Shown: piece after piece, positions 1-64,000 of the stretch
Layout of the letters: the number at the start of each line of letters is the position of its first letter
Position numbering within the stretch: position 1 is the first letter of the stretch
NCBI RefSeq assembly: GCF_054482525.1
Contig: NZ_JBTHVG010000003.1
Strand: one strand, 5' to 3'
DNA length: 64,000 nucleotides
Source of the DNA: a plasmid
Made by a program: the position numbers and the translations under genes
Notes under the pieces: model-generated
Databases searched by the model: none
Told to the model about the DNA's origin: nothing
Seen by the model: only the letters and a program-made list of their open reading frames with translations

Positions 1-10200: not shown

Positions 10201-10425
10201 CTGCGCCCGATCGTGATGACCTCCATCGCCTTTATCGCCGGGACCATTCCGCTGATCCTCGGCCACGGCGCGGGGGCGGAAGTCCGCGGCGTCACCGGGA
10301 TCACGGTGTTCTCCGGGATGCTGGGCGTGACGCTCTTCGGTCTGTTCCTGACGCCGGTGTTTTACGTGACGCTACGGAAACTGGTGACCCGCAGGAAGCC
10401 GGTCCAGGAGGATCTGCCCGCCTAG
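7273..10425 (+). CDS. oqxB: RND multidrug efflux transporter OqxB
   Basis: 1050 aa, 12-TM RND architecture; immediately downstream of oqxA; GC-rich. Confidence 0.95.
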   Translation: MDFSRFFIDRPIFAAVLSILIFITGLIAIPLLPVSEYPDVVPPSVQVRAEYPGANPKVIAETVATPLEEAINGVENMMYMKSVAGSDGVLVTTVTFRPGTDPDQAQVQVQNRVAQAEARLPEDVRRLGITTQKQSPTLTLVVHLFSPGGKYDSLYMRNYATLKVKDELARLPGVGQIQIFGSGEYAMRVWLDPNKVAARGLTASDVVTAMQEQNVQVSAGQLGAEPLPQESDFLISINAQGRLHTEEEFGNIILKTAQDGSLVRLRDVARIEMGSGSYALRSQLNNKDAVGIGIFQSPGANAIDLSNAVRAKMAELATRFPEDMQWAAPYDPTVFVRDSIRAVVQTLLEAVVLVVLVVILFLQTWRASIIPLIAVPVSVVGTFSILYLLGFSLNTLSLFGLVLAIGIVVDDAIVVVENVERNIEEGLAPLAAAYQAMREVSGPIIAIALVLCAVFVPMAFLSGVTGQFYKQFAVTIAISTVISAINSLTLSPALAALLLKPHGAKKDLPTRLIDRLFGWIFRPFNRFFLRSSNGYQGLVGKTLGRRGAVFAVYLLLLCAAGVMFKVVPGGFIPTQDKLYLIGGVKMPEGSSLARTDAVIRKMSEIGMNTEGVDYAVAFPGLNALQFTNTPNTGTIFFGLKPFDQRKHTAAEINAEINAKIAQIQQGFGFSILPPPILGLGQGSGYSLYIQDRGGLGYGALQSAVNAMSGAIMQTPGMHFPISTYQANVPQLDVQVDRDKAKAQGVSLTDLFGTLQTYLGSSYVNDFNQFGRTWRVMAQADGPYRESVEDIANLRTRNNQGEMVPIGSMVNISTTYGPDPVIRYNGYPAADLIGDADPRVLSSSQAMTHLEELSKQILPNGMNIEWTDLSFQQATQGNTALIVFPVAVLLAFLVLAALYESWTLPLAVILIVPMTMLSALFGVWLTGGDNNVFVQVGLVVLMGLACKNAILIVEFARELEIQGKGIMEAALEACRLRLRPIVMTSIAFIAGTIPLILGHGAGAEVRGVTGITVFSGMLGVTLFGLFLTPVFYVTLRKLVTRRKPVQEDLPA

Positions 10426-10494
10426 CCTGCAGCAGATAACAAAAAAACCGCCTTCACAATTTGAAGGCGGTTTTTTTTCGTCACCAGAAAATGA

Positions 10495-10974
10495 TTAATG
10501 CGCTTTTTTAAAGCGGGCGATCATTTCCGGCACCGGGTCGCAGCCGCTGGTATCGGCGTTTTTGACCGCCTCCAGCGCGCTGGCCACGGTATGGCGAGCG
10601 AGGACGTTTAACGAAGCCTGCTCTGCTTCATCGGCAACCGATTTGAAGTACCAGCAGGCGTTGGCGCTGACCACGCAGCGGGCCGGGACGTCAGGACGCG
10701 ACGCCCACAGTTTTTTATCTTCGATAACCGAAAGATAGATATCACGCAGGGTGATCTTGTCCGCCGGACGGCCAAGATGAATTGAGCCGTTGCGACCAAG
10801 CGTGGAGACGATAATGCCGTCACGAGTTAGCGGAACCATTAGTTTACGGATAAAGCTCGGGTTCGCTTCCAGGCCGTAGGCCAGAATCGCACTCGTCGAA
10901 CGTTCACCCATCTGCTCCGCCATTGCTACGCTGAGAACCATCTGCAAAGCTGTCGGGAAGCGGTAATCTAACAT
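10495..10974 (-). CDS. oqxR: Rrf2-family transcriptional repressor OqxR
   Basis: Convergent to oqxB; start reassigned to internal Met (MLDYRFPTALQ...) because the ORF-track N-terminus reads through the IS26 end. Confidence 0.8.
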   Translation of the reverse strand: MLDYRFPTALQMVLSVAMAEQMGERSTSAILAYGLEANPSFIRKLMVPLTRDGIIVSTLGRNGSIHLGRPADKITLRDIYLSVIEDKKLWASRPDVPARCVVSANACWYFKSVADEAEQASLNVLARHTVASALEAVKNADTSGCDPVPEMIARFKKAH

Positions 10975-11023
10975 GGCAGTGTCCTGGGTTGCGGTGAATC
11001 TTGTTCTTTTTAGCACCGCAGAG

Positions 11024-11843
11024 GGCACTGTTGCAAAGTTAGCGATGAGGCAGCCTTTTGTCTTATTCAAAGGCCTTACATTTCAAAAACTCTGCTTACC
11101 AGGCGCATTTCGCCCAGGGGATCACCATAATAAAATGCTGAGGCCTGGCCTTTGCGTAGTGCACGCATCACCTCAATACCTTTGATGGTGGCGTAAGCCG
11201 TCTTCATGGATTTAAATCCCAGCGTGGCGTTGATTATCCGTTTCAGTTTGCCATGATCGCATTCAATCACGTTGTTCCGGTACTTAATCTGTCGGTGTTC
11301 AACGTCAGACGGGCACCGGCCTTCGCGTTTGAGCAGAGCAAGCGCGCGACCATAGGCGGGCGCTTTATCCGTGTTGATGAATCGTGGGATCTGCCACTTC
11401 TTCACGTTGTTGAGGATTTTACCCAGAAACCGGTATGCAGCTTTGCTGTTACGACGGGAGGAGAGATAAAAATCGACAGTGCGGCCCCGGCTGTCGACGG
11501 CCCGGTACAGATACGCCCAGCGGCCATTGACCTTCACGTAGGTTTCATCCATGTGCCACGGGCAAAGATCGGAAGGGTTACGCCAGTACCAGCGCAGCCG
11601 TTTTTCCATTTCAGGCGCATAACGCTGAACCCAGCGGTAAATCGTGGAGTGATCGACATTCACTCCGCGTTCAGCCAGCATCTCCTGCAGCTCACGGTAA
11701 CTGATGCCGTATTTGCAGTACCAGCGTACGGCCCACAGAATGATGTCACGCTGAAAATGCCGGCCTTTGAATGGGTTCATGTGCAGCTCCATCAGCAAAA
11801 GGGGATGATAAGTTTATCACCACCGACTATTTGCAACAGTGCC
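11024..11843 (-). mobile_element. IS26 copy 3 (same orientation as copy 2; with copy 2 brackets oqxAB-oqxR as a Tn6010-like composite unit)
   Basis: IRs read directly; identical transposase. Confidence 0.95.
11076..11780 (-). CDS. tnpA: IS26 transposase
   Basis: Identical protein to copies 1 and 2. Confidence 0.95.
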   Translation of the reverse strand: MNPFKGRHFQRDIILWAVRWYCKYGISYRELQEMLAERGVNVDHSTIYRWVQRYAPEMEKRLRWYWRNPSDLCPWHMDETYVKVNGRWAYLYRAVDSRGRTVDFYLSSRRNSKAAYRFLGKILNNVKKWQIPRFINTDKAPAYGRALALLKREGRCPSDVEHRQIKYRNNVIECDHGKLKRIINATLGFKSMKTAYATIKGIEVMRALRKGQASAFYYGDPLGEMRLVSRVFEM

Positions 11844-11987
11844 ACGCAAAGACGTAATGAGCAGTGTATCCCCTGCCACAATACCCTCTTCAGGGATGCT
11901 GTCAGTGGACGTCCAGTACTGACCCGCCAGCAAAGAATGAAATCGCTCTAAACGGTCAATGCTATTTTTGCTGACCAGGTCACCCAT
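11844..11987 (-). pseudogene. 5' fragment (48 codons) of a backbone gene truncated by IS26
   Basis: ATG at 11985-11987 with strong upstream SD (GGAAGGA); frame MGDLVSKNSIDRLERFHSLLAGQYWTSTDS... runs without stop into the IS26 end. Confidence 0.4.
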
Positions 11988-12184
11988 ATACTTTTCCTTC
12001 CAGATTCGTGTGTTAGGTGAATCATACCAGATTGCCCTTGCCGTCTAATAACGCAGAAAACTGTGAATCCAAAATTCCTTAAATTCAAACCTGTCCAATA
12101 TAAAAGATGGCTCTTTTTCTTATCCAGTGTTAAGCGATAATGCTCAATTTTATTTCATTATTGTCAGAATCAAAATAATCTGAA

Positions 12185-12212
12185 AATAAAAAAGGCTTCA
12201 GAATTGAAGCCT
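12185..12212 (-). terminator. Rho-independent terminator for gene 12238..12594
   Basis: Hairpin aggcttca-gaat-tgaagcct with adjacent A-run (U-run on minus transcript). Confidence 0.55.
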
Positions 12213-12237
12213 CTATATTATACAACGTGAATGTATT

Positions 12238-12594
12238 TTATTTATCTTTCACCGGGTTCATTTCCCAGTATCTTTCACGTACGTTTTCTTGGCAATGGTC
12301 CGCTCGCTCCGGCGTGTCCCTTTTACGAGTAGCAAATGCTTCAATTACGGCATTCAAGTCTTTTTCTTTGATTTTAGATCCAACAGGCAAGTTTTCTTCA
12401 AACTCAGTCCTTACCAGTTCTTTCGTTTTTTTATAATCGGTTTCACTTTGGATTTCAGGTTTTAAACAAATATCGGCAACCATCACATCTGATTTGCCCG
12501 GGATCGGTTTTTTCCCGTTTTCAGATGCAAGGACCGCAGAGGAGGTAAAGGCGACAGACAGAGTTGCACATAACAGAAGGTATTTTAATTTCAT
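12238..12594 (-). CDS. Secreted small protein, hypothetical (N-terminal signal peptide)
   Basis: MKLKYLLLCATLSVAFTSSAVLA signal-like N-terminus; terminator downstream. Confidence 0.5.
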   Translation of the reverse strand: MKLKYLLLCATLSVAFTSSAVLASENGKKPIPGKSDVMVADICLKPEIQSETDYKKTKELVRTEFEENLPVGSKIKEKDLNAVIEAFATRKRDTPERADHCQENVRERYWEMNPVKDK

Positions 12595-12743
12595 GACTCA
12601 CTCCATGATTATCAATGATGGTTGCTCAGACACATCATTTATACCATGCCTGTCACCGAATACGAGATCCCCATATTTTGGCTTTAAATATTATCCAATA
12701 GGGTTTCATACACCTGGCTTCTGAAAGCAAGGTTCAAGGAGCT

Positions 12744-13361
12744 TCAGGGGGAAATCAGATTGTTGTCGACCCAGTACTTGTGCAAACCTACCACCCAATT
12801 CCTGGAAATGGACGAAAGTTCATGCGCCAGTTCACGACAGCATTCAGGCGTAAAAATACGTATGGGTCCTGAAGTACCGATATCAACAGACATGATAAAC
12901 TCCAGAATGTTGCCATGGCATAGGTTGTTTCTCAGCCTGACAATTTCTGCTTCAGGTGTTCTCCCGGCTGCTACCTTAACCAACATATCCTGCTCGGCTG
13001 GAAATGAAAGTAATTCTACCGGCACCCCTTCCTGCTTGGCCTTTCTCAGTAAGGCATTACTCATTACGGAGATACCCTCCAAGTCCACCAGCTCAGGAGC
13101 TGCATGCTGATCGTTAACTGTTGGTTTCAGCATCAGCGACTTCAACGTAACCATGAGTGATGTTTCAATCCCGTTCAGGAAGCTCGTACAGGCCGGTATC
13201 CATAGTTCGTGATGCAACGCCTCGGTTGCTTGTTTAAAGAACCAGTCAATCACGGGGACAGTGTGATAATCATAATAGTGATTTATCTCGCTGAATCTTG
13301 ACATATAAGCATCGTACTCAGCCTGGTCTTCAGGAGATAAAAAATTTGGTGGGAGGGGCAT
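12744..13361 (-). CDS. Hypothetical protein
   Basis: 205-aa ORF, no recognised motifs. Confidence 0.4.
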   Translation of the reverse strand: MPLPPNFLSPEDQAEYDAYMSRFSEINHYYDYHTVPVIDWFFKQATEALHHELWIPACTSFLNGIETSLMVTLKSLMLKPTVNDQHAAPELVDLEGISVMSNALLRKAKQEGVPVELLSFPAEQDMLVKVAAGRTPEAEIVRLRNNLCHGNILEFIMSVDIGTSGPIRIFTPECCRELAHELSSISRNWVVGLHKYWVDNNLISP

Positions 13362-13515
13362 CAGAATCCTTTCATCCTAGCTTGTATACCTTCTTCGTAG
13401 GCCAGCTCGCCATTATCGGTAAAAGATGGTTTTTGGTGTTTGTGACAAAGCTTAATTTTTCGTCAGGCTCGATAGCGTTACCGGAGAGATTTGATCTTTT
13501 CTCTGTAACTCGCAA

Positions 13516-13535
13516 TACTGTTTATACATACAGTA
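13516..13535 (+). promoter_or_regulatory. LexA (SOS) box TACTGTTTATACATACAGTA upstream of the umuD-like gene
   Basis: CTGT-N8-ACAG palindrome 20 bp upstream of the start at 13555. Confidence 0.7.
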
Positions 13536-13554
13536 TGAGAATTCGAGTGTAGCT

Positions 13555-13989
13555 ATGTCTGTTATCCTTGAGCACATTAGCAACAAGCCTTACGAAATGG
13601 CACCTTTTTTCAGTGATTTACTGAGCTGTGGAGTGATGAGTCCGTGCGCCGGGCATGAAGATAATGAATTAAATTTGCATGAATATGTAGTCCGTAACCG
13701 CCCCTCAACCTTCTTTGTCAGGGCGGCGGGCCTCAGTATGATCAATGCCGGTATCAATGATGGCGCTATTCTGGTTGTGGATCGGTCTTTAACGGCACGA
13801 CACGGCTCTATCGTCGTTGCGCTGGTGGATGGAGAGTTCACGGTAAAGATCTTACACACGTATCCTGAGCTGCTTTTGATGCCTTCTAATCCAGCCTATA
13901 AGCCGATACGTGTAAATCCCGAATCCCTTGAGATATGGGGCGTCGTCACCTTTGCACTGAATCAGTTTAGCCATGTACATGCACGTTGA
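13555..13989 (+). CDS. UmuD/MucA-like translesion synthesis accessory protein (LexA-like S24 peptidase)
   Basis: 144 aa; ...GLSMINAGINDGAILVVD... S24 core; overlaps the downstream polymerase gene. Confidence 0.75.
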   Translation: MSVILEHISNKPYEMAPFFSDLLSCGVMSPCAGHEDNELNLHEYVVRNRPSTFFVRAAGLSMINAGINDGAILVVDRSLTARHGSIVVALVDGEFTVKILHTYPELLLMPSNPAYKPIRVNPESLEIWGVVTFALNQFSHVHAR

Positions 13990-15232
13990 TATTAACGGGG
14001 CCTATGCGGCATTTGAGTGTGCGATGGATCCCAAGCTGGCAAAAAAGCCGCTCATCATAGCCAGCAATAACGATTCGTCCGTCATTGCAATGAATAAACT
14101 GGCTAAAAGCGTTGGTATTAAGCGTGGGACCCCAATTTTTAAGTGCAGGGATTTGATTCAGCAACACCAGATCGAAGTCCGGAGCTCTAACTTTACTTTG
14201 TATGAAGACTACTCAAATCGCTTCCATGAAACGCTGGAAAGCTTCGCGCCTCAATCGAGTCGATATAGCATAGATGAAAATTTCATGTTATTGAAAAACA
14301 TGAACAAGATAATAGATTATGAAGATTACGGCCGGTTGATCAGAAGTACACTTCTTCATAATCTGTCCCTTACCTGTGGTGTGGGGTGTTCAAGCACCAA
14401 AACCCTGGCTAAATTATGCACCTATGCGAGCAAACGATGGGCAGCTACAGGCGGGGTTGTAGTTTTGACTGATCAGGCCAGGATCAGGAAGCTCCTGGGC
14501 CTTATCAGTACCAGAGAAATATGGGGTATTGGTCAAAAGATCAGTGAACGCCTGTCGGCTTTCGGGATCATCACTGCCGGTGATTTTTATAATAGCGACG
14601 TTCGCTTTTTACGTAAAAGCTTTGGCGTTGAAATCGAGCGTACCTGGCGGGAACTGCATGGCGAACCATGTTTCCGGCTGCATGAATCCCCTCCTGTCCG
14701 GCAACAGATTATCGTTTCCAGAAGTTTTGGTCAGCGCCTTAATGAGATAGGCAAGCTACATGAGGCAGTTTCATTTTTTACCGCCCGGGCGGCAGAGCAG
14801 CTGCGCAAGGATGGCTCGTGGACCCGTCAAATCACAGTCTTCATTCAGAGCAGCAATTATGCGCAAGGTGAAAACCGCTACAGCAATTGTGGTATCGAGC
14901 CGCTTACCGCTACACAGGACACCCGCGATCTGGTTGATGCAGCCATGACCATCCTGAACCGCATTTACAAACCCGGGATAGCGTATGCGAAAGCTGGGGT
15001 AATGCTCTCCGCTATGACTGACGGCACAGAGCAACTCAGCCTGTTTGATGAGCGCCCGGCCAGGCCTGGCAGTCAGGCACTGATGAAAGTTATGGACCGG
15101 TTCAATAAAGAAAAGCGCGGAGCTCTGTTTTTGCTGGGGGAAGGCATTCAACAGGATTTTCGTATGAAACAGGCCATGCTATCACCGAGATATACGACCC
15201 GCTGGGATGAATTACTCGTTGTAAAAGCGTAG
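13973..15232 (+). CDS. UmuC/MucB-like Y-family DNA polymerase
   Basis: 419 aa; ...VGCSSTKTLAKL..., ...RELHGEPC..., C-terminal ...QAMLSPRYTTRWDELLVVKA as in UmuC. Confidence 0.85.
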   Translation: MYMHVDINGAYAAFECAMDPKLAKKPLIIASNNDSSVIAMNKLAKSVGIKRGTPIFKCRDLIQQHQIEVRSSNFTLYEDYSNRFHETLESFAPQSSRYSIDENFMLLKNMNKIIDYEDYGRLIRSTLLHNLSLTCGVGCSSTKTLAKLCTYASKRWAATGGVVVLTDQARIRKLLGLISTREIWGIGQKISERLSAFGIITAGDFYNSDVRFLRKSFGVEIERTWRELHGEPCFRLHESPPVRQQIIVSRSFGQRLNEIGKLHEAVSFFTARAAEQLRKDGSWTRQITVFIQSSNYAQGENRYSNCGIEPLTATQDTRDLVDAAMTILNRIYKPGIAYAKAGVMLSAMTDGTEQLSLFDERPARPGSQALMKVMDRFNKEKRGALFLLGEGIQQDFRMKQAMLSPRYTTRWDELLVVKA

Positions 15233-15277
15233 CGGCCATGACCGGCATGGCCGTACTCATCAAAAGTGAAAGTAACT

Positions 15278-16087
15278 TTAGGCCCCGCGAGCTTTTTCGA
15301 TTGCGCCCTGCAAAGTTGCTGCGTCCATAGCCCCGGGGATAAATGTGGTAGTCGCCGCATTCGGCTTTTTCATATTCATAATGATGAAGCCGGGTGTGCC
15401 GGTGATCCCAAGCGCTTCGCCCAGCTGCATGTTGCCGGAGATCACGTTTTCATATCGGTTTTTTTCCCTGTCAGAAAACGTGCTGTTAAACCCTGACTTA
15501 TCCACCACAGTATTAAAGTCGCTGAGTTCGAATTTGCGTTGAGAGGTCATGAAGGTATGAGCCACAGCCATCAGGTTGTTGTGGTATTTACGATAGGCTT
15601 CAGCACCGAAATTCTGATAGACGTGCAGACCCGTAGCGGCCCCCATGGCAGATACAGGTTTTGAACCGGCAAAAATCGGGAATTCTTTAAAGAAGAATTT
15701 TACATCTTTGCTCTGATTCATTACCGATTCAACAACAGGTGTAACCCGCATGCAGTAAATACACTGATAGTCGAAGAACTCGATTACCGCGACGTCGGCG
15801 TCATCCGGGCCGATGTTTGGCGTCTCCTTGGTATCCAGCAGAGCTGGCGCATATGGAATTATTCGTTCCACTGAGGCACTTACGTTCTGATTTTCCAGCG
15901 CCTTACCTGCTTCCACTAAATAATGGGGATTTTTTACCAGGTAAGTAGCGGCAATTTTGCCAATTTCTTCCTCACTGAGCACCTTCGGTTTAAAATAAGT
16001 TGCCGCGATTAACGCCGAGGCAGCGGTAGCAATTACCGCAGAAATTAAAATCGTGGCCATCGGTTTTAAATAAAATTCTTTAGACAT
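15278..16087 (-). CDS. Membrane-anchored thioredoxin-fold (DsbA-like) disulfide oxidoreductase
   Basis: N-terminal TM segment; CxxC motif (CIYC) in ...FFDYQCIYCMRV... Confidence 0.5.
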   Translation of the reverse strand: MSKEFYLKPMATILISAVIATAASALIAATYFKPKVLSEEEIGKIAATYLVKNPHYLVEAGKALENQNVSASVERIIPYAPALLDTKETPNIGPDDADVAVIEFFDYQCIYCMRVTPVVESVMNQSKDVKFFFKEFPIFAGSKPVSAMGAATGLHVYQNFGAEAYRKYHNNLMAVAHTFMTSQRKFELSDFNTVVDKSGFNSTFSDREKNRYENVISGNMQLGEALGITGTPGFIIMNMKKPNAATTTFIPGAMDAATLQGAIEKARGA

Positions 16088-16193
16088 AGCTACCTTTATG
16101 CTTTTCAGCCTGTTAGTTATTAACCTGCGATGGATTATACTGGCCCGGTAAATCGGAATTATTCGTGAAACAATGCTTTTTGGAGATTAAAGG

Positions 16194-16805
16194 ATGATTA
16201 GGCAGGGCTTTATACTCACAACCGCAATGCTTTTGAGTGGTTGTGGATATCATTTCGCAAACCAGGTAGATGCGTACGATCTAATGCCTCGTCCTGTTAC
16301 AAATAAAAGGTTTCAGATAGTCCCTCCGGACGAAAGTATTCAGTCCAGAATGTTTTCAGGCCGTTTTGCTGATGGATTAGCAAAAAAAGGAGTCATTATT
16401 TCCACTCACCAGCCAGATTATGTGCTCAGGTTCCGAATGAGCAGCTCACAGGAGAACATGCAGTATAGCGAGCAGCTTCTTACTGGGGTGACAGGCTACG
16501 TTGTAGATAAAAAGACAACGAGAACTGACAAGCATGGCGAATCGCATACTGACTATGACTACAGGCCGGTCGATGGGGTAATAGGCACTGAGACGATGTC
16601 GCAGATGCACTATATGCGACAGCTGGATGTCGAGGTATACCCGTCAGCGAAAGGAGCAAAGCAGGTTCTGAAAGTGAGTATGCAAAGCAATGCACCTGTG
16701 CCGTCAGACAGCATTGCTTATTCAGCAATGATCGACGCCTTTACTGATAAATTTGATGCGCCGCTGCGTTCCGGAAATTATGTTGCAGTGATCCCCTGGA
16801 ACTGA
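16194..16805 (+). CDS. Lipoprotein, hypothetical
   Basis: Lipobox LLSGC near N-terminus. Confidence 0.5.
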   Translation: MIRQGFILTTAMLLSGCGYHFANQVDAYDLMPRPVTNKRFQIVPPDESIQSRMFSGRFADGLAKKGVIISTHQPDYVLRFRMSSSQENMQYSEQLLTGVTGYVVDKKTTRTDKHGESHTDYDYRPVDGVIGTETMSQMHYMRQLDVEVYPSAKGAKQVLKVSMQSNAPVPSDSIAYSAMIDAFTDKFDAPLRSGNYVAVIPWN

Positions 16806-16864
16806 AAGCAGACGGCGGGAAGAGAATGTTCAAAAGTGACTTTTGGACACGCACATAAACGTGG

Positions 16865-17287
16865 CTATCGCCCTCCCCCATTAAAATCATAAAGTCGGTA
16901 AAGATCGCCCATCGTGATGGAATTGGGCTTATTAATGATTAGATACTGTAACTGTTCTTTATGTTGAGTACTGGCGGCTGCATTCATAAGCACTTCCAGG
17001 TAGAACTTGTAGCCTATGCTTCGCTCTGAATACATATACTGGAACTGCATCAGTAAAATGCCTGACATAACATACAACAGCAGCAGACTGAGTAACACAG
17101 TGCTATCAGGCTGTTCCAGTGCCATACTGACATACCCTGAACCCAGAATGCACAGAAGCCAACCCGTCATTAGAGCAGGCACCCTACGACTCAGACGTTC
17201 ATAACAACGTTTTATTACGGGATCCCGGAGATACTTTTTGTCAGGTATCCCCGTTGCCCTGATGACGAAGTTACTGAGTATCGACAT
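16865..17287 (-). CDS. Small membrane protein, hypothetical
   Basis: Hydrophobic segments; 140 aa. Confidence 0.4.
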   Translation of the reverse strand: MSILSNFVIRATGIPDKKYLRDPVIKRCYERLSRRVPALMTGWLLCILGSGYVSMALEQPDSTVLLSLLLLYVMSGILLMQFQYMYSERSIGYKFYLEVLMNAAASTQHKEQLQYLIINKPNSITMGDLYRLYDFNGGGR

Positions 17288-17320
17288 CTTTTTTCCTTCT
17301 GGACGCTCTCAGTCAATAAA

Positions 17321-17719
17321 TCAGGCCAGGCGCTCATTGAAAGCTACCACGAGCTGCGAATCGGGATTTTTTACCAGTTCGGGCCGGATAACTTTTAGTT
17401 GCCTCGTTGGGGCGAGCTCATCTGTAGGCCTGATGGTGGTATTACCCGGCCCCTTGCGGGTACTGTCGGTGTTTACCTTGAGCTTTTTATTTCCCAGGTA
17501 GCTTTCCATCTTTTTAGAGATGGTGTCACCTGTGGTCGCAACACCAGAGAGTTCCTTTAGTTGTTCACCTTGATCCATTTGTACCGATGACATCAGAAAT
17601 ACGATTCCTGGATCGTTTTCCGTTCCACAGGCTCCGTACTGACATTGTGCAGCGAAAACGGGCTGTACACCTACAGCAACCAGCATTAACGTACTCAGTA
17701 AAGTAGATTTCATACACAC
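17321..17719 (-). CDS. Secreted protein, hypothetical (signal peptide)
   Basis: MKSTLLSTLMLVAVGVQPVFA signal; probable true start at 17713. Confidence 0.45.
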   Translation of the reverse strand: MCMKSTLLSTLMLVAVGVQPVFAAQCQYGACGTENDPGIVFLMSSVQMDQGEQLKELSGVATTGDTISKKMESYLGNKKLKVNTDSTRKGPGNTTIRPTDELAPTRQLKVIRPELVKNPDSQLVVAFNERLA

Positions 17720-17733
17720 CTCTTACAGTCGGA

Positions 17734-17744
17734 AAAGTTACTTT
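17734..17744. promoter_or_regulatory. AAAGT(A/T)ACTTT palindrome copy
   Basis: ggAAAAGTTACTTTTGcg; between DsbC-like stop and next gene start. Confidence 0.5.
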
Positions 17745-18487
17745 TGCGCAGCGCCCATTTGGGTCACCAGGTTTTCCGGGCTCAGCCACCCCGTAAATAA
17801 CTGCGGTTTGCCGCTTAGTGTCACCATGGTAGGAGTACCTTGCAGCGGGATTGTTGAGGCCACCTGGAAATGCGATTTGATAATGTTTAAGCAAGCCTCA
17901 TCAGGACGTCCTTCCGGGATAGTTGAAACCGGATTCATCGCTGCATCCAGAGCTTCGTTTGGCTTTGCTGAACACCAGATTTTGGCCATGTTCCCGGCTA
18001 CTACCGAGTTCAGTCCTGCACGTGGGAATGCAAGAAACTTAATCGAAATACCGGCATCAAGATAAGACTTCAGATCATGATGCAGTTTTTGGCAGTATCC
18101 ACAGGTTATATCGGTAAAGATAGCAAGCCGGTATTTTTCGTTTGGTGATTTGTAGTCGATGGATTTTGTTTTGGATGCGAATTCCCGGACGCCCATTAAA
18201 ATGGCCTGCTCAGTGGTGTTTACCACATCTTTACCTTTCACGTGGAATAAGCTTCCGGTAAAAATGTAATCTCCGTCTTTGCTCACGTAACTTACCCCCT
18301 CCCTGGAAATCACCGTAAAAATATCTTTTACTGGCGAGGGTTCGACGTGCTCGATTGAAAGCCCAATGGCTTTGAGCTTATCCCGGGCTGCATCTGGCAG
18401 TACCATTGTATTAACCGGCTCGGCATTCATCGTGAAGGCGGTACTTAATGAAAGAAGTAATACCGATGCCTTAATAATTTTTTTCAT
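17738..18487 (-). CDS. DsbC-like periplasmic thiol:disulfide interchange protein
   Basis: Signal peptide plus CGYC active site in ...FTDITCGYCQKLH... Confidence 0.75.
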   Translation of the reverse strand: MKKIIKASVLLLSLSTAFTMNAEPVNTMVLPDAARDKLKAIGLSIEHVEPSPVKDIFTVISREGVSYVSKDGDYIFTGSLFHVKGKDVVNTTEQAILMGVREFASKTKSIDYKSPNEKYRLAIFTDITCGYCQKLHHDLKSYLDAGISIKFLAFPRAGLNSVVAGNMAKIWCSAKPNEALDAAMNPVSTIPEGRPDEACLNIIKSHFQVASTIPLQGTPTMVTLSGKPQLFTGWLSPENLVTQMGAAQK

Positions 18488-18634
18488 TTATGCTCCTTGA
18501 ATCGAGCACTAATATTATCACGCCCAAAAATTCCAGAATTTTGCTTAAACGCTTAAATCAACGGGTAAAGCCGAAAGAAAGTCGATAGATATATGGGAGA
18601 ATAGATAAAACGTAGATTCAGTGGAGAAATCGTT

Positions 18635-19174
18635 GTGTTTACACCACCAGCAGATGATGTGAAACCTATTCCCGTTCCTGATGAGATTTACACTCAGTGC
18701 ATTACGGATGCCGCCCGCTTCTTCGGAATTGATGCCGAACTGGTTTTTACGTTGTTTGACAATGAAGGCGGTAAGGTTGGTACTTTCAGCAGGAATACTA
18801 ACGGCACTTATGATATTGGCCCGATGCAGATCAACTCATCCAATCTGCCTGAAATAAAAAAGCATTTCCCGACTGTAACGTGGCGGGTTCTGGCTTACGA
18901 TGCTTGCGCTAGTTTCTGGGTTGGAACATGGTGGCTCTACAGAAAAATTGTTGATCGCAAGGGCAATGTGTTTGAAGGGATTGCAGATTACAACAGCAAA
19001 ACCCCAAAGGTACGTGCAAAGTACATATTTAACTTCATGGTAAAGTACAATCGCCGGATCCAGCAGCGTAACGGGATGGGTGAGCTTTATCAATGGACCC
19101 AACAACCTCCTCGATACAATGGCCATATAGCTAAAAATGTCCCGGAGCAAAACCCGACTCCTGTTGTTAAATAA
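18635..19174 (+). CDS. Lytic transglycosylase (SLT domain), conjugation-associated peptidoglycan hydrolase
   Basis: ...YDIGPMQINS... lytic transglycosylase signature. Confidence 0.7.
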   Translation: MFTPPADDVKPIPVPDEIYTQCITDAARFFGIDAELVFTLFDNEGGKVGTFSRNTNGTYDIGPMQINSSNLPEIKKHFPTVTWRVLAYDACASFWVGTWWLYRKIVDRKGNVFEGIADYNSKTPKVRAKYIFNFMVKYNRRIQQRNGMGELYQWTQQPPRYNGHIAKNVPEQNPTPVVK

Positions 19175-19256
19175 ATTCAACCTGATATTACAGAAGATCA
19201 TCGAGTAGCTTGGGTACCCCCCCGCAAAAAATTCGCATAGACTCAGGGGTAATAAA

Positions 19257-19823
19257 TTGTCTTTTTCTGCAAGAAATATATTTAAGATTCTCTCTTCTTT
19301 CTTGATGCAGAAAAGCCCTCTTCATGAAGAAGTATGTGTTCCTGAAGAAACAACAGCTGGTTTATGGGGCCCTCTCCCTGATTCGCATGTCGTGCTTTTC
19401 TTAGATTTCGATGGGGTTTGTCACAGGTGCAAAAATGAAACCTTTGAGCGAATGCCATTGGTGGAAAAATTACTGGATAAATGCCCTTCCATGGTGATTG
19501 TCATCTCCAGTTCGTGGCGTGAATGTGCCAGTATAACTTACCTGAAATCTCTTTTCCGGCTACCTTATAGAGACAAAGTCATAGGTGCTACCGATTCGGT
19601 ATATTTAAAACCTAATCAGTCAGGTGTGCGGGCTGCTGAGTGTGAGGACTTTGTATTTTCACATCGAGTTAAAGCATTTATCTGCCTTGATGACGACGAA
19701 TCATTATTCCCGGTCGGTTATCCACATTTGCAAAAAACCAATTATTACACCGGCCTCACCGAATCTGATCTTGCAGCTCTTAACACCAGGTATCATCTGC
19801 TTATGAAACGTTGGGCTTCCTGA
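19257..19823 (+). CDS. Hypothetical protein, possibly HAD-like hydrolase
   Basis: ...LFLDFDGV... DxDG-type motif only; weak. Confidence 0.35.
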   Translation: MSFSARNIFKILSSFLMQKSPLHEEVCVPEETTAGLWGPLPDSHVVLFLDFDGVCHRCKNETFERMPLVEKLLDKCPSMVIVISSSWRECASITYLKSLFRLPYRDKVIGATDSVYLKPNQSGVRAAECEDFVFSHRVKAFICLDDDESLFPVGYPHLQKTNYYTGLTESDLAALNTRYHLLMKRWAS

Positions 19824-19826
19824 ATT

Positions 19827-19837
19827 AAAGTAACTTT
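19827..19837. promoter_or_regulatory. AAAGT(A/T)ACTTT palindrome copy
   Basis: ttAAAGTAACTTTTACgg; convergent intergenic. Confidence 0.5.
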
Positions 19838-19930
19838 TACGGAGAGCATGCCCGCATTATCAGTTCTATGCTTCTCCATTTCTGCCCCGGGTCAAAGCAT
19901 TGCACAGTTGGAAGAAAACATGCCGGTCTC

Positions 19931-21220
19931 TTAAGCTTGCTGCTCAGTTTGGTTCCGGTGCTGAAAAACCTGCCAACGGTGCTTTAGGAATTCAGTATTG
20001 ATGGGTTTACGCAGCGGCTTAATAAACTCTCCTTGATATGCCGCTAAATCATGATCTACCGCCAAAGCTTCAGCGAGAATGTTAACCTCCAACGTCACCG
20101 GATGAATGGCAATCATGTTTGCGTCGAAAAGATCGTGTATATCATGGCGTAAGAGCAACCCATTTGTATAATGGTCTACTCCTCCGTTACGATGCTCCAT
20201 CAGATGAGCAGCCTCAGTGCGCTGGCGCAGTCTAGAGCCTGTAATCACACATTGGTCATAACAGTTGTTGCGGACGGCTTCTGCAAATGAGGCCTGATCT
20301 GGTCGTGTCTCGACAGTTGTCTTACTACCCTTACGCTTACCCGGTACAGTAGTTTCATCAGGAATATTCGGCTGAAGCTCCTTTTCTTCTATACCATCAG
20401 TCTTCATAGCGACCATAATCGCGGCCGGTGGAGATTTAGGCTGATCTTCCTGCGATCTTTCGCGGCCACCAACTGGATACCCTAGAAAACCCTCAATGAT
20501 CTCTAGTGGAGGTAATGTAGCGTTTGAACGTGCATAAATAGCGAACTCTGCGGCACGTCCGCCGGGAATATATCTACGTACCAGTATTGGAAGAGAGGCT
20601 TCTTCATCTGGTTCCTCTTTTTCCGACAGGATTATTCGTTCGGTGAGACGGGCTGAATTTTTTTTCATTTCACTCAACAGTCTATTGCGTTCTTTTACCT
20701 TTCGGTCATTATCCTCCAACATCTTACGATGACTAACCTTAGCCAGATGGTCTTCCAGTTCCTGTATATATTCGGGATCGATAGTGTCAATTAGACCGAA
20801 CGCCATCAACCGCTCCCCCCTTGTTTTACAAGATTCTAGCCGAACGCGAATGTACTCCTTACGCTTGGCCATCAAATGTTCTTTTTGTTTTTTTTCTCGA
20901 ATTACACGGAGCTGAGTATTGTAATTAGAATAAACGGTTTCGCTATTCTGCTCTGTCTCTAGAGCAAATTTTTGTAGGTGTTCACGTAGTTTTTTACGGG
21001 TATTTTTGGGGGCATGCATTACGGTACGCTCAATGTATGAGCCTGTGCAGCGTAAAGAAAGTACAGTTTCAGCATGGGAATAACCAGCATTGAGACGATA
21101 GCGGGCAATTTTAAGCAAATTATTAAAGTGTGCACCATTACATATACCTAGTTCTTCCAAGACACGACGTTCTCTATCATTAATAGATGGATGGTTAATA
21201 TCTTTTACTTTGTTTGCCAT
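19931..21220 (-). CDS. HNH endonuclease-domain protein with charged coiled-coil N-terminal region
   Basis: C-terminal ...EAAHLMEHRNGGVDHYTNGLLLRHDIHDLFD... HNH signature; own terminator upstream; monocistronic. Confidence 0.6.
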   Translation of the reverse strand: MANKVKDINHPSINDRERRVLEELGICNGAHFNNLLKIARYRLNAGYSHAETVLSLRCTGSYIERTVMHAPKNTRKKLREHLQKFALETEQNSETVYSNYNTQLRVIREKKQKEHLMAKRKEYIRVRLESCKTRGERLMAFGLIDTIDPEYIQELEDHLAKVSHRKMLEDNDRKVKERNRLLSEMKKNSARLTERIILSEKEEPDEEASLPILVRRYIPGGRAAEFAIYARSNATLPPLEIIEGFLGYPVGGRERSQEDQPKSPPAAIMVAMKTDGIEEKELQPNIPDETTVPGKRKGSKTTVETRPDQASFAEAVRNNCYDQCVITGSRLRQRTEAAHLMEHRNGGVDHYTNGLLLRHDIHDLFDANMIAIHPVTLEVNILAEALAVDHDLAAYQGEFIKPLRKPINTEFLKHRWQVFQHRNQTEQQA

Positions 21221-21302
21221 GTCCTGTGTCTCAGTGCCTATTCAGCCGGAACATCTACTACATAAAGAACGAGATTGTACAGAAATCAGCTAAGTTTATG
21301 AA

Positions 21303-21338
21303 TAAAAAAGGCCGCAAATTTATACTTTGCGGCCTTCA
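21303..21338 (-). terminator. Rho-independent terminator downstream of the TraG-like gene
   Basis: aaggccgcaaa...tttgcggcctt hairpin with adjacent A-run on plus strand. Confidence 0.6.
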
Positions 21339-21400
21339 CTGTTTAACACCATATTTTAGTAAATACGTTTAATTTTCATTAGGTTATATTTGAAACTCAC

Positions 21401-24400
21401 CTACCTTTTATTTTCATTAAGCCACTGATCCGCTTTATCGACACGTGACTGGTAAGGCTCATTTGTGTTGCTCAGCTCTGACTTCATGTACTGAATGAAT
21501 TCATCTGCTTTCTGAGGCCCAAAGCGTGGGTCATCCGTCAATTGCTGCCGGATAGCCCTTTCAGAGTTCTGCGCTGCATTCGCATAAGTCGAAACGCCGT
21601 CGCTGCTAATACTCTGATACCGGTCACTTACAGCTGCGACGCCATCAGACATCTGCATGTGATTAAGGACTTTACCCTGGAGAGAATCAGGCATATTTGC
21701 AGGGTTAGAGGCATCATTTGCTATCGATGTCTGGGTTTGAAGGATGCCCGCTCCCGTAAGCATCTCATTTACCGGTTTCGCCCCAACGCTGGTTAGCGTA
21801 TCCGAAACAAATTGCTGGCCCCCGAGTAGCGCACCAGAAATCGCGCCCCGCTCAGTGTTGGCCTCTATCTTTTCCCCAACCAAGCGATCTGTGACGGTCT
21901 GAGTGCGGTTACCAACGAGACCACCGCCCGACCCACCCTCTCCTAGGTTTGCCCGTACGACTGACTCAAGTGAACCATCAGCTCTGTTATGAGTGTTGAA
22001 ACTGCTATGGATGCTCTGAACGTCATTCATACTCCAGTTAACGTTATAGTTACCCAGTTCATTAAGGATCTTCTGGGTATCCGCTTTGAGCTGCTCTCTT
22101 TCGGCACCGGTAGCCATGGTGCTGGCACCATAGGTAAAGACAGCTTGCTGTGCCAATTCAGCTCGCTTATCGTCCCGGCTTAAGTTCGGGTTGTTGGCAA
22201 CACGACTAAAGTAGTTATCAGTGTTATTAGATAAGCCACGAACTTGACCGCTCTGATACATACTGTTCAAAGCAGTGGCTCGTTGATCCATTCCATCACC
22301 AACCACCCGACCTCCGGTAGCCTTTTCCAGATCGTTAAATGTGCCTTCTGCATTTCTGACATCCTGACCTGAATTGACGACTTTCTCTACACCCTGATTA
22401 TTCAGTACAGGGCCATTCGTTTTGAGAGAATTGAGCACATTCCTTTCTTCATCAGAATAAGTGCGGCCCACGTTGTTGTTATGTATTCCCTGAATATCGC
22501 CTTTGCCCGCGTTATCAAGGTTATACGGAGTAAAGCCAGCTTCACTTTTTCCAGGGACACGCTGAGTCGCGTCCTGAGCGTTGGAGGAAAGACCGAGTTT
22601 AGCCTGCGAATCAACACTTCCACCCAGTTCCCCTACGCGTGACGCACTCATCACGCCAGACGTATTTACGCTGTCAGGAGTTCTATCCTGTGCCTGAGTG
22701 ATAGTATTAATTCCTGACCCTTCGCCTGAAATTCTGTCGAGCTGATTGGTGATAGGTAGCAGCTGCTGTGCATTACCACCGAAGTCGGAAACCAGACTTT
22801 TAAGCAGGCTGGAGGTTTCACGGAGATCCTGTTTATTACTTTCGGCCGTCTCTCCCCGGGCGGTATCAATCGCAATTTTTTGCTCACTGAAATCTCGTGT
22901 TGCAGCCACAAGCGCGTCAGTACGTTGAAGCTGCGAACCAAGCTGATTACTGGCCTTGAAGGTATCGTTATAGGAGTTGAATTTCTCCATAAACGCATTC
23001 TCATCCAGCCCATTCTTACGAGCAAAATTCCTTACATCATCATCACTGAAGTTTTTGTTGCGAATAGAATCGGAGAACCTGTCCAGGTTAATGCTTTGTT
23101 TAGAATCAAGGCTCATTCCACTATTGGAGCTGGCGTTAGTCGATACCGATGTAGAAATGTTTTGCGCCATCGTCTGTGTCGCCTGGTTCATTTTCGACGA
23201 TGCTTCTTTAAACGCATTAGTATTGGATATCTGATCGCTGCTTACCTGAGACGCCGCTTTACTGAACTGGTCAGTCAAAGCAGAATCCTGGCTAAGCTGA
23301 TTCGTGATTGCTTTTGAAAGGTCATTTGAAAGCGAGTCACTGCCTGTATTGGTCTTAGATGCGCCGCTACTCAATTGCCCTGCTACAGCTGCTTTCAGCC
23401 CGGCTCCGTTGCCAGTTCCAGCACCTCCATTAAGCCCAGCGTTTAGAATAACATTTGAAGCAATGCTGGCCATCTGAGACGCACTCACCCCATGTTTCGT
23501 TGCAATACCTTCTGCTACAGAGGCACCAATCTTATCCGAGATCTGCTTCATTGTTTGCAGGTTGGTTGAGAACTGCTGGCTCGACTGTCCTGACCTTCCA
23601 ATTTCACTCATCTGACTGTAACCAGCCTGGAATGAATTACTTGCCGCACTCATAACTGATGAGGTTACAGCTGATCCTTGCCCCTGGCTGTTAGCGATAC
23701 TTGAACCAGCATTCCACATTCCAAGACGGAAATTACTTGAATCAACTGCGCCGCCATCGCTGTATCCCTGACCGGTACTGGTCAAGGCGGTTCGTGTCAC
23801 GTCACCAAATGAAGATTTACCGCTGTTAGGGCCATCCCATACTTTGGGCGTTACATGACCAGTATCCACCGGCGCATCGGGGGTCACTCCCTTAACCGCA
23901 TTCATCATCGGGTGAATCGACTGTGTCATCAGGAATAATGTGAGTACCGGAATCAGAGCATAAAGCGCGGAAGCAACAGACAGGTATGAACTGTATGTTT
24001 CCGCAAGCCCTGGGAGCCCCATCCACGTGACGGCATTATTCTGGCTGTTGAGGGTGCTCCAGGTATCCAGATCGGCCGTCGCGACTTTCTTCACATACGC
24101 GTTGACCATTACTGCCGTAAGCGGCCACATATTCACGAAGAGAATAAGTTGCAAATATTTCGCCGCAGCGGCAACACCATTACCACCTAACGCCAGCAGC
24201 ATAAGCAAAGCAAATGGAGCAACCATGTAAGCAAACATCTCAAGGAATGCGATTGCTGCTCCAGACAGTTGTAACCACAACTGGCCCTGTGAAGCCATTG
24301 TGTTGGTTCGCTTCAGAGAAGCCTCAAACAACTGCATATCGGAAGCCAGACTGAGTGGGGTCTTATATTTGCTTGCGCCATTTCTGAGCTCATTCATTAT

Positions 24401-25354
24401 GAACAGGTTCAGGGTGGCGTCATACGAACCAATAGCCTTACCGTACATACCATTTGCTGACGCCATAACATCAGTAAAACTTGCGCCGGTAGGTGCACCA
24501 TTTGCTTCGTCTGGAGTAAGGATGCCGTTTGTCTGTCCTATAAGGGAAATAGTCTGGCGAGCTTCAGCTGTACTGGTAACCTGTTTCACAGTTGACCAGA
24601 CCTCATCACACGTACCAGATTTTGAACCGTTAGCGCCAACAATACTGGCAGAGGCATTCTTCAGTGCGCCTTTCATCGCCTGATTAATCCGGTCCATGCT
24701 ATCTGCCAGATTAGCTGAGAAAATATCGTTAAAAATAGTTTCTTTACCGGCAATATTTGCGCTTGAGTTTTGGGTAGCCTTCAGGCAGTTGTATGCAAGA
24801 GACTGAACGGTAGCACATACGTTCATTGGCCCTAGCCCGCTGGCCGGTTCAGGAAATGCAGAACAGTAGCCCTGGCTATCGCCGCCCCATTGCAAAAACT
24901 TCACGAATCGGATCATCGGACCGAGGGTGATGTCATCGTCCAGAGTTGTTGCAGACAGGTCCACCGGAGAAAGCGGATCAAACGCAGTTTTATAATCCTT
25001 CAGCAAACCCTGGCTTAAGTTAGTGGTGACGGTGGCCATCGCAGCAATAAAAATTGGAATTCCGTCGACGTTTCTGACCTCTCCCGACTTTACAGATTCA
25101 ATAGTTACATCCACTCGAACCATTGCCATCATGAAAAGGATCAACCCCAAAAACCAGGAGAAAAACGGTAATTCATTTTTGGTCGGAGCCTGAAGCCATA
25201 GCCACGTTTTATAGAATAGGCTCACACCTGCTACAACGGCGGCCGTGGTCAGGAACTCTTTTACACCAGTATATTGAGAAAAGATTAGGGCAATACCGGT
25301 AAAAGCCGACCAGACAAAATCAATATCACCCAGGGTATATATGTTGTAATCCAT
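21401..25354 (-). CDS. F-type TraG-like mating-pair stabilisation / pilus assembly protein (large, multi-TM N-terminus)
   Basis: 1317 aa, N-terminal TM helices, Ser/Thr/Gln-rich C-terminal half; adjacent to TraH- and TraF-like genes. Confidence 0.6.
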   Translation of the reverse strand: MDYNIYTLGDIDFVWSAFTGIALIFSQYTGVKEFLTTAAVVAGVSLFYKTWLWLQAPTKNELPFFSWFLGLILFMMAMVRVDVTIESVKSGEVRNVDGIPIFIAAMATVTTNLSQGLLKDYKTAFDPLSPVDLSATTLDDDITLGPMIRFVKFLQWGGDSQGYCSAFPEPASGLGPMNVCATVQSLAYNCLKATQNSSANIAGKETIFNDIFSANLADSMDRINQAMKGALKNASASIVGANGSKSGTCDEVWSTVKQVTSTAEARQTISLIGQTNGILTPDEANGAPTGASFTDVMASANGMYGKAIGSYDATLNLFIMNELRNGASKYKTPLSLASDMQLFEASLKRTNTMASQGQLWLQLSGAAIAFLEMFAYMVAPFALLMLLALGGNGVAAAAKYLQLILFVNMWPLTAVMVNAYVKKVATADLDTWSTLNSQNNAVTWMGLPGLAETYSSYLSVASALYALIPVLTLFLMTQSIHPMMNAVKGVTPDAPVDTGHVTPKVWDGPNSGKSSFGDVTRTALTSTGQGYSDGGAVDSSNFRLGMWNAGSSIANSQGQGSAVTSSVMSAASNSFQAGYSQMSEIGRSGQSSQQFSTNLQTMKQISDKIGASVAEGIATKHGVSASQMASIASNVILNAGLNGGAGTGNGAGLKAAVAGQLSSGASKTNTGSDSLSNDLSKAITNQLSQDSALTDQFSKAASQVSSDQISNTNAFKEASSKMNQATQTMAQNISTSVSTNASSNSGMSLDSKQSINLDRFSDSIRNKNFSDDDVRNFARKNGLDENAFMEKFNSYNDTFKASNQLGSQLQRTDALVAATRDFSEQKIAIDTARGETAESNKQDLRETSSLLKSLVSDFGGNAQQLLPITNQLDRISGEGSGINTITQAQDRTPDSVNTSGVMSASRVGELGGSVDSQAKLGLSSNAQDATQRVPGKSEAGFTPYNLDNAGKGDIQGIHNNNVGRTYSDEERNVLNSLKTNGPVLNNQGVEKVVNSGQDVRNAEGTFNDLEKATGGRVVGDGMDQRATALNSMYQSGQVRGLSNNTDNYFSRVANNPNLSRDDKRAELAQQAVFTYGASTMATGAEREQLKADTQKILNELGNYNVNWSMNDVQSIHSSFNTHNRADGSLESVVRANLGEGGSGGGLVGNRTQTVTDRLVGEKIEANTERGAISGALLGGQQFVSDTLTSVGAKPVNEMLTGAGILQTQTSIANDASNPANMPDSLQGKVLNHMQMSDGVAAVSDRYQSISSDGVSTYANAAQNSERAIRQQLTDDPRFGPQKADEFIQYMKSELSNTNEPYQSRVDKADQWLNENKR

Positions 25355-25362
25355 GTCAGACC

Positions 25363-26778
25363 TCAGTTACGTGTGCCACGAATACTTTCAGTGAAAGCCT
25401 TCCGTTGCAGGCGACGGTTATCCCAGGTTGAAATGACGTCCGAGCTGGTACCGACCTGGCTGTGCGATAGCTCATAGGCGGCTTTAACCTGTTTTGAGAG
25501 ATTGTCTGTTAATCGGTTGAGATCATCCCTTTTACCCGACAGCGACTCACTCGGTATGCTCATGGTTGAAATTTTGGCCTCAACCTGGCGCAACATGTTG
25601 ATTACGAGGCTCGTCGCAGCAATAGTGCTTATGTCCTGAATGTATGCGTACCCTTCCGGTGCTTCGAATGTTTGCAAAGAGTCGATAATGGTCGGGATGC
25701 CGATATAGGAGATAATGCGTAATTCATCATCTGAAACACGAACGTCGTTGATGATTTTTTTCTGTACGTTTAAAAGAAGATCAGAAATGGTATCCTTCAA
25801 TCCCTTAAAACCACCGTCATTAACTTCTGACATGACAAGGCACTGAGCCTTTCGTGGGGATGATGGATCTGGTGCCGGAGAACACTTGAGCATTTTAATT
25901 GATCCGCCAGCTGGTGGCCCCATGATGTAATCCGTGACAGTCATGGTAGACGGGCGGACTTCCATTCCCGCTTTTTCGCCTTTGCTATCCCAGTTGATAA
26001 TGACAGTACCCACGAGAGACATAAGTTGTTCTGCCAATTTATAACCGGATAACTCCGTTACCCCTCCGATGTTCATTGTTCCCTTATCAATATCCATGAA
26101 CGACATATAGAAGAGGTTACCACTGAATTTTTCAGCGAACTCTTCGGGATCCTTTGCTTTAACCTGAGAAGTGACAGCTTCAGGTGACTTTGTCATCGAT
26201 GAGCCAAAATCAGGAATGAGACCATTAATCGATCCCAGAATTGAGGCTGGTCCAGAGCTAACTGAGTTAGCAAACTGGCTTGGCGTACCCACGTTTTCAG
26301 AAAGGAAAGAGTAAGTTGCATTGCATGAATCTTTCGCAAATTTATTTAGCGCTTGCAGTTTGTTTTGGATGTCATTAATCGTTGCAGCACAGTCAGCACA
26401 AATAGCTGAAACAGCAACGTTAAAAGCATAGATAGCCGCACCCTGGGCAATACCACGGGCCACCTGCACAAGCTGGTCCCCGTTGATCATGCTGAAGGAC
26501 CCAAGAAAAACGTCAATACCATTACAACCGACAGAAGCTTTTGGAAACGACATGGAAACAAGGTTGGTATTAACGTTTGTTGTTCGGTAAGACATTGACC
26601 CGCCAACTATGCCTGTACGGGTTGCTGTGGAAAAGGTGGCCGGGCTGGTAGACGTCATCATGCCATTGAAAATGTTACGCATTGCGTTGTCTGCATTTGC
26701 AGTCGGGGCTAAAATTGCAGCACAAACAGAAAGAGACAAAAGTAACTTTTTGAAGTTGAAAACGGCATTACTGCGCAT
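25363..26778 (-). CDS. F-type TraH-like pilus assembly protein
   Basis: Signal peptide (MRSNAVFNFKKLLLSLSVCAAILAPTANA); size and position match TraH; start reassigned from 26841. Confidence 0.6.
   Translation of the reverse strand: MRSNAVFNFKKLLLSLSVCAAILAPTANADNAMRNIFNGMMTSTSPATFSTATRTGIVGGSMSYRTTNVNTNLVSMSFPKASVGCNGIDVFLGSFSMINGDQLVQVARGIAQGAAIYAFNVAVSAICADCAATINDIQNKLQALNKFAKDSCNATYSFLSENVGTPSQFANSVSSGPASILGSINGLIPDFGSSMTKSPEAVTSQVKAKDPEEFAEKFSGNLFYMSFMDIDKGTMNIGGVTELSGYKLAEQLMSLVGTVIINWDSKGEKAGMEVRPSTMTVTDYIMGPPAGGSIKMLKCSPAPDPSSPRKAQCLVMSEVNDGGFKGLKDTISDLLLNVQKKIINDVRVSDDELRIISYIGIPTIIDSLQTFEAPEGYAYIQDISTIAATSLVINMLRQVEAKISTMSIPSESLSGKRDDLNRLTDNLSKQVKAAYELSHSQVGTSSDVISTWDNRRLQRKAFTESIRGTRN
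26739..26749. promoter_or_regulatory. AAAGT(A/T)ACTTT palindrome copy
   Basis: caAAAGTAACTTTTTGaa; at the TraH-like / TraF-like junction. Confidence 0.45.
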
Positions 26779-27814
26779 AAGTGCCTCCAAAACTGCCGCC
26801 AGCATTGAGATAATTGACCGGATCGGCCGTAGGCATGTCATAGCCTTCGAGTTTTTGGTCCATTATTTTTTGAAGTAAGAATGGGTCTGATTCCATTTCG
26901 GATTTATTAACGGTAATAACGCCATCATCACCGATGGTATATTGCCTTTTAATATCTAGAGTTGACTGAAACGAAGCGTCATCGATCAGATTCATGCCCT
27001 TCGCGGCAAGTATAATAGTGTTCTTTAATTCATCAGCGGAGATCATGCCTTCACTAATGCGCTGAGCTGATGTCCCATCCTTTGAAACCAGGAAAATTGT
27101 AGGTACCTCTCGAATTTTAAATTGATCAATAATTTGTGCATTGGGGATGTTAAAATCCTGAAAAAGGCCATTATGCAATGGCCTTCCATCCATACTGATT
27201 GGAAGAATATCTACCGAATAATAGTTCTGCATAAATTGAAGTATTTGGCTCTCTTCGTGGCAAAACTGGCAAGTACTCTGGAAAAAGAAAAATAAACCTG
27301 ACTTAGTAAAGATATCTTTCATTACCGTTTGCTGATTTTTTTCAACAACAGTGCGGTGAGCATCCAGTGCCACCTTTTCCACTGGTTGCCTGCGTTTTTC
27401 AGACATCATCGGGTTTTTAAGAAAATAATCTTTTGATTTGTCAGAAAAACGCGTACTGATATCCAGCATTAACCTTTGCGCCGTGTAATAACGTGATAGA
27501 TTTTCTGCGGTAGGGTTATCCATTGCCTGCGTTAACAGTCGAGGCATATTCTCTTTTAGCCATTTTGAATTTAAATCTACCTTTTCCTCTTTTGAAGGCG
27601 AGCTAGCAGCACCGGTTGGTGGCAAAACCTTTTCTTCTTCAGCTTCGCTTTTTTTAGCAGGATCGTCATACCAGAAGAAACCCTTCTTATAAGCCTGGCC
27701 TGATACAAAGGGCGTATCTTTTATTAGGGGTTGCTCAGGGCTGGCGTGGGCACCAGTAATTACCAAAGACATAAGCAAAACCATCTTTGAAGGCGCTAAT
27801 GCAATACGAGTCAT
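26768..27814 (-). CDS. TraF/TrbB-like thioredoxin-fold conjugal pilus assembly protein
   Basis: Signal peptide; CxxC motif (CQFC); overlaps TraH-like gene start. Confidence 0.55.
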   Translation of the reverse strand: MTRIALAPSKMVLLMSLVITGAHASPEQPLIKDTPFVSGQAYKKGFFWYDDPAKKSEAEEEKVLPPTGAASSPSKEEKVDLNSKWLKENMPRLLTQAMDNPTAENLSRYYTAQRLMLDISTRFSDKSKDYFLKNPMMSEKRRQPVEKVALDAHRTVVEKNQQTVMKDIFTKSGLFFFFQSTCQFCHEESQILQFMQNYYSVDILPISMDGRPLHNGLFQDFNIPNAQIIDQFKIREVPTIFLVSKDGTSAQRISEGMISADELKNTIILAAKGMNLIDDASFQSTLDIKRQYTIGDDGVITVNKSEMESDPFLLQKIMDQKLEGYDMPTADPVNYLNAGGSFGGTYAQ

Positions 27815-28407
27815 AGACCGTTCTCCTTTTCTGATGCGGTTATGATGGCATACAAAAAAAAGGTTAGAGCTCGTATAGCATGGTCGTTTTTATGTTGAAA
27901 AGGACGGAAAAGGAGTGCTGACTAAGAAGATAGTCTCGGTGATGGAAAGATCATCCATCTTGCACATTGTGAAAAATCCGGTGTAACAAAAACATGGTTT
28001 TATCGAATATCTAAAAGCAAATATTGCTTTGAAAACAGGTGTATTAAGAGCTGAAAAAAATCATCACCAGTAACGCTGTTTCTATATTTCAAAGAAGGAA
28101 TAGCTAAGGATCAAAGAAGCGAACTTAGGCAAGAATATAAAATATATTAATTGAAAGCGATTAAGAAGTCGTCATGCATAGAAGGTTTTAGAGAACCTAA
28201 GTAGTTTTACGTTTTCAACAGAAAAAAAGGTGAACATTTTTTGGAACGAAGAAAGACTGTATAAAGAAAAATCAAATTATATCTTTACTTGTCAAGAGTT
28301 AATATTTAAGTTGTAACTAATATTTGATTGTAAAGCAAACAACAGAATTTGACTTAAGTCAATATTTAGATTCAGACAAGGCAAGTTTCGCGATATCTTT
28401 TTTAAAT

Positions 28408-28920
28408 TTAATCTAATTCTTCTTGAGAATACCTCTCTATGGCTGAAGCAGTTGAAGATAATCTGCAACGTGGACAATAAGCATCATTTGTCACTGGCAC
28501 AATGTATGGGCGTTTACATTTTTCGCAGGCACCTAGTTCTTCAATTTCTTTCATAGAAGTAAGGATTTCTATTATTTTATTAACTTCCGGTGCGCATACA
28601 AAGTATCCCAGATTATGAAGGACACTCATTATTCGGTTGAAGTCAATTTGCCGAAAACTCGCTTCCGGATTTATTGGATCAAAACCAAAATAGTTAACTG
28701 CGACATCAATAACAGCAGAAAAAGCTCGGCGGTTATCTGTGCGTTTGCTCCAGCCCCGGATACCTTTTTTGAGTTTTGTTTTTGCACCAGGCTCAAAATC
28801 GATATTTTCAGCAACATGATTACCGTACAAAATTCGTATTGTATTTTTATTTGCCCCAAGCGACATAGTCCTTGCTGCTCGCAATAGAGCATTAGCTTTT
28901 GTTTGATCGACCTTTGCCAT
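28408..28920 (-). CDS. Zinc-ribbon protein, hypothetical (possible transfer regulator)
   Basis: C-terminal CEKC...CPRC; sits between the mating-pair operon and the candidate oriT. Confidence 0.45.
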   Translation of the reverse strand: MAKVDQTKANALLRAARTMSLGANKNTIRILYGNHVAENIDFEPGAKTKLKKGIRGWSKRTDNRRAFSAVIDVAVNYFGFDPINPEASFRQIDFNRIMSVLHNLGYFVCAPEVNKIIEILTSMKEIEELGACEKCKRPYIVPVTNDAYCPRCRLSSTASAIERYSQEELD

Positions 28921-28921
28921 A

Positions 28922-29722
28922 TTAATAATCCTTTAACATAACTTTATTTGTTAAAGTGTTGAACACATCCTGACGGTGACTGGTGAACATAGTGTCATAA
29001 CGTAATAGTTCCATCAAATCATCACTAACTTTTCCTAACCGGATGTCAGCAGACAATTCATAAGCCCAGGCAAAAACTTTCGTTTTAAGTGAAACACTCT
29101 CTTCAATATGCCCTTGTGAGAAAGCAATTGTACGTGGGAAAAGAACGACATCGTTAATTGTTTTTAACGATGAATAACCAATGTCTTTAATAGCATCAGC
29201 TGTAGTTGGTTTTAAACCAAAGAAAACACTTACAAACTCTGGTGCGAGCATTGAGATAAAGAACACCTGCATAAAGTAGTCATTCTGTATATCAACACAT
29301 TTAGAACGCAACTCATGAATCTTCTTGGGATTATAGATATCCACTGTACCATTCAGAAAAGTCACTTTTTCACCGGCATCGTAAATACCATAGTCAATAT
29401 CATTTGTATCATATTCACGAATTACATTGGAATCACCGTCCAAGACCGCAGAAAAAAACCTCTCCCATGTAATTTCCTTTCCGAGTGTACGCGGAACCAA
29501 AAAACTACCTGGACGTGTTTCCACTTCAAAAGCTAAATCAGCGGCTGTACTAAATCCTTTCCCAAATAGGCGACGCTGGAGAAGAGGAGTCCCAGTTTGA
29601 TATGCAGAAGATCCATGCACAGGCAATAACATTAAAAATGCACGGTAACTACGAATAAGCGAAATCTCAGTGCGGAAAAGTTTACCGAGTAAGCTACGAG
29701 TTAAATTATCAGATTCTGACAT
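28922..29722 (-). CDS. Hypothetical protein (possible transfer regulator), first gene of the minus-strand transfer operon
   Basis: 266-aa ORF; palindrome copy 76 bp upstream of its start. Confidence 0.45.
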   Translation of the reverse strand: MSESDNLTRSLLGKLFRTEISLIRSYRAFLMLLPVHGSSAYQTGTPLLQRRLFGKGFSTAADLAFEVETRPGSFLVPRTLGKEITWERFFSAVLDGDSNVIREYDTNDIDYGIYDAGEKVTFLNGTVDIYNPKKIHELRSKCVDIQNDYFMQVFFISMLAPEFVSVFFGLKPTTADAIKDIGYSSLKTINDVVLFPRTIAFSQGHIEESVSLKTKVFAWAYELSADIRLGKVSDDLMELLRYDTMFTSHRQDVFNTLTNKVMLKDY

Positions 29723-29798
29723 GTGCTGATTGTCCTTGCGCCATTACAATTGTTCAAATCTTCAACATGGATTTTTTGTTAGGTGTTCGGTAGGGTGA

Positions 29799-29809
29799 AA
29801 AGTAACTTT
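29799..29809. promoter_or_regulatory. AAAGT(A/T)ACTTT palindrome copy
   Basis: gAAAAGTAACTTTTAGta; 76 bp upstream of gene 28922..29722. Confidence 0.5.
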
Positions 29810-30049
29810 TAGTATTTTCTTAAGGCTTGAATAAGCCTTAAATCTATCCCTTCAACCACACCGCTTACTTGTAACACTTTTTAACCAAACTGACCAGAAT
29901 TTTATCAAAATTTCTTCGCATGCTAACGAAATGTGAAGCGATTAAAAAAAAACCTAAATCCAGCCCCTCCCAACGTTGGATTAGAATAACGACGTCTTTC
30001 ACTGACCGTCATAAACTGACATTTTTACTTTTCATCAACCTCATGCTTA

Positions 30050-30215
30050 CATAGGATCACTAAACAAAGAAAAGTGACCCTATGAATACCTCACATAGGG
30101 TCACTTATGTTTGAAAAGTGACCCTATGTAATGTCGTCATAGGGTCACTTTTTATAAAAGTGTCACTATGGACAAAGTTCCATAGGGTCATTTTTTTTGG
30201 AAAAGTGGCACTAGA
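30050..30215. repeat. Four tandem ~44-bp units each built on an inverted repeat (AAAGTGACCCTATG-N9-CATAGGGTCACTT); candidate oriT or iteron region
   Basis: Units at ~30071, 30115, 30158, 30201 read directly; divergent intergenic region between the mating-pair and relaxase operons. Confidence 0.55.
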
Positions 30216-30283
30216 TATATGTATAACTTTAATAGAGCAATGCACATTATCAAAAGCAATAATCCACAATGGTCATTCCCTCA

Positions 30284-30294
30284 AAAGTAACTTT
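30284..30294. promoter_or_regulatory. AAAGT(A/T)ACTTT palindrome copy
   Basis: cAAAAGTAACTTTAGAgg; upstream of the relaxase operon, next to the tandem repeats. Confidence 0.5.
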
Positions 30295-30426
30295 AGAGGG
30301 TAGCGATGGAAGTGAGGCTAAACTCGCTGTTACTGTTTCTGAAGGCCCCTCCCGAATGGGGGAAACAGCGAGTGCATTACATCTGTTCAATTCCCTCATC
30401 AAAGAGCATTCAAAAATCTTCTGTTC

Positions 30427-30966
30427 GTGAAAAAAAACGGAAATTTCCTCCGGTATAGTAATTTCACATCAGGAGGCGTCATGAGTAATTCGAATCTTAT
30501 AAGTTCTATAGAGCTAACACGTAAAAATTTACGTGCTCAGATTGAAGGTTTGCGTGTTGAGGCTGAAGATCTCATTACAAAATACTGGATCAAGTGGAAG
30601 GAACGAAACCACCAAGAGATTAACCTTACCCGACATAGCAAAGTTCCAAAGAGGGAGTATCTGGGTTCTTACGCACCAAAAGTTGAGCTAATTGGTAATG
30701 CCAGAAAAGTAACGATCACTTGGCATCAGTTCAGCCCTTATAAAACAAGAGCGCCTAGTCACATGTCAAAACGGGTGCAACCAATGAAAAGTGGAAAATA
30801 TTCTAAGAACTGTTTTGTAAACCATGCCAGCTGGGAATACGAAATGATTTCTGAAACGGAAGCATTGCTGGAGCCTTACAGAGAAATGCTTGAGCTCTAT
30901 CATTCAGCATATATCGAACTTGGACGAAAAATCCGTCAATACTCAAAAACTAAGGTGGCACAATGA
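30427..30966 (+). CDS. Hypothetical protein, first gene of the relaxase operon (possible relaxosome accessory)
   Basis: 179-aa ORF; probable true start at internal MSNSNL. Confidence 0.45.
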   Translation: MKKNGNFLRYSNFTSGGVMSNSNLISSIELTRKNLRAQIEGLRVEAEDLITKYWIKWKERNHQEINLTRHSKVPKREYLGSYAPKVELIGNARKVTITWHQFSPYKTRAPSHMSKRVQPMKSGKYSKNCFVNHASWEYEMISETEALLEPYREMLELYHSAYIELGRKIRQYSKTKVAQ

Positions 30967-31700
30967 CCGACGCAATTATCACGGACAATGAGCGTATTAA
31001 CATTGAACCAAAAGATGTAATGGTAAAAGGTTCAAATAAAAAGCAAGGCGTAAACGCTCAAACTTCTACTCAACGTAGACCAGAGCACCAGGGTATGGCC
31101 AAAGTTATTATTAACCCCGGCACCCCAGATTTTAACCGGTTTTTAACTGCCAGAAATGGAGCAGTCATCAGAGGTTTTGATGATGTGAGTATCGCTATTT
31201 CCTCTCTCTTTAAAACGGTTGATGCAGTTAAACATCCTGACCTTGTTCAGGCTATTCAGGATTGGTTCAACGAGCTGCATGAAGAAAACAATAAGATGAA
31301 AGAAAATCTTGTTGCTTATATTAAGTCAATTGAGTTCGACAAGAATGACTCATTCATGTCATCAACTCAGTTTGTACCTTTCAGTTTTGAACCAGTACAA
31401 CTCAACTTCAATAACCACAACACCATGAGGTTTTACAAGTACATCTTCGAGATGAACCAGCTCATGAACACAATGTATGAGTACAACTCATTGGGTTTAC
31501 TGGCTGTAAGCGACTATCCGGTTATGTCTCACAACATTATAAAGAGTATTAATTTATATGTTGAGAATGTGAAAAAGACTCTGAATGTTTCTCGCCGTAA
31601 GGATGGGCCATACAGTCCAGCAGAGTTCATCACCAAAGTAATGCAATATAAAAGTGTGCAGGCATACATTGCAGCCGAACTGTCAGGCAAACGTCGATAA
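30963..31700 (+). CDS. Hypothetical protein (possible relaxosome accessory)
   Basis: 245 aa; 4-bp overlap with upstream gene. Confidence 0.45.
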   Translation: MTDAIITDNERINIEPKDVMVKGSNKKQGVNAQTSTQRRPEHQGMAKVIINPGTPDFNRFLTARNGAVIRGFDDVSIAISSLFKTVDAVKHPDLVQAIQDWFNELHEENNKMKENLVAYIKSIEFDKNDSFMSSTQFVPFSFEPVQLNFNNHNTMRFYKYIFEMNQLMNTMYEYNSLGLLAVSDYPVMSHNIIKSINLYVENVKKTLNVSRRKDGPYSPAEFITKVMQYKSVQAYIAAELSGKRR

Positions 31701-31703
31701 GGT

Positions 31704-34700
31704 ATGATGATGAATTTCAGGGCGCTGTATTTATGTATTAAACGGATTTTGGGGATATTCTCATCTCAGGAGAATGATGCAACCTCTGTAATGATTGAGG
31801 ATATATCAAGCCTCTCTCCTTTTGCGCAGATTCTAGGAGATCAGAAGTACACTGTTCCTGATCATCCAAATCCAGAAGTCCTGAAATTCATCGAGTATCC
31901 AACTCGTCCGACGGGCATACAGACATTTAATGAACAGTCAATCCTGTCTCTGTATCGGGAAAAGCTGCACTCAATTTCAATGATGTTAGCTATCAGCGAT
32001 AGCGACATCAGGGACGATGCATATACATTTACTAATTTAGTATTAAAGCCCTTGGTTGAATATGTTCGCTGGATACATCTTTTGCCAGCTTCCGAAAATC
32101 ATCATCATAATGGTATTGGTGGGTTACTTTCTCACAGCCTGGAAGTGGCCATACTCTCTTTAAAAAATGCGCATCACTCAGAACTGAGACCAATCGGATA
32201 TCAAGATGAAGAAGTAGTCCGTAGAAAAGTATATCTCTATGCTGCGTTTATCTGTGGTTTAGTCCATGATGCCGGAAAGGTTTACGATCTCGATATTGTA
32301 AGCCTGAATTTAGCTAGTCCGATCATTTGGACGCCAAGCTCACAAAGTCTTCTTGACTGGGCACGTGAAAATGACGTGGTTGAATACGAAATCCACTGGC
32401 GAAAGCGTATTCATAATCAACATAATATCTGGTCCAGCGTTTTCCTTGAGCGAATCCTAAACCCGGTATGTCTTGCATTTTTGGATCGGGTAAATAAAGA
32501 ACGTGTTTATTCAAAAATGATCACCGCCCTAAACGTTTATACTGATGGGAATGACTTTTTGTCTAAATGCGTGAGGACCGCTGATTTCTATTCTACTGGT
32601 ACAGACCTTAATGTTTTACGTGACCCTATCATGGGTCTGCGTTCTAATGATGCAGCAGCAAGGGCCATTAGTACCATCAAGCACAACTTTACCAGTATCA
32701 ATATCAACAATTACAATGCTAAGCCTATGCACATCATTATCGTAAATGGTGAGGTATACCTTAACGAGAACGCATTCCTTGATTTTGTTCTCAATGATTT
32801 CGAATTACATAAATATAACTTCCCTCAGGGAGAGGCTGGTAAGACGGTATTGGTAGAATCCCTAGTTCAACGTGGTTACGTCGAGCCCTATGATGATGAG
32901 CGTGTCGTTCACTACTTCATTCCGGGTATCTATTCGGAAAACGAAATATCAAACATCTTTAGAAATGGGATAGGGAAACTAGAATTCTATAACCTTCTTA
33001 AGCTAAGGTGGATTGGTTTAATCTTTGATTCCTATAAAATCCCTGACTCAGTGCCGGGTCTTTTTAGCGTTAATGCCAATAAAGACTTTATTTACATTGA
33101 CGAGCAAAAAACAGTTACTGAATACAGAAGACCAGTGCCCGGTCGGGACGCTATAACTAAAATTACTGATACTGTTGAGACGGCTGTTCTTAAGGTTAAT
33201 GATTTAGGCCGCTCCACTGCCTCTATTGATGTTGATATACATTCTAAGAAAAATGAAGGCTCATCCGACGATTTTGAGAAGAAAGCCGAAAGTGATAATG
33301 AAATTGATAATGACACGCAGATAGTTAAATCTGAGGGTGAGGAAGCAGCTGATCCTGTCATTCCTGATATAGAAGAAAGTGAAGATGAATCGGCAAAGGA
33401 CACGGAATCCCATGTCCTGGTCAACCAACTTCATGAACTCCTTTTAAGCGCTCCACTTTCCAATGACTATATAGTGTGTGTAGATGCTGTCCCCTACCTC
33501 AACATAGATGCCACTATGGCATTGCTGCCGGGATTAGATGAAAAAGCATTTAGTGAAGAGCCCTATTTCCAACTGACATTCAGAGAAGGCTCTCTCGATG
33601 GAATGTGGATAGTAAGGGACATTGACGATCTGCGTTTAGTCCAGCTCGGCGATAACTGCGCCGGGTTCCAGCTCACCTATCATGAGCCAAGAAGGCCAAC
33701 AACTTTAAAGTCACTTTTCAATACTTCTATGTATCAGGCATTAGTGATTAATGATGAGTCTTCTGTTGAAAACTCTGCCCCACGTCCAAAGCAAACGCTT
33801 GAGCTGCCTCCCCCACGTGTAAATGCAGTCGAAGAACATTCTGGCGACGTGGAATATCATGGAACCGATAGTGCATCCGCGACTGGTCCGCTGAAAACTG
33901 AGGCTGTGGAATATGAACATTATCAACATCTTTTTGAGGAAGAAGATGAAGAGCATGAGATCATTGATTATACCGATTTCACACAGCTTAGTGTTTCTCG
34001 GCCAGAAGTCGGTAGTTGTGCAACAAGCTCTTCGGTCCATAATGAAAAGCTTCTCCCCGAGCCGTCAGAATTACCAGAACTTAACCGAGAACAGAACGCT
34101 GATCCCCAGGGTACGATTGAACGCTCTATGGATGTTTCTGTAGGACAAGAAAACTCAGAACCAGATACTGAGGGTAACTGCCCACCACCAGCTGAAGTTG
34201 TGTATTCCCAGACCGAAGCAGCCGCAACCAGTGTGATGGCAAGTGAAGAGCCCGCCTTACCTCCTGTACTTGAAGAATCAAATGGAGAGCATGCGCCCAC
34301 AGACGCTAAGGGGCATCATCTTTCGCCAGCACTGGCCAGACTGTTCGCCCCAACAGCACCGGTAGAAAAACAAAATCCCAAGCGCAACCGGAATAAATCA
34401 TCGGACAAAGCAGAAGTACAAAAACCAGCATCACCTGTTTCTGGTCACAATCTGAACAGTAAAGTCTTTGCAACTACTGAATCAGACCAAAATGGTGAAT
34501 TCTCGCTTATAAGCGAAGGTGACGTTACAGAGCTTGAATTTGTAGAAATTGCGTCAGTACTGCATCAAATTCTGTCCAAAATGGAGGTGGCGTTTAAAAG
34601 AAAGCGCAAAAACAGATTTATGGTAAGTACTCCTAATACTCTCTATCTGACCCAATCTTGCGTGGAAAAATTTGGGTCGCAGTTAGAGGCTCAAGATCTT

Positions 34701-34856
34701 TTCAATAAGCTTCCTCAGTACCTCGTTAATTCTGGTGCTGTGATCAATACAAAATGCCATGCATTTAACATGCCTACTTTGCTGGCCGCATCAGACCGGG
34801 CGAAAGTGGACATTGAACGAATTATCAATAACCTGAAAGAGGCTGGGAACCTATAA
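31704..34856 (+). CDS. Conjugative relaxase, MOB_H-like (HD-hydrolase-type motif)
   Basis: 1050 aa; ...LLSHSLEVAILSL... and ...LVHDAGKVYDL... His/Asp motifs; followed directly by the coupling protein gene. Confidence 0.6.
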   Translation: MMMNFRALYLCIKRILGIFSSQENDATSVMIEDISSLSPFAQILGDQKYTVPDHPNPEVLKFIEYPTRPTGIQTFNEQSILSLYREKLHSISMMLAISDSDIRDDAYTFTNLVLKPLVEYVRWIHLLPASENHHHNGIGGLLSHSLEVAILSLKNAHHSELRPIGYQDEEVVRRKVYLYAAFICGLVHDAGKVYDLDIVSLNLASPIIWTPSSQSLLDWARENDVVEYEIHWRKRIHNQHNIWSSVFLERILNPVCLAFLDRVNKERVYSKMITALNVYTDGNDFLSKCVRTADFYSTGTDLNVLRDPIMGLRSNDAAARAISTIKHNFTSININNYNAKPMHIIIVNGEVYLNENAFLDFVLNDFELHKYNFPQGEAGKTVLVESLVQRGYVEPYDDERVVHYFIPGIYSENEISNIFRNGIGKLEFYNLLKLRWIGLIFDSYKIPDSVPGLFSVNANKDFIYIDEQKTVTEYRRPVPGRDAITKITDTVETAVLKVNDLGRSTASIDVDIHSKKNEGSSDDFEKKAESDNEIDNDTQIVKSEGEEAADPVIPDIEESEDESAKDTESHVLVNQLHELLLSAPLSNDYIVCVDAVPYLNIDATMALLPGLDEKAFSEEPYFQLTFREGSLDGMWIVRDIDDLRLVQLGDNCAGFQLTYHEPRRPTTLKSLFNTSMYQALVINDESSVENSAPRPKQTLELPPPRVNAVEEHSGDVEYHGTDSASATGPLKTEAVEYEHYQHLFEEEDEEHEIIDYTDFTQLSVSRPEVGSCATSSSVHNEKLLPEPSELPELNREQNADPQGTIERSMDVSVGQENSEPDTEGNCPPPAEVVYSQTEAAATSVMASEEPALPPVLEESNGEHAPTDAKGHHLSPALARLFAPTAPVEKQNPKRNRNKSSDKAEVQKPASPVSGHNLNSKVFATTESDQNGEFSLISEGDVTELEFVEIASVLHQILSKMEVAFKRKRKNRFMVSTPNTLYLTQSCVEKFGSQLEAQDLFNKLPQYLVNSGAVINTKCHAFNMPTLLAASDRAKVDIERIINNLKEAGNL

Positions 34857-36940
34857 TGTCAGATTCGAAGAGGACTAACCTCCATGCACAAGAGAATTTT
34901 TATCGGCCTATTCTTGAGTATCGTAGTGCCTCAATACTTTTGATTTGTTCGGTTTCTATGCTTTATATGGGACTTTCTTCAGACGGACTGGACATCGCCC
35001 CAATAGTTCTGTTCACCTCAATATTGCTTTTTTTGCTGTGCCTTTATCGTTGCAAAACAGCAGCGCCATTCTTGATGGCTCATTGGCGTGTATTCAAGCG
35101 ACATTTCATGTTCGTTAGTCTTGATTCACTGCGTGTAATTAACAAAAGTAACTTTTTCTCCAATGAGCGAAAGTATCGTCAACTGGTTCAGGATTATCAA
35201 AATAAAAATAAGGATATACCCGAGCGAAAGTCCTATTTTTGTGATGGGTTTGAGTGGGGCCCGGAACATGCGGATCGGGCATATCAAATAGCTAACCTCT
35301 CCAGTGATAAACGTGAGATCGAGTTGCCATTCGTCTTCAACCCAATTAAGAGACATTTTGACGCAATGGCTCGTAAGATGGGCGGCAGCAATGCAATTTT
35401 TGCTGTGGAACGTAGGGAACCCATATTTGTAACTGAAGACAATTGGTTTGGTCATACTCTGATAACCGGAAACGTGGGTACCGGGAAAACGGTGCTACAG
35501 CGTTTACTAAGCATTAGCATGCTTCATCTTGGTCATGTTGTTGTTGTCATAGATCCAAAGAACGATGCAGAGTGGCGAGAATCTCTAATGGAAGAGGCTA
35601 AGACCCTCGGTCTTCCTTTCTATAAATTTCATCCTGGCCAGCCAGCATCTTCGGTCTGTATTGATGTCTGCAACACCTATACTAATGTTTCTGACCTAAC
35701 ATCTCGTCTTTTGAGCTTGGTGACAGTTCCCGGTGAGGTTAACCCATTCGTTCAGTATGCCAAGGCTCTCGTTTCCAATGTGATTTCCGGGCTTTCTTAC
35801 ATAGAGAAAAAGCCTTCTATTTATCTGATTCACAAGAACATGAAAAGCCACATGTCTATTGTGAATCTTACAGTCAAGGTAATGGAGTCATGTTACGCGA
35901 GATATTATGGTTACGATGTCTGGACCGAAAAAGTTAAGTACGTCGCTAACGAAACCTTGCCGGTACGTTTCAAGCGTCTCGCTGAATGGTTTACGGCTCA
36001 TTTCATGAATTACGAGGGGTCCGAACAAATAGACTGGTTAGATACTGTTTCCCAGCTTATTGATTACTCAATGTCCGACCCAGAGCATATGGCTAAAATG
36101 ACCGCAGGTATTATGCCTGTTTTCGATATGCTCATTGAAAAACCTTTAAATGAGCTTTTATCTCCTAACCCGAACTCAGTATCATCAAGAGAAATTGTAA
36201 CAAGCGAAGGGATGTTCAGCACTGGCGGGGTGCTATACATTTCGCTTGATGGCCTTTCAAACCCCGATACAGCAGCTGCTATTTCTCAATTAATAATGTC
36301 AGATCTGACCTCCTGTGCCGGTAGTCGCTACAACGCTCAGGATGGTGATATGTCAGCTAATTCCAGGATAAGTATTTTTGTTGATGAGGCACACTCAGCC
36401 ATTAACAACCCTATGATTAACCTTCTGGCGCAGGGTCGTGCAGCGAAAATTGCACTGTTTATTTGCACCCAAACCATCTCCGACTTTATTGCTGCGGCAA
36501 GTGTTGAAACTGCCAATCGAATTACGGGGCTCTGCAACAATTATATAAGCTTGCGAGTCAACGATACTCCTACTCAGACGCTTGTTGTAGAGAACTTTGG
36601 TAAGAGTGCGATAAGCACAAATATGGTCACTTATACGACCGGTTCAGAAACATCTTTGCCGCATAATAACTTCTCAGGTTCAATCTCAGAAAGAAAGCAG
36701 ACAACTTTAGAAGAGAGTATTCCAAAGGATCTCTTGGGTCAGGTCCCTATGTTTCACATAGTTGCCAGGCTTCAAGATGGCAGGAAGGTTGTAGGCCAAA
36801 TCCCTATTGCTGTTGCTGAGAAACAAATGAAGCCAAACACAACTCTGTCGGAAATGCTTTTCAAGAAGGCCGGAAAAGTTACTTTGCGTCAAAATCTCGA
36901 TATCAAAAATCTTAATAAATTTCTAAGGAAGTTTCATTGA
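34856..36940 (+). CDS. Type IV coupling protein (TraD/TraG/VirD4 family ATPase)
   Basis: N-terminal TM; Walker A GNVGTGKT; Walker B FVDEAH. Confidence 0.8.
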   Translation: MSDSKRTNLHAQENFYRPILEYRSASILLICSVSMLYMGLSSDGLDIAPIVLFTSILLFLLCLYRCKTAAPFLMAHWRVFKRHFMFVSLDSLRVINKSNFFSNERKYRQLVQDYQNKNKDIPERKSYFCDGFEWGPEHADRAYQIANLSSDKREIELPFVFNPIKRHFDAMARKMGGSNAIFAVERREPIFVTEDNWFGHTLITGNVGTGKTVLQRLLSISMLHLGHVVVVIDPKNDAEWRESLMEEAKTLGLPFYKFHPGQPASSVCIDVCNTYTNVSDLTSRLLSLVTVPGEVNPFVQYAKALVSNVISGLSYIEKKPSIYLIHKNMKSHMSIVNLTVKVMESCYARYYGYDVWTEKVKYVANETLPVRFKRLAEWFTAHFMNYEGSEQIDWLDTVSQLIDYSMSDPEHMAKMTAGIMPVFDMLIEKPLNELLSPNPNSVSSREIVTSEGMFSTGGVLYISLDGLSNPDTAAAISQLIMSDLTSCAGSRYNAQDGDMSANSRISIFVDEAHSAINNPMINLLAQGRAAKIALFICTQTISDFIAAASVETANRITGLCNNYISLRVNDTPTQTLVVENFGKSAISTNMVTYTTGSETSLPHNNFSGSISERKQTTLEESIPKDLLGQVPMFHIVARLQDGRKVVGQIPIAVAEKQMKPNTTLSEMLFKKAGKVTLRQNLDIKNLNKFLRKFH
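35145..35155. promoter_or_regulatory. AAAGT(A/T)ACTTT palindrome copy (intragenic)
   Basis: cAAAAGTAACTTTTTCtc; inside the coupling protein gene. Confidence 0.4.
36875..36885. promoter_or_regulatory. AAAGT(A/T)ACTTT palindrome copy (intragenic)
   Basis: gAAAAGTTACTTTGCGtc; 3' end of the coupling protein gene. Confidence 0.4.
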
Positions 36941-38049
36941 TGGATGAAAAAATTGTCCTGACGCGCCAGCAAATTTTAAGCTCTGCACTAAAAGTCAGCA
37001 AATGTCGCTCGCTCGTAAAAAGGCGCTTTCAGTCTTTGGGTTTAAAGTACGCAGATTCTCAGGAAGTTCGAGATCGGCTAACTAAGATAGAAAAAAACGC
37101 GTTTCATCATTTGGGAAAATTTTGTCAGAGCAACGATATCGATTCCCTATTCTCCATGGCAAATACCCTGTCTGAGCTTTTCCTTTTAAAGGGAGAGTTG
37201 ATCACGACTGATCCCTTTGGGGACCGTGAAACCAGCTACTGGTCGGTACCACAAGGTTCATGCCATGAATGGATTCAATCGCTGACCACCAGCGAAGGTC
37301 CTGAACGTAAATTCGTTAGTTTCCGTATTTCTTTCGATAACAATGACGAACGGTGTGATCTTGTAAAGAAGAATGCCCGTATGCTTGGTTGTTATCTTTT
37401 GCCTTATTTCGTCGATTTGACACGCACGGTGGGCGCATTCATTAATTTGCCAGGTAGTGTCTCTTTTAAACAAGTACAGCGCATCAAACCCCAGATTCAT
37501 CCAGAAACAACACATAGTCATATAGTTACTATTGAGGACTCTCCCTTTCTTTCTCGGTTAAAATTTAAAATCATTACTGCCATAGATCGGCTTCCTGACC
37601 CTAATGGCCTTTATACAAACACCTTTAACAGCATTATTGACCGTGCACTGCTGACTCATCTCAAAACCGAACAGGAAAAAATAGATAGTCCAAGAGTCTG
37701 CAAAAATGTGATTTCGGCTTTTGCCGACTCAACTCTTTCTCTGCCGGTGTTTAACATCGGCCTAAACGAGCAGTACAGATACTGGACGCCGTGGGGCATC
37801 AACTTTATAGAATTTTCCCGCCAGGCCGCAAAAGTAAGGACCGCTGTATTTGTTCCTGATGTGGGACAGATCGAGTGGAAAAGCGCAGAGCATAAAGAAC
37901 TGGCGGAGTTAAGCCTCATCGACCAAATCATACCTAAACAGTACCACTGGCTCCTGGGTATCCCGACGATGTGGCGTAACAACTATTGCAATCACGATCA
38001 GAGGCTAGCTCTTTTTCGTGAATGGAGGGAAAGCAATGGCTGCGGATAA
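36937..38049 (+). CDS. Hypothetical protein
   Basis: 370 aa; translationally coupled (ATGA overlap) to the coupling protein gene. Confidence 0.45.
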   Translation: MMDEKIVLTRQQILSSALKVSKCRSLVKRRFQSLGLKYADSQEVRDRLTKIEKNAFHHLGKFCQSNDIDSLFSMANTLSELFLLKGELITTDPFGDRETSYWSVPQGSCHEWIQSLTTSEGPERKFVSFRISFDNNDERCDLVKKNARMLGCYLLPYFVDLTRTVGAFINLPGSVSFKQVQRIKPQIHPETTHSHIVTIEDSPFLSRLKFKIITAIDRLPDPNGLYTNTFNSIIDRALLTHLKTEQEKIDSPRVCKNVISAFADSTLSLPVFNIGLNEQYRYWTPWGINFIEFSRQAAKVRTAVFVPDVGQIEWKSAEHKELAELSLIDQIIPKQYHWLLGIPTMWRNNYCNHDQRLALFREWRESNGCG

Positions 38050-38698
38050 TACAAGCAGAGCAGCAGTGCTCAGAACAATGCTTTTTTTTGGCATGGTCAT
38101 TTATTTTGGTTACAGCCTGGCTTTCCAGAATACTGAGGAGCTCAAATATCAGATTACTCAGGAGGTTAATGCAAGCCGGTCCATCATATCAAATGACCGT
38201 TGGAAGTCTGTTATTGCAAATAGTGAAGCGACTTTAAATTGGTTGGTACATGACTATAAGTTAATTGACTATCTGAATACTATTCTGATCCCTGACACCA
38301 AAAAACCAGCCAGAGGTATTAACATTGTTGCTGAAAAATTTACCTCTATTAATTACACTATGGCCAAAAACATACCCCTCTTACTTTATCAGTCCATTTT
38401 CCGGTGGAACTTAATCCTGGGGTGGCTAATCGTTTTTCTGCCCTATCTATTTGCCATGCTAGCAGATGGAATGTACCAGTGGAAATTGAAGAGGTACGTA
38501 TTTGGTAAGGTTACAGTTCAGTTTTATCGTATTTGGTTTCGAGCATTTTGGGTGATCAGTGCTTTAACGATGGTCTACCTGGTCATGCCGAATATGTCAC
38601 TATTTAACAATATCGCTCAACTTTTCCCACCAGTCGCTTTATTGATACTGGGAATTGCATTGAATCGCTTGTGGTCTAACTTTCAAAAACTCATGTAA
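38018..38698 (+). CDS. Multi-pass membrane protein, hypothetical
   Basis: 226 aa, several hydrophobic helices. Confidence 0.45.
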   Translation: MNGGKAMAADNTSRAAVLRTMLFFGMVIYFGYSLAFQNTEELKYQITQEVNASRSIISNDRWKSVIANSEATLNWLVHDYKLIDYLNTILIPDTKKPARGINIVAEKFTSINYTMAKNIPLLLYQSIFRWNLILGWLIVFLPYLFAMLADGMYQWKLKRYVFGKVTVQFYRIWFRAFWVISALTMVYLVMPNMSLFNNIAQLFPPVALLILGIALNRLWSNFQKLM

Positions 38699-38708
38699 AG
38701 GTGGTCAG

Positions 38709-39890
38709 ATGTTAAGCAGTAAAAAAAGGAAGTCCCCTACAAATATCAAAGAATCGCTCAATGATAACGCTGACCGTTTTTATAAGATGTTTCGCATTCA
38801 TACCACGGCAAAAGTTGCTATGTCGCTAATTGCCATGACCGCTGTAGGGTTTTCTTTCTACAATCTTTACGAACAATGGCAGGACGCTGAAGGGAAGAAA
38901 GACCATATAGCTGTAATACGGATTTCTGGCGAGATGGGTACCGGCTCGGAAACGGGCGATGGAACAGTGATCGCAACAGCTCTTGCCAAAGCTTACAATA
39001 ATCCCCATGCCAAAGCAGTTATTATCGAGGCAGAGTCAGGTGGTGGTGGTCCCTCTGACGCCATCATTATTTACCGCCAGATAAACGCGCTTAAAAACCA
39101 CCAGCCACAGATTGAACGCGTATCAGATGCCGGTTGCTCTCTTTCATCTGTAGCCGCTGACAAGAGTAACAAAACCGGGAGCACAGAACGTGGCGATGAA
39201 GCACGGTCGAAGCAAAACTCCCTCGAAGTACTCTCCAGCGGTACCGGTCGTTTTTTCTCTGATATCGCAGACTCATATAAACCAATCATCGTTAGTGTGA
39301 AAGGCATATGCGCATCCGCATGCTATTACGCGGTATCGCCCGCTGATGCAATTTATGCCGACAGTAATGCCCTGATCGGTTCTATCGGTGTGCGTATGGA
39401 CCACTGGAATCTGTCAGAGATCATGAGCACAGTAGGCGTCAAGAATGAGCCCCTTACGGCCGGTGAGTTCAAAGATGCTCTTGACCCCTTCCACCCATTG
39501 TCCGATTCAACGAGGGAGTTCATGCAGAAGGAGATCCTGAACACGATGCATGAAAAATTTATAACTGATGTTGAACTTGGACGGGGTAAAAAGCTTCTCT
39601 CGCGTCATGATGCCGATGCTGTTTCTCTCTATTCAGGCCGTGTATGGCCAACACCTCAGGCAGTTAAGTACGGCCTGGTGGATGGAGATCTTACGTCAGT
39701 AGAGATCCGTACACGTCTTTCAAAAATGTACTCCACTGACACGTTCAAAAACTACAATGAGCCTCATCGTAATCTCCGTTCTGCACTCGGCATGCTGATG
39801 AGCCTGTCTTCAAATATTGAGAGCCTTACCGGTACCACTACCCGCTTGGTAGAATCTGTTAATGCCACCAGCTACCCCTCTGTGAGGTAA
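38709..39890 (+). CDS. S49-family (SppA-like, ClpP/crotonase fold) peptidase with N-terminal membrane anchor
   Basis: ...AVIIEAESGGGGPSDA... and ...SACYYAVSPADAIYADSNALIGSIGV... resemble SppA. Confidence 0.6.
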   Translation: MLSSKKRKSPTNIKESLNDNADRFYKMFRIHTTAKVAMSLIAMTAVGFSFYNLYEQWQDAEGKKDHIAVIRISGEMGTGSETGDGTVIATALAKAYNNPHAKAVIIEAESGGGGPSDAIIIYRQINALKNHQPQIERVSDAGCSLSSVAADKSNKTGSTERGDEARSKQNSLEVLSSGTGRFFSDIADSYKPIIVSVKGICASACYYAVSPADAIYADSNALIGSIGVRMDHWNLSEIMSTVGVKNEPLTAGEFKDALDPFHPLSDSTREFMQKEILNTMHEKFITDVELGRGKKLLSRHDADAVSLYSGRVWPTPQAVKYGLVDGDLTSVEIRTRLSKMYSTDTFKNYNEPHRNLRSALGMLMSLSSNIESLTGTTTRLVESVNATSYPSVR

Positions 39891-39891
39891 C

Positions 39892-40623
39892 ATGGATGCT
39901 TTCAATCTGCTGTGGAGCATTACGGGGGTAGCTTTCATTATCCTTATTTTCGTCGTGTTGCTGTGTCTGTTGGGTTTTATGACCTCTGCCATAGCGGAAC
40001 GGCGGACTGCAAAGGCAATTGAATCTGGGCTTCCTGAAGAAGCTCAGGGGCTACTTAGTGATCTCACCTTTCAGTTGTCGGCTCATAGCACTACTCAGGT
40101 TGATCACATTCTCGTAGCCCCACATGGTATATACGTCATAGAGCAGAAAAACTACGTAGGCAAGCTCTACGGTACTCTGGAGGAAAGCCACTGGCGGAAA
40201 TGGACTCAGTCCCGAACCCTCAAGTTGCAGAACCCGTTTAAGCAAAACCAGGGGCACATCAGGGCTATTCAGTCTGCTCTTAAGGCTAGAGAACTGGAAT
40301 GTATCAATGTCGTCATCATAAACGGACGTTGTAAGTTTGATGGCATCAAGCCGGAATGGTTATGTATGGGGATGGACGATTTTATCCATAAAGTCAAACA
40401 ACGACGAGGGCTACGGTTGTTCACACCGGAGTCTGTTCAGCACATCTGTTCGGTGTTGAAGTCAACAAGGAAGTCGCCAGGGCTCTATACGGACCTTACT
40501 CATATTCACAACATAACGACAAAGTACAAAGCCCCGATGAAATTCGAGCAACGAGTAACATACATTCTGCTCAACTTTATCCATTATCTGTGGGCAAGTC
40601 TGTTCACTAAGCAGAAGCCTTAG
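39892..40623 (+). CDS. NERD (nuclease-related domain) protein with N-terminal TM helix
   Basis: ...VDHILVAPHGIYVIEQKNYVGKLYG... then ...QNPFKQNQGHIRAIQ...; 1-bp gap to the S49 gene. Confidence 0.6.
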   Translation: MDAFNLLWSITGVAFIILIFVVLLCLLGFMTSAIAERRTAKAIESGLPEEAQGLLSDLTFQLSAHSTTQVDHILVAPHGIYVIEQKNYVGKLYGTLEESHWRKWTQSRTLKLQNPFKQNQGHIRAIQSALKARELECINVVIINGRCKFDGIKPEWLCMGMDDFIHKVKQRRGLRLFTPESVQHICSVLKSTRKSPGLYTDLTHIHNITTKYKAPMKFEQRVTYILLNFIHYLWASLFTKQKP

Positions 40624-40657
40624 CGCTCTATCATTGGTAAGGCTGTAAAATGTCTGC

Positions 40658-40697
40658 AAAAGGCCCCATCGGTAAATTGTTGGGGCTTTTTCTTTGC
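40658..40697 (+). terminator. Rho-independent terminator ending the relaxase operon
   Basis: aaaaggcccca...tggggcttttt hairpin plus T-run. Confidence 0.6.
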
Positions 40698-40909
40698 GTA
40701 GTTCTGATACGGTTTATCCTGTGGAGCATTATGGCCACCAGCCAGCTGGTGACTGGCCAACGCTTTGTATGACGTAGCCTACTCAGGGCAGGCTATTTTA
40801 GAGGGACCGATTTTTATCCGGGCTAATTTAGAAAGAGATAATTTGAACTTAGGCGGGCTGACCACCAGCAGAGAGGTAAATCACTAGCCGGTGATATTGA
40901 CAGAAGTCG

Positions 40910-41272
40910 TCAGGGGTTTAACGCCGGAATATTTTGCCAGGCCTCCTGCAAGGTCTGCAAGACTTCTACAAGTGATAGTGACGGCCACAGGACTGTTTCC
41001 GTCATTATCACTCCAGGTGGCTCGCACTCTACTGGTACCAGAATTAAAACAACACGAGTTCCTTTTACCTGGTAGGCAAGGTTTACTGCCGGTTGGCGGT
41101 AGGAGGCCAGTACACCCTCACCATATTGAGCAGGGTTACTTGCCCAGTTCCGCACCATTGCATACACCTGAGGCATATACCGACTATCCAGATCCCCTTT
41201 GGGCCGTCTGAACGGCACGATTTCTTCTGAGCGGTAGGTGGTCGTTGTTGTATTGGTTGTCATCTTTGTCAC
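40910..41272 (-). CDS. Hypothetical protein
   Basis: 120-aa ORF in minus-strand array. Confidence 0.35.
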   Translation of the reverse strand: MTKMTTNTTTTTYRSEEIVPFRRPKGDLDSRYMPQVYAMVRNWASNPAQYGEGVLASYRQPAVNLAYQVKGTRVVLILVPVECEPPGVIMTETVLWPSLSLVEVLQTLQEAWQNIPALNP

Positions 41273-41328
41273 CTCCCCTGTTCGTCCATTTAGAGTTTTA
41301 AGCTGCTTTACACATCACACTCAACTGA

Positions 41329-41613
41329 TTATTTAAGCTGGTCATCGTCTCTGGCCAGCATAGCCCAACCATTCGACTGGTTTTCGCGGGAGTAAGGATT
41401 CATTTCAAAATAACTATCTACCGCGTCGCTGTCCGCAACAGAACTGTTGTTAGCTCTCTTTGAACCCTGAACCACTACAGCATCAACCTCTGCGGCTTTC
41501 CCGTTGCGCTGTACCAGGATTTTAACCGTCTTGGGCTTACGTCTTGCGAGCAGTTTGTTGGCGATAAAAAGCACAACAATCCAGGCCAAAAGCACGTATA
41601 AAAATTTATTCAT
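41329..41613 (-). CDS. Small membrane-anchored protein, hypothetical
   Basis: N-terminal TM; palindrome copy 164 bp upstream. Confidence 0.4.
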   Translation of the reverse strand: MNKFLYVLLAWIVVLFIANKLLARRKPKTVKILVQRNGKAAEVDAVVVQGSKRANNSSVADSDAVDSYFEMNPYSRENQSNGWAMLARDDDQLK

Positions 41614-41776
41614 AATGCCCTCCTTTGTATGTGATTATTATACCTGCTTCCATTGCAGGCCAAACAGGTTCGGTGTATGAAAAATAGACTTCTCTCCGGC
41701 GTATAGCAATCTACTTACTGATCTGTTTTCGTATCAAACTGTATGGCATAACCGAGGGGCGTACGTGGTGAGTCAG

Positions 41777-41787
41777 AAAGTTACTTT
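41777..41787. promoter_or_regulatory. AAAGT(A/T)ACTTT palindrome copy
   Basis: aGAAAGTTACTTTTCCgt; upstream of gene 41329..41613. Confidence 0.5.
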
Positions 41788-41969
41788 TCCGTAATAGTTA
41801 ATTTCAGATCCTTCTTCCAGTTACGCTTCAGTATAAAACCGATACCCTCTAATTCAGCATCCTTCACGTTTAATACGCTTCACTTTAAGGCAGGGCTTTT
41901 CGGTTGATATGAATTCTTTTTCCGGTTGCTGGACATGGGTTTCATCCTGATAGTTAAAATTGCAGGCTA

Positions 41970-42272
41970 TCAGTCACCACCACCACCTCCTCCTCCTCCT
42001 CCTCCACCGCCACCATCACAACCACCAGCTATGCTATTTTCACCATTACAATCACCTCCGAGGGGGTTCAAATGGCTGCTCCCCTGTAGATGGTGTCCTT
42101 GCCAGATCGAACCCGAACCAGCGCCTCCTGAGCGTCTTTGCTTGCCCTGAGGCAATTGTGCAGGCTCACCAGCACCGGCGGTCCCAAAAATGTCCCGGGC
42201 AATTTTATAAAGAAGGTAAAAAGGTACGCCCAGCATCATAAAAAAGATTCCTGAAAATATTACACGTTCCAT
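41970..42272 (-). CDS. Small membrane protein with C-terminal poly-glycine tract
   Basis: N-terminal TM then Gly-rich tail ending G13-D; tract encoded by the CCN repeat. Confidence 0.35.
   Translation of the reverse strand: MERVIFSGIFFMMLGVPFYLLYKIARDIFGTAGAGEPAQLPQGKQRRSGGAGSGSIWQGHHLQGSSHLNPLGGDCNGENSIAGGCDGGGGGGGGGGGGGD
41976..42030. repeat. Trinucleotide (CCN)n tract (~14 units; CCA/CCT/CCG)
   Basis: ccaccaccaccacctcctcctcctcctcctccaccgccacca read directly. Confidence 0.8.
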
Positions 42273-42704
42273 TGATGATCTCCTGTCTTGTGAGAGACCA
42301 GTTATATCAGGGTGATTCAGTATTTCCGTTTAGAAAAGAGTACTAATTTGGCCCTGTTCGATCTTAATTTGCCATCCGGGAAAAAGTCATAGGGATAGGC
42401 CTGCCAGAGTCAATAACTTCCAGTGATCTGGAGGAGACCCCGGCTCTCTGAGCCCTCATGGATGGTACGGCTTTACCCCCTGTAAACAGATTCACGTTCC
42501 GCAGGACAAACATCGACTACTGACGTCTCATATTTGCTGACGCTAATCCGACGTCTCATTGCCGTCTGCTTGTTTTCTTTAAAGGGTGTATTAGACGAAT
42601 ATCAAATCGGAATGGTAGGGGATGTGTGGGCACCATGCCCGGCCCTCTTTGAGCATCTGAGAGATTGGAGACCTAGCCGGGTAAGATAGCTACTTTCTTA
42701 CGGG

Positions 42705-43073
42705 TTACCCTTCAAATCCAAAGACGAAACGGACGCTGCCGTTCTCCACGTGGAGACGCTTTACTTCTTCGACAAATTCCTGGATCACCTCTCCGGCGTT
42801 ATCGGGTGGTATGGCTGACAAAATTTCTTCCGAAGTCAGCCATGAGTATGAATGTTCACCGAATAAATCATCATCTTCGGACGGTATATCATCAGGTAAT
42901 CCGCGTAATGCGTGGATAAAAACTGCTGATGTGCTCGCCCTTTCACGATCTACATCAAATCCGAGCCAGGCAAAGTGGAGATATGATCGGTCCCCTTTAT
43001 AATTGCTTGATAAATTAATCCATTTACCAGGCTTTTCTTCCCTTTGAAATCGCCAGCAGATATCAACGCCCAT
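42705..43073 (-). CDS. Hypothetical protein
   Basis: 122-aa ORF. Confidence 0.35.
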   Translation of the reverse strand: MGVDICWRFQREEKPGKWINLSSNYKGDRSYLHFAWLGFDVDRERASTSAVFIHALRGLPDDIPSEDDDLFGEHSYSWLTSEEILSAIPPDNAGEVIQEFVEEVKRLHVENGSVRFVFGFEG

Positions 43074-43237
43074 TAAGAAACTCCATTACTATCGTTCGTA
43101 TGAGATAACTATCATTTCAGAATACTATGACTTCTTCCCGTATAGAACTAATCGCTCACGCCAACTGGGCGAAGCCAACCGGTTCCGCCACTTCGCTCAT
43201 TGGTTTTTAGGCGTAAGCACTGAAGCCAGTCTCCATG

Positions 43238-43780
43238 CTAACTGGCGAGCCTGCGAAAGTCAGACTCGTTGTTATAAAGCGGCATATCGTAAGCGGTGTC
43301 TGAAATGAACATGCGGATCTGCTCAAGCGTCATGCCACAATGAAAACGGTTTACGCTCACATTGGCCCGGGGGAAGTCAGCACAAAACGCATTCAAAACA
43401 TTTTCATGGACAATGCCAATGTTGATCAACGCAGCTGGCCCGTTGTCACGGAAGGATACGACACGGAATCCCCCATACCAGCCTGAATGGGAGAAAAATG
43501 AAAATGCGCCGGATGCCAGACCATTAGACAGGTCATAGCGCAATTTCCCGCACAGAGACTGGCTGTCTTTGCTGTACACGCGATTAATGAAAATACCGGG
43601 ACCAACTTCTACCGGCTGCTTGTTGCTTGCTAAACACGGAAAGCCCACCAGCGAAACCTCCCTTTCTCCTGACCAGTTTACCTGATACCCGGCAGTGAGA
43701 AAGTCCGTCAGTTCTACGCCAGAAAGAGCATTAATGGCCGCGATATCGGTAGTCAAAATATTTACGTTTTTCATATTCAT
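43238..43780 (-). CDS. Hypothetical protein
   Basis: 180-aa ORF. Confidence 0.4.
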   Translation of the reverse strand: MNMKNVNILTTDIAAINALSGVELTDFLTAGYQVNWSGEREVSLVGFPCLASNKQPVEVGPGIFINRVYSKDSQSLCGKLRYDLSNGLASGAFSFFSHSGWYGGFRVVSFRDNGPAALINIGIVHENVLNAFCADFPRANVSVNRFHCGMTLEQIRMFISDTAYDMPLYNNESDFRRLAS

Positions 43781-43841
43781 CTCATCTTTATTCTAAAGTG
43801 CGTTTTTTGTCTATCAGCCCGAGGATTGAAAATTTGAATAT

Positions 43842-44279
43842 TTAATGTGACAGATAAATACCTGTCACTTTTTCAAAAACAGCCTGTAATTGAATATCGA
43901 GAGAGTTCATTTTAAAATCCACCAGCTCAGCTTTATTATCGCAAACCAAATAAAAATAGGAGTCAAATGCGTCTGTATCTTCATCTTTAAAAATACGGAA
44001 GGAATTAATTTTATCATGCCCTTCAAATTCGGCATGAATACCATAGCGAACCGAGCCGTCATCGAACTGAACAACCCGTCGTACAGAATTAATCCGGACG
44101 TACTGTTTTAAGGCCCTCGCGAAATCGGCATTTAACGCCAACGCTCGTAAGATTGAATCAGCGGTTTCATTCTGCTTTTTACGATCGTATTCAAATATCC
44201 CACAGCCGGTGTTACGAAAGACCGGCTGAAGAGCATTAACCAGGTTGAAGGAATCCACGTTTCTGTCGTTTCTGTACAT
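43842..44279 (-). CDS. Hypothetical protein
   Basis: 145-aa ORF. Confidence 0.4.
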   Translation of the reverse strand: MYRNDRNVDSFNLVNALQPVFRNTGCGIFEYDRKKQNETADSILRALALNADFARALKQYVRINSVRRVVQFDDGSVRYGIHAEFEGHDKINSFRIFKDEDTDAFDSYFYLVCDNKAELVDFKMNSLDIQLQAVFEKVTGIYLSH

Positions 44280-44323
44280 GAGATATCTCCTGCCCCTCCG
44301 CTATACGAAGGGGCTTGATAGGG

Positions 44324-44620
44324 TTACTGCCAGGCTGCGATCACTTCTTCGCACTGGAAATGAGATAAGCACTGCTGGAGTAGAAGAGCCAGCACCGCTG
44401 TGTTAGGGACGCGATTGTTACACCACGCGTTGAAAAGCAGCTGCCATGGACCGGCATAATACCCGGCCAGTTTCTTTTTTTGTTTAGCTGTACGGCAGCG
44501 GGAAATGGCCTGCTGATAAAGGCTTTCATTCTCATCACCAGCCCGTTTTTGCAGAGTGCGATAAATATACGAATAAAGACTGTCAGAACAGTTTGAAGCG
44601 TACGCCAGTTGTTTTTTCAT
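44324..44620 (-). CDS. Hypothetical protein
   Basis: 98-aa ORF. Confidence 0.3.
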   Translation of the reverse strand: MKKQLAYASNCSDSLYSYIYRTLQKRAGDENESLYQQAISRCRTAKQKKKLAGYYAGPWQLLFNAWCNNRVPNTAVLALLLQQCLSHFQCEEVIAAWQ

Positions 44621-44740
44621 AATACCTCCTGTTTAGAAGTATTATATGTAAACAGCCTCAGCGGCTAATAACCCGTAGCAATATAATTTGCATTTTTTCT
44701 ATTTCTGAAGACGCTTTTTAAATTAATATTTACTGAGTTA

Positions 44741-45019
44741 TCACAACTTATTATTCTTCCCGTCTGCTGTTTTATTAATCCCCCAGTTAGTAATCACGCC
44801 AAGTCGGCGCAATTTTTCACGTTGTTCATAAATAAAAAAATCGCCAAGGCAGTCTTTTAAAACTTCACTATCCTGATATTTTATTTTTTGAAGCATCCTC
44901 GCAACTATGGCGCGTTTCAGGAATATGGCTGCATCAGACTCAAGCATTTGTGAGGACTGTCTGACGGTCTCCTGCATGTCGACGATACTGCTGAGCTTTC
45001 GTCTGACCACGCTTAGCAT
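44741..45019 (-). CDS. Hypothetical protein
   Basis: 92-aa ORF. Confidence 0.3.
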   Translation of the reverse strand: MLSVVRRKLSSIVDMQETVRQSSQMLESDAAIFLKRAIVARMLQKIKYQDSEVLKDCLGDFFIYEQREKLRRLGVITNWGINKTADGKNNKL

Positions 45020-45203
45020 AGTGTCCGGGAACCGCTTAGCGGCTGAATGTAACCCGCAACAACGTTACGCATTGTTTTACTCACTGCAATTTTCCATTTA
45101 AGTCTGTTTGTTCCACCAGCTGCTAACATCAGCGTTATTCATCCTGAGGTTTCGCCCGCGATTGACAGATCAGAGGCAGCATGGATGAAATTGCCAGAGT
45201 AGA

Positions 45204-45485
45204 TCACTGCATACGCGAATAGTGGTTTGTATTCAGTTCTGCGTTTGCCTGCTTTTCCAGTGCTGTCATAACCCGGCGGAGCATCGCCAGAGCCTGAACA
45301 GGCGAGCTCCCAAACTGCACTTTCACTTCAGCCGTATCATGATCCTGAATCAGGTCGAGTATATTCACTTCGATCCCTGCCCCGTTTTCATCTTTTGCCG
45401 TGCACTGAATACTTACCCGGGTCACCGAATCCGTCAGGACTGGCAGTGGGTTAGTTTTGTCTACGTTGATAACAGCCTTCTTCAT
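45204..45485 (-). CDS. Hypothetical protein
   Basis: 93-aa ORF directly downstream of the ParB-like gene. Confidence 0.35.
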   Translation of the reverse strand: MKKAVINVDKTNPLPVLTDSVTRVSIQCTAKDENGAGIEVNILDLIQDHDTAEVKVQFGSSPVQALAMLRRVMTALEKQANAELNTNHYSRMQ

Positions 45486-45550
45486 TGCCCTGTTTCCCCT
45501 TGTCCTGAAAAAGTTACCGACCCGTCCGGATGGAGGGGTCGGTCAGAAAA

Positions 45551-46735
45551 TCATGACTGTCCCTTGTTCATCTTATCAGCATGCTTACGCAGGTACTCTT
45601 TCAGGTCAGCATGAGCGTTGATGATATCGTTCATTTCATCATTGGTCAGAACAAGCGTGTAAGTATCAGTACTGACAGATTCACCTTCTTTAAGCTTGGC
45701 TTCTTCAGCAATACGTTCAAAAATCGGGATCGCGGTGTCTGCAATGACGGTCACAGTCTTTTTGTTCAGAACGCTGGACATGGAAGGTGCTTTACCTGCC
45801 GGGTTCTGTTTAGGAGCGCTGTCCTTTGGAGCTGGAGCCGGTTCCTGTACCGGTGGCGTATCCAGCGTCTCCGTATTGCTTTCATCGTTCAGTTGATCCG
45901 GTACCGGGGTGTTATCGGTAGTATCATCTGCCGGTTGCTCAGCACCGATGTTTTCCGGAGTCTGCGGATCTGCCATGCGCTCTTCTACCTTGGCAGCTTT
46001 GACGAATTTCAGCGTGTTTTTCGTCGCCTTGCCATAGATGGAGATCGCTTTGTTGATGTTATCTACCGCATCCTCACCGCTGTACATATACTCGTCCAGT
46101 GCAACGTACATGCTCACCTGATCGCTCACAAGCATGGTCTGTAGTTCAGAAGGCAGGTCCAGTACGCGAACCATCTGGCGAAGATGCTGCTCTGATTTAC
46201 CACGTTTTTTTGCCAGTTCCGCAAAGGTCTTAGGCTCTTCTTTATCTTCAACCAGACGCTTAATTGAAAGCGCTTCAGCTACGACAGACAGCGCCAGGTT
46301 GGAGTTGCCGGTCAGGGTGAAGAGTTCTGCTTTTGAAGCGCTACCGCGAAACTCTTCGCAGCGAATACGAGTAATGCGTTCACGCCCTTCTGCTTCCAGC
46401 TGGCGGTTTGCAATAGCGATGGAACGGATACGGCAAGCCCCCTGACGCAGTACAGGTACGCCATTAACCATCTGAACAACGATAGGCGTCACGCTGAACG
46501 GGTCTTCCATGTAGGCATCGGCCAGGCTGTTCAGGTGTTCCACAACGTGAGGCATTGAATAGTAGAGCTCGCCCATACCGGCCGTGCGGGTGTTAAAGCC
46601 TTCCTGCTCTACAACAACCGAAGGGTCAATGATAAGGCCGTTGCCTTTACGGGCACCGTTACCAGTGCGTTCCAGGTAACCACGAAGGCTGATTTCGTTG
46701 CTGTTGTTTTTTACTTCAGTTTCGATTGCGGACAT
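45551..46735 (-). CDS. ParB/KorB-like protein (ParB N-terminal domain, putative HTH, acidic Pro-rich linker, C-terminal domain)
   Basis: N-terminal ...GNGLIIDPSVVVEQEGFNTRT...; ...HLRQMVRVLDLPSELQ... HTH-like; two palindrome copies upstream. Confidence 0.55.
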   Translation of the reverse strand: MSAIETEVKNNSNEISLRGYLERTGNGARKGNGLIIDPSVVVEQEGFNTRTAGMGELYYSMPHVVEHLNSLADAYMEDPFSVTPIVVQMVNGVPVLRQGACRIRSIAIANRQLEAEGRERITRIRCEEFRGSASKAELFTLTGNSNLALSVVAEALSIKRLVEDKEEPKTFAELAKKRGKSEQHLRQMVRVLDLPSELQTMLVSDQVSMYVALDEYMYSGEDAVDNINKAISIYGKATKNTLKFVKAAKVEERMADPQTPENIGAEQPADDTTDNTPVPDQLNDESNTETLDTPPVQEPAPAPKDSAPKQNPAGKAPSMSSVLNKKTVTVIADTAIPIFERIAEEAKLKEGESVSTDTYTLVLTNDEMNDIINAHADLKEYLRKHADKMNKGQS

Positions 46736-46825
46736 TTTTGTTCTCTTTTTTGGTTGGTTGTTTAACTGCGCTACAACACAACAATACCAGGTTCGACATT
46801 TTTCCTAATAGGTTGCGGAGAAGAA

Positions 46826-46836
46826 AAAGTAACTTT
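46826..46836. promoter_or_regulatory. AAAGT(A/T)ACTTT palindrome copy
   Basis: aAAAAGTAACTTTTTTta; 91 bp upstream of the ParB-like gene. Confidence 0.5.
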
Positions 46837-46951
46837 TTTTAAAAATTTTCCTGAGGCAATACTACTCGATCCGTCCGTTTTAAATCTTCACAACAGTGGG
46901 CCGTTTTTACGTTTAAGCAAAATAACTGGTTCAGAAGGTGACTCAGAGAGA

Positions 46952-46962
46952 AAAGTTACTTT
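46952..46962. promoter_or_regulatory. AAAGT(A/T)ACTTT palindrome copy
   Basis: gAAAAGTTACTTTTCCgg; second copy upstream of the ParB-like gene. Confidence 0.5.
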
Positions 46963-47150
46963 TCCGGTTGTCTGGGCCAGTGATGGGAGAGTGGCAGGAC
47001 AGGAATGGCTAAACCGGTGCGGGTCTCTTGTAAGTCGCAGGGGATTCAGGAGATATAGAGGTAAACTGGTACGTTCAGTTTTTGGATTGAGCCGGGCTTT
47101 TGGCCCGGGCTTAAGGAAGCAGAAATTTGAACGAACTGGCAGGTAATGCT

Positions 47151-47381
47151 TTATGCCGCCGACAGCTGGCCGTCAGTGCTTTGCTGTTCTGGTTTGACAG
47201 TTGGGGGATAACCGGCAGTTAGCCGCTGGCATTCCGCATCACAGAAAGCCCTGAGGTTGCTGAAGACGGACTCCATGAAATCAGCATGAGCATACGAGTC
47301 TACAGGACGTGTCTTGTTATCTTTCATCTTGTTCTCCTCAATCATTATTAAAACCAGCGGATTTAGTTTCTGGCGCTCCAT
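47151..47381 (-). CDS. Small hypothetical protein
   Basis: 76-aa ORF divergent from the plus-strand operon. Confidence 0.3.
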   Translation of the reverse strand: MERQKLNPLVLIMIEENKMKDNKTRPVDSYAHADFMESVFSNLRAFCDAECQRLTAGYPPTVKPEQQSTDGQLSAA

Positions 47382-47836
47382 CTGCTGACCGGCTTTCCCA
47401 GAGAGCAGCGATGTGTCGGGTTCTTTTTCTCATTTTATCGTTTTCATCGGGCCCATCCGGGCGTATAAGAGACCGATTTGGCATGTTTAGGAAACGTACT
47501 GGCGTAATTAAAAGCTGAGGTTGGATTTGGAATAAAAGGATGCTTTTCCCGTTTGTCGGGTCTTTCGCCACCGCTGCACGATGATTCTGTCAGGCATTCT
47601 GCGCCCTCCCAGGCTGCACATCTGGAAACAAGCGTTGGGATGTTCCCTTCCCCTGCTCACCGTAGAAAGATCGGCAAGTCCCGACGGTCGTTCCGTACGA
47701 GCCGGGTCCAAATAATGAATAAATAAAACGCCGCTTCAATTGTATTGACAATAGAAGTCAGGAGGATCATAGTGTCATTCATGGTGCGGCTTTCACACCA
47801 CCGCCCCGGCGGTACCGGGCAGAACTGGAGTACCTC

Positions 47837-48781
47837 ATGAAACTTTCCCGTCAGACGACTTCTGATACTTCTGTTGATGGCCGTTCACGCGCATATGCCT
47901 GGGGCCGTGTCCATTATTTCATTATCGAACATGCACCAATGGCTGAGCTGGTCGCTATTGACGAGCTGCTGGAAAAAGCTGGCTGGAGCAATGACGGCTG
48001 TCCGAACTATGAGAAAGATGACGAGTTTGGTAATGCTGGTTACAGCTGTGGTTACTGGATCGATATTGACAGCGTGGGAAGCTTCAAGGCTGACTACAAA
48101 CGTCTTAAGGGGGAGATTAGTGCGCATATCGCCTCAAAGGCGGCAGAGGTGGAGATCCGCGTACTGGACTCGATGTCCGACAAAGAATGTAAAGATGTTG
48201 CCTCGGTGGCATCTACTGTTCGCCGTGACTTACGTACGCAGTCCGAATCGCTTCATTCACTGCGTACAATCGTAACGGTTGATCATTACAATCCCTATGT
48301 GACCACCAGCCGCCCGCTGAGCATTTCCGCCTGGACACTTATCCACGACTGTCTGAAAACAGGCACCATCAATGACGTCTGTTCACGGTTGAGTTCATTA
48401 ATCCTGCACTCTGAAGCCGCGATTGCCCGTTGTAAGGGAAGCTCCGACTACTCTTCGGAACACGCTCAGCTATCGTTTTTTGCTGGTAACGACTATGTCA
48501 CCAGACGCACCCTTGTTGATGCAGCTCACGAAGAGGCTCTGCGAATGAACCGCCGCTTTGATGAACGCATTGCAATGAACGCGGATTCTGATGCCAGAAG
48601 GCTCCAGTGCGAATTCAACCTTAGCAACCATGTCGTACAGCGTAGGACCGTTGAATCTGCTCATATCCAGGCACTCAATGAAGACGTCACCCGTTCACAG
48701 GCGGAACCACGCTGCCCTGGAAAGCTTCTTCTGAATATGACCAGTCATGAGGAAGTGCGGGACTCACTGAGCGCCTGTTAG
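47837..48781 (+). CDS. Hypothetical protein
   Basis: 314-aa ORF, first gene of a 4-gene plus-strand operon. Confidence 0.45.
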   Translation: MKLSRQTTSDTSVDGRSRAYAWGRVHYFIIEHAPMAELVAIDELLEKAGWSNDGCPNYEKDDEFGNAGYSCGYWIDIDSVGSFKADYKRLKGEISAHIASKAAEVEIRVLDSMSDKECKDVASVASTVRRDLRTQSESLHSLRTIVTVDHYNPYVTTSRPLSISAWTLIHDCLKTGTINDVCSRLSSLILHSEAAIARCKGSSDYSSEHAQLSFFAGNDYVTRRTLVDAAHEEALRMNRRFDERIAMNADSDARRLQCEFNLSNHVVQRRTVESAHIQALNEDVTRSQAEPRCPGKLLLNMTSHEEVRDSLSAC

Positions 48782-48877
48782 TCCAGCGACACCCCCTGCG
48801 GCTCTACTACCGGGCCGCAGTCTGCTCCTGCCCAGATGGTGCCAGTGGTGTAATGAATTTGTTTAATAAGGCTAAGT

Positions 48878-49480
48878 ATGATGAATAAAGAACAACTAAT
48901 CGACAAACTGGAACGCGTGGTATGTGGTCAGTACTCCTACGAAATGCAGGAGCTTGCGTATTCGGCCCTCTGCTGCATTAAAGGCACCCCGGACGACTGC
49001 GCTAAGTTCCCTGTTACGCGTCCGCTGCCTGACACCTTAGTGGACGTATGGGACGAAATCGGGCAATACCTTGGCACAGGCAAAGCCATTGAAACTCGCA
49101 GTTGCGGCGTTTCGCTTCTGCTTCATGGACACTGCTACGATTCAAATCATGTGCTTTACTGGCGCAATGCTGGCGCACTTCCAGCAGCTTGCGATACGCC
49201 ACTGGCTGGTGGGTCTCGCAAACTGTTCACCTGCTCAGCCTGTGGAGTGGACGGTCTGGATGAACCACCTGAAACCAGTTGCCACTGCTGCACAGAGGGG
49301 GCCCACTGGGTTGAGAGCAGGCTCTTCACCTCCGGGCAGGCAGACCCTGAAGAATTTAGACCCGTGGCGGTCGTGAAAGAGTGTGCAGGCTCAACGCCGG
49401 ATGATCGGCTTATCTGGAGTGTGATTGAACAGCTCAACGGCGAACTGGCGGAAGGCGATAAACTATTTAAGCGACGCTGA
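48878..49480 (+). CDS. Cysteine-rich hypothetical protein
   Basis: 200 aa with many Cys in CxxC-like spacing (CGQ..., ALCC, CSAC, CHCC). Confidence 0.45.
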   Translation: MMNKEQLIDKLERVVCGQYSYEMQELAYSALCCIKGTPDDCAKFPVTRPLPDTLVDVWDEIGQYLGTGKAIETRSCGVSLLLHGHCYDSNHVLYWRNAGALPAACDTPLAGGSRKLFTCSACGVDGLDEPPETSCHCCTEGAHWVESRLFTSGQADPEEFRPVAVVKECAGSTPDDRLIWSVIEQLNGELAEGDKLFKRR

Positions 49481-49533
49481 CAGATCACGGCAGCATTTAT
49501 AACAGACGAACTCCAGAATAATTTAAAGCAACC

Positions 49534-49890
49534 ATGAACATGAAAAAGCCCAAAGCTGCATTACAGAATGCCATGAAAGAAGATGTGCCAGCTGTGACAC
49601 AGATTCAGATGCGATCTACGGTTTCCAGAAAGGTTCGCTATGTAAAACAGGCAAATCGAGAGGGTCTGAAATTATCTGAGTGGATGTCGCGGCATCTCGA
49701 CGCTGTCTGTGATACCGCAGATGAGATTCATAAAGGCAAACGCTCAACTCCGGTTGCGCCTGGGAAGATTCCCCCAGAGGTATACCAGGTGATATACGAT
49801 CAGTGCGGCGGGTTCGTGGAGTGTGATGCTAATGCCCAGGTTATCTGGGAAGCCTGCCGTAATGCCATTCTTAACGGAGACAAAGGGTAA
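49534..49890 (+). CDS. Hypothetical protein
   Basis: 118-aa ORF. Confidence 0.4.
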   Translation: MNMKKPKAALQNAMKEDVPAVTQIQMRSTVSRKVRYVKQANREGLKLSEWMSRHLDAVCDTADEIHKGKRSTPVAPGKIPPEVYQVIYDQCGGFVECDANAQVIWEACRNAILNGDKG

Positions 49891-49920
49891 ACGGCAGGTA
49901 TCGCCTGTCATTTTACCCTT

Positions 49921-50139
49921 GTGAGGACAATACTGATGAACCATGAGAGCCGAACTGTATACCTGAACACGGCCATTGAGGCCCTGCTGAAAGCTGAGGC
50001 GGCTCTGAACGATCTGGCATTAGCCTATGAGCTTAAACCTGATGAAAAGGCAAGCGCATGCCATCCCAGAACCGGCACACTTTCCACTGCGTCCCAGGTA
50101 AAAAAACTCCGCCGTGTCCTTGAGAAGCAGAAGGTATGA
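49921..50139 (+). CDS. Small hypothetical protein
   Basis: 72-aa ORF; terminator downstream. Confidence 0.35.
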   Translation: MRTILMNHESRTVYLNTAIEALLKAEAALNDLALAYELKPDEKASACHPRTGTLSTASQVKKLRRVLEKQKV

Positions 50140-50454
50140 AGGGCTGCATCAGCCAGGCCCGGATATAAATACATGCTCTGCCAGGTGAGTACCACTGCCC
50201 GGTAGCCGAATGATAAGTTTTGATTTCACGGTTGCAATTTCTCCCTCTGGCATCACTGCTCCACGATGCACCCCGATCAGCTTAGCGTCTGAAAATGAAG
50301 ATGCACCGGACCTGCATGAAGCGGAACGGTGCCCAGCTGAGTGTTTGTGGGCACAATGAACCGCAATTTCATGATGGGAATGAAAGATGGCTGGTGGCCC
50401 GCTGATATGAACGCTTACCCTGCATAACGTTACTAACCACAATCTTTTCACTAA

Positions 50455-50496
50455 AAGAAAAAAGGGTTCCTCCGCTTTAGAGGAACCCTTTCAAAA
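50455..50496. terminator. Rho-independent (bidirectional) terminator
   Basis: agggttcctc-cgctttag-aggaaccct hairpin flanked by A-run and T-run. Confidence 0.55.
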
Positions 50497-50545
50497 GGTG
50501 CCGATGGCATACTAATCCACACCCTGAAAAGAGGGGGGTTGCCCC

Positions 50546-51884
50546 CATAAGCGCTAACTTAAGGGTTGTGGTATTACGCCTGATATGATTTAACGTGCCG
50601 ATGAATTACTCTCACGATAACTGGTCAGCAATTCTGGCCCATATTGGTAAGCCCGAAGAACTGGATACTTCGGCACGTAATGCCGGGGCTCTAACCCGCC
50701 GCCGCGAAATTCGTGATGCTGCAACTCTGCTACGTCTGGGGCTGGCTTACGGCCCCGGGGGGATGTCATTACGTGAAGTCACTGCATGGGCTCAGCTCCA
50801 TGACGTTGCAACATTATCTGACGTGGCTCTCCTGAAGCGGCTGCGGAATGCCGCCGACTGGTTTGGCATACTTGCCGCACAAACACTTGCTGTACGCGCC
50901 GCAGTTACGGGTTGTACAAGCGGAAAGAGATTGCGTCTTGTCGATGGAACAGCAATCAGTGCGCCCGGGGGCGGCAGCGCTGAATGGCGACTACATATGG
51001 GATATGATCCTCATACCTGTCAGTTCACTGATTTTGAGCTAACCGACAGCAGAGACGCTGAACGGCTGGACCGATTTGCGCAAACGGCAGACGAGATACG
51101 CATTGCTGACCGGGGATTCGGTTCGCGTCCCGAATGTATCCGCTCACTTGCTTTTGGAGAAGCTGATTATATCGTCCGGGTTCACTGGCGAGGATTGCGC
51201 TGGTTAACTGCAGAAGGAATGCGCTTTGACATGATGGGTTTTCTGCGCGGGCTGGATTGCGGTAAGAACGGTGAAACCACTGTAATGATAGGCAATTCAG
51301 GTAATAAAAAAGCCGGAGCTCCCTTTCCGGCACGTCTCATTGCCGTATCACTTCCTCCCGAAAAAGCATTAATCAGTAAAACCCGACTGCTCAGCGAGAA
51401 TCGTCGAAAAGGACGAGTAGTTCAGGCGGAAACGCTGGAAGCAGCGGGCCATGTGCTATTGCTAACATCATTACCGGAAGATGAATATTCAGCAGAGCAA
51501 GTGGCTGATTGTTACCGTCTGCGATGGCAAATTGAACTGGCTTTTAAGCGGCTCAAAAGTTTGCTGCACCTGGATGCTTTGCGTGCAAAGGAACCTGAAC
51601 TCGCGAAAGCGTGGATATTTGCTAATCTACTCGCCGCATTTTTAATTGACGACATAATCCAGCCATCGCTGGATTTCCCCCCCAGAAGTGCCGGATCCGA
51701 AAAGAAGAACTAACTCGTTGTGGAGAATAACAAAAATGGTCATCTGGAGCTTACAGGTGGCCATTCGTGGGACAGTATCCCTGACAGCCTACAAAACGCA
51801 ATTGAAGAACGCGAGGCATCGTCTTAACGAGGCACCGAGGCGTCGCATTCTTCAGATGGTTCAACCCTTAAGTTAGCGCTTATG
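50546..51884 (+). mobile_element. IS186 (IS4 family) with perfect 23-bp terminal IRs and 11-bp target site duplication GGGGTTGCCCC
   Basis: IRs cataagcgctaacttaagggttg / caacccttaagttagcgcttatg; TSD at 50535-50545 and 51885-51895; boundaries +/-1 bp. Confidence 0.9.
50595..51713 (+). CDS. IS186 transposase (IS4 family DDE)
   Basis: ...MNYSHDNWSAILAHIGKPEELD... and ...DCYRLRWQIELAFKRLKS... signature. Confidence 0.9.
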   Translation: MPMNYSHDNWSAILAHIGKPEELDTSARNAGALTRRREIRDAATLLRLGLAYGPGGMSLREVTAWAQLHDVATLSDVALLKRLRNAADWFGILAAQTLAVRAAVTGCTSGKRLRLVDGTAISAPGGGSAEWRLHMGYDPHTCQFTDFELTDSRDAERLDRFAQTADEIRIADRGFGSRPECIRSLAFGEADYIVRVHWRGLRWLTAEGMRFDMMGFLRGLDCGKNGETTVMIGNSGNKKAGAPFPARLIAVSLPPEKALISKTRLLSENRRKGRVVQAETLEAAGHVLLLTSLPEDEYSAEQVADCYRLRWQIELAFKRLKSLLHLDALRAKEPELAKAWIFANLLAAFLIDDIIQPSLDFPPRSAGSEKKN

Positions 51885-51907
51885 GGGGTTGCCCCCCTCT
51901 TTGTCAG

Positions 51908-52066
51908 CTACTTACCGGATTCGTAGGCCAGGATAGCAAATACCTCCCTTGTTCCGTCTTTCATCCGCAACTCGCAAAGCGAGTTTCGTGTGAGCCAGGT
52001 GAATATCAACAGCGTTAAACAAACTATTAATATGCACAAAACAATGGGTTGGTTCGGCATTTTCAT
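51908..52066 (-). CDS. hok: Hok/Gef-family type I toxin (52 aa)
   Basis: [52 protein letters not shown] matches the Hok family; ORF-track N-terminal extension is a mok-like upstream frame. Confidence 0.8.
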
Positions 52067-52164
52067 GGCCTTCTTCTCCTTGCATTTAAGCAGGCAAGAG
52101 GCTACGCTGTGTGTGACTAGCATACAGGGGCCTCGGGTTGTACTGACCCCAGAAAGTTGGACAG

Positions 52165-53016
52165 TTAAACACGAGGCATATAGGTCTGATTCCGATATTC
52201 AATTGGAGTCAGACCTTTTAATTTCAGGCTAATTCTTCTGCTGTTGTAGTATTCAATATATTCCGTAACAGCATCCTTCAGCTCGCTTATATTACTGAAC
52301 TCATCAAGATAAAAACACTCCGACTTTAAGGTTCCAAAGAAACACTCCACCACAGCATTATCCAGACAATTGCCTTTTCTGGACATGCTTTGTTTAATAC
52401 CATGTTCTTTAAGGATATTTTGATATCTTCTCATACGATACTGCCATCCCTGGTCAGAGTGCAGAACAGGATGCTCGTGAGGATTAAGCTTTTTGAATGC
52501 CTGATCGAGCATATTCTCGACCATGTTCATCACTGGTCTTTCCGAAAGGCTGTAAGAAATAACTTCGTTGTTGAAGAGATCTATTACTGGAGACAAATAC
52601 AGCTTGCGCCCATTGACTGCAAATTCAGTAACATCGGTAACCCACTTCTCGTTTGGCCGCGTAGCCTTGAAATCTCTTTGGAGAACATTGGGGGCGGTTT
52701 GCCCTACCTCTCCTCTGTAAGAGCGGTATCGCTTGACCTTAATCGCTGCCTTCAGTGAGAGGATTCCCATCAGGCGCTGAACAGCTTTATGGTTAATCTG
52801 TTTCCCTTCTCGATGAAGAGACAGCGTTACCCTACGGTATCCGTATCGGCCTCTATTCTCATGATAAATCTCACCAATACGCTTTTTAACGTCCGCATAC
52901 TTGTCAGGCTTGCTGAGAGCCTTTAGATGGTAATAAAACGTACTGCGCGGTATCTCCGCAGCCCTGAGAAGCTCATCAAGAGGATAAAACTGCCTTAGCT
53001 CGTTGAGTACTTTCAC
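52165..53016 (-). CDS. IS150 transposase OrfB (DDE domain)
   Basis: 283 aa; IS3-family integrase core. Confidence 0.9.
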
Positions 53017-53534
53017 TTTTTCGTGGGATGAGCTAAGGCTTTCAGCTTTTTTAGATACACAAGCCGCGTTTCAAGAAATCGAACTTGCCTTTCAAGATCC
53101 TCAATGCGTCGGTCTTTTGACAGCTCCAATGCTGATGCCGCTTTTTCTGGATCAACTGATATTGCAATGTTTCTTTTGGTGCCAATCTTGAGCGCGCGTA
53201 AACCAGCTTCTCCGCGCTCTTCATAAACCTTCAGCCACCTGGCTACAGAACCACTACCAGCAAGCATAAAGTGAGCAGCAGCCTGATTAAGGGACATGTG
53301 CTGCTCGATCACCGCTTTCACGACCTTAATACGCAACTCAGGATCAGCACTAACACCTTTAGGTTTGGGAATTAAACCTTTTTCTCCATGTTTTTCATAG
53401 AGGGCAACCCATGTCCTGACCTGGGTTCGGGGGACACCAAAACGTGCCGAGATGATCCTGTAACCATCATCAGTAGTGAAGTAGTGATTCACGACTTCAA
53501 GGCGCTTTTCAAAAGGGTATTTTGGCTTTGACAT
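53013..53534 (-). CDS. IS150 transposase OrfA (HTH)
   Basis: 173 aa; overlaps orfB as expected for a frameshift-fusion arrangement. Confidence 0.9.
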   Translation of the reverse strand: MSKPKYPFEKRLEVVNHYFTTDDGYRIISARFGVPRTQVRTWVALYEKHGEKGLIPKPKGVSADPELRIKVVKAVIEQHMSLNQAAAHFMLAGSGSVARWLKVYEERGEAGLRALKIGTKRNIAISVDPEKAASALELSKDRRIEDLERQVRFLETRLVYLKKLKALAHPTKK

Positions 53535-53866
53535 ATCAGGGGCTATTCCATTTCATCGTCCAACAAAATGGGTGCAGTACAGGTTAATTGAAAAATTACT
53601 CGGGGCTTTCTGCTTTTACCACAGTCAAACAGTGTTACCGCTGGCTGGGGCAAAAGCCTCCAGCACCAGCGTCATTATATCACTCTGCCCTGATCAGCCA
53701 AACACCCTGCCTGCATAAATCATTGATTTATAATTTATTTGACATGAGTCACTTCCGGTTGTCGGAGACAGTCTTTTTACACTAAAGAAAAGGGTAACGG
53801 GCAGCTGCTTGGTCGGAACATACAGTGCAGTTCCTGCCCGTTTAATTTCCGGATGCAATGGTAGGA

Positions 53867-54472
53867 TCAGGAGGCACTGGTTCCGTTGATTAGGGAAAGC
53901 TTATGTGCCTGAATACGGCTGTATTCGAGATGGGATGGAATATTACAGATGCGCTCCAGTCGATCATGCAGCCTCGTGTAGGTCAGTCGATGAATACCGG
54001 ACATTTCATCAAGTAGCCAGCGCTTGATGTAAGGGTTACAGGAAAGCCGGGCAAGATCGTCGTCATCCACTTCGTCAAAGAACCAGTACTGCTCCATCGG
54101 GACTACCTGAAATATCCACGGCCGGGGATAGTCCCCTGTGACAACCAAAAACCATGCGAGAAAGCATAGACACAGCTCAACGATCATCAGCATCGAAAAT
54201 TGCGAATAACTTAGACCAGGCACATAGGGTGAACTATCCGCAACATACCCCCTGAACAATTCCGCCACAAGGTAGCCCAATAGCGACAAGGCCAGCATCA
54301 GGGTCAGGATTAATCCCCCATTAAACGCTACCGAAGCCTTTTGAACCCGATCAGGTGCTGTCCGGCTGCGATAGTTGGTCACTACTCTTTCTACAAGTGC
54401 CCTTATGGCAGCCTGTTCTTTACTGACATCAGCTCCGGAAAAACCGGACGGGCTTTTATTTAATTCAGTCAT
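53867..54472 (-). CDS. Membrane protein, hypothetical
   Basis: 201 aa with hydrophobic helices. Confidence 0.4.
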   Translation of the reverse strand: MTELNKSPSGFSGADVSKEQAAIRALVERVVTNYRSRTAPDRVQKASVAFNGGLILTLMLALSLLGYLVAELFRGYVADSSPYVPGLSYSQFSMLMIVELCLCFLAWFLVVTGDYPRPWIFQVVPMEQYWFFDEVDDDDLARLSCNPYIKRWLLDEMSGIHRLTYTRLHDRLERICNIPSHLEYSRIQAHKLSLINGTSAS

Positions 54473-54687
54473 ACCCCACTCCTGTTATGTGCTCTACTGA
54501 ACAAACACGTAGATCATACAGAGCTCACGGACGCACTCCTGCCAGATAAAGGAGGGAATTTGGCTGTAAGACGGTTAGCCAACAGTTCAGGTTATGCGTG
54601 GGATCCGGCCAGTCAGAAAGGATTCCGTTATTAACAGGCAAGGTTAAAGGCAGATGGACGTTGAAATTGTGGATGCTAAAAGGGGTA

Positions 54688-54969
54688 TTACTCTTTTTCC
54701 TGCATAGCGGCTTTTTCAGCCCGGGTGGCCAGGCGAGCATTTCCGAAAGGTTCACGGACAAGCAGGGGCTTCTCCTTCTTCCAGCCCCTGATAGCCGTTT
54801 CTCCAAAACGACGTGGTGCATTGCCGTTCCAGCGAGCAATCACATGATTATCATGAATTTCTATAATGACAACGGGGTGGACAATGACCGTTGTAATGGT
54901 GGTATTTCCCATTTTGGTACGGGTTACAGACCAAACCTGCATCCCGGATTCCAGCTGGCTGATTTTCAT
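54688..54969 (-). CDS. Hypothetical protein
   Basis: 93-aa ORF. Confidence 0.3.
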   Translation of the reverse strand: MKISQLESGMQVWSVTRTKMGNTTITTVIVHPVVIIEIHDNHVIARWNGNAPRRFGETAIRGWKKEKPLLVREPFGNARLATRAEKAAMQEKE

Positions 54970-55343
54970 ATTATATCCTTAAGCCAACACGAACTGCGCC
55001 ACAAAAATTAATGTGGCGCAATTTACCATAAACAATAAACATCAGATACCCGTGAAGAGATTTCCCTTTATTTTAAAATTCTTCTGGAGAAAAAATGATA
55101 TTTCCAGAAGAAGTCAGCGAAATTCAGAAACGGCCATCACAATGGTGCTGCGCTGACGCTGGCGTTCTGCCTTGCGCTGCCTGCGGCGATAGATCTATTT
55201 TGCGCTGACGTAAGGGCAGTCCTCACGGGTATACCAGCAGCAGCCGCAAGGTTCGGGCCGGGGTTTTCCGGCAAGTCCAAATGGTTTCATCAAGTCACCT
55301 TTTTAATATTTTTAATGGCAAGATACTTCCCTAACACATTGTT

Positions 55344-55655
55344 TTATCGCATATAACGCTGTTGCATAAACAGATACAGATAACCCTCAGGAGAAAACAT
55401 GCAAAGGTTATCAGTGATAACCGCATCCAGATACCGAGTGTCAGTCTGTAAACGTTTTATCACCAGAAAATGTGCTGCCGCAGCCTTAATGCCAGAACTA
55501 CCGTTTACAACATTATGTATACCCGCTTCGAATAACGAACGAGCATGAATTACCTTTTCCCGGGCCGCTTCGATCTCCGCATTAATAACGCATTGCCGCG
55601 CCTGGATGACTGCCTCTCCGGTTAAATCGCGGAAATTCATTAGAGATGTGATCAT
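55344..55655 (-). CDS. Hypothetical protein
   Basis: 103-aa ORF. Confidence 0.35.
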   Translation of the reverse strand: MITSLMNFRDLTGEAVIQARQCVINAEIEAAREKVIHARSLFEAGIHNVVNGSSGIKAAAAHFLVIKRLQTDTRYLDAVITDNLCMFSPEGYLYLFMQQRYMR

Positions 55656-55877
55656 GATTAACTCTCCAGATTATGTGGAATCATTATAACAACTGGCATC
55701 CCGCCACAAATAACCTGAGAAAAATTCTTTGAAATATTCCTATATATAAGGAATTACAGTCGGAAAAGAAACGATGAAATAGCGCCGACCGCTTAAAATC
55801 GATAAATTAAAATGGACGGCACTGGAATGAAAAACTGAAAGTAGTAAGACCGTAATTATCCTTCACGGATGTAAGCT

Positions 55878-56078
55878 TTATAAGAGGAGTACTGGCAAAG
55901 CTTTGCCAAGTACTTCGGCGGTTGTGTCTACGATTTTACGGATGTCATCGATCTGCGAAGGCTTATTCAACACCACCGTAAAAAGCTCTCCTTCGTTATC
56001 AGCCTGCTCGCAGTTTCCGTATCGGCTCCCGTCGTACAGCTGCACAATACGTGACATAGAAGACTTTGTTTGTTTCAT
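55878..56078 (-). CDS. Small hypothetical protein
   Basis: 66-aa ORF downstream of the 74-aa paralog gene. Confidence 0.3.
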   Translation of the reverse strand: MKQTKSSMSRIVQLYDGSRYGNCEQADNEGELFTVVLNKPSQIDDIRKIVDTTAEVLGKALPVLLL

Positions 56079-56117
56079 GGCTTTGCACCTGCTTTTAGGC
56101 AGTTTGGTTACTGGTTA

Positions 56118-56342
56118 TCAGAAGCTGGTTTCATGCGCTTCCGGCTGGGACACGAACTGGTATTTGACGCCGCCAGGCACACCTACTGCTTCGGCAATAG
56201 AGTCGCAAAGCCGCGATAAATCATTTAGTGTCATCGGATATTCAATATCTACAGAATATAAAGCACCTGCATTTTCAGCATCTTCGATGTTTTTATACTG
56301 GGCACTAAATATAGCAATGGTCTGAATTTCGTGGTTATGCAT
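56118..56342 (-). CDS. Small conserved protein, paralog A (shares motif with 61307..61546)
   Basis: ...DIEYPMTLNDLSRLCDSIAEAVGVPGGVKYQF... vs ...DIEHPMTLNDLSLLCESVADAVGAPGGIKYEI... Confidence 0.5.
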   Translation of the reverse strand: MHNHEIQTIAIFSAQYKNIEDAENAGALYSVDIEYPMTLNDLSRLCDSIAEAVGVPGGVKYQFVSQPEAHETSF

Positions 56343-56396
56343 GAACCGGTCCTTATTAAATTATAAAAGCCACCCGAGAGTGGCCTGAGTTGAAAC

Positions 56397-56600
56397 TTAA
56401 ATCTGTGAAGTATTTTTGAGAGATTTTTTGCGATCCAGATGCCGGGCAACAATGGTTCCGATAACAAGTAGCATGATGACCGCACTGAAGAAGGTGCTGT
56501 CAGGGACGCCCTGGAAAAAATCACTGAAACTGTAAACAATAAAAATCAATGCGCAAAAATAGAAAACGATACGAACATAAGGGGTAAAAAACATTTTCAT
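56397..56600 (-). CDS. Small membrane protein, hypothetical
   Basis: 67 aa, hydrophobic; palindrome copy 141 bp upstream. Confidence 0.35.
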   Translation of the reverse strand: MKMFFTPYVRIVFYFCALIFIVYSFSDFFQGVPDSTFFSAVIMLLVIGTIVARHLDRKKSLKNTSQI

Positions 56601-56740
56601 CGGTTGCCTTCCATTCAGGGAGAATTCTCAGTAATTACATCACACCTGAAGAGAAACTATTTTCGTATAAATGAGCATTTTCGACATATCAGAGGGGGGG
56701 TTTACTCATAAATGAGGTAGTAAGGGTCACACTTGAGGTG

Positions 56741-56751
56741 AAAGTTACTTT
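56741..56751. promoter_or_regulatory. AAAGT(A/T)ACTTT palindrome copy
   Basis: gtGAAAGTTACTTTCCtg; upstream of gene 56397..56600. Confidence 0.5.
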
Positions 56752-56779
56752 CCTGGCTGCGAACGAACTATCTCAAATG

Positions 56780-57073
56780 TTAGAGGTGTGCGTTCGCCTT
56801 GAGAGCCTCATGCCCTGAGGAGCTCAACTTGAGCCGATAGTATAAACCTGGCTCCAGATGGCTTGCTGGCTGGCATAACTCCACGAGGCCGAGCCGGAAC
56901 AGGACCGGAGAGCTCCTGCACGTCACATCATCAGGATTCCCCATAAACGTACGCCGTTCTCTGGCCCGTCTGAAATTGCCAGAGATATCATAGACCGTGC
57001 CGGATGCCATCCGTCGTAACACGTAAATCTGTGCCATTGTAAGCTTCTGGGCGGAACTGCTTAAACCTGACAT
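56780..57073 (-). CDS. Hypothetical protein
   Basis: 97-aa ORF. Confidence 0.3.
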   Translation of the reverse strand: MSGLSSSAQKLTMAQIYVLRRMASGTVYDISGNFRRARERRTFMGNPDDVTCRSSPVLFRLGLVELCQPASHLEPGLYYRLKLSSSGHEALKANAHL

Positions 57074-57152
57074 ACCTTCCCCTCCTTATATAAAACAATC
57101 CGCCAGCAGCTCGACTGGCGGACAATGTTTGACTGGCAACAGCAAGGACATA

Positions 57153-57644
57153 CTATTTAGTGACAAGTTTGATCTTGGTTTCACTCATTCGAAGTCGAAA
57201 CTCCTGAAAACCCTGCTCTACCGCTAACTCCAGCCACTCAACGGGAATGGTATAGCTACAATCAGACCCACCCAAAGCGGCATCACAAGCGTAATCCCAG
57301 TCCTCATCCAGTTTTGGATTCATCCCCTGGGCGTAAGCCACAGTATCGCGGGATGCGGGAGAGCCCTCAAGCTCAGCATTAGTGATCAGGTATACACCAT
57401 GACTGTGCGCGAGAAGCACTTTTGGCACCAGATGTGTGCTGGCAATTTTTGAGGATGAGGGAAAGAAAACCCTACCAGCTTTACGCGCCTCTTCTTCAGT
57501 CTGTCCCTCAGCGTTAAGGAGGGCTCCCCCCGGATAGCATGCCGGGTCATAGATCTGATCTGCGGTGACCGAAAACGTTTTTGCGGTGCGAATTTCTTCG
57601 ATCAGTTTATTAATATCCGCCATTTCAAATACGAGAGTGGTCAC
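57153..57644 (-). CDS. Hypothetical protein
   Basis: 163-aa ORF. Confidence 0.4.
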   Translation of the reverse strand: MTTLVFEMADINKLIEEIRTAKTFSVTADQIYDPACYPGGALLNAEGQTEEEARKAGRVFFPSSSKIASTHLVPKVLLAHSHGVYLITNAELEGSPASRDTVAYAQGMNPKLDEDWDYACDAALGGSDCSYTIPVEWLELAVEQGFQEFRLRMSETKIKLVTK

Positions 57645-57648
57645 AGGC

Positions 57649-57996
57649 TTACTCTCCCTCTTCAGTGGACAACATCAGATACTTTGTTGCCAGCAGAAGC
57701 TCTCCCACATCCTTGAGGGACAATTCAGCTTTGCCTTCTACGGCAAGCTGCAAGCGCTGTCGAATTGCATGAACAGAATCTGAAGATAAAGATGCCATTT
57801 TGCGCAAAACGGCATTAGCCTTTTCTACAGCAGGATACAGAATTTCTGAGTTGGTATTATCTTCGTCATTATCAAAGATAATTTCAGAATCCATATTGAT
57901 GTTATCTTCAAGCCAGCTTGAAAGCACTTCAAGTAATGACATCACCTTTTCAATTTGCATATCGCCTCCTCTGTTAATGTGAAACAAATATAACAA
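57649..57996 (-). CDS. Acidic hypothetical protein
   Basis: 115 aa, Asp/Glu-rich. Confidence 0.4.
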   Translation of the reverse strand: MLYLFHINRGGDMQIEKVMSLLEVLSSWLEDNINMDSEIIFDNDEDNTNSEILYPAVEKANAVLRKMASLSSDSVHAIRQRLQLAVEGKAELSLKDVGELLLATKYLMLSTEEGE

Positions 57997-58475
57997 AGTG
58001 GCTTACCCGGCTAATAACCTGAGCAGAAAGTTTTCGCACTTTGTTTGAAAACAACTTTTCTGCTCAGGTTAATGTTAAAGTCGCTGTGTAAAAGATAAAG
58101 GGCACTAAAGATGATTTAAGCATCAAACAGACTAAATCGGATTCCGTCTTTTATATCGCTTTTAAAATAGAATGAATGAAATATAAATTTAGCGTTTATG
58201 ATTGAACGCTGTAGAGGTTGATTTATCCAGTGATATTCAGTTTGGGGCCTTAAAAAGGTTTTATTTTGGATTCGAATTACAAAGGGAGCACCGACATTTT
58301 TCTGGGGGCTCCCGCAGAGAAAAAGCGGTGAGGCTATGAAGACGAAGAGGAGGTATTCGACGAAATACTGTATGGCCACAGGAGAGCTTCAGCACCCATA
58401 TCCTGCCGTCTCGCTCGCCTGTAATGATTTCAACATGTACAACGTCATACCACGTAGTTGTATTTCTCACTTTGT

Positions 58476-58796
58476 TTATGCTTCCTGACACCGTGTGAAC
58501 GCAATCTTCGTCTGGATGCGTTCATAGATGGAAAACTGCCTTTCAATGGAACCGGCATTAGACAGTAATTCATGAAGCTCAGCAGAGTCTGTATCGGGAA
58601 CGATAGCTACAGAAACTCCATATCTCCGTCCAATTTTGATTAGGTGCGCAAGCTGTTCTTTTTCGGATTCTGTGAGCATTGCCAGATCTCTTCCGGACAC
58701 CTGCTCTATAAACGAACCAAGGTTTTTGGGAAAAAAGGGTTCGGCATCAGAGTTATGTGCTGGGCGCGTCTGCGGCTTATCGAAGCTATTGGGCAT
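58476..58796 (-). CDS. Hypothetical protein
   Basis: 106-aa ORF. Confidence 0.35.
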   Translation of the reverse strand: MPNSFDKPQTRPAHNSDAEPFFPKNLGSFIEQVSGRDLAMLTESEKEQLAHLIKIGRRYGVSVAIVPDTDSAELHELLSNAGSIERQFSIYERIQTKIAFTRCQEA

Positions 58797-58947
58797 GAAT
58801 AGAACCTATACAGTTAGAGAACTGGAGAATGGATAAAGACTCTATGAAAATCAGTTGTGCTACACTCGAATGCTAATCAAGCTTTATGATGGCTTTAGTA
58901 GGGATGGCCGTCAACTTAAACCGATAAGAAGGGAGCCATTTATCGTT

Positions 58948-58958
58948 AAAGTAACTTT
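58948..58958. promoter_or_regulatory. AAAGT(A/T)ACTTT palindrome copy
   Basis: tTAAAGTAACTTTCCCgg; intergenic. Confidence 0.5.
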
Positions 58959-58975
58959 CCCGGATGATGCTCTTT

Positions 58976-59203
58976 TTACGAAATAAGTTTCTCACACTCC
59001 TGTATAAGAGTCGCCCTGGAACGAGATCGACTGGCTTTGCTTAATGAAGAGCGTAGTTGATGTTCATCAACCCCATCAGCGATAAACTGACCGATTTTTG
59101 TTTCAAGCCGCTGCATTGCCTCGTAAAGCTTGGCATCCGCATTATTTTTAAGAAACCTCAGTATATAATCAGCAATAATTTGGACGGGAGTGAACTTATA
59201 CAT
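58976..59203 (-). CDS. Small hypothetical protein
   Basis: 75-aa ORF. Confidence 0.3.
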   Translation of the reverse strand: MYKFTPVQIIADYILRFLKNNADAKLYEAMQRLETKIGQFIADGVDEHQLRSSLSKASRSRSRATLIQECEKLIS

Positions 59204-59430
59204 TATGTATCCTTAAGACGTTGTGTTAAATGATTCAAAAAAATTTATAACCAGACGTAAATTATTATACATAAGTAAGCACTTTAGCTAACAAGCTGGA
59301 GGAGTGAATTTCGGTTAGCAACTATATTTTAGAAGCTGATTGCTGAATAGACAAAGCCCGGCTTACCGGGCATTCATTTAATTAGATGCTAGAAATCTGA
59401 CCCGTCGTCTGACTTTTATTCCAGGCAGAG

Positions 59431-60042
59431 TTAGGAACTAATAATGATGGCCTGGTCAGTTTGAGGAAGCCGGTTTCCTCTGATAAATGCAGGGTGGTTT
59501 AAACGAGAAGAAGAAATGGTCATCGCCAGAAATGTCTCTTCACGCGAACGCAGAAATTCCCCCCATGAATAGGTTTCCCATACGTCGTGAGAAAGGTCGG
59601 ATTCCTTTATGTACCGGGATTGCATTGTTGGCTCAAAATCGACAGGGGCTAAACTGTCATAGGATGGATGAACACGGTACCCCAATCCCTCCTCCGTCTG
59701 ATGGTATGCATGTGCCAAAAGGACATCGTGGGAGACCAGGTCATAGTCGTTGTCCTGAACGAGCGTTTTTACGGTATGACTAATTTCCCCAAAGCCGTCT
59801 ATTTCCCAGAGCGTTATCATTGTGAACTCAGCTAAAGTTCGTGGGCTCTTTACCAGAAAGCCATTTAATGCTCGTCGCCCCTTCAGCATGCCAACGTGGT
59901 AGGTCTTGTTGGGATAGGGTTTCATTGCCACCAGCGAATCAGCTTTAAGCTCAAGTGACAATTCAGGGACAGACACGGACATGAGAGTACACTTGTTTTT
60001 CATATGGTGAAGAATACGTGGCACAAGATGCAGATACATCAT
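59431..60042 (-). CDS. Hypothetical protein
   Basis: 203-aa ORF; true start may be internal. Confidence 0.4.
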   Translation of the reverse strand: MMYLHLVPRILHHMKNKCTLMSVSVPELSLELKADSLVAMKPYPNKTYHVGMLKGRRALNGFLVKSPRTLAEFTMITLWEIDGFGEISHTVKTLVQDNDYDLVSHDVLLAHAYHQTEEGLGYRVHPSYDSLAPVDFEPTMQSRYIKESDLSHDVWETYSWGEFLRSREETFLAMTISSSRLNHPAFIRGNRLPQTDQAIIISS

Positions 60043-60153
60043 TTTCTCCTTTTATGGATATAACTGGCAGATCCTCAGCAGCATCAAAATAGTTAATAGA
60101 CTTTTTTAATTGGTTAACCACTGTTGATTGACTTGTTTTATGTCTCTGAGAAA

Positions 60154-60720
60154 TTATTCGTTTTGTTTCTGTTCGTTATACTGCTCAAACCAGAAGACGA
60201 CCGGTTTTACTACAATATGAAGCAAACCAAAACGTTCTGCGGTACGGAAATTCACGCTATATGCGCGAGCCCGTTCAACCTGTTTGGTAATTTCATTTCT
60301 CATTCCTTCAACACTAAAAGCTCCTTTAAAAAGGTTGCAGGGAGCGCATGATGGAAATAAGTTTTCTATTGCATGCAGTTCAGGGTGCATAACCTTACCC
60401 GTACTTCGGGCAACATGAGTTACGCCGCTGCCGACCGGGGCTCTCACCAGTTCAAAGTCGCGTCGAACAGGCTCAACATGATCGGCATGCCACCCTTTTT
60501 CAGGAAGCTTGCAACCACAATAGGCACAACGCCCCCCAAATTTCATTCGCAGCTCAGCTCGCTGTATTTTAGAGATCTTATTTTTAGGTTTTGAGAACCT
60601 ACCATCAGGTGATTCCGCTTTGGATAACTTTGCTGAGGGCTCAGGTAACTCAACTAAATTCCCGTTGATATTTATCACCTTGACCATATCATTTTCCGCC
60701 TTTACTAATCTCACGGGCAC
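60154..60720 (-). CDS. HNH endonuclease (zinc-finger-containing HNH motif)
   Basis: ...GGRCAYCGCKLPEKGWHADHVEPV...CAPCN... HNH core. Confidence 0.65.
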   Translation of the reverse strand: MPVRLVKAENDMVKVININGNLVELPEPSAKLSKAESPDGRFSKPKNKISKIQRAELRMKFGGRCAYCGCKLPEKGWHADHVEPVRRDFELVRAPVGSGVTHVARSTGKVMHPELHAIENLFPSCAPCNLFKGAFSVEGMRNEITKQVERARAYSVNFRTAERFGLLHIVVKPVVFWFEQYNEQKQNE

Positions 60721-60747
60721 AGGAGCTGGCTTAAGTAACCGCTGAAG

Positions 60748-60936
60748 TTAACAGCCACTGACTGCCTCTACCCAGACCTTCTGTTTATACTCAATAGGCC
60801 ACCCCTCTTTATCTGCCCGGATGACGCAATCATTTACCGTGGTGCGTGACCGGATACGAACATCAAGCGGAAGCGAATCGTTATCCACACGAGCCTGTGC
60901 CTCATTTAAAATGCGTAAAAACATCTCTTTGGTCAT
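60748..60936 (-). CDS. Small hypothetical protein
   Basis: 62-aa ORF. Confidence 0.3.
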   Translation of the reverse strand: MTKEMFLRILNEAQARVDNDSLPLDVRIRSRTTVNDCVIRADKEGWPIEYKQKVWVEAVSGC

Positions 60937-61244
60937 TCAGATACCCCCTCAACTTTGCGAATTTTGATCAGATGAGGGCGATTCAGTTTACAAAGTTGTT
61001 CTGTCGCTTCATCAATCGAATTGAACCGATGAGCCTCTTCGATATTTAAAGTCCAGTATTTCGCTTTCCCTTCTCCCAGATCGGACTCAAAATAATTTCG
61101 CTTTACATCCATTTTTTTAGGCCTGCCATTTATCTTGACGACATTATGTCTGTCATCAAAAAGAAATTCGTCCCCCTCAAAAGTGATTAATACAAATGGC
61201 CCCTCAGGCTTGGAAGTCCGGGGACTTCCCATTTTCAAAGTCAT
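60933..61244 (-). CDS. Hypothetical protein
   Basis: 103-aa ORF. Confidence 0.35.
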   Translation of the reverse strand: MTLKMGSPRTSKPEGPFVLITFEGDEFLFDDRHNVVKINGRPKKMDVKRNYFESDLGEGKAKYWTLNIEEAHRFNSIDEATEQLCKLNRPHLIKIRKVEGVSE

Positions 61245-61306
61245 ACTTCAGCCTCTCGATAGAACTCATGAAACCTCAAATTAAAATGGACTCACACCAC
61301 ACTGAT

Positions 61307-61546
61307 TCAGTATTCCTCCTGAACCCCATTAGGCTCTGTTGTGATTTCATATTTAATACCGCCAGGTGCTCCCACAGCGTCCGCGACCGACTCACACAGC
61401 AGCGAGAGATCGTTGAGGGTCATTGGGTGTTCAATGTCCAGCGTGAAGAGTTTCCCGGCTTGCTTGGCGGCTGTCTTGTCAGCATGTTCAGCATTAAAAA
61501 GGTATACGGTGTGTTTTTCCTGAGCGGGGGTATTTTGATTTTGCAT
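61307..61546 (-). CDS. Small conserved protein, paralog B (shares motif with 56118..56342)
   Basis: See paralog A; palindrome copy 133 bp upstream. Confidence 0.5.
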   Translation of the reverse strand: MQNQNTPAQEKHTVYLFNAEHADKTAAKQAGKLFTLDIEHPMTLNDLSLLCESVADAVGAPGGIKYEITTEPNGVQEEY

Positions 61547-61678
61547 TGATGATCCTTTTGTTTAGTTCCCCGATTCCGGGGGTGAGTGAATTAATTTAAA
61601 TTTATATTTGTCTGGTTTAATTAGAACGTTTCCAGGCTATGCGTAAACAGGTAATGCAAAGGCTGTATCAACAGGATT

Positions 61679-61689
61679 AAAGTTACTTT
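61679..61689. promoter_or_regulatory. AAAGT(A/T)ACTTT palindrome copy
   Basis: tTAAAGTTACTTTTCTgg; 133 bp upstream of paralog B, downstream of the PAPS-reductase-like gene. Confidence 0.5.
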
Positions 61690-61795
61690 TCTGGATGCAG
61701 CAACGCTTGGACATGATGTCCACATTACATCACGATCAAAGCTAAGTTTTTTTTGTATAACCCCTTCATTTTCGTGTGTTTCGCGTTTCAGACGC

Positions 61796-64000
61796 TTATA
61801 CGACCTGCCTGACCATCCTCATCAGAAGGCGGTTTAACAGTCCTTTCGCTGTCGGGCGATTGCTATCGACATAGTAAAAACCTGTTTTGGTCGTACCGTG
61901 AGCACTGCTCAGCACCCTCAGTTCCCAGATAACGTCACGGATAACGCCGCCATTTTCTGGCTTAAGGCATTCAGATAAATGGCGCATGAAACGAGCTCTT
62001 ACGGCACGGTAATAGCGGAACTCCTCTGGCTGGTTAGTATTTTCTTTCACCCGGAGTCGCTGGTTACACAGAGTTAGAACTGCATCCATCATTCCCGCCT
62101 TCAGCTTCGCCTGGATCGCACCTTGTTGCTGTTCCCTCTCACCTTCGAGTAACGTTAAGATTCTTTCTCCGAGTGCCGTCTTGTTGTGTACGTGCAACTG
62201 TACACAGGCAGCTACGCATGCCCAGAATCTGAACTTTTTTATCTGTCCACGCAATTTCCGGGCTACAACCTGACGGTATGCAGTATCGCTGAGTATTTTA
62301 AAACGCCGACTGGCAACCAGCTCTGGAAGCGACACTCTTTCGCCTATCCCCAGGCGGGAAAAGGTTTGTCCCCGTTGTGCGAGACGATGATAGACAGCGC
62401 CCTTCCCTTTTGAAATTCGGACCGCGCCATAACGAAGAAGATACTGAGCAGCAGTCGTTGGAGTAAACTCACCGTCAGCGATGCTCTGGCGTAACCCGTC
62501 GTATTCATGCCAGATAATCCAGGACGCCGTATCTTCTTCAACAGTCAGCTCATCCTCTTCCTCGAATGCCACGACGACAGAACTGCTCTCTCCGGTCTTT
62601 AGGCTACGTGAAGCCCTGGGGTCAGCCTGCCCGTCAAAATAGGTCATCAGCGGCAACGTATCAGTCAGTCCATCATAAGCTGTACCGAACCGGCCTCCGG
62701 GCAGTTTCATCCAGAGTGGAGCTGGCATTGGTGTACGGGCCACAGGCAGCATGTCAGGCTCATCCTCAAGAAGGTCCAGATCGGCCTCTTCCCAGACTCT
62801 GCGATAGATCTCAATTGCCCGAAACGGGCGAGGGTTGAAACAGTGCAACGACCAGAGGAAATCAACGTGGATCACGTTTGCTTCATGTACAAGCCGAAAT
62901 TGTGGCTCAGCCATACGACGGTTATAAGCCGTATCGTCCACCTCGCCGGAAAGTAGCTTTCTGCGATGCTTTGCCGCACGTCTGGCTTCAACATAATCAA
63001 GGCTGCAACAGACATGAAAAAGACGTTCAGTCAGGGACGAAGAAAAGATATTGGGTTGAAGACGCACATACCCGCCTTCGAACACTTTACGACCGATATA
63101 ATCCCGCAGGCTCCAGTCGTACTGGATCTTAGAAAGAAATCGCTGAAGACGACTTAGGCCTGCCTGATAACCATATTTCTCAGGGTCAGTGCGAAGGAGC
63201 GTTTCCATTGAATGGTCAACCCCTACGGCTGTGCAAAGCGAGCACCCATATCTAGCCCCACAAGCTGAGGTTCGCGTGGGTTTCTCCGGCGACCAGATAC
63301 ACTCTCCGGTGGCGTCTTTATAAAGCGTTGCCAGGCTGAAGTTATCCGGCATAAAGCTTGGTAAAGGGAAGCGGGATTCGGAACCACAGGCCATTAGAAA
63401 AGACCAGATGTCCTGAGTGCGCCACTCCTTTACTGGATAGAGTTCACCACCGTGCTCAGTCAGGGTTACTTTCCTCGCCTGCCCTCCCATTTTGAGGATA
63501 TTTCCGGCCCTTCGGGCACTTTCATCATCCCTGGAGCCCAGCATCAGGCATACCCTGCTTCGTACGGATGCCGGGGCGTTTTTTAGATAACGAGCTTTGG
63601 CCTTGCGCAGGGGGGCGATTTTGTAGTCGGTTGAGCACTGACGGGTTGAAGAATTAGTCCAGGTCGGAAGTCCACGTCCAGTCAGAATGCGGCCTACCCA
63701 GCTCTGCGTAAGAGACGGTTGGGCGACAAGGACTGTGACCGGTAGCTGGTGTTCAGCAATGAACATTCTAAGCTGGTTGAGAACCTGTGAAGCCTGATAG
63801 TGCATCTCAGGGTTTTCGATCAGCGTATCGGACATCTGAATGAAATGATGTTCGCTGATATTTGTGCCGTTACGTACTGCCCTGATCAATGCCATCAGAA
63901 ATAGGTGAAGAAGAGAATGGGAGTCTTTACCGCCACTGTATCCCACGCACATCGTCCATCCGTCCGTAATAGCCTGATAAATAGCAGATGTGGCTGACGT
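61796..64000 (-). CDS. PAPS-reductase-like (PP-loop ATP pyrophosphatase, DndC-like) large protein; 5' end beyond the window
   Basis: ...VGYSGGKDSHSLLHLF... PP-loop SGGKDS motif; reading frame stays open upstream of the listed Met to position 64000. Confidence 0.6.
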   Translation of the reverse strand, partial: TSATSAIYQAITDGWTMCVGYSGGKDSHSLLHLFLMALIRAVRNGTNISEHHFIQMSDTLIENPEMHYQASQVLNQLRMFIAEHQLPVTVLVAQPSLTQSWVGRILTGRGLPTWTNSSTRQCSTDYKIAPLRKAKARYLKNAPASVRSRVCLMLGSRDDESARRAGNILKMGGQARKVTLTEHGGELYPVKEWRTQDIWSFLMACGSESRFPLPSFMPDNFSLATLYKDATGECIWSPEKPTRTSACGARYGCSLCTAVGVDHSMETLLRTDPEKYGYQAGLSRLQRFLSKIQYDWSLRDYIGRKVFEGGYVRLQPNIFSSSLTERLFHVCCSLDYVEARRAAKHRRKLLSGEVDDTAYNRRMAEPQFRLVHEANVIHVDFLWSLHCFNPRPFRAIEIYRRVWEEADLDLLEDEPDMLPVARTPMPAPLWMKLPGGRFGTAYDGLTDTLPLMTYFDGQADPRASRSLKTGESSSVVVAFEEEDELTVEEDTASWIIWHEYDGLRQSIADGEFTPTTAAQYLLRYGAVRISKGKGAVYHRLAQRGQTFSRLGIGERVSLPELVASRRFKILSDTAYRQVVARKLRGQIKKFRFWACVAACVQLHVHNKTALGERILTLLEGEREQQQGAIQAKLKAGMMDAVLTLCNQRLRVKENTNQPEEFRYYRAVRARFMRHLSECLKPENGGVIRDVIWELRVLSSAHGTTKTGFYYVDSNRPTAKGLLNRLLMRMVRQVV

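Follow-up and report, generated by a model that had tools for sequence, protein, structure and literature searches.

An IncHI2 resistance plasmid carries a 13-bp palindrome, aAAAGT-N-ACTTTt (flanking A/T included), as a genuine site under strong selection that is dispersed over its whole backbone. Two copies precede the gene of an orphan ParB/KorB-like protein, here called p1. We see about an even chance that p1 is a KorB-like, ParA-less ParB that binds these dispersed palindromes as a plasmid-wide regulator. The stretch of plasmid DNA analyzed here (64,000 nucleotides, hereafter the window) has a backbone of the R478/pSTM6-275 type of IncHI2.

Domain organization and predicted fold of p1

The p1 gene (45551..46735, minus strand, ATG start) encodes a 394-aa protein annotated as 'hypothetical protein' (WP_001272970.1). 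A sequence-only reading of this DNA had proposed a ParB-type protein, and the open reading frame, the domains and the fold all agree with this. Residues 149–209 match the Pfam family HTH_ParB (PF17762, E 1.5e-5), which is also found in 11 of 17 p1 orthologues, and residues 24–255 match PHROG_1033, 'ParB-like partition protein' (E 1.6e-21). The sequence further matches the DNA-binding domain of Caulobacter ParB (PDB 6s6h and 6t1f). The AF2 model has a pLDDT above 90 for about residues 20–255, below 50 for the disordered residues 258–321, and of 50–76 for a helical C-terminal domain (residues 322–394). When this model was compared with the PDB using Foldseek, the top matches were KorB, ParB and Noc (E 1e-8 to 1e-6, more than 215 columns). 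The best one was the RK2 KorB-KorA-DNA complex 8qa9 (E 1.6e-8); ParB and Noc structures came next at E 1e-7. Of the ParB/KorB fold and HTH, for which structure prediction had been suggested as a check, the fold is supported by AF2/Foldseek and PHROG and the HTH by Pfam.

Along the protein, an N-terminal ParB/Srx-type domain (about residues 20–145; 46301..46678, minus strand) with pLDDT above 90 and invariant residues is followed by the ParB-type HTH DNA-binding domain (about residues 149–255; 45971..46291, minus strand), where PF17762 and the PDB sequence matches are located. Next come a disordered linker of about 64 residues (258–321; 45773..45964, minus strand) and the C-terminal domain (45554..45772, minus strand), predicted by AF2 to contain helices 325–346 and 365–392. 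This last domain is kept among the orthologues and is presumed to be a dimerization module. The long linker is indeed acidic and Pro-rich, as can be seen directly from its composition, and it differs in length and sequence in the alignment of the 17 orthologues. At 50% identity, the p1 family proper forms just three clusters in a set of 1.84 billion representatives. Remoter matches are orphans of the IncC type or of the type of p2, a second orphan ParB-like protein discussed below, and a peptide-pattern scan of genome contigs for p1 relatives found none.

Residue conservation was taken from the 17 orthologues, in which R50, G99, C101, R102, R104, G143 and N144 are invariant. The boxes of p1 are FNTR (box I), LRQGACRIR (box II) and GNSNL (box III), which we take to correspond to the GERRxR and ENLQR motifs of Bacillus subtilis Spo0J. 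Under this assumed alignment, p1 departs from the canonical boxes by E to A, R to C and ENLQR to GNSNL. It lacks the Glu and the first Arg of GERR as well as the catalytic Glu of ENLQR, and keeps the Arg equivalent to ParB R80/KorB R117 and the box III Asn. The nucleotide pocket thus appears only partly canonical, so that any CTP switch in p1 would probably be hydrolysis-poor or absent. The conserved stretch GNGxRKGNGL (residues 25–34) was compared with the LG[KR]GL-type ParA-interacting peptide; it lies within the folded N-domain of the AF2 model.

Gene neighborhood and the partition question

No parA gene is annotated in the window backbone, in keeping with the earlier statement that none adjoins p1, and the annotation contains no korA or incC neighbors of p1. 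The true ParA/ParB pair of the replicon corresponds to R478 15475–17729, about 70 kb from p1, and has its own 249-bp tandem arrays (Par1, 12516–15095). An adjacent parA with clustered parS repeats would have made p1 an ordinary partition protein. With the real pair located elsewhere and served by separate arrays, p1 does not look like a classical type Ia partition ParB. The possibility that the palindrome is the Par1 centromere was also ruled out, since Par1 has separate repeat arrays.

Downstream of p1, the annotation contains nine co-directional small genes of unknown function (40910..45485, minus strand). Family searches against PHROG and NCBIfam gave no match for these genes other than two unknown-function PHROGs for 42705–43073. 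The proposal that p1 heads a nine-gene array is right as to the co-directional genes. A single operon is hypothetical, given gaps of up to 432 bp, a palindrome inside the array (41777..41787, in the intergenic gap 41614–41969) and the interruption of the array by Tn10 in R478. This long array of co-oriented small genes is next to the relaxase operon and resembles a leading or establishment region.

One reading of p1 is that of a host-directed orphan ParB like HerB/YfjB of the F plasmid. The target of p1 would then be the recipient chromosome, no defined motif being involved, and its closeness to the palindromes would reflect only how the p1 gene itself is regulated. Conjugative plasmids encode HerB, a ParB-like protein for which no binding motif can be identified (PMC13370423), and p1 is ParA-less and located among small establishment-type genes. 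However, the homologue search for HerB demanded all four of its domains (PMC13370423), and p1, with 394 residues, has neither D3 nor D4, the defining domains of HerB, but a KorB-type linker and C-terminal domain instead. We consider this reading very improbable.

The palindrome upstream of p1 and across the plasmid

The proximal palindrome, AAAAGTAACTTTT (46825..46837), contains the 11-bp core AAAGTAACTTT (46826–46836) and is centered 96 bp upstream of the p1 ATG. The distal palindrome, AAAAGTTACTTTT (46951..46963), contains the core AAAGTTACTTT (46952–46962) and is centered 222 bp upstream. As AAAGTAACTTT and AAAGTTACTTT are mutual reverse complements, the element consists of 5-bp arms and a free center base. 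The two copies and their spacing of 126 bp had been correctly located by the sequence-only reading, which had also seen in this spacing the arrangement expected for autoregulation. This second point is not borne out: the spacing upstream of p1 is not conserved and varies elsewhere from 36 to 213 bp, so that 126 bp is no specific arrangement. A putative p1 promoter can be read by eye at 46781..46808 (minus strand; TTAGGA, 16 nt, extended -10 TGgTATTGT). This block is kept between IncHI1 and IncHI2, and a consensus promoter scan upstream of p1 flagged nothing, the block itself included. If it is the promoter, the palindrome centers would be near -57 and -183.

In the window, AAAGTWACTTT is found 14 times versus 0.06 expected from dinucleotide shuffles (none of 100 reached 14). 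Three additional sites with a G or C center bring the total to 17 with any center. R478 has 54 copies versus 0.43 expected, and aAAAGT-N-ACTTTt is the sole enriched palindrome of this plasmid besides IS26 copies. No copies are present in window positions 1–15268, of which 1–11843 are IS26-bounded accessory DNA, nor in the large accessory blocks of R478. Eleven of the 17 window sites are intergenic, versus 19% intergenic DNA (p = 6e-5), and the palindromes are typically located 130–220 bp upstream of start codons. Their neighbors in the backbone are tra operons, oriT/mobI, parM, hns, ter and long small-gene arrays.

The first copies in the window are found between convergent umuC and dsbA-family genes (15269..15279), in an intergenic position with a G center (16833..16843), at the junction of two minus-strand genes, 21 bp upstream of the start at 17713 (17734..17744), and between convergent genes (19827..19837). 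Intragenic copies are located at the 5' end of trhH (26739..26749, arms identical in IncHI1), in a 266-aa gene (29358..29368, center C, AAAGTCACTTT, with AAAGTTACTTT at the orthologous IncHI1 position), in mobH (33707..33717, center C), in traD (35145..35155) and near the 3' end of traD (36875..36885, arms identical and center base different in IncHI1). The 266-aa gene (28922–29722, minus strand) is probably trhR. Another copy is found 77 bp upstream of this gene in the oriT/mobI intergenic region (29799..29809, arms identical in IncHI1), where a further one lies 197 bp upstream of mobI (30284..30294); IncHI1 has two palindromes in the corresponding region. The copies toward the end of the window are intergenic, upstream of a minus-strand small-gene block (56741..56751) and of a minus-strand small gene (58948..58958), or located between a minus-strand small gene and a PAPS-reductase-family gene (61679..61689), with an IncHI1 copy in the matching gap.

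A hairpin or terminator reading of the palindrome was rejected, because A/T-rich arms of 5–6 bp with a 1-nt center are too weak and no terminators are predicted there. Searches of the literature for this motif and for ParB-like regulators of IncHI plasmids returned nothing relevant, and no plasmid-wide cis-element for IncHI is described in the searchable literature. We know of no E. coli regulator with this consensus.

The palindrome could be the target of another plasmid regulator, i.e. TrhR/TrhY, HtdA or an uncharacterized backbone protein, in which case p1 would belong to the regulon and have another DNA target of its own. HtdA and TrhR/TrhY control most IncHI genes: at 25 C, 139 of the 181 R27 genes that are expressed become derepressed when htdA is mutated, and the tra operons are activated by TrhR/TrhY (PMC7366339). 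The palindromes adjoin tra operons, with one 77 bp upstream of the probable trhR, and about 150 backbone proteins are unannotated. However, a search of TrhR, TrhY and HtdA against Pfam and NCBIfam gave no domains, hence no detected DNA-binding domain, a result that by itself neither implicates nor clears them, and HtdA acts on TrhR/TrhY at the protein level (PMC7366339). Moreover, no promoter is evident at a fixed distance from the palindromes, contrary to what is expected for a classical activator, and many of them are intragenic or far from tra genes. This alternative seems doubtful to us.

Conservation across plasmid lineages

IncHI2 and IncHI1 share 72% nucleotide identity, and at seven orthologous sites all arm positions (70/70) are identical, the center base alone being variable. 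Four of these seven sites are intragenic. One to five palindromes are present upstream of the p1 orthologue in every lineage examined (five diverged lineages), down to 35% protein identity. Perfect copies are found upstream of the orthologues in IncHI2, R478, IncHI1 (65% identity) and Yersinia (44%); the Leclercia orthologue (50%) has one perfect copy and one with a single mismatch, and the Klebsiella orthologue (35%) has five copies. The proximal copy is about 96–116 bp from the ATG in four of the five lineages, the IncHI1, R478, Yersinia and Klebsiella loci among them, and the distal copy is kept in IncHI1 and R478. The sequence flanking the p1-upstream palindromes is not conserved among lineages. 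Co-variation of motif and protein was discarded as a line of evidence: with the palindrome invariant in every lineage found, such a test is uninformative. A DNA-pattern scan of genome contigs for two palindromes 95–125 bp apart returned at least 120 loci from unrelated taxa, with no enterobacterial plasmid among the matches listed; these are apparently chance or unrelated repeat matches.

The distribution of the conserved sites also bears on what a bound p1 would do. Its main role could be structural, either in a Noc- or ParB-like network for compaction, positioning or protection of the 200-kb plasmid, for instance when it has newly arrived in a recipient, or in VirB-like anti-silencing against H-NS. 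Many conserved palindromes are intragenic or between convergent genes, they occur every few kb along the entire backbone, and Noc and chromosomal ParB use dispersed palindromes as well. Genes for H-NS and Hha are also present on the plasmid, and the p1 array next to the relaxase operon is reminiscent of leading or establishment regions. Regulation nevertheless agrees better than a structural role with the intergenic enrichment and the position 130–220 bp upstream, and p1 is degenerate at those residues of boxes II and III that a CTP-driven clamp requires. We judge a mainly structural role unlikely.

Which protein binds the palindrome?

We infer that p1 binds the palindrome, and also that this binding regulates transcription, including the sign of the regulation. 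The geometry of the palindrome (6-bp arms and one center base, 13 bp) matches that of the KorB operator, and IncC, which is without p1, has no palindrome copy in 40 kb. The presumed recognition helix of p1 keeps S181, H184, R186, [Q/K]187 and [R/K]190 across lineages. An invariant site for diverged proteins has a precedent, since the chromosomal parS does not vary even between ParBs sharing only about 35–45% identity. Against p1 as the binder, canonical ParBs and the IncC orphan ParB have the H-x-R signature of this helix as well. In addition, Khare et al. 2004 reportedly attributed KorB specificity to residues outside the HTH. For these two reasons the conservation of the p1 helix is weak evidence. 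That no conserved promoter stands at a set distance from the palindromes also counts against the p1 reading.

Another candidate is the paralogue p2, encoded outside the window next to a Dam methylase gene (R478 268858–270021). If p2 bound the palindrome, p1 would be merely one of its targets. It is present in all motif-bearing plasmids examined, and kept where p1 is lost and the motif retained. Perfect copies are located upstream of p2 orthologues at 43 bp (L022), 13 bp (L025) and 117 bp (L017); L017 has eight palindromes within 2.6 kb upstream of p2, and in R478 a copy with one mismatch precedes p2 by about 80 bp. On the other hand, no perfect copy is found upstream of p2 in R478 and pCF10, and IncC has a p2-like orphan ParB yet no palindrome. 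At the positions corresponding to the p1 recognition helix, the polar residues of p2 change radically: the DNA-facing residues are KSPTTISSLIRL in R478 versus ISEMAVRQIISL in the Klebsiella plasmid, with an identical motif in both. That p2 is the binder is in our opinion improbable. A third orphan ParB-like protein, p3, was sought in 240 of the 266 kb of a motif-rich Klebsiella plasmid and was not found, which counts in favor of p1.

In two plasmids (p1194_11_1 and pCF10-tmexCD1) p1 has been lost via IS-mediated rearrangement and the palindrome kept. The p1-less plasmids have at least 56 palindromes (L017–L021) or five in 25 kb (L016). Their persistence means only that p1 is dispensable for maintenance. 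The motif has not decayed in them, and the p1 deletions, which concern these individual plasmids, may be recent. As a plasmid-wide regulator, p1 is credible but unproven.

Proposed mechanism and significance

In the mechanism that we propose, a p1 dimer would recognize aAAAGT-N-ACTTTt through its ParB-type HTH. Binding at the one to five copies upstream of its own gene would result in autoregulation, and binding at the about 50 other, mostly intergenic copies would allow p1 to coordinate backbone expression plasmid-wide. As for KorB, the operator sites would not need to overlap promoters. In a bolder version, which we regard as rather speculative, the DNA-binding layer still missing from the IncHI global expression switch would consist of the palindrome together with the orphan ParB-like proteins (p1, perhaps with p2 and p3). 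This would be a ParA-independent, KorB-like clamp or spreading network that loads at about 54 sites, kept even where they are intragenic, and silences or de-silences the entire 200-kb backbone. It would link the HtdA/TrhRY and temperature circuit to the genes for tra functions, partition, H-NS/Hha and establishment, and would be common to the whole IncHI1/HI2/HI1B-type super-family.

Plasmids of the IncHI1 and IncHI2 groups, together with their Klebsiella relatives of the IncHI1B type, play a major part in carrying multidrug, colistin (mcr) and carbapenem resistance. Temperature, H-NS/Hha and HtdA-TrhR/TrhY are already known to exert global control over conjugation and over most genes of these plasmids. 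A 13-bp palindrome in front of a KorB-like gene provides a testable handle on how the backbone of a 200–280 kb plasmid is coordinated. It would extend the theme of ParBs acting beyond segregation, known from KorB, VirB and Noc, to another large plasmid family, and could be a possible target for interfering with plasmid spread.

Comparison with known systems

KorB of the IncP-1 plasmid RK2 is a ParB-family global repressor and CTP-dependent sliding clamp. Like KorB, p1 is composed of an N-domain, an HTH domain, a long disordered linker (about 55–65 aa in the two proteins; 53 aa in the RK2 KorB layout of PMC11790492) and a C-terminal domain. The KorB operator, TTTAGC(G/C)GCTAAA, is present 12 times on the 60 kb of RK2 (PMC11790492) and the palindrome 54 times on a backbone of roughly 200 kb, about one per 4–5 kb. 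Both kinds of site are located at the promoter region of the regulator or candidate regulator itself, in other intergenic regions and inside genes. Unlike KorB, p1 has neither an adjacent parA (incC) nor korA, its boxes II and III are degenerate (GACRIR, GNSNL), its C-terminal domain is predicted to be helical instead of SH3-like, two orphan paralogues are present on the plasmid, and both binding and repression by p1 are putative. The Pfam KorB domain is absent from p1 and its orthologues, where HTH_ParB only is found.

VirB, the transcriptional anti-silencer of Shigella pINV, is comparable by the role proposed for p1, which is also a ParB-family protein without ParA on an H-NS-silenced plasmid. 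VirB acts at a few parS-like sites near virulence promoters, whereas about 50 palindromes are dispersed over the p1 plasmid. IncHI plasmids are regulated by H-NS/Hha (PMC7366339). Dispersed palindromes as sites for ParB-family proteins are likewise known for the orphan Noc of B. subtilis and for chromosomal ParB/parS, the latter also combining an invariant site with highly diverged proteins. These two systems are chromosomal, Noc having a membrane-targeting N-terminus and ParB working with ParA; p1 shows neither.

IncC, a related MOBH/MPF_F plasmid, combines a ParB-family protein ('KorB domain-containing') with a dispersed palindrome, ACTTTCACATGTGAAAGT, of which seven copies are present in 40 kb, one just upstream of parA. 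In contrast to p1, the IncC ParB is encoded next to ParA, and ACTTTCACATGTGAAAGT is unrelated in sequence to the palindrome described here; IncC has no AAAGTNACTTT copies (40 kb) and no p1 orthologue. Finally, HerB/YfjB, from conjugative F-like plasmids, resembles p1 as a ParB-like orphan in which a CTP-binding domain is combined with an HTH (PMC13370423). HerB is a 652-aa protein with domains D3 and D4 (the latter a dimerization dome) and binds the host chromosome without a motif. In p1, by contrast, the HTH is followed by a disordered linker and a 70-aa C-terminal domain only, neither D3 nor D4 being present, and the motif associated with p1 is plasmid-borne and sharply defined.

Location of the orphan ParB-like gene and its upstream palindromes

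The orphan ParB/KorB-like gene p1 occupies 45551-46735(-) and encodes a 394-aa protein (WP_001272970.1) labelled 'hypothetical protein' in the database. The 1.8 kb around it are 100% identical to hundreds of conjugative IncHI2 plasmids of 210-280 kb from Salmonella, E. coli, Enterobacter and Klebsiella. The IncHI2 relative pSTM6-275 is collinear with window 11023-64000, and the reference plasmid R478 with most of the same stretch. The accessory region bounded by IS26 (1-11843) is unlike its pSTM6-275 counterpart and has no copy of the palindrome. A relaxase operon (mobI-mobH-traD, S49 peptidase, NERD nuclease) lies ~5 kb from p1, which is oriented back toward it. According to the sequence-only reading, p1 heads a nine-gene array. 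Nine co-directional genes are indeed found downstream, at most as a candidate operon, with gaps of up to 432 bp, a palindrome at 41777 and, in R478, Tn10 inside the array. The part of the array into which Tn10 is inserted in R478 has a (CCN)n / (GGN)n tract at 41977-42013. This tract encodes 13 Gly in a row at the C-terminal end of a 100-aa ORF (41970-42272(-)), reads poly-Pro on the other strand, and is possibly a slippage-prone repeat.

The proximal palindrome upstream of p1, AAAGTAACTTT at 46826, has its centre 96 bp from the ATG. The distal one, AAAGTTACTTT, read from 46962 back to 46952, is centred 222 bp upstream. As the two are mutual reverse complements, the element is AAAGT-N-ACTTT, with the extended form aAAAGTNACTTTt. 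The 394-aa ORF and the two copies 126 bp apart were thus confirmed as first described. A hairpin was rejected, the arms being too short and A/T-rich around a single base. IncHI1 and IncHI2 share a block upstream of p1 with a weak -35 and an extended -10 (TGgTATTGT) that a consensus promoter scan did not flag. Judged from sequence, this block is a putative p1 promoter, which would place the palindromes near -57 and -183.

Orthologous p1 loci were compared in IncHI1 (65% protein identity), Leclercia (50%), Yersinia intermedia (44%) and a Klebsiella MOBH plasmid (35%). The palindrome is dense at all of them: IncHI1 has 11 copies in 41 kb, Leclercia 5 in 21 kb, Y. intermedia 7 in 21 kb and Klebsiella 20 in 40 kb. 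Perfect copies precede the p1 orthologue in each, with two in IncHI1, one in Leclercia (which also has a single-mismatch copy), two in Y. intermedia and five in Klebsiella. The surrounding non-coding sequence is otherwise unalignable. The proximal copy lies 96-116 bp from the p1 ATG in four of five lineages. Two copies about 126 bp apart had been taken as the arrangement expected of an autoregulated protein; the copy-to-copy distance is not conserved, varying from 36 to 213 bp across lineages.

A strongly constrained site dispersed over the IncHI backbone

The window contains 14 copies of the 11-mer with a W centre, versus 0.06 expected from dinucleotide shuffles, and three additional copies with G or C at the centre. 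Complete R478 has 54 copies of AAAGTNACTTT (0.43 expected) and 25 of the 13-mer (0.03 expected). When all R478 palindromes were scanned without bias (arms of 5-8 bp, gaps of 0-6 bp), none besides this one was enriched apart from five IS26 copies. The R478 sites are distributed across the entire backbone; the large accessory blocks have none, nor does window 1-15268. Eleven of the 17 window copies are intergenic, versus 19% of the backbone (p = 6e-5). In R478, inspection of the annotation by eye placed ~33 of 54 copies in intergenic regions, usually 130-220 bp ahead of a start codon.

IncHI2 and IncHI1 are 72% identical across the 17.6 kb of backbone that were aligned. Across seven orthologous palindromes, all 70 arm positions are identical and the centre base differs at two. 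Four of the seven are intragenic: one each in trhH and the probable trhR gene, and two in traD. If the arms diverged like their surroundings, such identity would have a chance of ~0.72^70, roughly 1e-10. Few elements of the IncHI backbone are as strongly constrained as the palindrome, a site that a dimeric protein would bind as duplex DNA.

The oriT intergenic region (29723-30480, from the probable trhR gene to mobI) carries two palindromes, at 29799 and 30284, and a centre-C copy lies at 29358, just inside the probable trhR gene; the whole arrangement is retained in IncHI1. In the Bacillota MAG OH_HBB_241 and in the Clostridia MAG RGIG6488, several contigs of the one MAG each have a pair of AAAGTNACTTT ~118 bp (or ~138 bp) apart. 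Such pairs apparently belong to a small repeated element with no relation to IncHI plasmids.

A ParA-less protein of KorB-like build

The only Pfam match of p1 is the ParB HTH (residues 149-209, E 1.5e-5), a stretch that NCBIfam parB_part and Noc match below cut-off. Residues 24-255 match PHROG_1033 'ParB-like partition protein' (E 1.6e-21). An AlphaFold2 model based on an alignment of 17 orthologues has pLDDT above 90 for approximately residues 20-255, a disordered stretch (258-321) and a small helical C-terminal domain. The best Foldseek match in the PDB is the RK2 KorB-KorA-DNA complex 8qa9 (E 1.6e-8, TM 0.66 on the target), followed by Myxococcus ParB, Noc, Caulobacter ParB and Thermus Spo0J. 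The structure prediction that had been proposed as a check thus puts p1 among KorB/ParB/Noc folds, with HTH, linker and C-terminal domain. The model assigns p1 to the ParB-CTPase/HTH superfamily; the top rank of KorB does not by itself indicate membership of the KorB subfamily. In what we take, from our own alignment to Spo0J, to be boxes I-III, the orthologues retain R50 (box I), G99, R102 and R104 (box II, LRQGACRIR) and N144 (box III). Both the Glu and the first Arg are substituted in GERR, as are the Glu and the Arg in ENLQR. Judged on these residues, a CTP switch is possible, though it would be atypical.

The bona fide ParA/ParB pair of R478 (15475-17729) and its ParM module (20835) are ~70 kb away from p1 on the circular replicon. 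The unannotated 3.8 kb directly upstream of R478 parA are occupied by two arrays of 249-bp tandem repeats, at L003:12516-13544 (4.1 copies) and L003:13974-15095 (4.5 copies; L003 is an R478 segment), which are probably the Par1 centromere or an incompatibility region. K. pneumoniae p1194_11_1 has twelve AACAACnnnGTTGTT repeats at the equivalent position upstream of parA/parB (L017:25087-27106 and 30458), a centromere-like array separate from the backbone-wide palindrome. Neither an adjacent ParA nor clustered parS, which the sequence-only reading had named as marks of an ordinary partition protein, was thus found at p1, the ParA/ParB pair and its own repeats being distant, and p1 is a genuine ParA-less protein with a KorB-like build.

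Which protein reads the palindrome

There is about an even chance that p1 reads the palindrome and regulates through it; p2, another plasmid regulator or a mainly structural role together make up the remainder. The proposal of p1 as a candidate global regulator is a sensible reading with partial support: a selected palindrome and a KorB-like, ParA-less p1 stand, p2 orthologues also have the motif upstream, and HtdA, TrhR and TrhY are alternatives.

R478 encodes two further orphan ParB-like paralogues: p2 (268858-270021, L008:18858-20021; 387 aa), adjoining a Dam methylase gene, and p3 (273234-274286, L008:23234-24286; 350 aa), adjoining RepB. GFNxR / VRQGHCR / GN motifs are common to all three proteins. 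p2 and p3 probably correspond to R0042 and R0153 of R27, two 'partition proteins' that conjugation-permissive conditions induce (PMC7366339). A Klebsiella plasmid rich in the motif showed no p3 in the 240 kb covered of its 266 kb, which counts against p3 as reader. p2 is present in all lineages examined. Its orthologues in three other lineages have perfect palindromes 13-117 bp upstream, and the R478 gene has an upstream copy with one mismatch. The polar positions of the presumed recognition helix of p2 differ radically between lineages with an identical motif. The presumed helix of p1 retains S181, H184, R186, [Q/K]187 and [R/K]190 across lineages. This favours p1 weakly, since H-x-R is common in the family and residues outside the HTH reportedly give KorB its DNA specificity.

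Two plasmids from which IS-associated rearrangements have removed p1 still have the palindrome, so p1 is not required for maintenance. In R27, transcriptomics showed that HtdA controls 139 of 181 expressed genes via TrhR/TrhY (PMC7366339). In none of the three do Pfam or NCBIfam recognise a DNA-binding domain, which speaks neither for nor against them as readers.

p1 orthologues form a narrow clade (three 50%-identity clusters among 1.84 billion representatives) in which the palindrome is invariant, which makes motif-protein co-variation uninformative. Upstream of the more distant orphan ParB-like genes P0091 and P0034 lie variant palindromes, CCAAGTTACTTGG and GCAAGTAACTTTTG (L023:~1450-1470; L024:~9880-9900), that keep the AAGTNACTT core and differ in the outer bases. 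These may give a starting point for co-variation analysis.

Comparison with known systems

In 40 kb of an IncC plasmid, pCFA1707-3 (L015), with a related transfer system and without p1, the palindrome does not occur. A different dispersed palindrome, ACTTTCACATGTGAAAGT, is present there, adjoining a ParA/'KorB-domain' ParB pair. In the form (A)CTTTCACATGTGAAAG(T) it occurs seven times (290, 3873, 4332, 9647, 12983, 24027, 27442), once just upstream of parA / 'KorB domain' parB, which makes pCFA1707-3 a second MOBH plasmid over which a ParB-type palindrome is dispersed.

By analogy, the closest functional counterpart of p1 would be RK2 KorB. Both have an N-domain, a DNA-binding domain, a disordered linker (~64 aa in p1) and a C-terminal domain. 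The KorB operators and the candidate sites of p1 are 13-bp palindromes with one free centre base, at comparable density (12 per 60 kb for KorB, 54 per roughly 200 kb of R478 backbone), located at the promoter of the regulator itself, at further promoters and within genes, the promoters on the p1 side being putative. Unlike KorB, p1 lacks a parA/incC and a korA partner as well as the Pfam KorB domain, its CTP boxes are degenerate, its C-terminal domain is predicted to differ, and it has paralogues on the same plasmid. HerB/YfjB of F is likewise an orphan plasmid ParB, but with two extra domains and without a binding motif. No paper on the palindrome or p1 function was found in the literature searched, older subscription literature on R27 and R478 lying outside it. 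That ParB proteins without ParA can serve in regulation or DNA organisation has precedents in VirB and Noc, and p1, with its predicted DNA binding, joins this known group of non-segregational ParB-family DNA-binding proteins.

Follow-up and report, generated by a model that had tools for sequence, protein, structure and literature searches.

The window analysed here is a 64,000-nucleotide stretch of a plasmid (NCBI RefSeq assembly GCF_054482525.1, contig NZ_JBTHVG010000003.1), and all coordinates refer to it. It carries a hok toxin ORF on the minus strand (51908..52066) that is intact and encodes 52 amino acids. The product matches the profiles NF007279 (122.8 bits against a cutoff of 73, with residues 1–52 of 52 covered) and Pfam PF01848 (E = 7e-18), in keeping with an earlier note on this DNA that had described an intact 52-aa Hok-family gene. 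The gene lies between two insertion sequences: IS186 starts 23 nt past the hok stop codon, and IS150 lies upstream of the start. This placement of IS150 had also been noted before and stands, but the spacing to the hok ATG is 72 nt with the boundaries of this analysis and not the 73 given then. The locus was compared with a hok/sok sequence of the R1 type, which matches IncF plasmids at 100% over 437 nt.

IS186 (alias IS421) occupies 50546..51884 on the plus strand (1339 bp) and is convergent with hok. It is 100% identical to IS186A of Escherichia coli K-12, ends in 23-bp terminal inverted repeats (CATAAGCGCTAACTTAAGGGTTG), and encodes a transposase (50595-51713, plus strand) that scores above the cutoff of the NCBIfam IS4-family model NF033592. 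An 11-bp direct repeat, GGGGTTGCCCC, flanks the element at 50535-50545 and 51885-51895; both its length and the 23-bp distance from the hok stop were given correctly in the earlier note. The 23-bp repeats, the IS4-type transposase, a target duplication in the 10–11-bp range and a target composed of a G-run and a C-run together identify the element as IS186.

The two copies of the duplication lie within the separated halves of a single 3′ stem-loop on the hok strand: the distal half (50531..50545, minus strand) contains the left copy and the hok-proximal half (51885..51903, minus strand) the right one. The reconstructed IS-free sequence restores the palindrome GAGGGGGGTTGCCCCCCTC, and IS-free plasmids carry the same hairpin unbroken, so that the GC-rich palindrome said to be split by IS186 is real. 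Judging from the alignment with R1, its homolog is the last stem-loop in the 3′-processed (Tr) R1 hok mRNA. Its previous description as the transcript's 3′ hairpin holds in that it is an mRNA 3′ stem-loop, but this alignment places it in the processed, active hok mRNA and not at the primary terminator. The rho-independent terminator of the original hok transcript was located by a terminator scan at 50460..50492 (minus strand), where TTCTTTT comes after a stem of 14 pairs. It aligns with the terminator hairpin of the R1-type sequence and is now separated from hok by IS186. Next to it is the fold-back inhibitory element fbi, CCAUCGGCACC (50497..50507, minus strand), which is predicted to pair with the mRNA 5′ end (tac). 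Both fbi and the true terminator are now 1.35 kb off, cut from hok by the element.

At the IS186 junction, the best fold retains a 5-bp remnant of the original 11-bp stem, a GGGGG/CCCCC hairpin that exists beside hok because the hairpin loop was duplicated. Its predicted energy is −14.7 kcal/mol for a 53-nt stretch running into IS186, compared with −24.6 kcal/mol for the intact hairpin in a 43-nt context, the two stretches not being equivalent. The 5-bp G/C remnant beside hok was counted against silencing. The target consensus of IS186, said to have been given by SaiSree and colleagues in 2001, is G≥4 N3–6 C≥4, and only two matches to it were found in the 61-kb IS-free window, of which the hok hairpin (G6 N3 C6) fits better. 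A preference of IS186 for GC-rich targets has been described (PMC3903273).

IS150 occupies 52139..53581 on the minus strand (1443 bp), in the orientation of hok, and is bordered by GGT at 52136-52138 and 53582-53584, the 3-bp target duplication that had been pointed out previously. It is 98.8% identical to K-12 IS150. Of its two reading frames, both on the minus strand, orfB (53016-52165) matches the IS3-family model NF033516 with 348 bits and orfA (53534-53013) matches the N-terminal part of the same model below the cutoff. The length of 1443 bp, the TGTACTG... ends, the orfA/orfB organization and the 3-bp duplication are those of IS150.

This insertion splits the hok leader. Upstream of IS150, the orphaned 5′ part of the leader (53585..53668, minus strand) contains tac (53668-53657, minus strand), the leader hairpins and the anti-SD/ucb arm, and is preceded by the hok promoter, P_hok, found by a promoter scan at 53674..53701 (minus strand; TTGGCT-16-TATAAT with TG before the −10 hexamer, 10/12 consensus), which is now directed into the left end of IS150. 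On the other side, the proximal part (52067..52138, minus strand) contains the mok Shine–Dalgarno sequence GAGG (52134-52131), a mok-position ATG (52123) that opens a 71-aa ORF in the hok frame, and the hok SD; in the alignment the mok SD and ATG fall on the SD and start codon of R1 mok. By inserting here, IS150 has left the mok SD and hok no longer joined to P_hok, tac and the anti-SD. The Rfam leader model RF01794 is likewise divided, with positions 1–∼84 in the orphaned part (46.7 bits) and ∼85–157 in the proximal part (34.4 bits). Both scores are sub-threshold, and a scan of the whole window at Rfam gathering thresholds gave no match, whereas the unsplit leader of the IncHI2 plasmid pAPEC-O1-R reaches 81.1 bits (gathering score, 59).

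The predicted gene for the antisense RNA Sok is split by the same insertion. A putative Sok promoter and the first ∼24 nt of Sok (52115-52138) lie at 52080..52138 on the plus strand, with a −35 hexamer TTGCAT (52080-85) and a −10 hexamer TACGCT (52103-08). These were assigned by positional homology to TTGCGC-17-TATCCT on the R1-type sequence, which we take to be the R1 Sok promoter, and to the annotated sokC gene of K-12 as a second reference; a generic consensus promoter scan did not report P_sok. The IS150 site is 24 nt past the inferred Sok start and 4 nt upstream of the mok ribosome-binding site. The promoter segment is now detached from the Sok terminator hairpin, and the orphaned 3′ part (53585..53617, plus strand) contains the 3′ arm of that hairpin and the U-tract. 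When rejoined, Sok folds as a hairpin followed by UUUCUGCUUUU, resembling R1 Sok. With both the Sok gene and the leader model divided, the expectation that IS150 sits within the leader/antisense region proved correct.

An IS-free sequence was made by deleting both elements together with one copy of each duplication. The resulting 1105 bp match ∼70 IncHI2 plasmids end to end, and among the matches listed 30 of 30 are 100% identical, one of them being pAPEC-O1-R. The comparison with IS-free homologs proposed in the earlier note therefore recovers the ancestral locus exactly, with the reconstructed hairpin present. Minimum-energy folding of the reconstructed mRNA (375 nt) pairs nucleotides 1–8 (tac) with nucleotides 368–375 (fbi), and relative to R1 this stem shows compensatory differences (C3–G becomes U3–A and U7–A becomes G7–C). 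The pairing applies to the ancestral sequence only, as the partners in the window are 3.2 kb apart with two insertion sequences between them. Since the DNA around it is likewise 100% identical to that of IS-free relatives, the intact hok ORF is uninformative on selection; it may still be intact only because both insertions are recent.

The same double-IS arrangement was found in ∼65 complete plasmid records in PLSDB, from several genera. Among ∼680 related PLSDB plasmids all six states of occupancy occur and ∼90% have at least one of the insertion sequences. In 387 records IS150 is the sole insertion and the hok 3′ region is complete, and 115 records have IS186 at the same site in the opposite orientation. 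A literature search found no paper combining IncHI2, hok and IS186. Papers that report ‘hok-sok’ in IncHI2-carrying isolates are PCR-based and mostly concern isolates that also have IncF replicons.

We propose that the two insertion sequences have cut the IncHI2 hok/sok locus into four pieces. In the ancestral locus, P_hok would give rise to an mRNA of ∼375 nt, folded back on itself by pairing of tac at the 5′ end with fbi at the 3′ end, a leader hairpin would hold the mok ribosome-binding site, an antisense Sok RNA of ∼57 nt would span the mok start region, and the G6-N3-C6 hairpin just past the hok stop would, after processing, protect the 3′ end of the translatable mRNA. IS186 would have entered the loop of this hairpin, a perfect fit to its GC-specific target preference, cutting away fbi and the terminator. 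IS150 would have entered the Sok terminator stem in its 5′ arm, so that mok/hok lost P_hok, tac and the anti-SD while P_sok kept only 24 nt of Sok. The toxin ORF would then be left with neither a dedicated promoter nor an activating 5′ element nor a stabilising 3′ end, and for want of these its killer function is presumably lost and hok essentially silent. We infer the silencing from the R1 homolog, to which the IncHI2 locus has ∼57% nucleotide identity end to end over the mRNA and 3′ flank (263 of 462 columns). In R1, single substitutions that weaken the last stem-loop of Tr-hok abolish toxicity, substitutions in tac lead to no translation, and loss of Sok is lethal only during hok expression (PMC9841398). 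On balance we consider it likely that dismemberment by the two elements leaves the module silent as a killer system and that both insertion points are recurrent hot spots.

Two kinds of transcript could count against silencing: mok/hok transcripts made by read-through from P_hok or a transposase promoter via the co-oriented IS150, and a chimeric antisense RNA from the intact putative P_sok. Taken together they would describe a rewired locus that retains some killing or stress-toxin function under antisense control. In such a locus the P_sok RNA would read into the right end of IS150, stop at a terminator-like hairpin (52182-52216), and keep the 24-nt 5′ recognition region of Sok, fully complementary to the read-through transcript. 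Consistent with this, hok and IS150 orfA/orfB share one strand, P_hok, with its 10/12 consensus, is directed into IS150, the Sok hexamers assigned by R1 homology and missed by the promoter scan are unchanged relative to IS-free plasmids, and a 15-pair stem followed by TTTTAATTT lies 44–78 nt inside IS150 on the Sok strand. The chimeric RNA is predicted to fold as two stable hairpins. However, the R1 data predict no mok/hok translation unless tac is present in cis, and in the modelled read-through transcript the mok SD pairs with a subterminal GCCUCG of IS150 and so is still sequestered. The double-IS allele has also lost fbi and the Tr 3′ stem-loop. On the minus strand the terminal hairpin of IS150 is not followed by a T-run, and the promoter scan found no outward promoter. 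The IS150-only plasmids are viable without canonical Sok, as a rewired locus would allow, but a silent hok accounts for this equally well. We regard rewiring as unlikely.

It is also conceivable that the IncHI2 hok/sok locus did not work, or did not matter, even before it was interrupted, other stability systems being sufficient and the insertion sequences being neutral passengers brought in by target bias. IncHI2 plasmids do have other stability systems, with parA-parB and hipA-hipB credited in an mcr-1 IncHI2 plasmid (PMC6306219), the IS186 site is predictable from target bias alone, and the mok-position start is in the hok frame, unlike that of R1. The last feature is not a defect, as K-12 mokC is also annotated in frame. 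Moreover, the IS-free locus shows all the features expected of a working module, namely a near-consensus promoter, an 81-bit leader, full-length Hok, a tac/fbi stem maintained through compensatory differences from R1, and a Sok hairpin with a U-tract, and prior inactivity therefore seems quite improbable. An assembly artefact, or a chance meeting of IS-like sequence with a hok-like ORF, is an explanation with next to no likelihood: it is refuted by the perfect target duplications, by the exact empty site in independent plasmids and by the recurrence of the arrangement in the ∼65 independent complete records.

Neither insertion looks like a single accident; both sites appear to be hit recurrently, as hot spots. 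In pSJO-60984, whose backbone is only 98% identical, IS186 interrupts the same hairpin, but its duplication is 10 bp and the element has two SNPs, and in pATCC43845 another IS150 variant, identical to that of K-12, is at the same GGT. In laboratory evolution, IS150 was reported at REL606 position 16,972 (hokC/nhaA) in three lineages (PMC5419217). If the printed coordinate is the first duplicated base, this position would be the GGT of GGGGCCTCGGGTT, homologous to the window site; the mapping depends on that assumed reporting convention, and the other rows of the table mismatch REL606 coordinates. The IS150 rows for hokE and mokB in the same table, whose printed coordinates fall in REL606 cusA and chaB, were unusable. 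More generally, hok/sok loci have been reported as insertion hot spots for mobile genetic elements (bioRxiv 10.1101/527788).

Several other candidate indicators of repeated insertion were set aside. The opposite orientation of IS186 was downgraded as proof of a second insertion, since the IS186 inverted repeats and the palindromic target together form 41-nt inverted repeats that are 93% complementary and make inversion in place possible. The occurrence of two IS150 variants at one site was weakened as proof by a mosaic IS150 in pEC129_1, and the variant difference could reflect IS–IS conversion. Local SNPs were too few for a test of independent origins (0–4 relative to the window in 11-kb flanks of IS-bearing plasmids). 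A resemblance of the IS150 right end (CACGAGGCAT) to the R1 hok leader, a 10-mer match expected about once by chance, was not taken as a sign of IR-like targeting.

A more far-reaching, and doubtful, interpretation is that two conserved RNA-structure elements of hok/sok also act as sequence-specific landing pads, with IS186 drawn to the G-run/C-run 3′ stem-loop and IS150 to the Sok terminator stem GGCCTCGGGTT. Toxin loci in plasmids, in chromosomes and in the laboratory would then be disarmed systematically, time after time at identical nucleotides, with the IS150 right end perhaps making the hit survivable. Were this the case, the subterminal GCCUCG of IS150 would re-pair the mok SD and the terminal hairpin would serve as a new terminator for P_sok, and because of these two features the loss of canonical Sok would not be lethal.

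Among the major carriers of mcr-1, ESBL and metal-resistance genes are the IncHI2 plasmids, which are annotated with a ‘Hok family toxin’. The census suggests that the module is interrupted in ∼90% of plasmids with this hok allele, so that hok should not be counted as a working addiction system in considerations of plasmid stability or in anti-plasmid design. The inactivation of hok loci by insertion sequences is already known from hokA, hokC and hokE of E. coli K-12 and from laboratory evolution; what this analysis adds is the set of occupancy states, the high proportion of IS-bearing plasmids and the apparent hot spots at both sites across the ∼680 PLSDB plasmids. The six states are usable as lineage markers, and the site-exact recurrence supports the view of hok/sok loci as IS hot spots and yields two testable target motifs.

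The hok/sok locus of R1 and other IncF plasmids is like the IncHI2 locus in its P_hok, tac, leader hairpins and mok SD and start on the 5′ side, in a putative Sok promoter within the mok/hok start region, in a Hok of 52 aa, and in a GC hairpin past the stop, TTTTCAGG, fbi and a terminator on the 3′ side. The IncHI2 mRNA is predicted to share with R1 the fold-back pairing of the 5′ and 3′ ends, and its Sok, like that of R1, is predicted to consist of a 5′ tail, a single long hairpin and a U-tract. They differ in that the mok-position ATG is in the hok frame in IncHI2, in that the IncHI2 Tr hairpin (G6-N3-C6) fits the IS186 target whereas that of R1 (GGCGGGC-GCAG-GCCCGCC) has no run of at least four G, and in that the window locus is broken by two insertion sequences.

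The closest parallels to these breaks are in the K-12 chromosome, at loci that papers citing Pedersen and Gerdes (1999) call inactivated by insertion elements. The earlier note had mentioned insertion sequences next to E. coli chromosomal hok genes, and in K-12 these were found at hokC and hokE (IS186) and at hokA (IS150). At hokC and hokE, as in the window, IS186 lies shortly past the hok stop (19 and 18 bp, respectively) in the loop of the equivalent GC hairpin, which in hokC is GGCGGGGA-GTGA-TCCCCGCC, and leaves fbi and the terminator detached; the copy of IS186 shows 100% identity. For reconstructed hokC, tac/fbi pairing is predicted with fbi laid out as in the IncHI2 locus. Unlike the window locus, hokC and hokE are chromosomal and without IS150, the hokC duplication is 10 bp, and at hokE IS186 is reversed relative to hok. 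The IS150 cases in laboratory derivatives of E. coli B (REL606) are also chromosomal. At hokA, IS150 again lies in the leader/Sok region, 32 bp upstream of the gene, and splits mokA and sokA, but it has the opposite orientation to that in the window and no target duplication (its flanks are GTA and AAC), which suggests an added rearrangement at that locus.

Between 50.4 and 53.8 kb of the window, a small minus-strand ORF has one complete insertion sequence on each side. The ORF, hok (52066-51908, -), encodes a 52-residue Hok toxin, which scores 122.8 bits against the NCBIfam Hok model (cutoff 73) in an end-to-end alignment and is also recognised by Pfam PF01848 (E = 7e-18). On the 3′ side of hok lies IS186 (50546-51884, 1339 bp), which has 23-bp terminal inverted repeats, encodes a 372-residue IS4-family transposase on the plus strand, shows no difference from E. 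coli K-12 IS186A (100% identity), and is bordered on both sides by the 11-bp direct repeat GGGGTTGCCCC. IS150 (52139-53581, 1443 bp), whose orfA and orfB are minus-strand genes, lies on the 5′ side, shares 98.8% identity with its K-12 counterpart and has the repeat GGT on both sides. When element boundaries, repeats and Hok models were rechecked, the coordinates and duplications of the earlier note proved right except for the distance from IS150 to the hok ATG, which is 72 nt by the present boundaries rather than 73. The target duplications, the exact empty site and the repetition of the double-IS arrangement in other plasmid records exclude an assembly artefact.

Deletion of both elements with one copy of each duplication yielded a 1105-bp locus that is matched end to end by ∼70 plasmids, with 100% identity in 30 of 30 among the matches listed, including the IS-free plasmid pAPEC-O1-R. 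The sampled relatives are all large conjugative IncHI2 plasmids from E. coli, Salmonella, Klebsiella and related genera. The ancestral locus was thus recovered exactly, and the palindrome that the earlier note had reconstructed, GAGGGGGGTTGCCCCCCTC, is present in the IS-free plasmids; its absence from them, which that note had named as a refuting outcome, was not observed. Relative to these plasmids the non-coding flanks are as unaltered as the hok ORF, whose intactness is therefore uninformative on selection. Rfam model RF01794, named 'sok' and aligned here to the hok-sense strand, between mRNA +1 and the hok AUG, scores 81.1 bits on an IS-free plasmid (gathering score 59); in the window it is reduced to two sub-threshold halves, one on each side of IS150, at 53668-53585 (model positions 1 to ∼84) and 52138-52064 (∼85-157). 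An Rfam scan of the whole window gave no match at the gathering score, so automatic RNA annotation would miss the locus. A near-consensus hok promoter, P_hok (TTGGCT-16-TATAAT with TG), is located at 53701-53674. In the minimum-energy fold of the rebuilt 375-nt mRNA, nucleotides 1-8 pair with 368-375, forming the stem between the 5′ end element tac and the 3′ fold-back element fbi; two of its pairs are maintained relative to plasmid R1 by changes on both sides, and rebuilt K-12 hokC mRNA folds back in the same way. The rebuilt Sok comprises a 5′ tail, a long hairpin and a U-tract. Its putative promoter, P_sok (TTGCAT-17-TACGCT), is assigned by homology alone to the R1 Sok promoter, which we take to be TTGCGC-17-TATCCT; a generic promoter scan did not report the Sok promoter.

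The insertion point of IS150, in the 5′ arm of the Sok terminator stem, falls ∼24 nt past the inferred Sok start, and the mok SD follows 4 nt downstream of the element. IS150 therefore occupies the leader and antisense region, as the earlier note had claimed, and splits both the RF01794 leader and Sok. The insertion cuts mok/hok off from P_hok, tac and the anti-SD arm, and the putative P_sok from the remainder of Sok. IS186 does split a 3′ hairpin, although alignment with R1 (positions ∼342-359) identifies it as the last stem-loop of Tr-hok, the 3′-processed translatable mRNA, rather than as the primary terminator. Downstream of this hairpin lie fbi (50497-50507) and the terminator (50460-50492), now 1.35 kb off. 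The loop is part of the 11-bp duplication, so a G/C remnant hairpin persists beside hok, in which 5 bp are left of a stem that is 11 bp long when intact; the energies predicted by folding (−14.7 kcal/mol versus −24.6 kcal/mol for the intact hairpin) are indicative only, as the stretches differ in length and content. IS186 also contains a terminator-like hairpin (51331-51312, -), antisense to its transposase, that would end transcripts entering from hok. Saturation mutagenesis of R1 hok/sok showed that single substitutions weakening the last Tr-hok stem-loop abolish toxicity, that tac substitutions abolish translation, and that a Sok-less locus is lethal only if hok is expressed (PMC9841398). 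By analogy, either insertion by itself should disarm the toxin.

The orientation of the parts allows a different reading, in which the locus is rewired and a read-through mok/hok transcript and a chimeric antisense RNA would preserve some of its function. IS150 and hok are co-oriented and P_hok is directed into IS150, while transcription from the putative P_sok would enter IS150 at its right end and stop there at an inward-facing 15-pair stem followed by a T-run (52182-52216, +); an antisense RNA complementary to the read-through transcript is therefore conceivable. We consider this rewiring unlikely, since in the modelled read-through transcript the mok SD is paired with the IS150 subterminal GCCUCG and tac is absent in cis, so that silence is again predicted. 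The IS150 right end (region 52139-52230) carries CACGAGGCAT (52164-52179), and in that model the mok SD region has GCCUCG, the complement of this sequence, as its pairing partner. CACGAGGCAT also shares a 10-mer with the R1 hok leader around the mok SD, with ∼1 such match expected by chance. Still less probable is a locus that was already dead before the insertions, as the family hallmarks all appear intact in the IS-free allele. The double disruption is real, and the interpretation given in the earlier note, with a probably silenced locus, is supported with these refinements.

PLSDB was surveyed with chimeric queries for which 80% coverage is attainable by one configuration only. No IS was present in ∼70 records, IS150 only in 387, IS186 only in the window orientation in 47, both in the window orientation in 65, and both with IS186 inverted in 58. 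IS186 is inverted at the identical junction in 115 records in total, which leaves ∼57 without IS150; the flip could have come about in place, by inversion between the 41-nt inverted repeats that the IRs and the palindromic target make up together. Fetched loci (L002, L008, L006, L014, L001, L009-L011) confirmed every state at least once, and in ∼90% of records having the locus at least one IS lies within it.

The IS186 target reportedly follows G≥4N3-6C≥4, which has only two matches in the IS-free 61-kb window, the hok hairpin (G6-N3-C6) being the better. The other, GGGGATAGTCCCC (54124-54136), lies in a 201-residue ORF (53867-54472) and is unoccupied in the window. An affinity of IS186 for GC has been described (PMC3903273). 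The parallel with E. coli chromosomal hok loci to which the earlier note pointed was verified in K-12: IS186 occupies the loop of the homologous hairpin in hokC and hokE, 19 and 18 bp past the stop, and IS150 splits mokA and sokA at hokA. The IncHI2 plasmid pSJO-60984, whose backbone is only 98% identical, also holds IS186 in the hairpin that is split in the window; the duplication there is 10 bp long and the element differs by two SNPs, so this is an independent event.

The IS150 site also looks recurrent. Plasmid pATCC43845 carries the K-12 variant at the same GGT in the same orientation (0 differences versus K-12 and 17 versus the window copy, over positions 14-1399), and the pEC129_1 copy at this site is a mosaic (3 versus K-12, 14 versus the window type). 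Three IS150 sequence types thus share one insertion site; because one is mosaic, the variants could come from conversion, and local SNPs do not resolve the number of insertion events. The K-12 hokA copy (3720633-3722075) lacks a 3-bp target duplication (flanks GTA and AAC) and ∼40 nt of leader are apparently missing relative to hokC, which suggests an IS-adjacent deletion. In a study of laboratory evolution of E. coli B, three lineages reportedly acquired IS150 at hokC/nhaA position 16,972 and a further one at 16,989 (PMC5419217). If the coordinates given there mark the base at which the target duplication begins, REL606 16972-16974 is the GGT of GGGGCCTCGGGTT, homologous to CAGGGGCCTCGGGT^T in the window. 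The trg/mokB and insA-7/hokE IS150 coordinates in Table 3 of that study fall in chaB and cusA of NC_012967.1; these rows appear shifted or taken from another coordinate system, and the hokC/nhaA rows are consistent with REL606. Independently, a large survey of E. coli and K. pneumoniae has hok/sok genes among those close to hot spots of MGE insertion (bioRxiv 10.1101/527788).

The occurrence of IS150 and IS186 beside hok genes was first described, and the elements characterised as inactivating, by Pedersen & Gerdes 1999, whom PMC12214031 and PMC7232551 cite for it. New here is the convergence of insertion sites at the nucleotide level across plasmid, chromosome and laboratory evolution. No description of the IncHI2 case was found in the literature searched, where IncHI2 stability is attributed to par and hipAB. 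Most IncHI2 resistance plasmids have an annotated 'Hok toxin' that is probably part of a dismantled module. Nearby, a 93-residue hypothetical protein (54688-54969, -) is labelled 'Brucella suis mprF, defensin resistance, identity 100%' by the PLSDB rgi track in every IncHI2 relative, a call that looks spurious for so small a protein. Compared with five IncHI2 relatives (L001, L002, L006 and L008, with L007 for 49411), the window has private SNPs at 47795 (A for G) and 49411 (T for C).

The R1-type hok/sok sequence used for comparison matches IncF plasmids at 100% over 437 nt. On alignment, the parts of the rebuilt locus follow one another as they do in R1: tac, leader hairpins, mok SD and start, hok SD, Hok, TAAGTAGC, GC hairpin, TTTTCAGG, fbi and terminator. 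The rebuilt Sok likewise has the R1 layout of tail, hairpin and U-tract. An ATG at the mok position (52123; SD GAGG 7 nt upstream) opens a 71-residue extended-Hok ORF (51908-52123, -) in frame with hok, whereas the mok frame is +1 in R1. K-12 mokC and mokA are annotated with the same stops as hokC and hokA, and PGAP annotates only a truncated 39-residue Hok (120 nt) in all these plasmids. Unlike the G6-N3-C6 hairpin of the window locus, the R1 GC hairpin is without a run of four G, and IncF hok may have been spared for this reason.

Follow-up and report, generated by a model that had tools for sequence, protein, structure and literature searches.

Between two annotated genes on the minus strand of a 64,000-nucleotide (64-kb) stretch of plasmid DNA (the window), an earlier note singled out a 31-codon, cysteine-rich reading frame as possibly a small metal-binding peptide, or nothing, and proposed that it be judged by the conservation of the frame in related plasmids and by its translation signals. 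The question raised by this locus is therefore whether so short a frame belongs to a gene and, if so, to which one. The frame lies at 55195-55290 on the minus strand, as the note gave it, and translates as MKPFGLAGKPRPEPCGCCWYTREDCPYVSAK followed by a stop; its neighbours at 54688-54969 (93 aa) and 55344-55655 (103 aa) are RefSeq hypothetical proteins in identical plasmids. The five cysteines claimed for the peptide come to four on counting (C15, C17, C18 and C25). The feature is real but ordinary: a copy, cut short by an amber codon, of a small protein that databases already list as hypothetical.

An amber codon within a 58-codon frame

The features at the locus are as follows.

55195..55290, minus strand: truncated 31-codon ORF, with ATG at 55290-55288 and amber stop TAG at 55197-55195, equivalent to codons 1-31 of WP_000802040.1
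55295..55301, minus strand: Shine-Dalgarno-like AAGGTGA, 4 nt 5' of the mini-ORF ATG
55114..55290, minus strand: ancestral 58-codon frame with its natural TGA at 55116-55114, broken in the window by the amber codon only
55195..55197, minus strand: amber codon 32; the derived base is at plus-strand position 55197 (a here, g in the intact allele)

The mini-ORF shares its ATG with WP_000802040.1, a 58-aa 'hypothetical protein' (MKPFGLAGKPRPEPCGCCWYTREDCPYVSAKQIYRRRQRKAERQRQRSTIVMAVSEFR) that is annotated as a third CDS at this locus in the near-identical plasmids NZ_CP073985 and NZ_CP097364. In alignment, the window and the intact allele are one base apart, a C to T change that turns CAG (Gln32) into TAG. 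The window frame translates as ...VSAK*IYRRRQRKAERQRQRSTIVMAVSEFR*, with the codons after the stop unchanged and in frame to the natural TGA; codons 1-31 are identical to those of WP_000802040.1, and codons 33-58 would be too. Because a single CAG to TAG difference is seen in both alignment and translations, the mini-ORF is very probably a nonsense-truncated allele of a genuine 58-codon gene of the IncHI1/IncHI2 backbone, whose full protein is probably nucleic-acid-binding and whose 31-residue remnant is most likely a loss-of-function product. None of the analyses run contradicted the truncation. Thus, the 31-codon gene that the earlier note envisaged exists as an ORF; it is not free-standing, and forms the 5' part of a 58-codon gene cut by the change from CAG to TAG.

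The window copy has the locus, ATG, Shine-Dalgarno (SD) sequence and synteny of WP_000802040.1 (UniProt A0A142CPP8; IncHI2 plasmids R478 and pAPEC-O1-R) and of WP_000802039.1 and WP_162859439.1 (IncHI1-type plasmids), and differs from the first by TAG for CAG at codon 32, with which only 31 residues are possible. Compared with the family of the 58-aa protein, it is homologous over the whole length, including MKP[FY]G, GCC[WFY] and RRxQRKxxR, except at codon 32, and in the IncHI backbone array it is flanked by the ~105-aa gene and the 93-aa gene. The uninterrupted frame of ~56-65 codons is lost to the TAG at codon 32, and the window copy is for this reason a truncated or pseudogene allele and not an intact member. 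The NCBI pipeline PGAP calls the 58-aa CDS only where codon 32 is CAG, and leaves the TAG-bearing stretch without any annotation, pseudogene included. A nonsense allele of one small backbone gene thereby accounts for a 370-bp annotation gap in hundreds of IncHI2 resistance plasmids. The practical importance of this is little, and the truncated ORF is not a new kind of element; what is added to the earlier note is the true length of the gene, the single-base cause and a split of about 50:50 between the alleles among IncHI2-type plasmids.

Low-level read-through of the amber codon could still give some full-length protein, in which case the gene would be down-tuned and not dead. The unchanged, in-frame sequence past the stop is compatible with this, as is the origin of TAG from CAG, by which insertion of glutamine would give the exact wild type. 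However, read-through of UAG occurs naturally in wild-type enterobacteria at a generally low level, and the window encodes no suppressor tRNA, nor any tRNA; only a slight chance is given to read-through.

A separate observation concerns laboratory strains. A supE (glnV) host inserts glutamine at amber codons and, with the amber at 55195-55197 derived from CAG, would restore the exact wild-type 58-aa protein. The phenotypes of TAG plasmids could therefore differ between supE cloning strains and wild isolates.

Coding constraint and distribution of the two alleles

The length of the mini-ORF, taken as a bare ORF, does not exceed chance, as 338 ORFs of 31 codons or more begin with ATG in the window. 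It rises above chance because it is conserved in other plasmids, not through its own ORF statistics. The abundance of such ORFs, together with the absence of any PGAP annotation there in TAG plasmids, is what could favour a non-coding origin of the conserved element, either as an RNA or DNA structure or as a chance ORF in an intergenic spacer. The substitution pattern argues against this. Differences between IncHI2- and IncHI1-type copies number 9, 10 and 27 at codon positions 1, 2 and 3, and dN/dS is 0.11-0.13 in the 58-codon frame (dS ~1.4-1.6) vs 0.95-2.0 in the remaining two same-strand frames. Furthermore, this is the only frame free of stops in all ten homologous loci, protein-level homologues at 30-45% identity keep both the length and the MKP[FY]G start, and a covariance-model scan of the region found no Rfam family overlapping 55114-55290. 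The Rfam matches at E <= 1e-4 in the region are sok-like only and lie about 1.5-3 kb from the frame, and two more, at E 0.0085 and 0.37, match eukaryotic miRNA models at other places in the region. A non-coding element, to which next to no credence is attached, is thus effectively refuted by the substitution pattern and the open-frame test.

The IncHI1-type orthologue (56-58 aa) has ~72% amino-acid identity and occupies the same position, and the synteny of the small gene is conserved in IncHI1 and IncHI2. The SD region, AAAGGTGAC, is invariant between IncHI2- and IncHI1-type copies, and an SD-like motif precedes the ATG in all ten homologues. An IncHI1-type E. coli record (H60) matches the window DNA over the ORF only (query 502-653, 82.5%), and the gene is therefore better conserved than its flanks. 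Both checks proposed at the outset thus turned out in favour of the frame, which is kept in related plasmids under purifying selection and has a ribosome-binding site 4 nt before its ATG; with the selection and the conserved SD, the suggestion that it might be nothing fails. By these comparisons, the 58 codons form a genuine gene on which purifying selection is strong.

In PLSDB, 1 kb of sequence around the ORF has matches in 1,058 plasmids, which are 190-450 kb in size and come from Escherichia, Salmonella, Enterobacter, Klebsiella and Citrobacter; nearly all are conjugative and encode a MOBH relaxase. The same stretch has 251 records in complete E. coli genomes, plasmids in nearly every case. 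The matches include R478 and pAPEC-O1-R, which identifies the window as IncHI2 backbone. The alleles were counted as follows.

PLSDB, 71-mer centred on the mutation: TAG, 521 exact matches with nothing annotated; CAG, 481 matches with one mismatch, annotated 'hypothetical protein' in nearly all sampled records
PLSDB, tblastn with the intact protein: TAG, 526 at 98.3% (stop); CAG, 472 at 100%; diverged intact IncHI1-type, 259 at 60-80%
Complete E. coli genomes, 71-mer: TAG, 217 of 247 records (88%); CAG, 30 of 247

Four further plasmids were found by the PLSDB tblastn at 90-95% identity. A one-base marker (window 55197, A vs G) hence splits the IncHI2-type plasmids into two roughly equal groups, and CAG is kept by R478 (Serratia), pAPEC-O1-R and most Enterobacter hormaechei plasmids. 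Codon 32 encodes Pro or Thr in the outgroup clades and every other homologue is intact; thus TAG is the derived state. The CAG-bearing plasmid NZ_CP073985 has 99.8% identity to the window over 1 kb and has a nearby IS150 in common with it. Given this near-identity, the amber mutation is placed as a recent event in a single sublineage of the backbone, now very common. The TAG copies are all nearly identical, essentially one haplotype, and hence give no power to test relaxed selection past the stop.

In a collection of ~15 billion predicted proteins, the 58-aa protein occurs on at least 1,000 contigs, and a 31/32-aa product is absent. Rare singleton variants of the small protein (P0006, P0002, P0007 and P0008) have frameshifted or chimeric C-termini and are either independent disruptions or assembly errors. 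One singleton variant has a frameshift at about codon 32, on a 286-kb E. coli contig.

Protein family and candidate function

Relatives of the 58-aa protein were sought exhaustively with a HMMER profile against 1.84 billion representative proteins and with a word-indexed search of 5.8 billion. The family is small and narrow, and the profile recovers it at E down to 1e-27. Its distant members (56-65 aa, 29-59% identity) occur in unrelated contexts, all start with MKP[FY]G and share GK...C..GCC[WFY]..E[DE]...RRxQRKxxRQ. The 58-aa protein and its relatives have no Pfam or NCBIfam match, and PADLOC matched none of 13 family members; the profiles of known defence and anti-defence families, Pfam Antirestrict included, thus gave no match. 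The protein is also strongly basic, unlike the acidic DNA mimics among anti-defence proteins. In PHROGs, two family members gave a marginal match (E = 7e-4 and 3e-3) to the unnamed phrog_10765, a phage family with a 70-position profile and no function attached; the weak match is aligned from residue 1. A tblastn search of 50,697 phage genomes gave no match, and an IMG/VR scan gave no confirmed relative.

AlphaFold2 modelling of the small protein from a 13-sequence alignment (mean pLDDT 68) predicts residues 1-30 as low-confidence coil and residues 31-57 as a confident helix (block-mean pLDDT 77-90). The amber codon 32 therefore removes essentially the sole predicted structural element. The C-terminal 27 aa have a pI of 12 and nine K/R residues, and the remaining 31-mer has a pI of 8.5. 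In the N-terminal part, GCC is present in 12 of the 13 aligned members (GHC in P0013), together with one further upstream cysteine, the third that is conserved, at a variable position (13 or 15 of the alignment). In distant members Asn or Val takes the place of Cys25; some of these have a His close by, and others (P0010 and P0016) offer no fourth ligand. A small metal site in the N-terminal segment is possible; a strict four-ligand motif is not supported.

The full-length protein would thus consist of a conserved N-terminal segment, MKPFG..GK..C.GCC[WFY]..ED, in which three conserved cysteines may hold a metal, followed by an arginine-rich α-helix, YRRRQRKAERQRQR, that would most likely bind nucleic acid, either RNA or DNA. 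We infer that it is a small nucleic-acid-binding factor of the plasmid's small accessory gene array.

The basic helix also resembles the boxB-binding arginine-rich motif (ARM) helix of lambda N. The N-terminal boxB-binding helix of lambda N is RRRERRAEKQAQ; against it, RRRQRKAERQRQ has 8 of 12 residues identical (pairwise E = 0.003). The basic motif of the small protein is C-terminal, after the Cys-bearing segment, whereas that of lambda N is N-terminal. The family profile found no N peptide or any RNA-binding chain at significance in the PDB, with no N peptide at E <= 10; the basic helix drew only non-significant matches (E >= 0.1), to RNA-binding or ribosomal proteins. In addition, no conserved hairpin that could be a boxB-like target is common to the IncHI1- and IncHI2-type loci. 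Homology to lambda-N-type ARM antiterminators was therefore rejected as a 12-residue compositional resemblance, and the likeness of the helix to ARM peptides is one of analogy, not of membership.

The predicted structure also bears on the proposal that the 31-residue peptide is itself functional here, for example as a Cys-rich metal- or target-binding peptide, and that the amber allele is an adaptive shortening. Its SD and ATG are intact, and the N-terminal 31 residues that it keeps are the most conserved of the family, with invariant columns and a dN/dS of 0.05-0.09 vs 0.11-0.30 in the C-terminal half. Furthermore, over 500 plasmids carry the TAG allele, which is dominant in E. coli. However, an epidemic backbone that spreads clonally can account for these numbers, as the TAG copies form essentially one recent haplotype. 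The short form is found in no other lineage, every homologue being 56-65 aa long with the basic helix, and no gene caller has deposited a 31/32-aa product among the ~15 billion proteins. The amber codon also deletes the only confidently predicted structure, and the cysteine pattern is not conserved as a four-ligand site. A function for the 31-mer is thus considered improbable, and loss of function is preferred; some residual activity may be kept, as the 31-mer retains the more constrained half of the protein. In the lineage of the window, ribosomes would start at the ATG and end after residue 31. The resulting 3.5-kDa peptide would lack the basic helix and would most likely be a loss-of-function form tolerated by the plasmid. 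The simplest view of the amber allele would be a tolerated loss that hitch-hikes with the epidemic IncHI2 backbone.

A bolder proposal, and a long shot, is that the 58-aa protein could found an undescribed class of small mobile-element establishment factors, in which a Cys-knuckle and an arginine-rich helix bind RNA, DNA or a component of host defence, and that its amber inactivation could then be adaptive in the mcr-1-era IncHI2 lineage. If this were true, the loss might have removed a cost or a restriction of host range, as opposed to neutral hitch-hiking, in an epidemic lineage that dominates E. coli and Salmonella. The intact family is strongly constrained and wholly uncharacterised, and occurs in establishment-type arrays in several groups of plasmids as well as on one or more phage-like contigs. 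Such small proteins are candidates for anti-defence or regulatory factors, and a natural knockout of one spreads well here.

Gene array around the small gene and its relatives

Three further features of the locus are relevant to its neighbourhood.

55344..55655, minus strand: upstream 103-aa gene, phrog_8549-like and helical; a conserved neighbour of the small gene in IncHI-like clades
54688..54969, minus strand: downstream 93-aa gene, preceded by an SD of its own and part of the same co-directional array
55079..55112, minus strand: hairpin with a 10-bp stem and a 14-nt loop, then TTTTAAAAT; it starts 2 nt past the natural stop (-15.3 kcal/mol, z = -2.2)

The small gene belongs to a minus-strand co-directional array of small genes (hok, a 201-aa gene, the 93-aa gene, the mini-ORF gap, the 103-aa gene and three ~70-aa genes). 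The same IncHI array also carries DUF3085, DUF957, DUF6012, HNH and PAPS-reductase-like genes and an orphan DNA methyltransferase. A ~105-aa gene is always directly upstream of the small gene in IncHI-like clades (36-61% identity, five lineages) and is not conserved in distant clades; the small protein is probably co-expressed with this helical partner. In an AlphaFold2 linker fusion of the two, the partner was modelled at pLDDT 76-91 and the small protein remained undocked at 35-54, with no confident contact between them. Foldseek searches with the fusion model found nothing in the PDB and, in BFVD, matched the partner to an uncharacterised protein of Cronobacter phage CR8 that carries no functional label.

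The hairpin at 55079..55112 may, from its sequence, be a weak terminator of a two-gene unit; the terminator scan did not call it, and it is not conserved in IncHI1-type copies. The promoter and terminator scan around the small gene gave results at chance level. A second, GC-rich hairpin (GCGCCACA-8 nt-TGTGGCGC) lies at 54997-55020, past the end of the 58-codon frame and ahead of the next gene's SD, and short hairpins are found just 5' of the homologues' SD at other loci (L009/L013, L017, L016, L012 and L010). These hairpins may be inter-cistronic terminators or processing sites.

Plasmid leading regions carry small anti-defence and establishment genes, such as ArdA, KlcA, PsiB, SSB and orphan methylases (Samuel et al. 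2024, PMC11541004). The small gene likewise has its place among many small genes in a long co-directional array, and the IncHI array appears to resemble a leading or establishment region in its hok, DUF3085, DUF957 and orphan methyltransferase genes. The neighbours of distant homologues include ArdA-like, DUF1380, DndB, hok, HNH and PAPS-reductase genes, and other relatives adjoin hok, DUF3085, DUF6012 and PAPS-reductase-like genes. One distant homologue (P0016), on a Citrobacter-type plasmid of ~87 kb, shares its transcription unit with ArdA-like and DUF1380-like genes in an array rich in ArdA, DndB, RadC and DUF4942. As in leading-region systems, this unit is accompanied by repeated promoter-like modules: a ~550-nt repeat with a promoter-like box at its end is present in six copies, which bracket the unit. 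The copies at this locus (L013; 80-100% identical, 2.3-5.9 kb apart) are listed below.

1690-2237
7564-8111
10844-11392
13832-14379
16741-17288
19017-19548

At the end of each repeat are a TATAAT-like box and a conserved leader; the 3' part recurs in shorter form at other operon starts. From their sequence, the repeats look like promoter or ssDNA-promoter modules of a leading region. Repeated Frpo-like modules were not found in the array of the window. A literature search returned no relevant statement on the accession or on the IncHI array as a leading region, and the R27 transcriptome paper does not list the small gene.

Several minor observations were made in these arrays. Gene callers place spurious antisense ORFs of 93-99 aa inside the L013 repeats. 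On the opposite strand of the same ArdA-rich array, a 70-aa gene matches Ribosomal_L31 (PF01197; L013 18389-18601), and the gene is also present in L014 and L015. A 60-aa homologue is encoded on a 154-kb contig with a terminase. In a phage-type clade (L011 1534-1722 and L016 10167-10346), the small gene is followed by an overlapping gene for a basic protein of 59-62 aa with CxC...CxxC (56% identity), which could be an alternative partner to the ~105-aa protein of the IncHI plasmids.

In the window itself, IS150 occupies 52140-53581, ~110 nt upstream of the hok CDS and inside the hok/sok leader (flanks 51884-52139 and 53582-53668), and a 4-nt overlap looks like the target duplication. Rfam sok matches lie on either side of it, at 52064-52218 (34 bits) and 53505-53668 (47 bits), both below the gathering score of 59. 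Compared with pAGR6137a, the window has ~1.3 kb extra just beyond hok, where the match of that locus (L001, 106-193 and 181-436) jumps from 50457-50546 to 51884.

Follow-up and report, generated by a model that had tools for sequence, protein, structure and literature searches.

What is the role of a stand-alone DndC-like protein on a large conjugative plasmid? The question is raised by the largest gene of the analysed DNA stretch (64,000 nucleotides, further referred to as the window), which encodes WP_000469466.1 and lies in the array of minus-strand genes listed in Table 1. An earlier note on this DNA described the reading frame as still open at position 64000, with the N-terminus outside the window. 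Comparison with identical plasmids bore this out and placed the start codon some 180 nt past position 64000. As these plasmids encode 794 aa with the start outside the window, the ATG at 63952 corresponds to internal Met77. All minus-strand ORFs described in the note were found where it had placed them. It was also right about the PP-loop motif at the visible N-terminus, the HNH endonuclease, the paralogy of two proteins of about 75 aa, and the acidity of small array products, several of which have pI 4.4–4.8.

Table 1. Features of the DndC-like gene and the surrounding array (window coordinates).
Feature	Coordinates	Strand	Remark
Gene of WP_000469466.1 (794 aa, stand-alone DndC-like), 3' part of 2.2 kb	61796..64000	-	aa 61-794 inside the window
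PP-loop motif SGGKDS, aa 82-87	63920..63937	-	invariant in 33 homologues
C182 codon	63635-63637	-	one of the five invariant Cys
Cysteine-rich segment C294...C307...C313-x2-C316	63233..63301	-	every Cys invariant (homologue alignment)
Family-specific conserved alpha/beta module, aa 345-610 (~270 residues)	62351..63148	-	no Pfam family, no known fold
Variable helical tail, aa 611-794	61799..62350	-	secondary structure of predicted model
Palindromic motif copy 1, core AAAGTNACTTT	61679..61694	-	~130 nt upstream of 79-aa gene
79-aa acidic protein, paralogue of 74-aa protein	61307..61546	-	sequence comparison
103-aa protein	60933..61244	-	phrog_30913 (uncharacterised)
62-aa protein	60748..60936	-	no family
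HNH endonuclease	60154..60720	-	phrog_2118, E 1.7e-55
203-aa DUF6012 family protein	59431..60042	-	RefSeq annotation of identical plasmids
75-aa protein	58976..59203	-	phrog_1344 (uncharacterised)
Palindromic motif copy 2	58948..58963	-	~150 nt upstream of 106-aa gene
106-aa protein	58476..58796	-	no family
DUF957 protein (annotated length 103 aa), very acidic	57649..57960	-	pI 4.4
163-aa DUF3085 protein, acidic	57153..57644	-	homologue also in IncC array
Palindromic motif copy 3	56741..56756	-	~140 nt upstream of 67-aa gene
67-aa hydrophobic protein	56397..56600	-	ORF and annotation
74-aa acidic protein, paralogue of 79-aa protein	56118..56342	-	50% identity, E 2e-26
66-aa protein, weak third paralogue	55878..56078	-	34% identity to 74-aa protein
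103-aa protein	55344..55655	-	no family

Residues ~60–345 of WP_000469466.1 form a PP-loop/PAPS-reductase fold, and its catalytic residues are invariant over 33 homologues, down to 26% identity. The five invariant cysteines (C182, C294, C307, C313 and C316) are presumed to be ligands of a [4Fe-4S] cluster and include a CxxC dyad of the DndC type, which is specific to DndC relative to SspD and BrxP (PMC12839542). The AlphaFold model has pLDDT 86.7, with low values in the cysteine-rich loop. The protein is matched by the PADLOC model of DndC (E 4e-38) and by TIGR03183 (E 6e-34; 117.6 bits, below the curated equivalog cutoff of 290.4 bits). The PADLOC BrxP model yields E 4.7e-6 (23 bits), and the PADLOC model named MTase_II also matches the N-terminal domain (E 7.5e-23). 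The sole Pfam match is a weak one to PAPS_reduct (PF01507, E 3e-5). These comparisons place the protein in the DndC branch of the PP-loop/PAPS-reductase enzymes, and its description as DndC-like in the earlier note stands.

Among solved structures, the PP-loop domain matches the PAPS domain of FAD synthase, APS reductase, TtuA and LarE. These best matches are small-molecule and tRNA enzymes, an observation that speaks against action on DNA. The enzyme could then thiolate tRNA or rRNA, or synthesize a thio-nucleotide or cofactor in the manner of TtuA, TtcA or LarE, and so adjust translation or metabolism of the host to suit the plasmid; PP-loop and cysteine chemistry is indeed common to it and its structural neighbors. 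However, the DndC profile match surpasses that to any tRNA-thiolation or assimilation family by about 30 orders of magnitude, the gene context is one of DNA enzymes on mobile elements, and in 22 divergent loci the gene has no cys or tRNA-modification neighbors. We consider an RNA or cofactor substrate quite improbable. A separate candidate, the assimilatory PAPS/APS reductase, was rejected: CysH is a single domain of ~245 aa encoded in a cys operon, whereas WP_000469466.1 has 794 aa, and there are no cys genes near its gene on the plasmid.

The C-terminal half had been described as unassigned, and so it stayed after Pfam searches with 33 members and a structure search, which gave neither a family nor a structural neighbor. 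It consists of a conserved module and a helical tail. The tail is fast-evolving (its dN is about four times the value for the remainder of the protein) and is missing or different in distant homologues. The module forms 455 clusters among 1.84 billion representatives and nearly always begins at residue ~285–420 of proteins of 560–890 aa. It is private to this family, occurring only in fusion behind the DndC-like catalytic domain. Structure comparison found no recognisable DNA-binding fold in the module; this observation, like the DndC score well below the cutoff, tells against a DNA substrate.

PP-loop enzymes of this class are known from the Dnd, Ssp and BREX type 4 systems, and the protein could be the modification arm of such a system with its other genes outside the window; the matches to the PADLOC DndC and BrxP models agree with this. 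The earlier note recognised no obligate partner in the window, and the wider search led to the same result. The annotation of the complete 238-kb IncHI2 plasmid contains no DndA/B/D/E/F/G/H, SspA/B/C/E, BrxC/L or PglZ, and no Dnd, Ssp or BREX-4 partner is encoded in the 15 kb upstream of the gene. The upstream extension and the search for co-conserved partners across plasmids, both proposed in the note, thus revealed no known complete system in these 15 kb and no conserved neighbor in the 22 divergent loci. A DGQHR/DndB-like gene occurs near a homologue in one Citrobacter plasmid lineage only. The upstream 149-aa and 263-aa products of IncHI2 matched neither ParB nor any NCBIfam, PHROG or Pfam family, and the downstream products gave no ParB-like match in these searches either. 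Given also the TIGR03183 score under the DndC cutoff, the assignment to a known defence system is largely refuted and can be regarded as very improbable.

The array itself is larger than the note assumed when it placed the DndC-like gene at its head. Genes on the same strand continue for at least 14 kb further upstream of this gene, past the window end. Within the window, the array lies beyond the Tra1 transfer genes, is transcribed toward oriT, and starts at about 40.9 kb; its minus-strand genes occupy 40.9–47 kb and 53.8–64 kb, and between these parts lie a short block on the plus strand and an IS3-family element (52165–53534). It is not one operon but a series of several transcription units; these have upstream elements of their own, and an IncHI-specific palindromic motif is common to them. 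The relative position of motif copy 1 is kept in an IncHI1-like locus (L010), and the motif also flanks tra promoters. The array genes are small, separately promoted genes for DNA-related and uncharacterised functions. The RefSeq product of the HNH gene is slightly shorter (177 aa), and the ORFs 58261–58491 and 56780–57073 have no annotation in the RefSeq records. A role of the HNH protein as a Septu- or retron-type effector was considered and rejected, as it has only weak PtuB matches (E 1e-4 to 1e-2); no PtuA ATPase or reverse transcriptase is encoded near it. For the DndC-like protein, the HNH nuclease and the small acidic proteins encoded downstream count as neighbors rather than as established partners. 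Arrays with the DndC-like gene contain orphan DNA methyltransferases, and that of IncC also contains ssb-bet-exo and a primase; this context, together with the DGQHR/DndB-like gene of Citrobacter plasmids and the MTase_II match, speaks for a link to DNA.

The earlier note offered a leading-region-type island as one possibility. In that case, the array would be the first DNA to enter the recipient, and its genes would be expressed early from the incoming single strand; the acidic small proteins, the HNH nuclease and the DndC-like enzyme would all serve as early anti-defence factors. Every array gene points toward oriT (window ~29.7–30.4 kb), as transcription from the transferred strand would require. 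The array encodes acidic small proteins, and this array or its homologues also contain orphan methyltransferases, a hok-type toxin and DUF4942/RadC-type genes. The long one-strand run of small genes toward oriT, with methyltransferases, resembles the leading regions of Samuel et al. 2024 (PMC11541004), where neither the DndC-like family nor IncHI is mentioned. In contrast to those regions, the IncHI2 array is not next to oriT and has neither hallmark genes nor ssDNA-promoter hairpins: family searches found no ardA, psiB, klcA or ssb in this part of the window, and the intergenic regions contain no long Frpo-like hairpin, the best candidates being a branched 374-nt region (z −3.8) and a 21-bp stem. 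The distance between oriT and the array is 10–46 kb, and mobI, the genes for the relaxase and the coupling protein, and other tra genes lie in between. The usual place of relaxase genes is the lagging region (PMC3737333); with this polarity, the array would be the last to enter, and its strand would be the wrong one for expression from single-stranded DNA. Moreover, in IncC the homologous array flanks the homologous oriT-mobI module on its other side, so that only one of the two arrays can be leading if the polarity is conserved. The presence of the palindromic motif at tra promoters points to ordinary regulated double-strand promoters. Hence, a leading-region island is unlikely here.

The window part from 55.3 to 64 kb belongs to the conserved backbone of IncHI2 conjugative multidrug-resistance plasmids, and DNA identical to it is present in 1,039 PLSDB plasmids typed IncHI2A/MOBH. 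A tblastn search with the N-terminal domain gave matches in 2,812 of 72,556 PLSDB plasmids (~4%). Homologues are encoded on IncHI1 (Q935R1 of pHCM1, 75% identity) and IncC (695 plasmids), as well as on other plasmids and in ICE-like contexts. There they lie in similar arrays with small genes and orphan methyltransferases. The overall dN/dS of the gene, ~0.08–0.10 in a comparison saturated at synonymous sites, shows strong purifying selection. The gene could nevertheless be a decaying or functionless passenger: the databases contain truncated forms (582-, 600- and 484-aa clusters), split copies occur at some distant loci, and the distal array is struck by insertion sequences in many plasmids. 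This is hardly credible in view of the dN/dS, the invariant catalytic residues of the 33 homologues, and the full-length cluster of 1,052 members against 113 in the main truncated one.

A modification or anti-defence role seems the most plausible. Tentatively, at somewhat less than an even chance, we propose that the protein works on its own as a sulfurtransferase that depends on ATP and an Fe-S cluster and acts on nucleic acid, with plasmid DNA as the probable substrate. The enzyme would bind the Fe-S cluster and obtain its sulfur as persulfide from IscS, the cysteine desulfurase of the host, as has been reported for partner-less dnd clusters of enterobacteria. ATP would activate an oxygen on the nucleic-acid substrate, and sulfur would replace this oxygen. 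The C-terminal module may provide the substrate binding, cf. DndD/DndE or SspB/SspC in the known systems. The likeliest substrate would be the element's own DNA, and such a modification, beside the orphan DNA methyltransferases of the same arrays, may favor survival of the element in new hosts. More specifically, large conjugative elements (IncHI, IncC, many ICEs, megaplasmids) might thiolate their own DNA, in the backbone or a base, by a single polypeptide that joins a DndC-type catalytic core to a targeting module of its own, with no need for DndD/E or SspB/C, which we regard as doubtful. It speaks against the proposal that strains bearing IncC or IncHI2 plasmids are not known to show the DNA degradation that phosphorothioation causes in pulsed-field gels.

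IncHI2, IncHI1 and IncC plasmids rank among the chief vehicles of mcr, carbapenemase and ESBL genes. The literature searched assigns no function to the stand-alone family, in spite of its frequency and conservation. If the protein modifies plasmid DNA or aids establishment, these plasmids would possess an epigenetic or anti-defence function of a new kind, which could account for some of their wide host range; the protein would also be a target in attempts to block transfer and would offer a minimal one-protein model of DndC chemistry. One-polypeptide thiolation, if true, would give the main multidrug-resistance plasmids an epigenetic mark or anti-restriction function not recognised before. A protein with no measurable effect would be puzzling given such strong conservation. 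The family of these lone DndC relatives with an extra domain of unassigned fold occurs on thousands of large plasmids.

Among the known systems, DndC (DptC) is closest, sharing the PP-loop motif and the conserved cysteines including the dyad, and giving the best profile match of any family. The homology covers roughly residues 60–470, whereas WP_000469466.1 is about 300 residues longer and has the private module and the helical tail. Its gene lies within small-gene arrays on conjugative elements rather than in a dnd operon, and DndD/DndE, required by every characterised DndC, are absent from the 238-kb plasmid. SspD and BrxP share with WP_000469466.1 the PAPS-reductase/PP-loop core and a presumed role in sulfur transfer to DNA, but the BrxP match is weak and WP_000469466.1 keeps the cysteine dyad that they lack (PMC12839542). 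Nor are DUF4007/SspB, SspC/BrxC, PglZ or BrxL encoded nearby. The PAPS-reductase proteins IbrA/YbdN, which pair with the ParB-like IbrB/YbdM on mobile elements, resemble it in that they have no sulfate-assimilation partners and are predicted to act on DNA. They differ in the C-terminal module, in having a ParB-like neighbor, which IncHI2 lacks, and in the DUF3440-type Pfam match, found in none of the 33 members. Finally, although its chemistry and fold are different and its role is one that we infer, the protein resembles the orphan methyltransferases of conjugative plasmids: it is solitary, has no cognate nuclease, is encoded in the same arrays, and would play an analogous role.

The minus-strand ORFs described in the earlier note are present at 55,344–64,000, and the frame that it had reported as open at the window end is unbroken up to base 64,000. 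The two ~75-aa proteins proposed there as paralogous do prove to be so (50% identity, E 2e-26), and a third copy is more weakly related; the predicted HNH nuclease matches phrog_2118 (E 1.7e-55), and several small products of the array are acidic, as had been stated. The HNH gene was also considered as a Septu or retron effector, and this was ruled out because the matches were weak and the partner was absent. The DNA of the region is IncHI2 plasmid backbone, found by megablast in 1,039 PLSDB records (806 of them covered to at least 80%), chiefly from Escherichia, Salmonella and Enterobacter, 230–320 kb in length and typed IncHI2A, MOBH and MPF_F. In these records the large gene encodes the 794-aa WP_000469466.1, annotated as "phosphoadenosine phosphosulfate reductase family protein"; it has been labelled PAPS reductase ever since IncHI and IncA/C plasmids were first sequenced. 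Therefore only the first 60 codons are missing from the window, where the ATG at 63,952 encodes a methionine inside the protein. The gene is conserved, common on plasmids of clinical importance and unexplained in the literature searched, which gives no function for the PAPS-reductase gene, whether of IncHI, of IncC or of plasmids at large, and does not remark on its architecture.

The only Pfam match is a weak PAPS_reduct (E 3e-5), which the query shares with 27 of its 33 homologues. With curated and defence-system profiles, the N-terminal ~400 residues group with DndC, in agreement with the DndC-like assignment of the earlier note. The PADLOC DndC profile matches residues 63–474 (E 4e-38), and the BrxP profile reaches only E 4.7e-6. 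TIGR03183 scores 117.6 bits (E 6e-34), far under its curated cutoff of 290.4, so that the protein does not qualify as a DndC equivalog. In the alignment of the 33 homologues, which extends down to 26% identity, the PP-loop S82-G-G-K-D-S87, C182, C294, C307, C313, C316 and R603 are invariant. The spacing of C182, C294, C313 and C316 matches that of the cysteines reported as essential in DndC of S. lividans. Judging by sequence, the large protein clearly belongs to the DndC branch of the superfamily, yet it is not DndC itself. A dyad of the C313-x2-C316 type has been described as unique to DndC relative to SspD/BrxP (PMC12839542). Considered as DndC, SspD/BrxP, a member of an IbrA-type pair or CysH, the protein fails each time on the defining features tested. 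Separately, the PADLOC "Type II methyltransferase" model PDLC03333 matches its PAPS-reductase domain (residues 65–334, E 7.5e-23), which implies that fusions of this domain with DNA methyltransferases exist.

The AlphaFold model is confident (pLDDT 86.7). Its N-domain matches the PAPS domain of FAD synthase, APS reductase, FMN adenylyltransferase and the Fe-S tRNA thiolase TtuA, and the rest of the model has no PDB match. The PDB sequence search, with the protein as well as with the profile, gave PP-loop enzymes only, at weak E-values. Searched against 1.84 billion representatives, a profile of the C-terminal part matched 455 clusters; in almost every full-length match this part begins at residue ~285–420 of 560–890-aa proteins, hence it is found only behind a PP-loop domain. 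Residues 345–610 are conserved throughout the family, and residues 611–794 make up a helical tail, which varies or is lacking in distant members and has ~4 times faster nonsynonymous change. Comparison of the gene with a 98% relative gives a dN/dS of 0.10, and with a 76% relative, whose synonymous sites are saturated, 0.08. By these codon comparisons the gene is under strong purifying selection, and that it is a decaying passenger seems to us highly improbable.

The IncC homologue (47% identity) is encoded in 695 plasmids. With the N-domain as query, tblastn matched 2,812 of 72,556 plasmids. Of these, 2,165 are conjugative, and Pseudomonas megaplasmids and Bacillus pXO1-like plasmids are among the matches. 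Five PLSDB matches (H72–H76), with 25–29% identity, come from pXO1-size plasmids of B. thuringiensis and B. anthracis and from 400-kb Pseudomonas aeruginosa megaplasmids; given these distant relatives, solitary PAPS-reductase-family genes seem to be a general feature of large plasmids. The AFDB50 members include the protein of pHCM1 (IncHI1), with 75% identity, and proteins from Vibrio, Photobacterium, Burkholderia, Acidithiobacillus and Aromatoleum.

Genome contigs were searched for relatives with a profile built from 18 closer sequences. In total 22 loci with relatives were compared, originating from IncHI2, the IncHI1-like lineage, IncC, Citrobacter plasmids, Shewanella, Halioglobus, Rhodovibrio, Noviherbaspirillum, MAGs of Desulfobulbus and Thermodesulfovibrio, and others. 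The contexts are those of conjugative elements, with ParA/ParB, SPI-7-type DnaB and a coupling protein, and the neighbours also include orphan methyltransferases, RadC, DUF4942 and DUF3085. In the all-against-all BLASTP of ORFs from these loci, divergent backbones share only the DndC-like gene. The sole Dnd-related neighbour seen in any context is a DGQHR/DndB-like gene, which in one Citrobacter plasmid lineage lies upstream of the 669-aa homologue, two genes away (TIGR03187, 160 bits against the cutoff of 59); it is not general, and we consider it a lead. Homologues split in two or three ORFs or interrupted, in three distant loci, are possible pseudogenes or insertions. The IncC array has the order ssb-bet-exo, DUF3150, VWA, dcm, the DndC-like gene, yfbR, primase. 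Elsewhere on the IncHI2 plasmid there is an AAA ATPase-DUF3150-VWA-toprim module, and the like-annotated IncC genes share the array with the DndC-like gene; judging by annotation, array contents thus appear to have been shuffled between both plasmid families.

The earlier note had allowed for a known complete system upstream. None was found in the annotation of 15 kb upstream of the region or of a complete 238-kb plasmid, NZ_LT599829.1, which contains at least six DNA methyltransferases and lacks DndA/B/D/E/F/G/H, SspA/B/C/E and BREX genes. Hence membership of the large protein in a known system is very hard to maintain. The two proteins encoded immediately upstream (149 aa and 263 aa) were tried as hidden ParB/DndB-like partners; searches of NCBIfam, PHROG, Pfam and the PDB gave no match for either, and neither resembles the Citrobacter DGQHR protein.

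As the reading that we favour, we tentatively propose that the large protein is an Fe-S, ATP-dependent thiolation enzyme acting on nucleic acid. The proposal is based on the DndC-branch core with all presumed catalytic residues, the private conserved C-terminal module, strong selection, the lack of partners, and residence in conjugative elements among genes of DNA modification and DNA metabolism. Such an enzyme would carry an Fe-S cluster, accept persulfide sulfur from the host IscS and use ATP to activate the nucleic-acid substrate, most likely the DNA of the element itself; the C-terminal module would do the work of the partners that handle DNA in Dnd and Ssp. The benefit would, by analogy, parallel that of orphan methyltransferases. 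Thiolation of RNA or of a small molecule by this protein is, in our estimate, quite unlikely, and the remaining weight goes to an explanation outside those listed.

The probable oriT region is packed with direct and inverted repeat copies (GAAAAGTGACCCTATG / CATAGGGTCACTT); in R27, a related plasmid, oriT has reportedly been mapped to the same traH-trhR interval. Past mobI follow the genes of the MobH relaxase, coupling protein, DUF4400 protein, S49 peptidase and NERD protein, beyond which the minus-strand array starts at ~40.9 kb. It is interrupted by a short plus-strand block (47.8–49.9 kb), a hok-type toxin gene and an IS3-family element, the latter missing at the same place in the reference plasmid locus L001. 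The earlier note had the array headed by the large protein. The array runs on beyond the end of the window for a further 14 kb or more, with two hypothetical genes and genes for a 416-aa DNA methyltransferase, a 202-aa SAM methyltransferase, flavin reductase, a RelE/ParE toxin and an Ig-like protein; therefore the large protein is not its head. In the distal array different plasmids carry different ISs (IS1, IS3, IS21-family, IS66, IS100, ISVsa5), which suggests an insertion hotspot or dispensable genes.

Coordinates of features in the window and in comparison loci (L-numbers)
Feature	Coordinates	Details
Probable oriT region, intergenic	29723-30430 (~29.7-30.4 kb)	between trhR-like gene (-) and mobI (+)
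hok-type toxin gene	51908-52123	
IS3-family insertion sequence	52165-53534	orfA 173 aa, orfB 283 aa; between hok-type toxin gene and 201-aa gene
Structured intergenic region	54970-55343	374 nt
Distal array with differing ISs	~56100-56800	equivalents: L001 17065-18278, L025 1142-3449, L026 966-2787
67-aa gene (-)	56397-56600	
DUF957 gene (-)	57649-57960	
Stem	58016-58070	between unannotated 76-aa ORF and DUF957 gene
106-aa gene (-)	58476-58796	
HNH nuclease gene (-)	60154-60720	
79-aa gene (-)	61307-61546	
AAAGTNACTTT copies, 55,344-64,000	61679-61694, 58948-58963, 56741-56756	
Other AAAGTNACTTT copies, window	46952, 46826, 41777, 36875, 35145, 33707, 30284, 29799, 29358, 26739, 19827, 17734, 16833, 15269	
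PDLC03333 match	L001 22813-25194 (protein residues 65-334)	PAPS-reductase domain
DGQHR/DndB-like gene	L006 8443-9558	Citrobacter plasmid
Split or interrupted homologues	L016, L021, L022, ~10000-13400 of each	
AAA ATPase-DUF3150-VWA-toprim-type genes	L028 41638-47927; L027 2420-10410, 26606-28333	IncHI2/IncC comparison; annotation

The earlier note also suggested a leading-region-type anti-defence island. Every array gene is oriented towards oriT, and the orphan methyltransferases, hok and small acidic proteins resemble the content reported in PMC11541004. However, 10–46 kb separate the array from oriT, and between them stand the relaxase and coupling-protein genes, normally the last to enter (PMC3737333). 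Moreover, family and profile searches of the part inside the window detected no hallmark leading genes, and folding of the intergenic DNA on both strands gave no long Frpo-type hairpin. The IncC array is co-oriented with mobI and located 48–75 kb upstream of oriT-mobI, whereas the IncHI2 array is downstream of mobI and anti-oriented; at most one of them can be leading if the nick polarity is conserved. The literature searched contains nothing specific on MOBH transfer polarity and does not give the nick site of this oriT family. We regard the leading-region reading as unsupported so far and unlikely. Two structured segments were observed in the intergenic DNA. The one directly below 55,344 is unusually structured as ssDNA (z -3.8, equalled by no shuffle), its fold being branched and not a single long hairpin; the other is a near-perfect ~21-bp stem, AACCTGAGCAGAAAGTTTTC...GAAAACAACTTTTCTGCTCAGGTT. 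The Rfam and tRNA scans were empty.

Three intergenic regions within 55,344–64,000, those upstream of the 79-aa, 106-aa and 67-aa genes, have in common the motif CCRGRAAAGTWACTTT, located 130–150 nt 5' of the start codon. Its palindromic core AAAGTNACTTT occurs in 17 copies in the window, mostly intergenic and including both sides of oriT; shuffling gives 0.6 expected occurrences of the 16-mer in the window. About 50 copies are present across a whole IncHI2 plasmid, and three in the 76%-identity IncHI1-like locus, one of them at a conserved position directly downstream of the large gene. The core is absent from the IncC loci compared. The promoter/terminator consensus scan did not rise above shuffles, and the literature searched has nothing specific on the palindrome. 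The shared copies argue that the array is not one operon but several units that share their regulation with other backbone genes. AAAGTNACTTT has the look of an operator for an IncHI-wide regulator, a predicted role comparable to that of the KorA/KorB operators of IncP plasmids.

What the first reader, a model, noticed from the sequence alone, without database searches (positions are those of the whole stretch)
56118..61546. Two diverged paralogs of a ~75-aa protein 5 kb apart
Proteins at 56118..56342 and 61307..61546 share a conserved core (L/D-IE-Y/H-PMTLNDLS-x-LC-D/E-S-I/V-A-E/D-AVG-x-PGG-V/I-KY) while the DNA has diverged, indicating an old duplication under selection. One carries the palindrome upstream.
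Basis: seen in the sequence. Interest (0 to 1): 0.4.

Follow-up and report, generated by a model that had tools for sequence, protein, structure and literature searches.

The report
Three-copy orphan protein family, IncHI plasmids
The two small genes are real, anciently duplicated copies (a third copy next door was missed) of an uncharacterised acidic protein found only on IncHI-type resistance plasmids; selection keeps them, but their function is unknown and the case is a genuine but fairly ordinary orphan family.

Summary
Confirmed. Both ORFs lie on the minus strand: A is 56118..56342 (74 aa) and B is 61307..61546 (79 aa). They share 50% identity over 64 aa (E 2e-26). Synonymous sites are saturated (pS 0.85) while pN is 0.32, and there is no gene conversion.

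The window is IncHI2 plasmid backbone. A third, more distant paralog, C (55878..56078), sits directly after A (hmmsearch E 1.7e-6; hhalign probability 95.8%).

The family has no Pfam, NCBIfam, PADLOC, PDB or fold match. Searches of billions of proteins found it only in IncHI-like plasmids of Enterobacterales.

In seven plasmid lineages the unit is a DndC-like 800-aa gene, then a promoter-like block, then a 67-aa two-helix membrane protein, then an A-type gene. In IncHI1 and IncHI2 the promoter-like block plus the gene was duplicated. B stays beside the DndC-like gene, and the membrane-protein/A/C unit lies 4-5 kb downstream.

A and B are intact in over 99% of about 1000 IncHI2 plasmids. About 19% of those plasmids lack the DndC-like catalytic segment.

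The proteins are small, acidic (net -7 and -8 for B and A) and fold as beta-alpha-beta-alpha-beta. I infer that they are protein binders in a plasmid-host conflict island. This is not shown.

A dispersed palindrome, AAAGTWACTTT, lies upstream of both operons.

The parts
61307..61546 (-). Paralog B, 79 aa, acidic (net -7, pI 4.6); stand-alone copy next to the DndC-like gene
   Evidence: ORF; 50% identity to A; intact in 973/975 IncHI2 plasmids; AF2 model is beta-alpha-beta-alpha-beta, pLDDT 78
56118..56342 (-). Paralog A, 74 aa, acidic (net -8, pI 4.4); middle gene of the membrane-protein/A/C operon
   Evidence: ORF; intact in 995/1001 IncHI2 plasmids; 80% identical to its IncHI1 ortholog with pS saturated
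55878..56078 (-).
   Evidence: hmmsearch with an A/B-type profile that held no C sequence: E 1.7e-6 among 1580 six-frame ORFs; alignment; hhalign of A/B profile vs C profile: probability 95.8%, E 6.7e-9
56397..56600 (-). 67-aa two-helix membrane mini-protein (conserved FSDFF loop, basic C-tail) that always precedes an A-type gene
   Evidence: ORF; GRAVY 0.79, pI 9.7; homologs precede the A-type gene in L002-L006, L009, L011-L013; two helices at pLDDT about 85 in the fused model; single copy per plasmid
61724..61773 (-). Promoter-like block upstream of B (GAAAAT..GTTATAC-A-run..TGaTGTAAT extended -10)
   Evidence: Direct repeat D3 with the copy at 56634-56670; the same block is conserved after the DndC-like gene and before the membrane-protein gene in IncHI1
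56634..56682 (-). Paralogous promoter-like block upstream of the membrane-protein/A/C operon; its -10-like TGTAAT lies 34 nt before the membrane-protein ATG
61679..61689 (.). Dispersed palindrome AAAGTTACTTT in the predicted B leader, 133 nt upstream of the B ATG
56741..56751 (.). Dispersed palindrome AAAGTTACTTT, 141 nt upstream of the membrane-protein ATG
61568..61581 (-). Hairpin CCCCG-GAAT-CGGGG about 20 nt before the B ATG; IncHI1 has a different hairpin (GCCCTG-ATCA-CAGGGC) at the same place
56367..56386 (-). Terminator-like hairpin between the membrane-protein gene and A
61796..64000 (-). DndC-like (PP-loop, SGGKDS) ~794-aa gene, cut by the window end; conserved upstream neighbour of the family
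   Evidence: NCBIfam DndC E 6e-34 but 118 bits against a cut-off of 290; PHROG PAPS reductase

Best explanation
SHOWN: A, B and C are paralogs of one orphan family of 60-80-aa soluble beta-alpha-beta-alpha-beta proteins; the A and B types are strongly acidic. The family is confined to IncHI-like conjugative plasmids of Enterobacterales. The ancestral unit is a promoter-like block, then a 67-aa two-helix inner-membrane mini-protein, then an A-type gene, usually with a C-type gene nearby. It sits just downstream of a DndC-like 800-aa gene, inside a long one-directional array of small genes that also holds an orphan methyltransferase, hok/sok and RelE/ParE. Before IncHI1 and IncHI2 split, the promoter-like block plus the A-type gene was duplicated. 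B stayed next to the DndC-like gene without a membrane partner and evolves faster. The membrane-protein/A/C unit lies 4-5 kb downstream. All copies are under purifying selection. INFERRED: the proteins are too small, too acidic and too motif-poor to be enzymes or DNA binders. They most likely act as stoichiometric protein binders. A (and C) would act together with the co-transcribed membrane mini-protein, perhaps docking on its basic cytoplasmic tail, and B would act free in the cytoplasm. The role would be in plasmid-host conflict or establishment (anti-defence-like), not in replication or the transfer machinery.
For: Paralogy and selection. Restricted family: 32 hits in 5.8e9 proteins, 21 in 1.84e9 representatives, 101 with the wider profile; every hit that carries a source name is named from an Enterobacterales species and called a hypothetical protein (most carry no name). 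Seven lineages keep the order membrane protein then A-type gene downstream of the DndC-like gene (directly, or after one intervening 154-aa gene in L012), even where proteins are only 33-45% identical. In IncHI1/2 the membrane-protein/A/C unit moved together with its promoter-like block. Core backbone genes: intact in over 99% of about 1000 IncHI2 plasmids and present in IncHI1. Charge: -8 and -7, pI 4.4-4.6, against +4 for the membrane protein. Context: about 36 kb of co-directional genes with an Mrr_N+N6_N4 methyltransferase, two sok-like RNAs, Hok and RelE/ParE; relatives add Lar and GmrSD_N fragments. The 'large hypothetical protein region' of an IncHI2 plasmid can be deleted in serial passage, so it is not needed for vegetative maintenance (PMC9599605).
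Against: There is no homology or fold match to any anti-defence, toxin-antitoxin or other family. A fused membrane-protein/A/C AlphaFold model gave no confident interface (pLDDT 53, pTM 0.32). The array lies on the relaxase side of the putative oriT, so it fails the operational 'leading region' definition of PMC11541004. No Frpo/ssi-like sequence is found in the window. Natural IS1 disruptions of A with the membrane-protein gene intact exist (A not intact in 6/1001 plasmids), so A is not individually essential. Guilt by association is weak because every occurrence lies in the same syntenic plasmid backbone.
Confidence: 0.35

Rival explanations
1. The membrane-protein/A(/C) unit is a toxin-antidote-type module. 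The 67-aa two-helix membrane protein would be a membrane-damaging toxin or effector. A and C would be its protein antidotes or regulators, and B a spare, cross-protecting copy.
For: The order membrane protein then A-type gene is invariant in seven lineages. The charges are opposite (+4 vs -8). The array already holds hok/sok and RelE/ParE addiction modules. Type V GhoT/GhoS shows that a small two-helix membrane toxin can pair with a small alpha/beta antitoxin (my own knowledge, not tested here).
Against: There is no hit to any toxin-antitoxin or defence model. Plasmids with IS1 inside A but an intact membrane-protein gene and promoter are viable (pXD35001, H95). B has no membrane partner in IncHI2. 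The gene order is 'toxin' first, with a terminator-like hairpin before A. The fused model shows no confident contact.
Confidence: 0.2
2. A/B-type proteins are accessory subunits or regulators of the neighbouring DndC-like PP-loop enzyme, which would be a plasmid DNA- or RNA-modification system.
For: An A-type or B gene lies shortly downstream of the DndC-like gene in all eight lineages examined, usually after the membrane-protein gene and in two lineages (L009, L012) also after a 154-aa gene. The DndC-like N-terminal domain scores E 6e-34. Dnd systems use small partner proteins (my own knowledge).
Against: A conserved promoter-like block separates the DndC-like gene from the family gene. In IncHI1/2 the A copy sits 4-5 kb away. 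About 190 of about 975-1001 IncHI2 plasmids keep A and B but lack the PP-loop segment (786 vs 975 and 1001 records; separate searches, not matched record by record). In pFJMB80153_1 the enzyme is cut to residues 325-794 while B is intact. There is no similarity to DndB, DndD or DndE.
Confidence: 0.1
3. They are small transcription or post-transcription regulators of the plasmid, for example the factor that reads the dispersed AAAGTWACTTT palindrome.
For: The palindrome lies upstream of both operons and is plasmid-wide. The factor that binds it is unidentified.
Against: A net charge of -7 or -8 with no basic patch or helix-turn-helix makes DNA binding unlikely. There is no fold match to regulators.
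Confidence: 0.04
4. They are chance ORFs or decaying pseudogenes with no function.
For: No annotation and no homologs outside this one plasmid group.
Against: Saturated synonymous change with low non-synonymous change. Intact in over 99% of about 1000 plasmids. Conserved Shine-Dalgarno sequences. A confident compact fold.
Confidence: 0.02

Closest known systems
Small acidic anti-restriction / DNA-mimic proteins of conjugative-plasmid establishment regions (ArdA, Ocr-like; anti-defence islands of PMC11541004)
   Same: Small size, strong negative charge and plasmid-only distribution. Placement in a long co-directional array with an orphan methyltransferase, hok/sok and toxin-antitoxin genes, transcribed toward oriT. 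Several diverged paralogs per element.
   Different: No sequence, profile or fold similarity. The array is on the relaxase side of the putative oriT, 24-34 kb away. No Frpo/ssi element was found. No functional data exist.
Small-membrane-toxin modules with a protein partner (e.g. type V GhoT/GhoS)
   Same: A roughly 60-aa two-helix membrane protein is encoded next to a small soluble alpha/beta protein, and the pairing is conserved.
Dnd phosphorothioation accessory proteins (DndB/DndE) next to DndC
   Same: Small proteins encoded beside a DndC-like PP-loop ATPase.
   Different: The enzyme is below the DndC cut-off (118 vs 290 bits) and carries a unique 470-aa C-terminal half. There is no DndA, DndD or DndE. 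The family persists where the PP-loop domain is lost.

Membership tests
Known anti-restriction / anti-defence families (ArdA, KlcA/ArdB, Ocr, Acr etc.) | Significant match to the family's sequence profile | tested here: not met
   Pfam: none even at E<=10. NCBIfam: none. PHROGs: only E 0.16 to a family of unknown function. PDB sequence search: E>0.4.
Known anti-restriction / anti-defence families (ArdA, KlcA/ArdB, Ocr, Acr etc.) | Fold resembling a known inhibitor or DNA mimic | tested here: not met
Known anti-restriction / anti-defence families (ArdA, KlcA/ArdB, Ocr, Acr etc.) | Inhibits a host defence system in vivo or in vitro | not testable with these tools
   Needs conjugation or phage assays with defence-proficient recipients.
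Leading-region (early-entry) genes as defined in PMC11541004 | Located on the side of oriT opposite the relaxase, within the first tens of ORFs | tested here: not met
   MobI is at 30427-30966 and the MobH relaxase at 31704-34856. The family lies at 55.9-61.5 kb on the relaxase side. The oriT position itself is inferred from mobI, and the transfer direction in IncHI was not found in the literature searched.
Leading-region (early-entry) genes as defined in PMC11541004 | Co-directional genes, transcribed toward oriT so that the transferred strand could be the template | tested here: inconclusive
   Nearly all genes from 41.9 kb to about 36 kb beyond are on the minus strand, pointing toward oriT. 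This fits only if transfer runs rightward through mobH, which is unknown.
Leading-region (early-entry) genes as defined in PMC11541004 | Frpo/ssi single-strand promoters nearby | tested here: not met
   blastn and nhmmer with six of the Frpo/ssi sequences listed in the paper's supplement 4: no hit better than E 0.4.
Toxin-antitoxin module | Match of either partner to a known toxin or antitoxin family | tested here: not met
   NCBIfam and PADLOC for A and B, and PHROGs and NCBIfam for the membrane protein: no hits.
Toxin-antitoxin module | The antidote cannot be lost while the toxin is kept | tested here: inconclusive
   IS1 splits A while the membrane-protein gene stays intact in pXD35001. A is not intact in 6/1001 plasmids. 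B or C could compensate.
Dnd-type modification system (as accessory subunit) | Obligate co-occurrence with an intact DndC-type enzyme | tested here: not met
   The PP-loop segment is found in 786 plasmids, B in 975 and A in 1001. A truncated enzyme sits next to an intact B in L014.
The A/B/C orphan family itself (membership of C) | Significant profile match, collinear alignment and the same secondary-structure order | tested here: met
   hmmsearch E 1.7e-6 for C in the window and 3e-15 for the C-type gene of L002. hhalign probability 95.8%. Same beta-alpha-beta-alpha-(beta) order in the fused model, at low confidence.

The most novel reading that the evidence does not exclude
A, B and C are a new family of plasmid counter-defence or host-manipulating proteins. 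One version works through a dedicated two-helix membrane mini-protein and one is a freed cytoplasmic copy. Both are switched on as part of an IncHI-wide regulon controlled through the dispersed AAAGTWACTTT operator. The long mobH-side gene array would then be the functional 'establishment' region of MOBH/IncHI plasmids, even though it lies on the relaxase side of oriT.
Probability: 0.2. Interest if true: 0.6.

Novelty: new member of a known kind. Interest (0 to 1): 0.3.

Why it matters
IncHI2 and IncHI1 plasmids are major carriers of mcr-1, mcr-9, ESBL, carbapenemase and typhoid multidrug-resistance genes. More than half of their backbone consists of 'hypothetical' genes. This work turns three of those genes, plus a fourth membrane partner, into one defined and testable family. 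The family has a clear ancestral unit, a dated duplication and natural knockouts. It is also tied to a conserved cis-element that may mark a plasmid-wide regulon. If the proteins prove to neutralise host defences or to aid establishment, they would be plasmid-specific targets and would help define the early-expressed region of MOBH plasmids. If not, they remain ordinary conserved backbone ORFans.

Tried and rejected
- **IS hotspot in A.** The top megablast hits all showed IS elements in the 10-kb region, and databases hold many truncated A variants. Short-query searches show A intact in 995/1001 and B in 973/975 IncHI2 plasmids. The first impression came from ranking bias, so the idea is rejected.
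- **Gene conversion keeping the core identical.** Rejected: identical residues mostly use different codons.
- **Remnant of the membrane-protein gene in the 170-nt B leader, or homology of the IncHI1 154-aa two-helix protein that precedes B to the membrane-protein family.** No hit with a profile of that family.
- **The promoter-like block as a general promoter type of the array.** It occurs only at the two paralogous positions.
- **Structured RNA in the B leader.** z-score -1.7, not notable. Rfam finds only two sub-threshold sok hits elsewhere.
- **Complex prediction with a fused membrane-protein/A/C chain.** Low confidence (pLDDT 53), so unusable.
- **Frpo/ssi search.** Negative.
- **Literature.** No paper mentions the accession numbers, the palindrome in an IncHI context, or an IncHI leading region or transfer direction. 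The R27 Tra1 paper is not held.
- **Tree.** The deep branching order of A and B relative to the single-copy lineages is unresolved (bootstrap 10-46%). It is therefore open whether B arose in the IncHI1/2 ancestor or earlier with later loss.


Full report
**Observation.** Listing ORFs in 54-64 kb shows that both reported coordinates hold ORFs on the minus strand: A at 56118..56342 (74 aa) and B at 61307..61546 (79 aa). The plus-strand translations are meaningless. BLASTP gives 50% identity and 78% positives over 64 ungapped residues, E 2e-26. The DNA is only about 60% identical. Each gene has an AAGGA ribosome-binding site at the right distance.

**Where the window comes from.** The 10-kb region matches more than 1000 large conjugative plasmids of Escherichia, Salmonella, Enterobacter, Klebsiella and Citrobacter at 95-100% identity. 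Annotated examples identify the IncHI2 backbone:
- RepHI2, TrhH and MobI at window 30427-30966.
- The MobH relaxase at 31704-34856 and TraD at 34856-36940.

By analogy with other MobI/MOBH elements, oriT is probably in the 29.7-30.4 kb intergenic region. That is my inference and was not tested. From about 41.9 kb to about 36 kb beyond the window, nearly all genes are on the minus strand and so are transcribed toward that region. They include two hok/sok-like loci, an orphan Mrr_N/N6_N4 methyltransferase, RelE/ParE, HNH endonucleases, DUF3085, DUF957, DUF6012 and many unnamed small ORFs.

**Selection.** For A vs B, pN is 0.32 and pS is 0.85 (saturated). A(IncHI2) vs A(IncHI1) gives pN 0.11 and pS 0.80. 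B vs B gives dN/dS 0.32. In the 32-codon core, 23-26 residues are shared between A and B but only 8 codons are identical, in IncHI1 as in IncHI2, which excludes gene conversion. Short-query searches show A intact in 995/1001 and B in 973/975 IncHI2 plasmids. tblastn finds about two places per record in 1300 plasmids, including IncHI1.

**A third paralog.** A profile built only from A/B-type sequences finds the 66-aa ORF directly downstream of A (55878..56078) with E 1.7e-6 among 1580 six-frame ORFs. It finds the equivalent gene of a distant plasmid at E 3e-15. The alignment is collinear. Profile-profile comparison gives 95.8% probability, E 6.7e-9. The family therefore has three members in the window.

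**What the family is.** None of the following gives a hit:
- Pfam, NCBIfam, PADLOC, or PHROGs (PHROGs only a non-significant E 0.16 match to a family of unknown function).
- PDB sequences.
- Foldseek against AFDB50, apart from family members.
- Viral structures.

Searches of 5.8 billion and 1.84 billion proteins return only 32, 21 and, with the wider profile, 101 clusters. Every cluster that carries a source name is named from an Enterobacterales species and called a hypothetical protein; most carry no name. Many are fragments of the same genes. The AlphaFold model (pLDDT 78) is a compact beta-alpha-beta-alpha-beta unit. The invariant EYPMTLNDLS-LC-S-A stretch covers the beta2-alpha2 loop and the start of helix 2. 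A and B are strongly acidic (net -8 and -7, pI 4.4-4.6). C is close to neutral.

**Conserved unit and history.** I examined seven further lineages: IncHI1 (L009) and six IncHI-like plasmid contigs whose A-type proteins are only 33-66% identical to A. In all of them an A-type gene is immediately preceded by a 67-68-aa protein with two predicted membrane helices, an FSDFF-type loop and a basic tail. In the six IncHI-like contigs outside IncHI1/2 this pair follows an approximately 800-aa DndC-like gene, directly in five and after one intervening 154-aa gene in L012. A C-type gene or DUF6012 comes next. Outside IncHI1/2 there is only one A-type copy.

In IncHI1 and IncHI2 the order is DndC-like gene, (one extra gene in IncHI1), B, a variable 3.5-5-kb block, then membrane protein, A and C. 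A 50-nt promoter-like block (GAAAAT-N8-GTTAnAC-A-run-N17-TGnTGTAAT) occurs exactly twice, after the DndC-like gene and before the membrane-protein gene. This holds in both IncHI1 and IncHI2 and the block occurs nowhere else. The duplication therefore copied promoter plus gene.

In the NJ tree, B(IncHI1+IncHI2) is monophyletic (99%) and A(IncHI1+IncHI2) likewise (93%). Deeper nodes are unresolved. B evolves about 2.5 times faster than A. No trace of a membrane-protein gene remains in the B leader.

**Tests of functional hypotheses.**

- *Accessory to the DndC-like enzyme.* The enzyme has a PP-loop N-domain (DndC E 6e-34, below the cut-off) and a unique C-terminal half. Its PP-loop segment is found in only 786 plasmids, against 975 with B and 1001 with A (separate searches). 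In pFJMB80153_1 the enzyme is cut to residues 325-794 while B is intact. Obligate coupling is unlikely.
- *Toxin-antidote.* The invariant membrane-protein/A pairing and the opposite charges fit. However, IS1 splits A in pXD35001 with the membrane-protein gene intact, and no toxin-antitoxin model matches. A fused membrane-protein/A/C model was too poor (pLDDT 53) to say anything about contacts. It did show the two helices of the membrane protein and the same strand-helix order in C.
- *Leading-region anti-defence.* The gene content and the one-directional orientation toward oriT resemble the anti-defence islands of PMC11541004. Against this, the array is on the relaxase side, so it fails that paper's operational definition. 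No Frpo/ssi homolog is present. I found no literature on the IncHI transfer direction. An evolution study reports that the large hypothetical-protein region of an IncHI2 plasmid can be deleted during passage, so it is not required for vegetative maintenance (PMC9599605).

**Best reading.** The paralogy, the ancestral unit and the selection are shown. The mechanism is inferred. I take these to be small acidic protein-binding modules: A, and probably C, working with the co-transcribed membrane mini-protein, and B as a freed, faster-evolving copy. They would act in plasmid-host conflict or establishment rather than in replication or the transfer apparatus. I give this about 0.35. The toxin-antidote reading gets 0.2, the DndC-accessory reading 0.1, a regulator role 0.04 and no function 0.02. 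The rest is 'something else'.

**Regulatory element seen on the way.** The palindrome AAAGTWACTTT, often AAAAGTWACTTTT, occurs 14 times perfectly in the window against roughly 0.05 expected (my own estimate). With one mismatch, 18 sites are found against 0.52 expected in shuffles. By my own reading of the ORF and annotation tables, eleven of the 14 perfect sites are intergenic or at gene junctions. The sites include both sides of the putative oriT, 141 nt upstream of the membrane-protein ATG, 133 nt upstream of the B ATG (inside its predicted leader) and 152 nt upstream of the 106-aa ORF. The palindrome is conserved at about one per 3-5 kb in IncHI1, in the rest of IncHI2 and in the distant relatives, although the flanks have diverged. 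I found no paper that describes it. It looks like the operator of a plasmid-wide regulator, comparable in layout to the KorB sites of IncP plasmids (my own knowledge). That would place both paralog operons in a common regulon.

**Novelty and interest.** The genes have long been in databases as hypothetical proteins. Their paralogy, the third member, the conserved membrane partner and the duplicated promoter-like block appear undescribed in the literature I could search. This is a new, well-delimited orphan family of a common general kind, namely small conserved backbone ORFs in a plasmid conflict island. It is not a new kind of system. Interest is modest (0.3). It would rise if the anti-defence or membrane-module reading, or the palindrome regulon, were confirmed.

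Noticed in passing
window 15269, 17734, 19827, 26739, 29799, 30284, 35145, 36875, 41777, 46826, 46952, 56741, 58948, 61679 (11-mers); also L009, L010, L002-L006: The dispersed palindrome AAAGTWACTTT (often AAAAGTWACTTTT) has 14 perfect copies in 64 kb against roughly 0.05 expected (my own estimate). Most copies are intergenic, by my own reading of the ORF tables. It flanks the putative oriT and lies upstream of several minus-strand operons. It is conserved in IncHI1 and in distant IncHI-like plasmids although the flanks diverged. It looks like the operator of a plasmid-wide regulator. No paper describing it was found.
   Followed up: partly
window 61796-64000 (gene continues beyond the window); L001 12698-15082; L014 7037-8449: A ~794-aa protein has a DndC-like PP-loop N-domain (E 6e-34, below the family cut-off) and a unique ~470-aa C-terminal half. 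It is conserved next to the family in all lineages. About 19% of IncHI2 plasmids lack the PP-loop segment. In pFJMB80153_1 the gene is truncated beside a 1091-aa P-loop NTPase and an HTH gene. One palindrome copy lies at the same codon position (KLLSG) of this gene in three lineages.
   Followed up: partly
window 41900-64000 and about 36 kb beyond (L010): There is a very long, almost purely one-directional gene array on the minus strand, pointing toward the putative oriT but on the relaxase (mobH) side. It has leading-region-like content: an orphan methyltransferase, hok/sok twice, and RelE/ParE. This conflicts with the usual rule that the relaxase side is transferred last. The transfer direction of IncHI plasmids was not found in the literature searched.
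   Followed up: partly
window 52064-52218 and 53505-53668 (minus strand): Two matches to the Rfam sok antitoxin RNA fall below the gathering score (34 and 47 bits vs 59). This fits two hok/sok-type loci in the array (Hok annotated).
   Followed up: no
window 56780-57073 (minus strand): A 97-aa ORF lies just upstream of the membrane-protein/A/C promoter-like block. It is not annotated in the RefSeq record examined, but a homologous ORF (shared AQIYVLRR-ASG motif, my own reading of the sequence) is annotated in IncHI1 (L009 8085-8345). It has no Pfam match.
   Followed up: partly
window 61568-61581; L009 about 4880-4900: A hairpin lies about 20 nt upstream of the B start codon. It is kept in IncHI1 and IncHI2 with different sequences (CCCCG-GAAT-CGGGG vs GCCCTG-ATCA-CAGGGC), which suggests a selected RNA or DNA structure such as a stabiliser or processing site.
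   Followed up: no
window 56600-61300; L014 1-6500; L011/L013 8260-11900: The block between B and the membrane-protein/A/C unit varies between lineages. This window has HNH, DUF6012, DUF957 and DUF3085. Another IncHI2 plasmid (pFJMB80153_1, IncHI2A replicon) and relatives have DUF6012 followed by two TelA-like genes. Many different IS elements are inserted in this 10-kb stretch in different plasmids.
   Followed up: no
window 58015-58029 / 58057-58071: A perfect 15-nt inverted repeat with a 27-nt spacer (TAACCTGAGCAGAAA / TTTCTGCTCAGGTTA) lies just upstream of the DUF957 gene.
   Followed up: no
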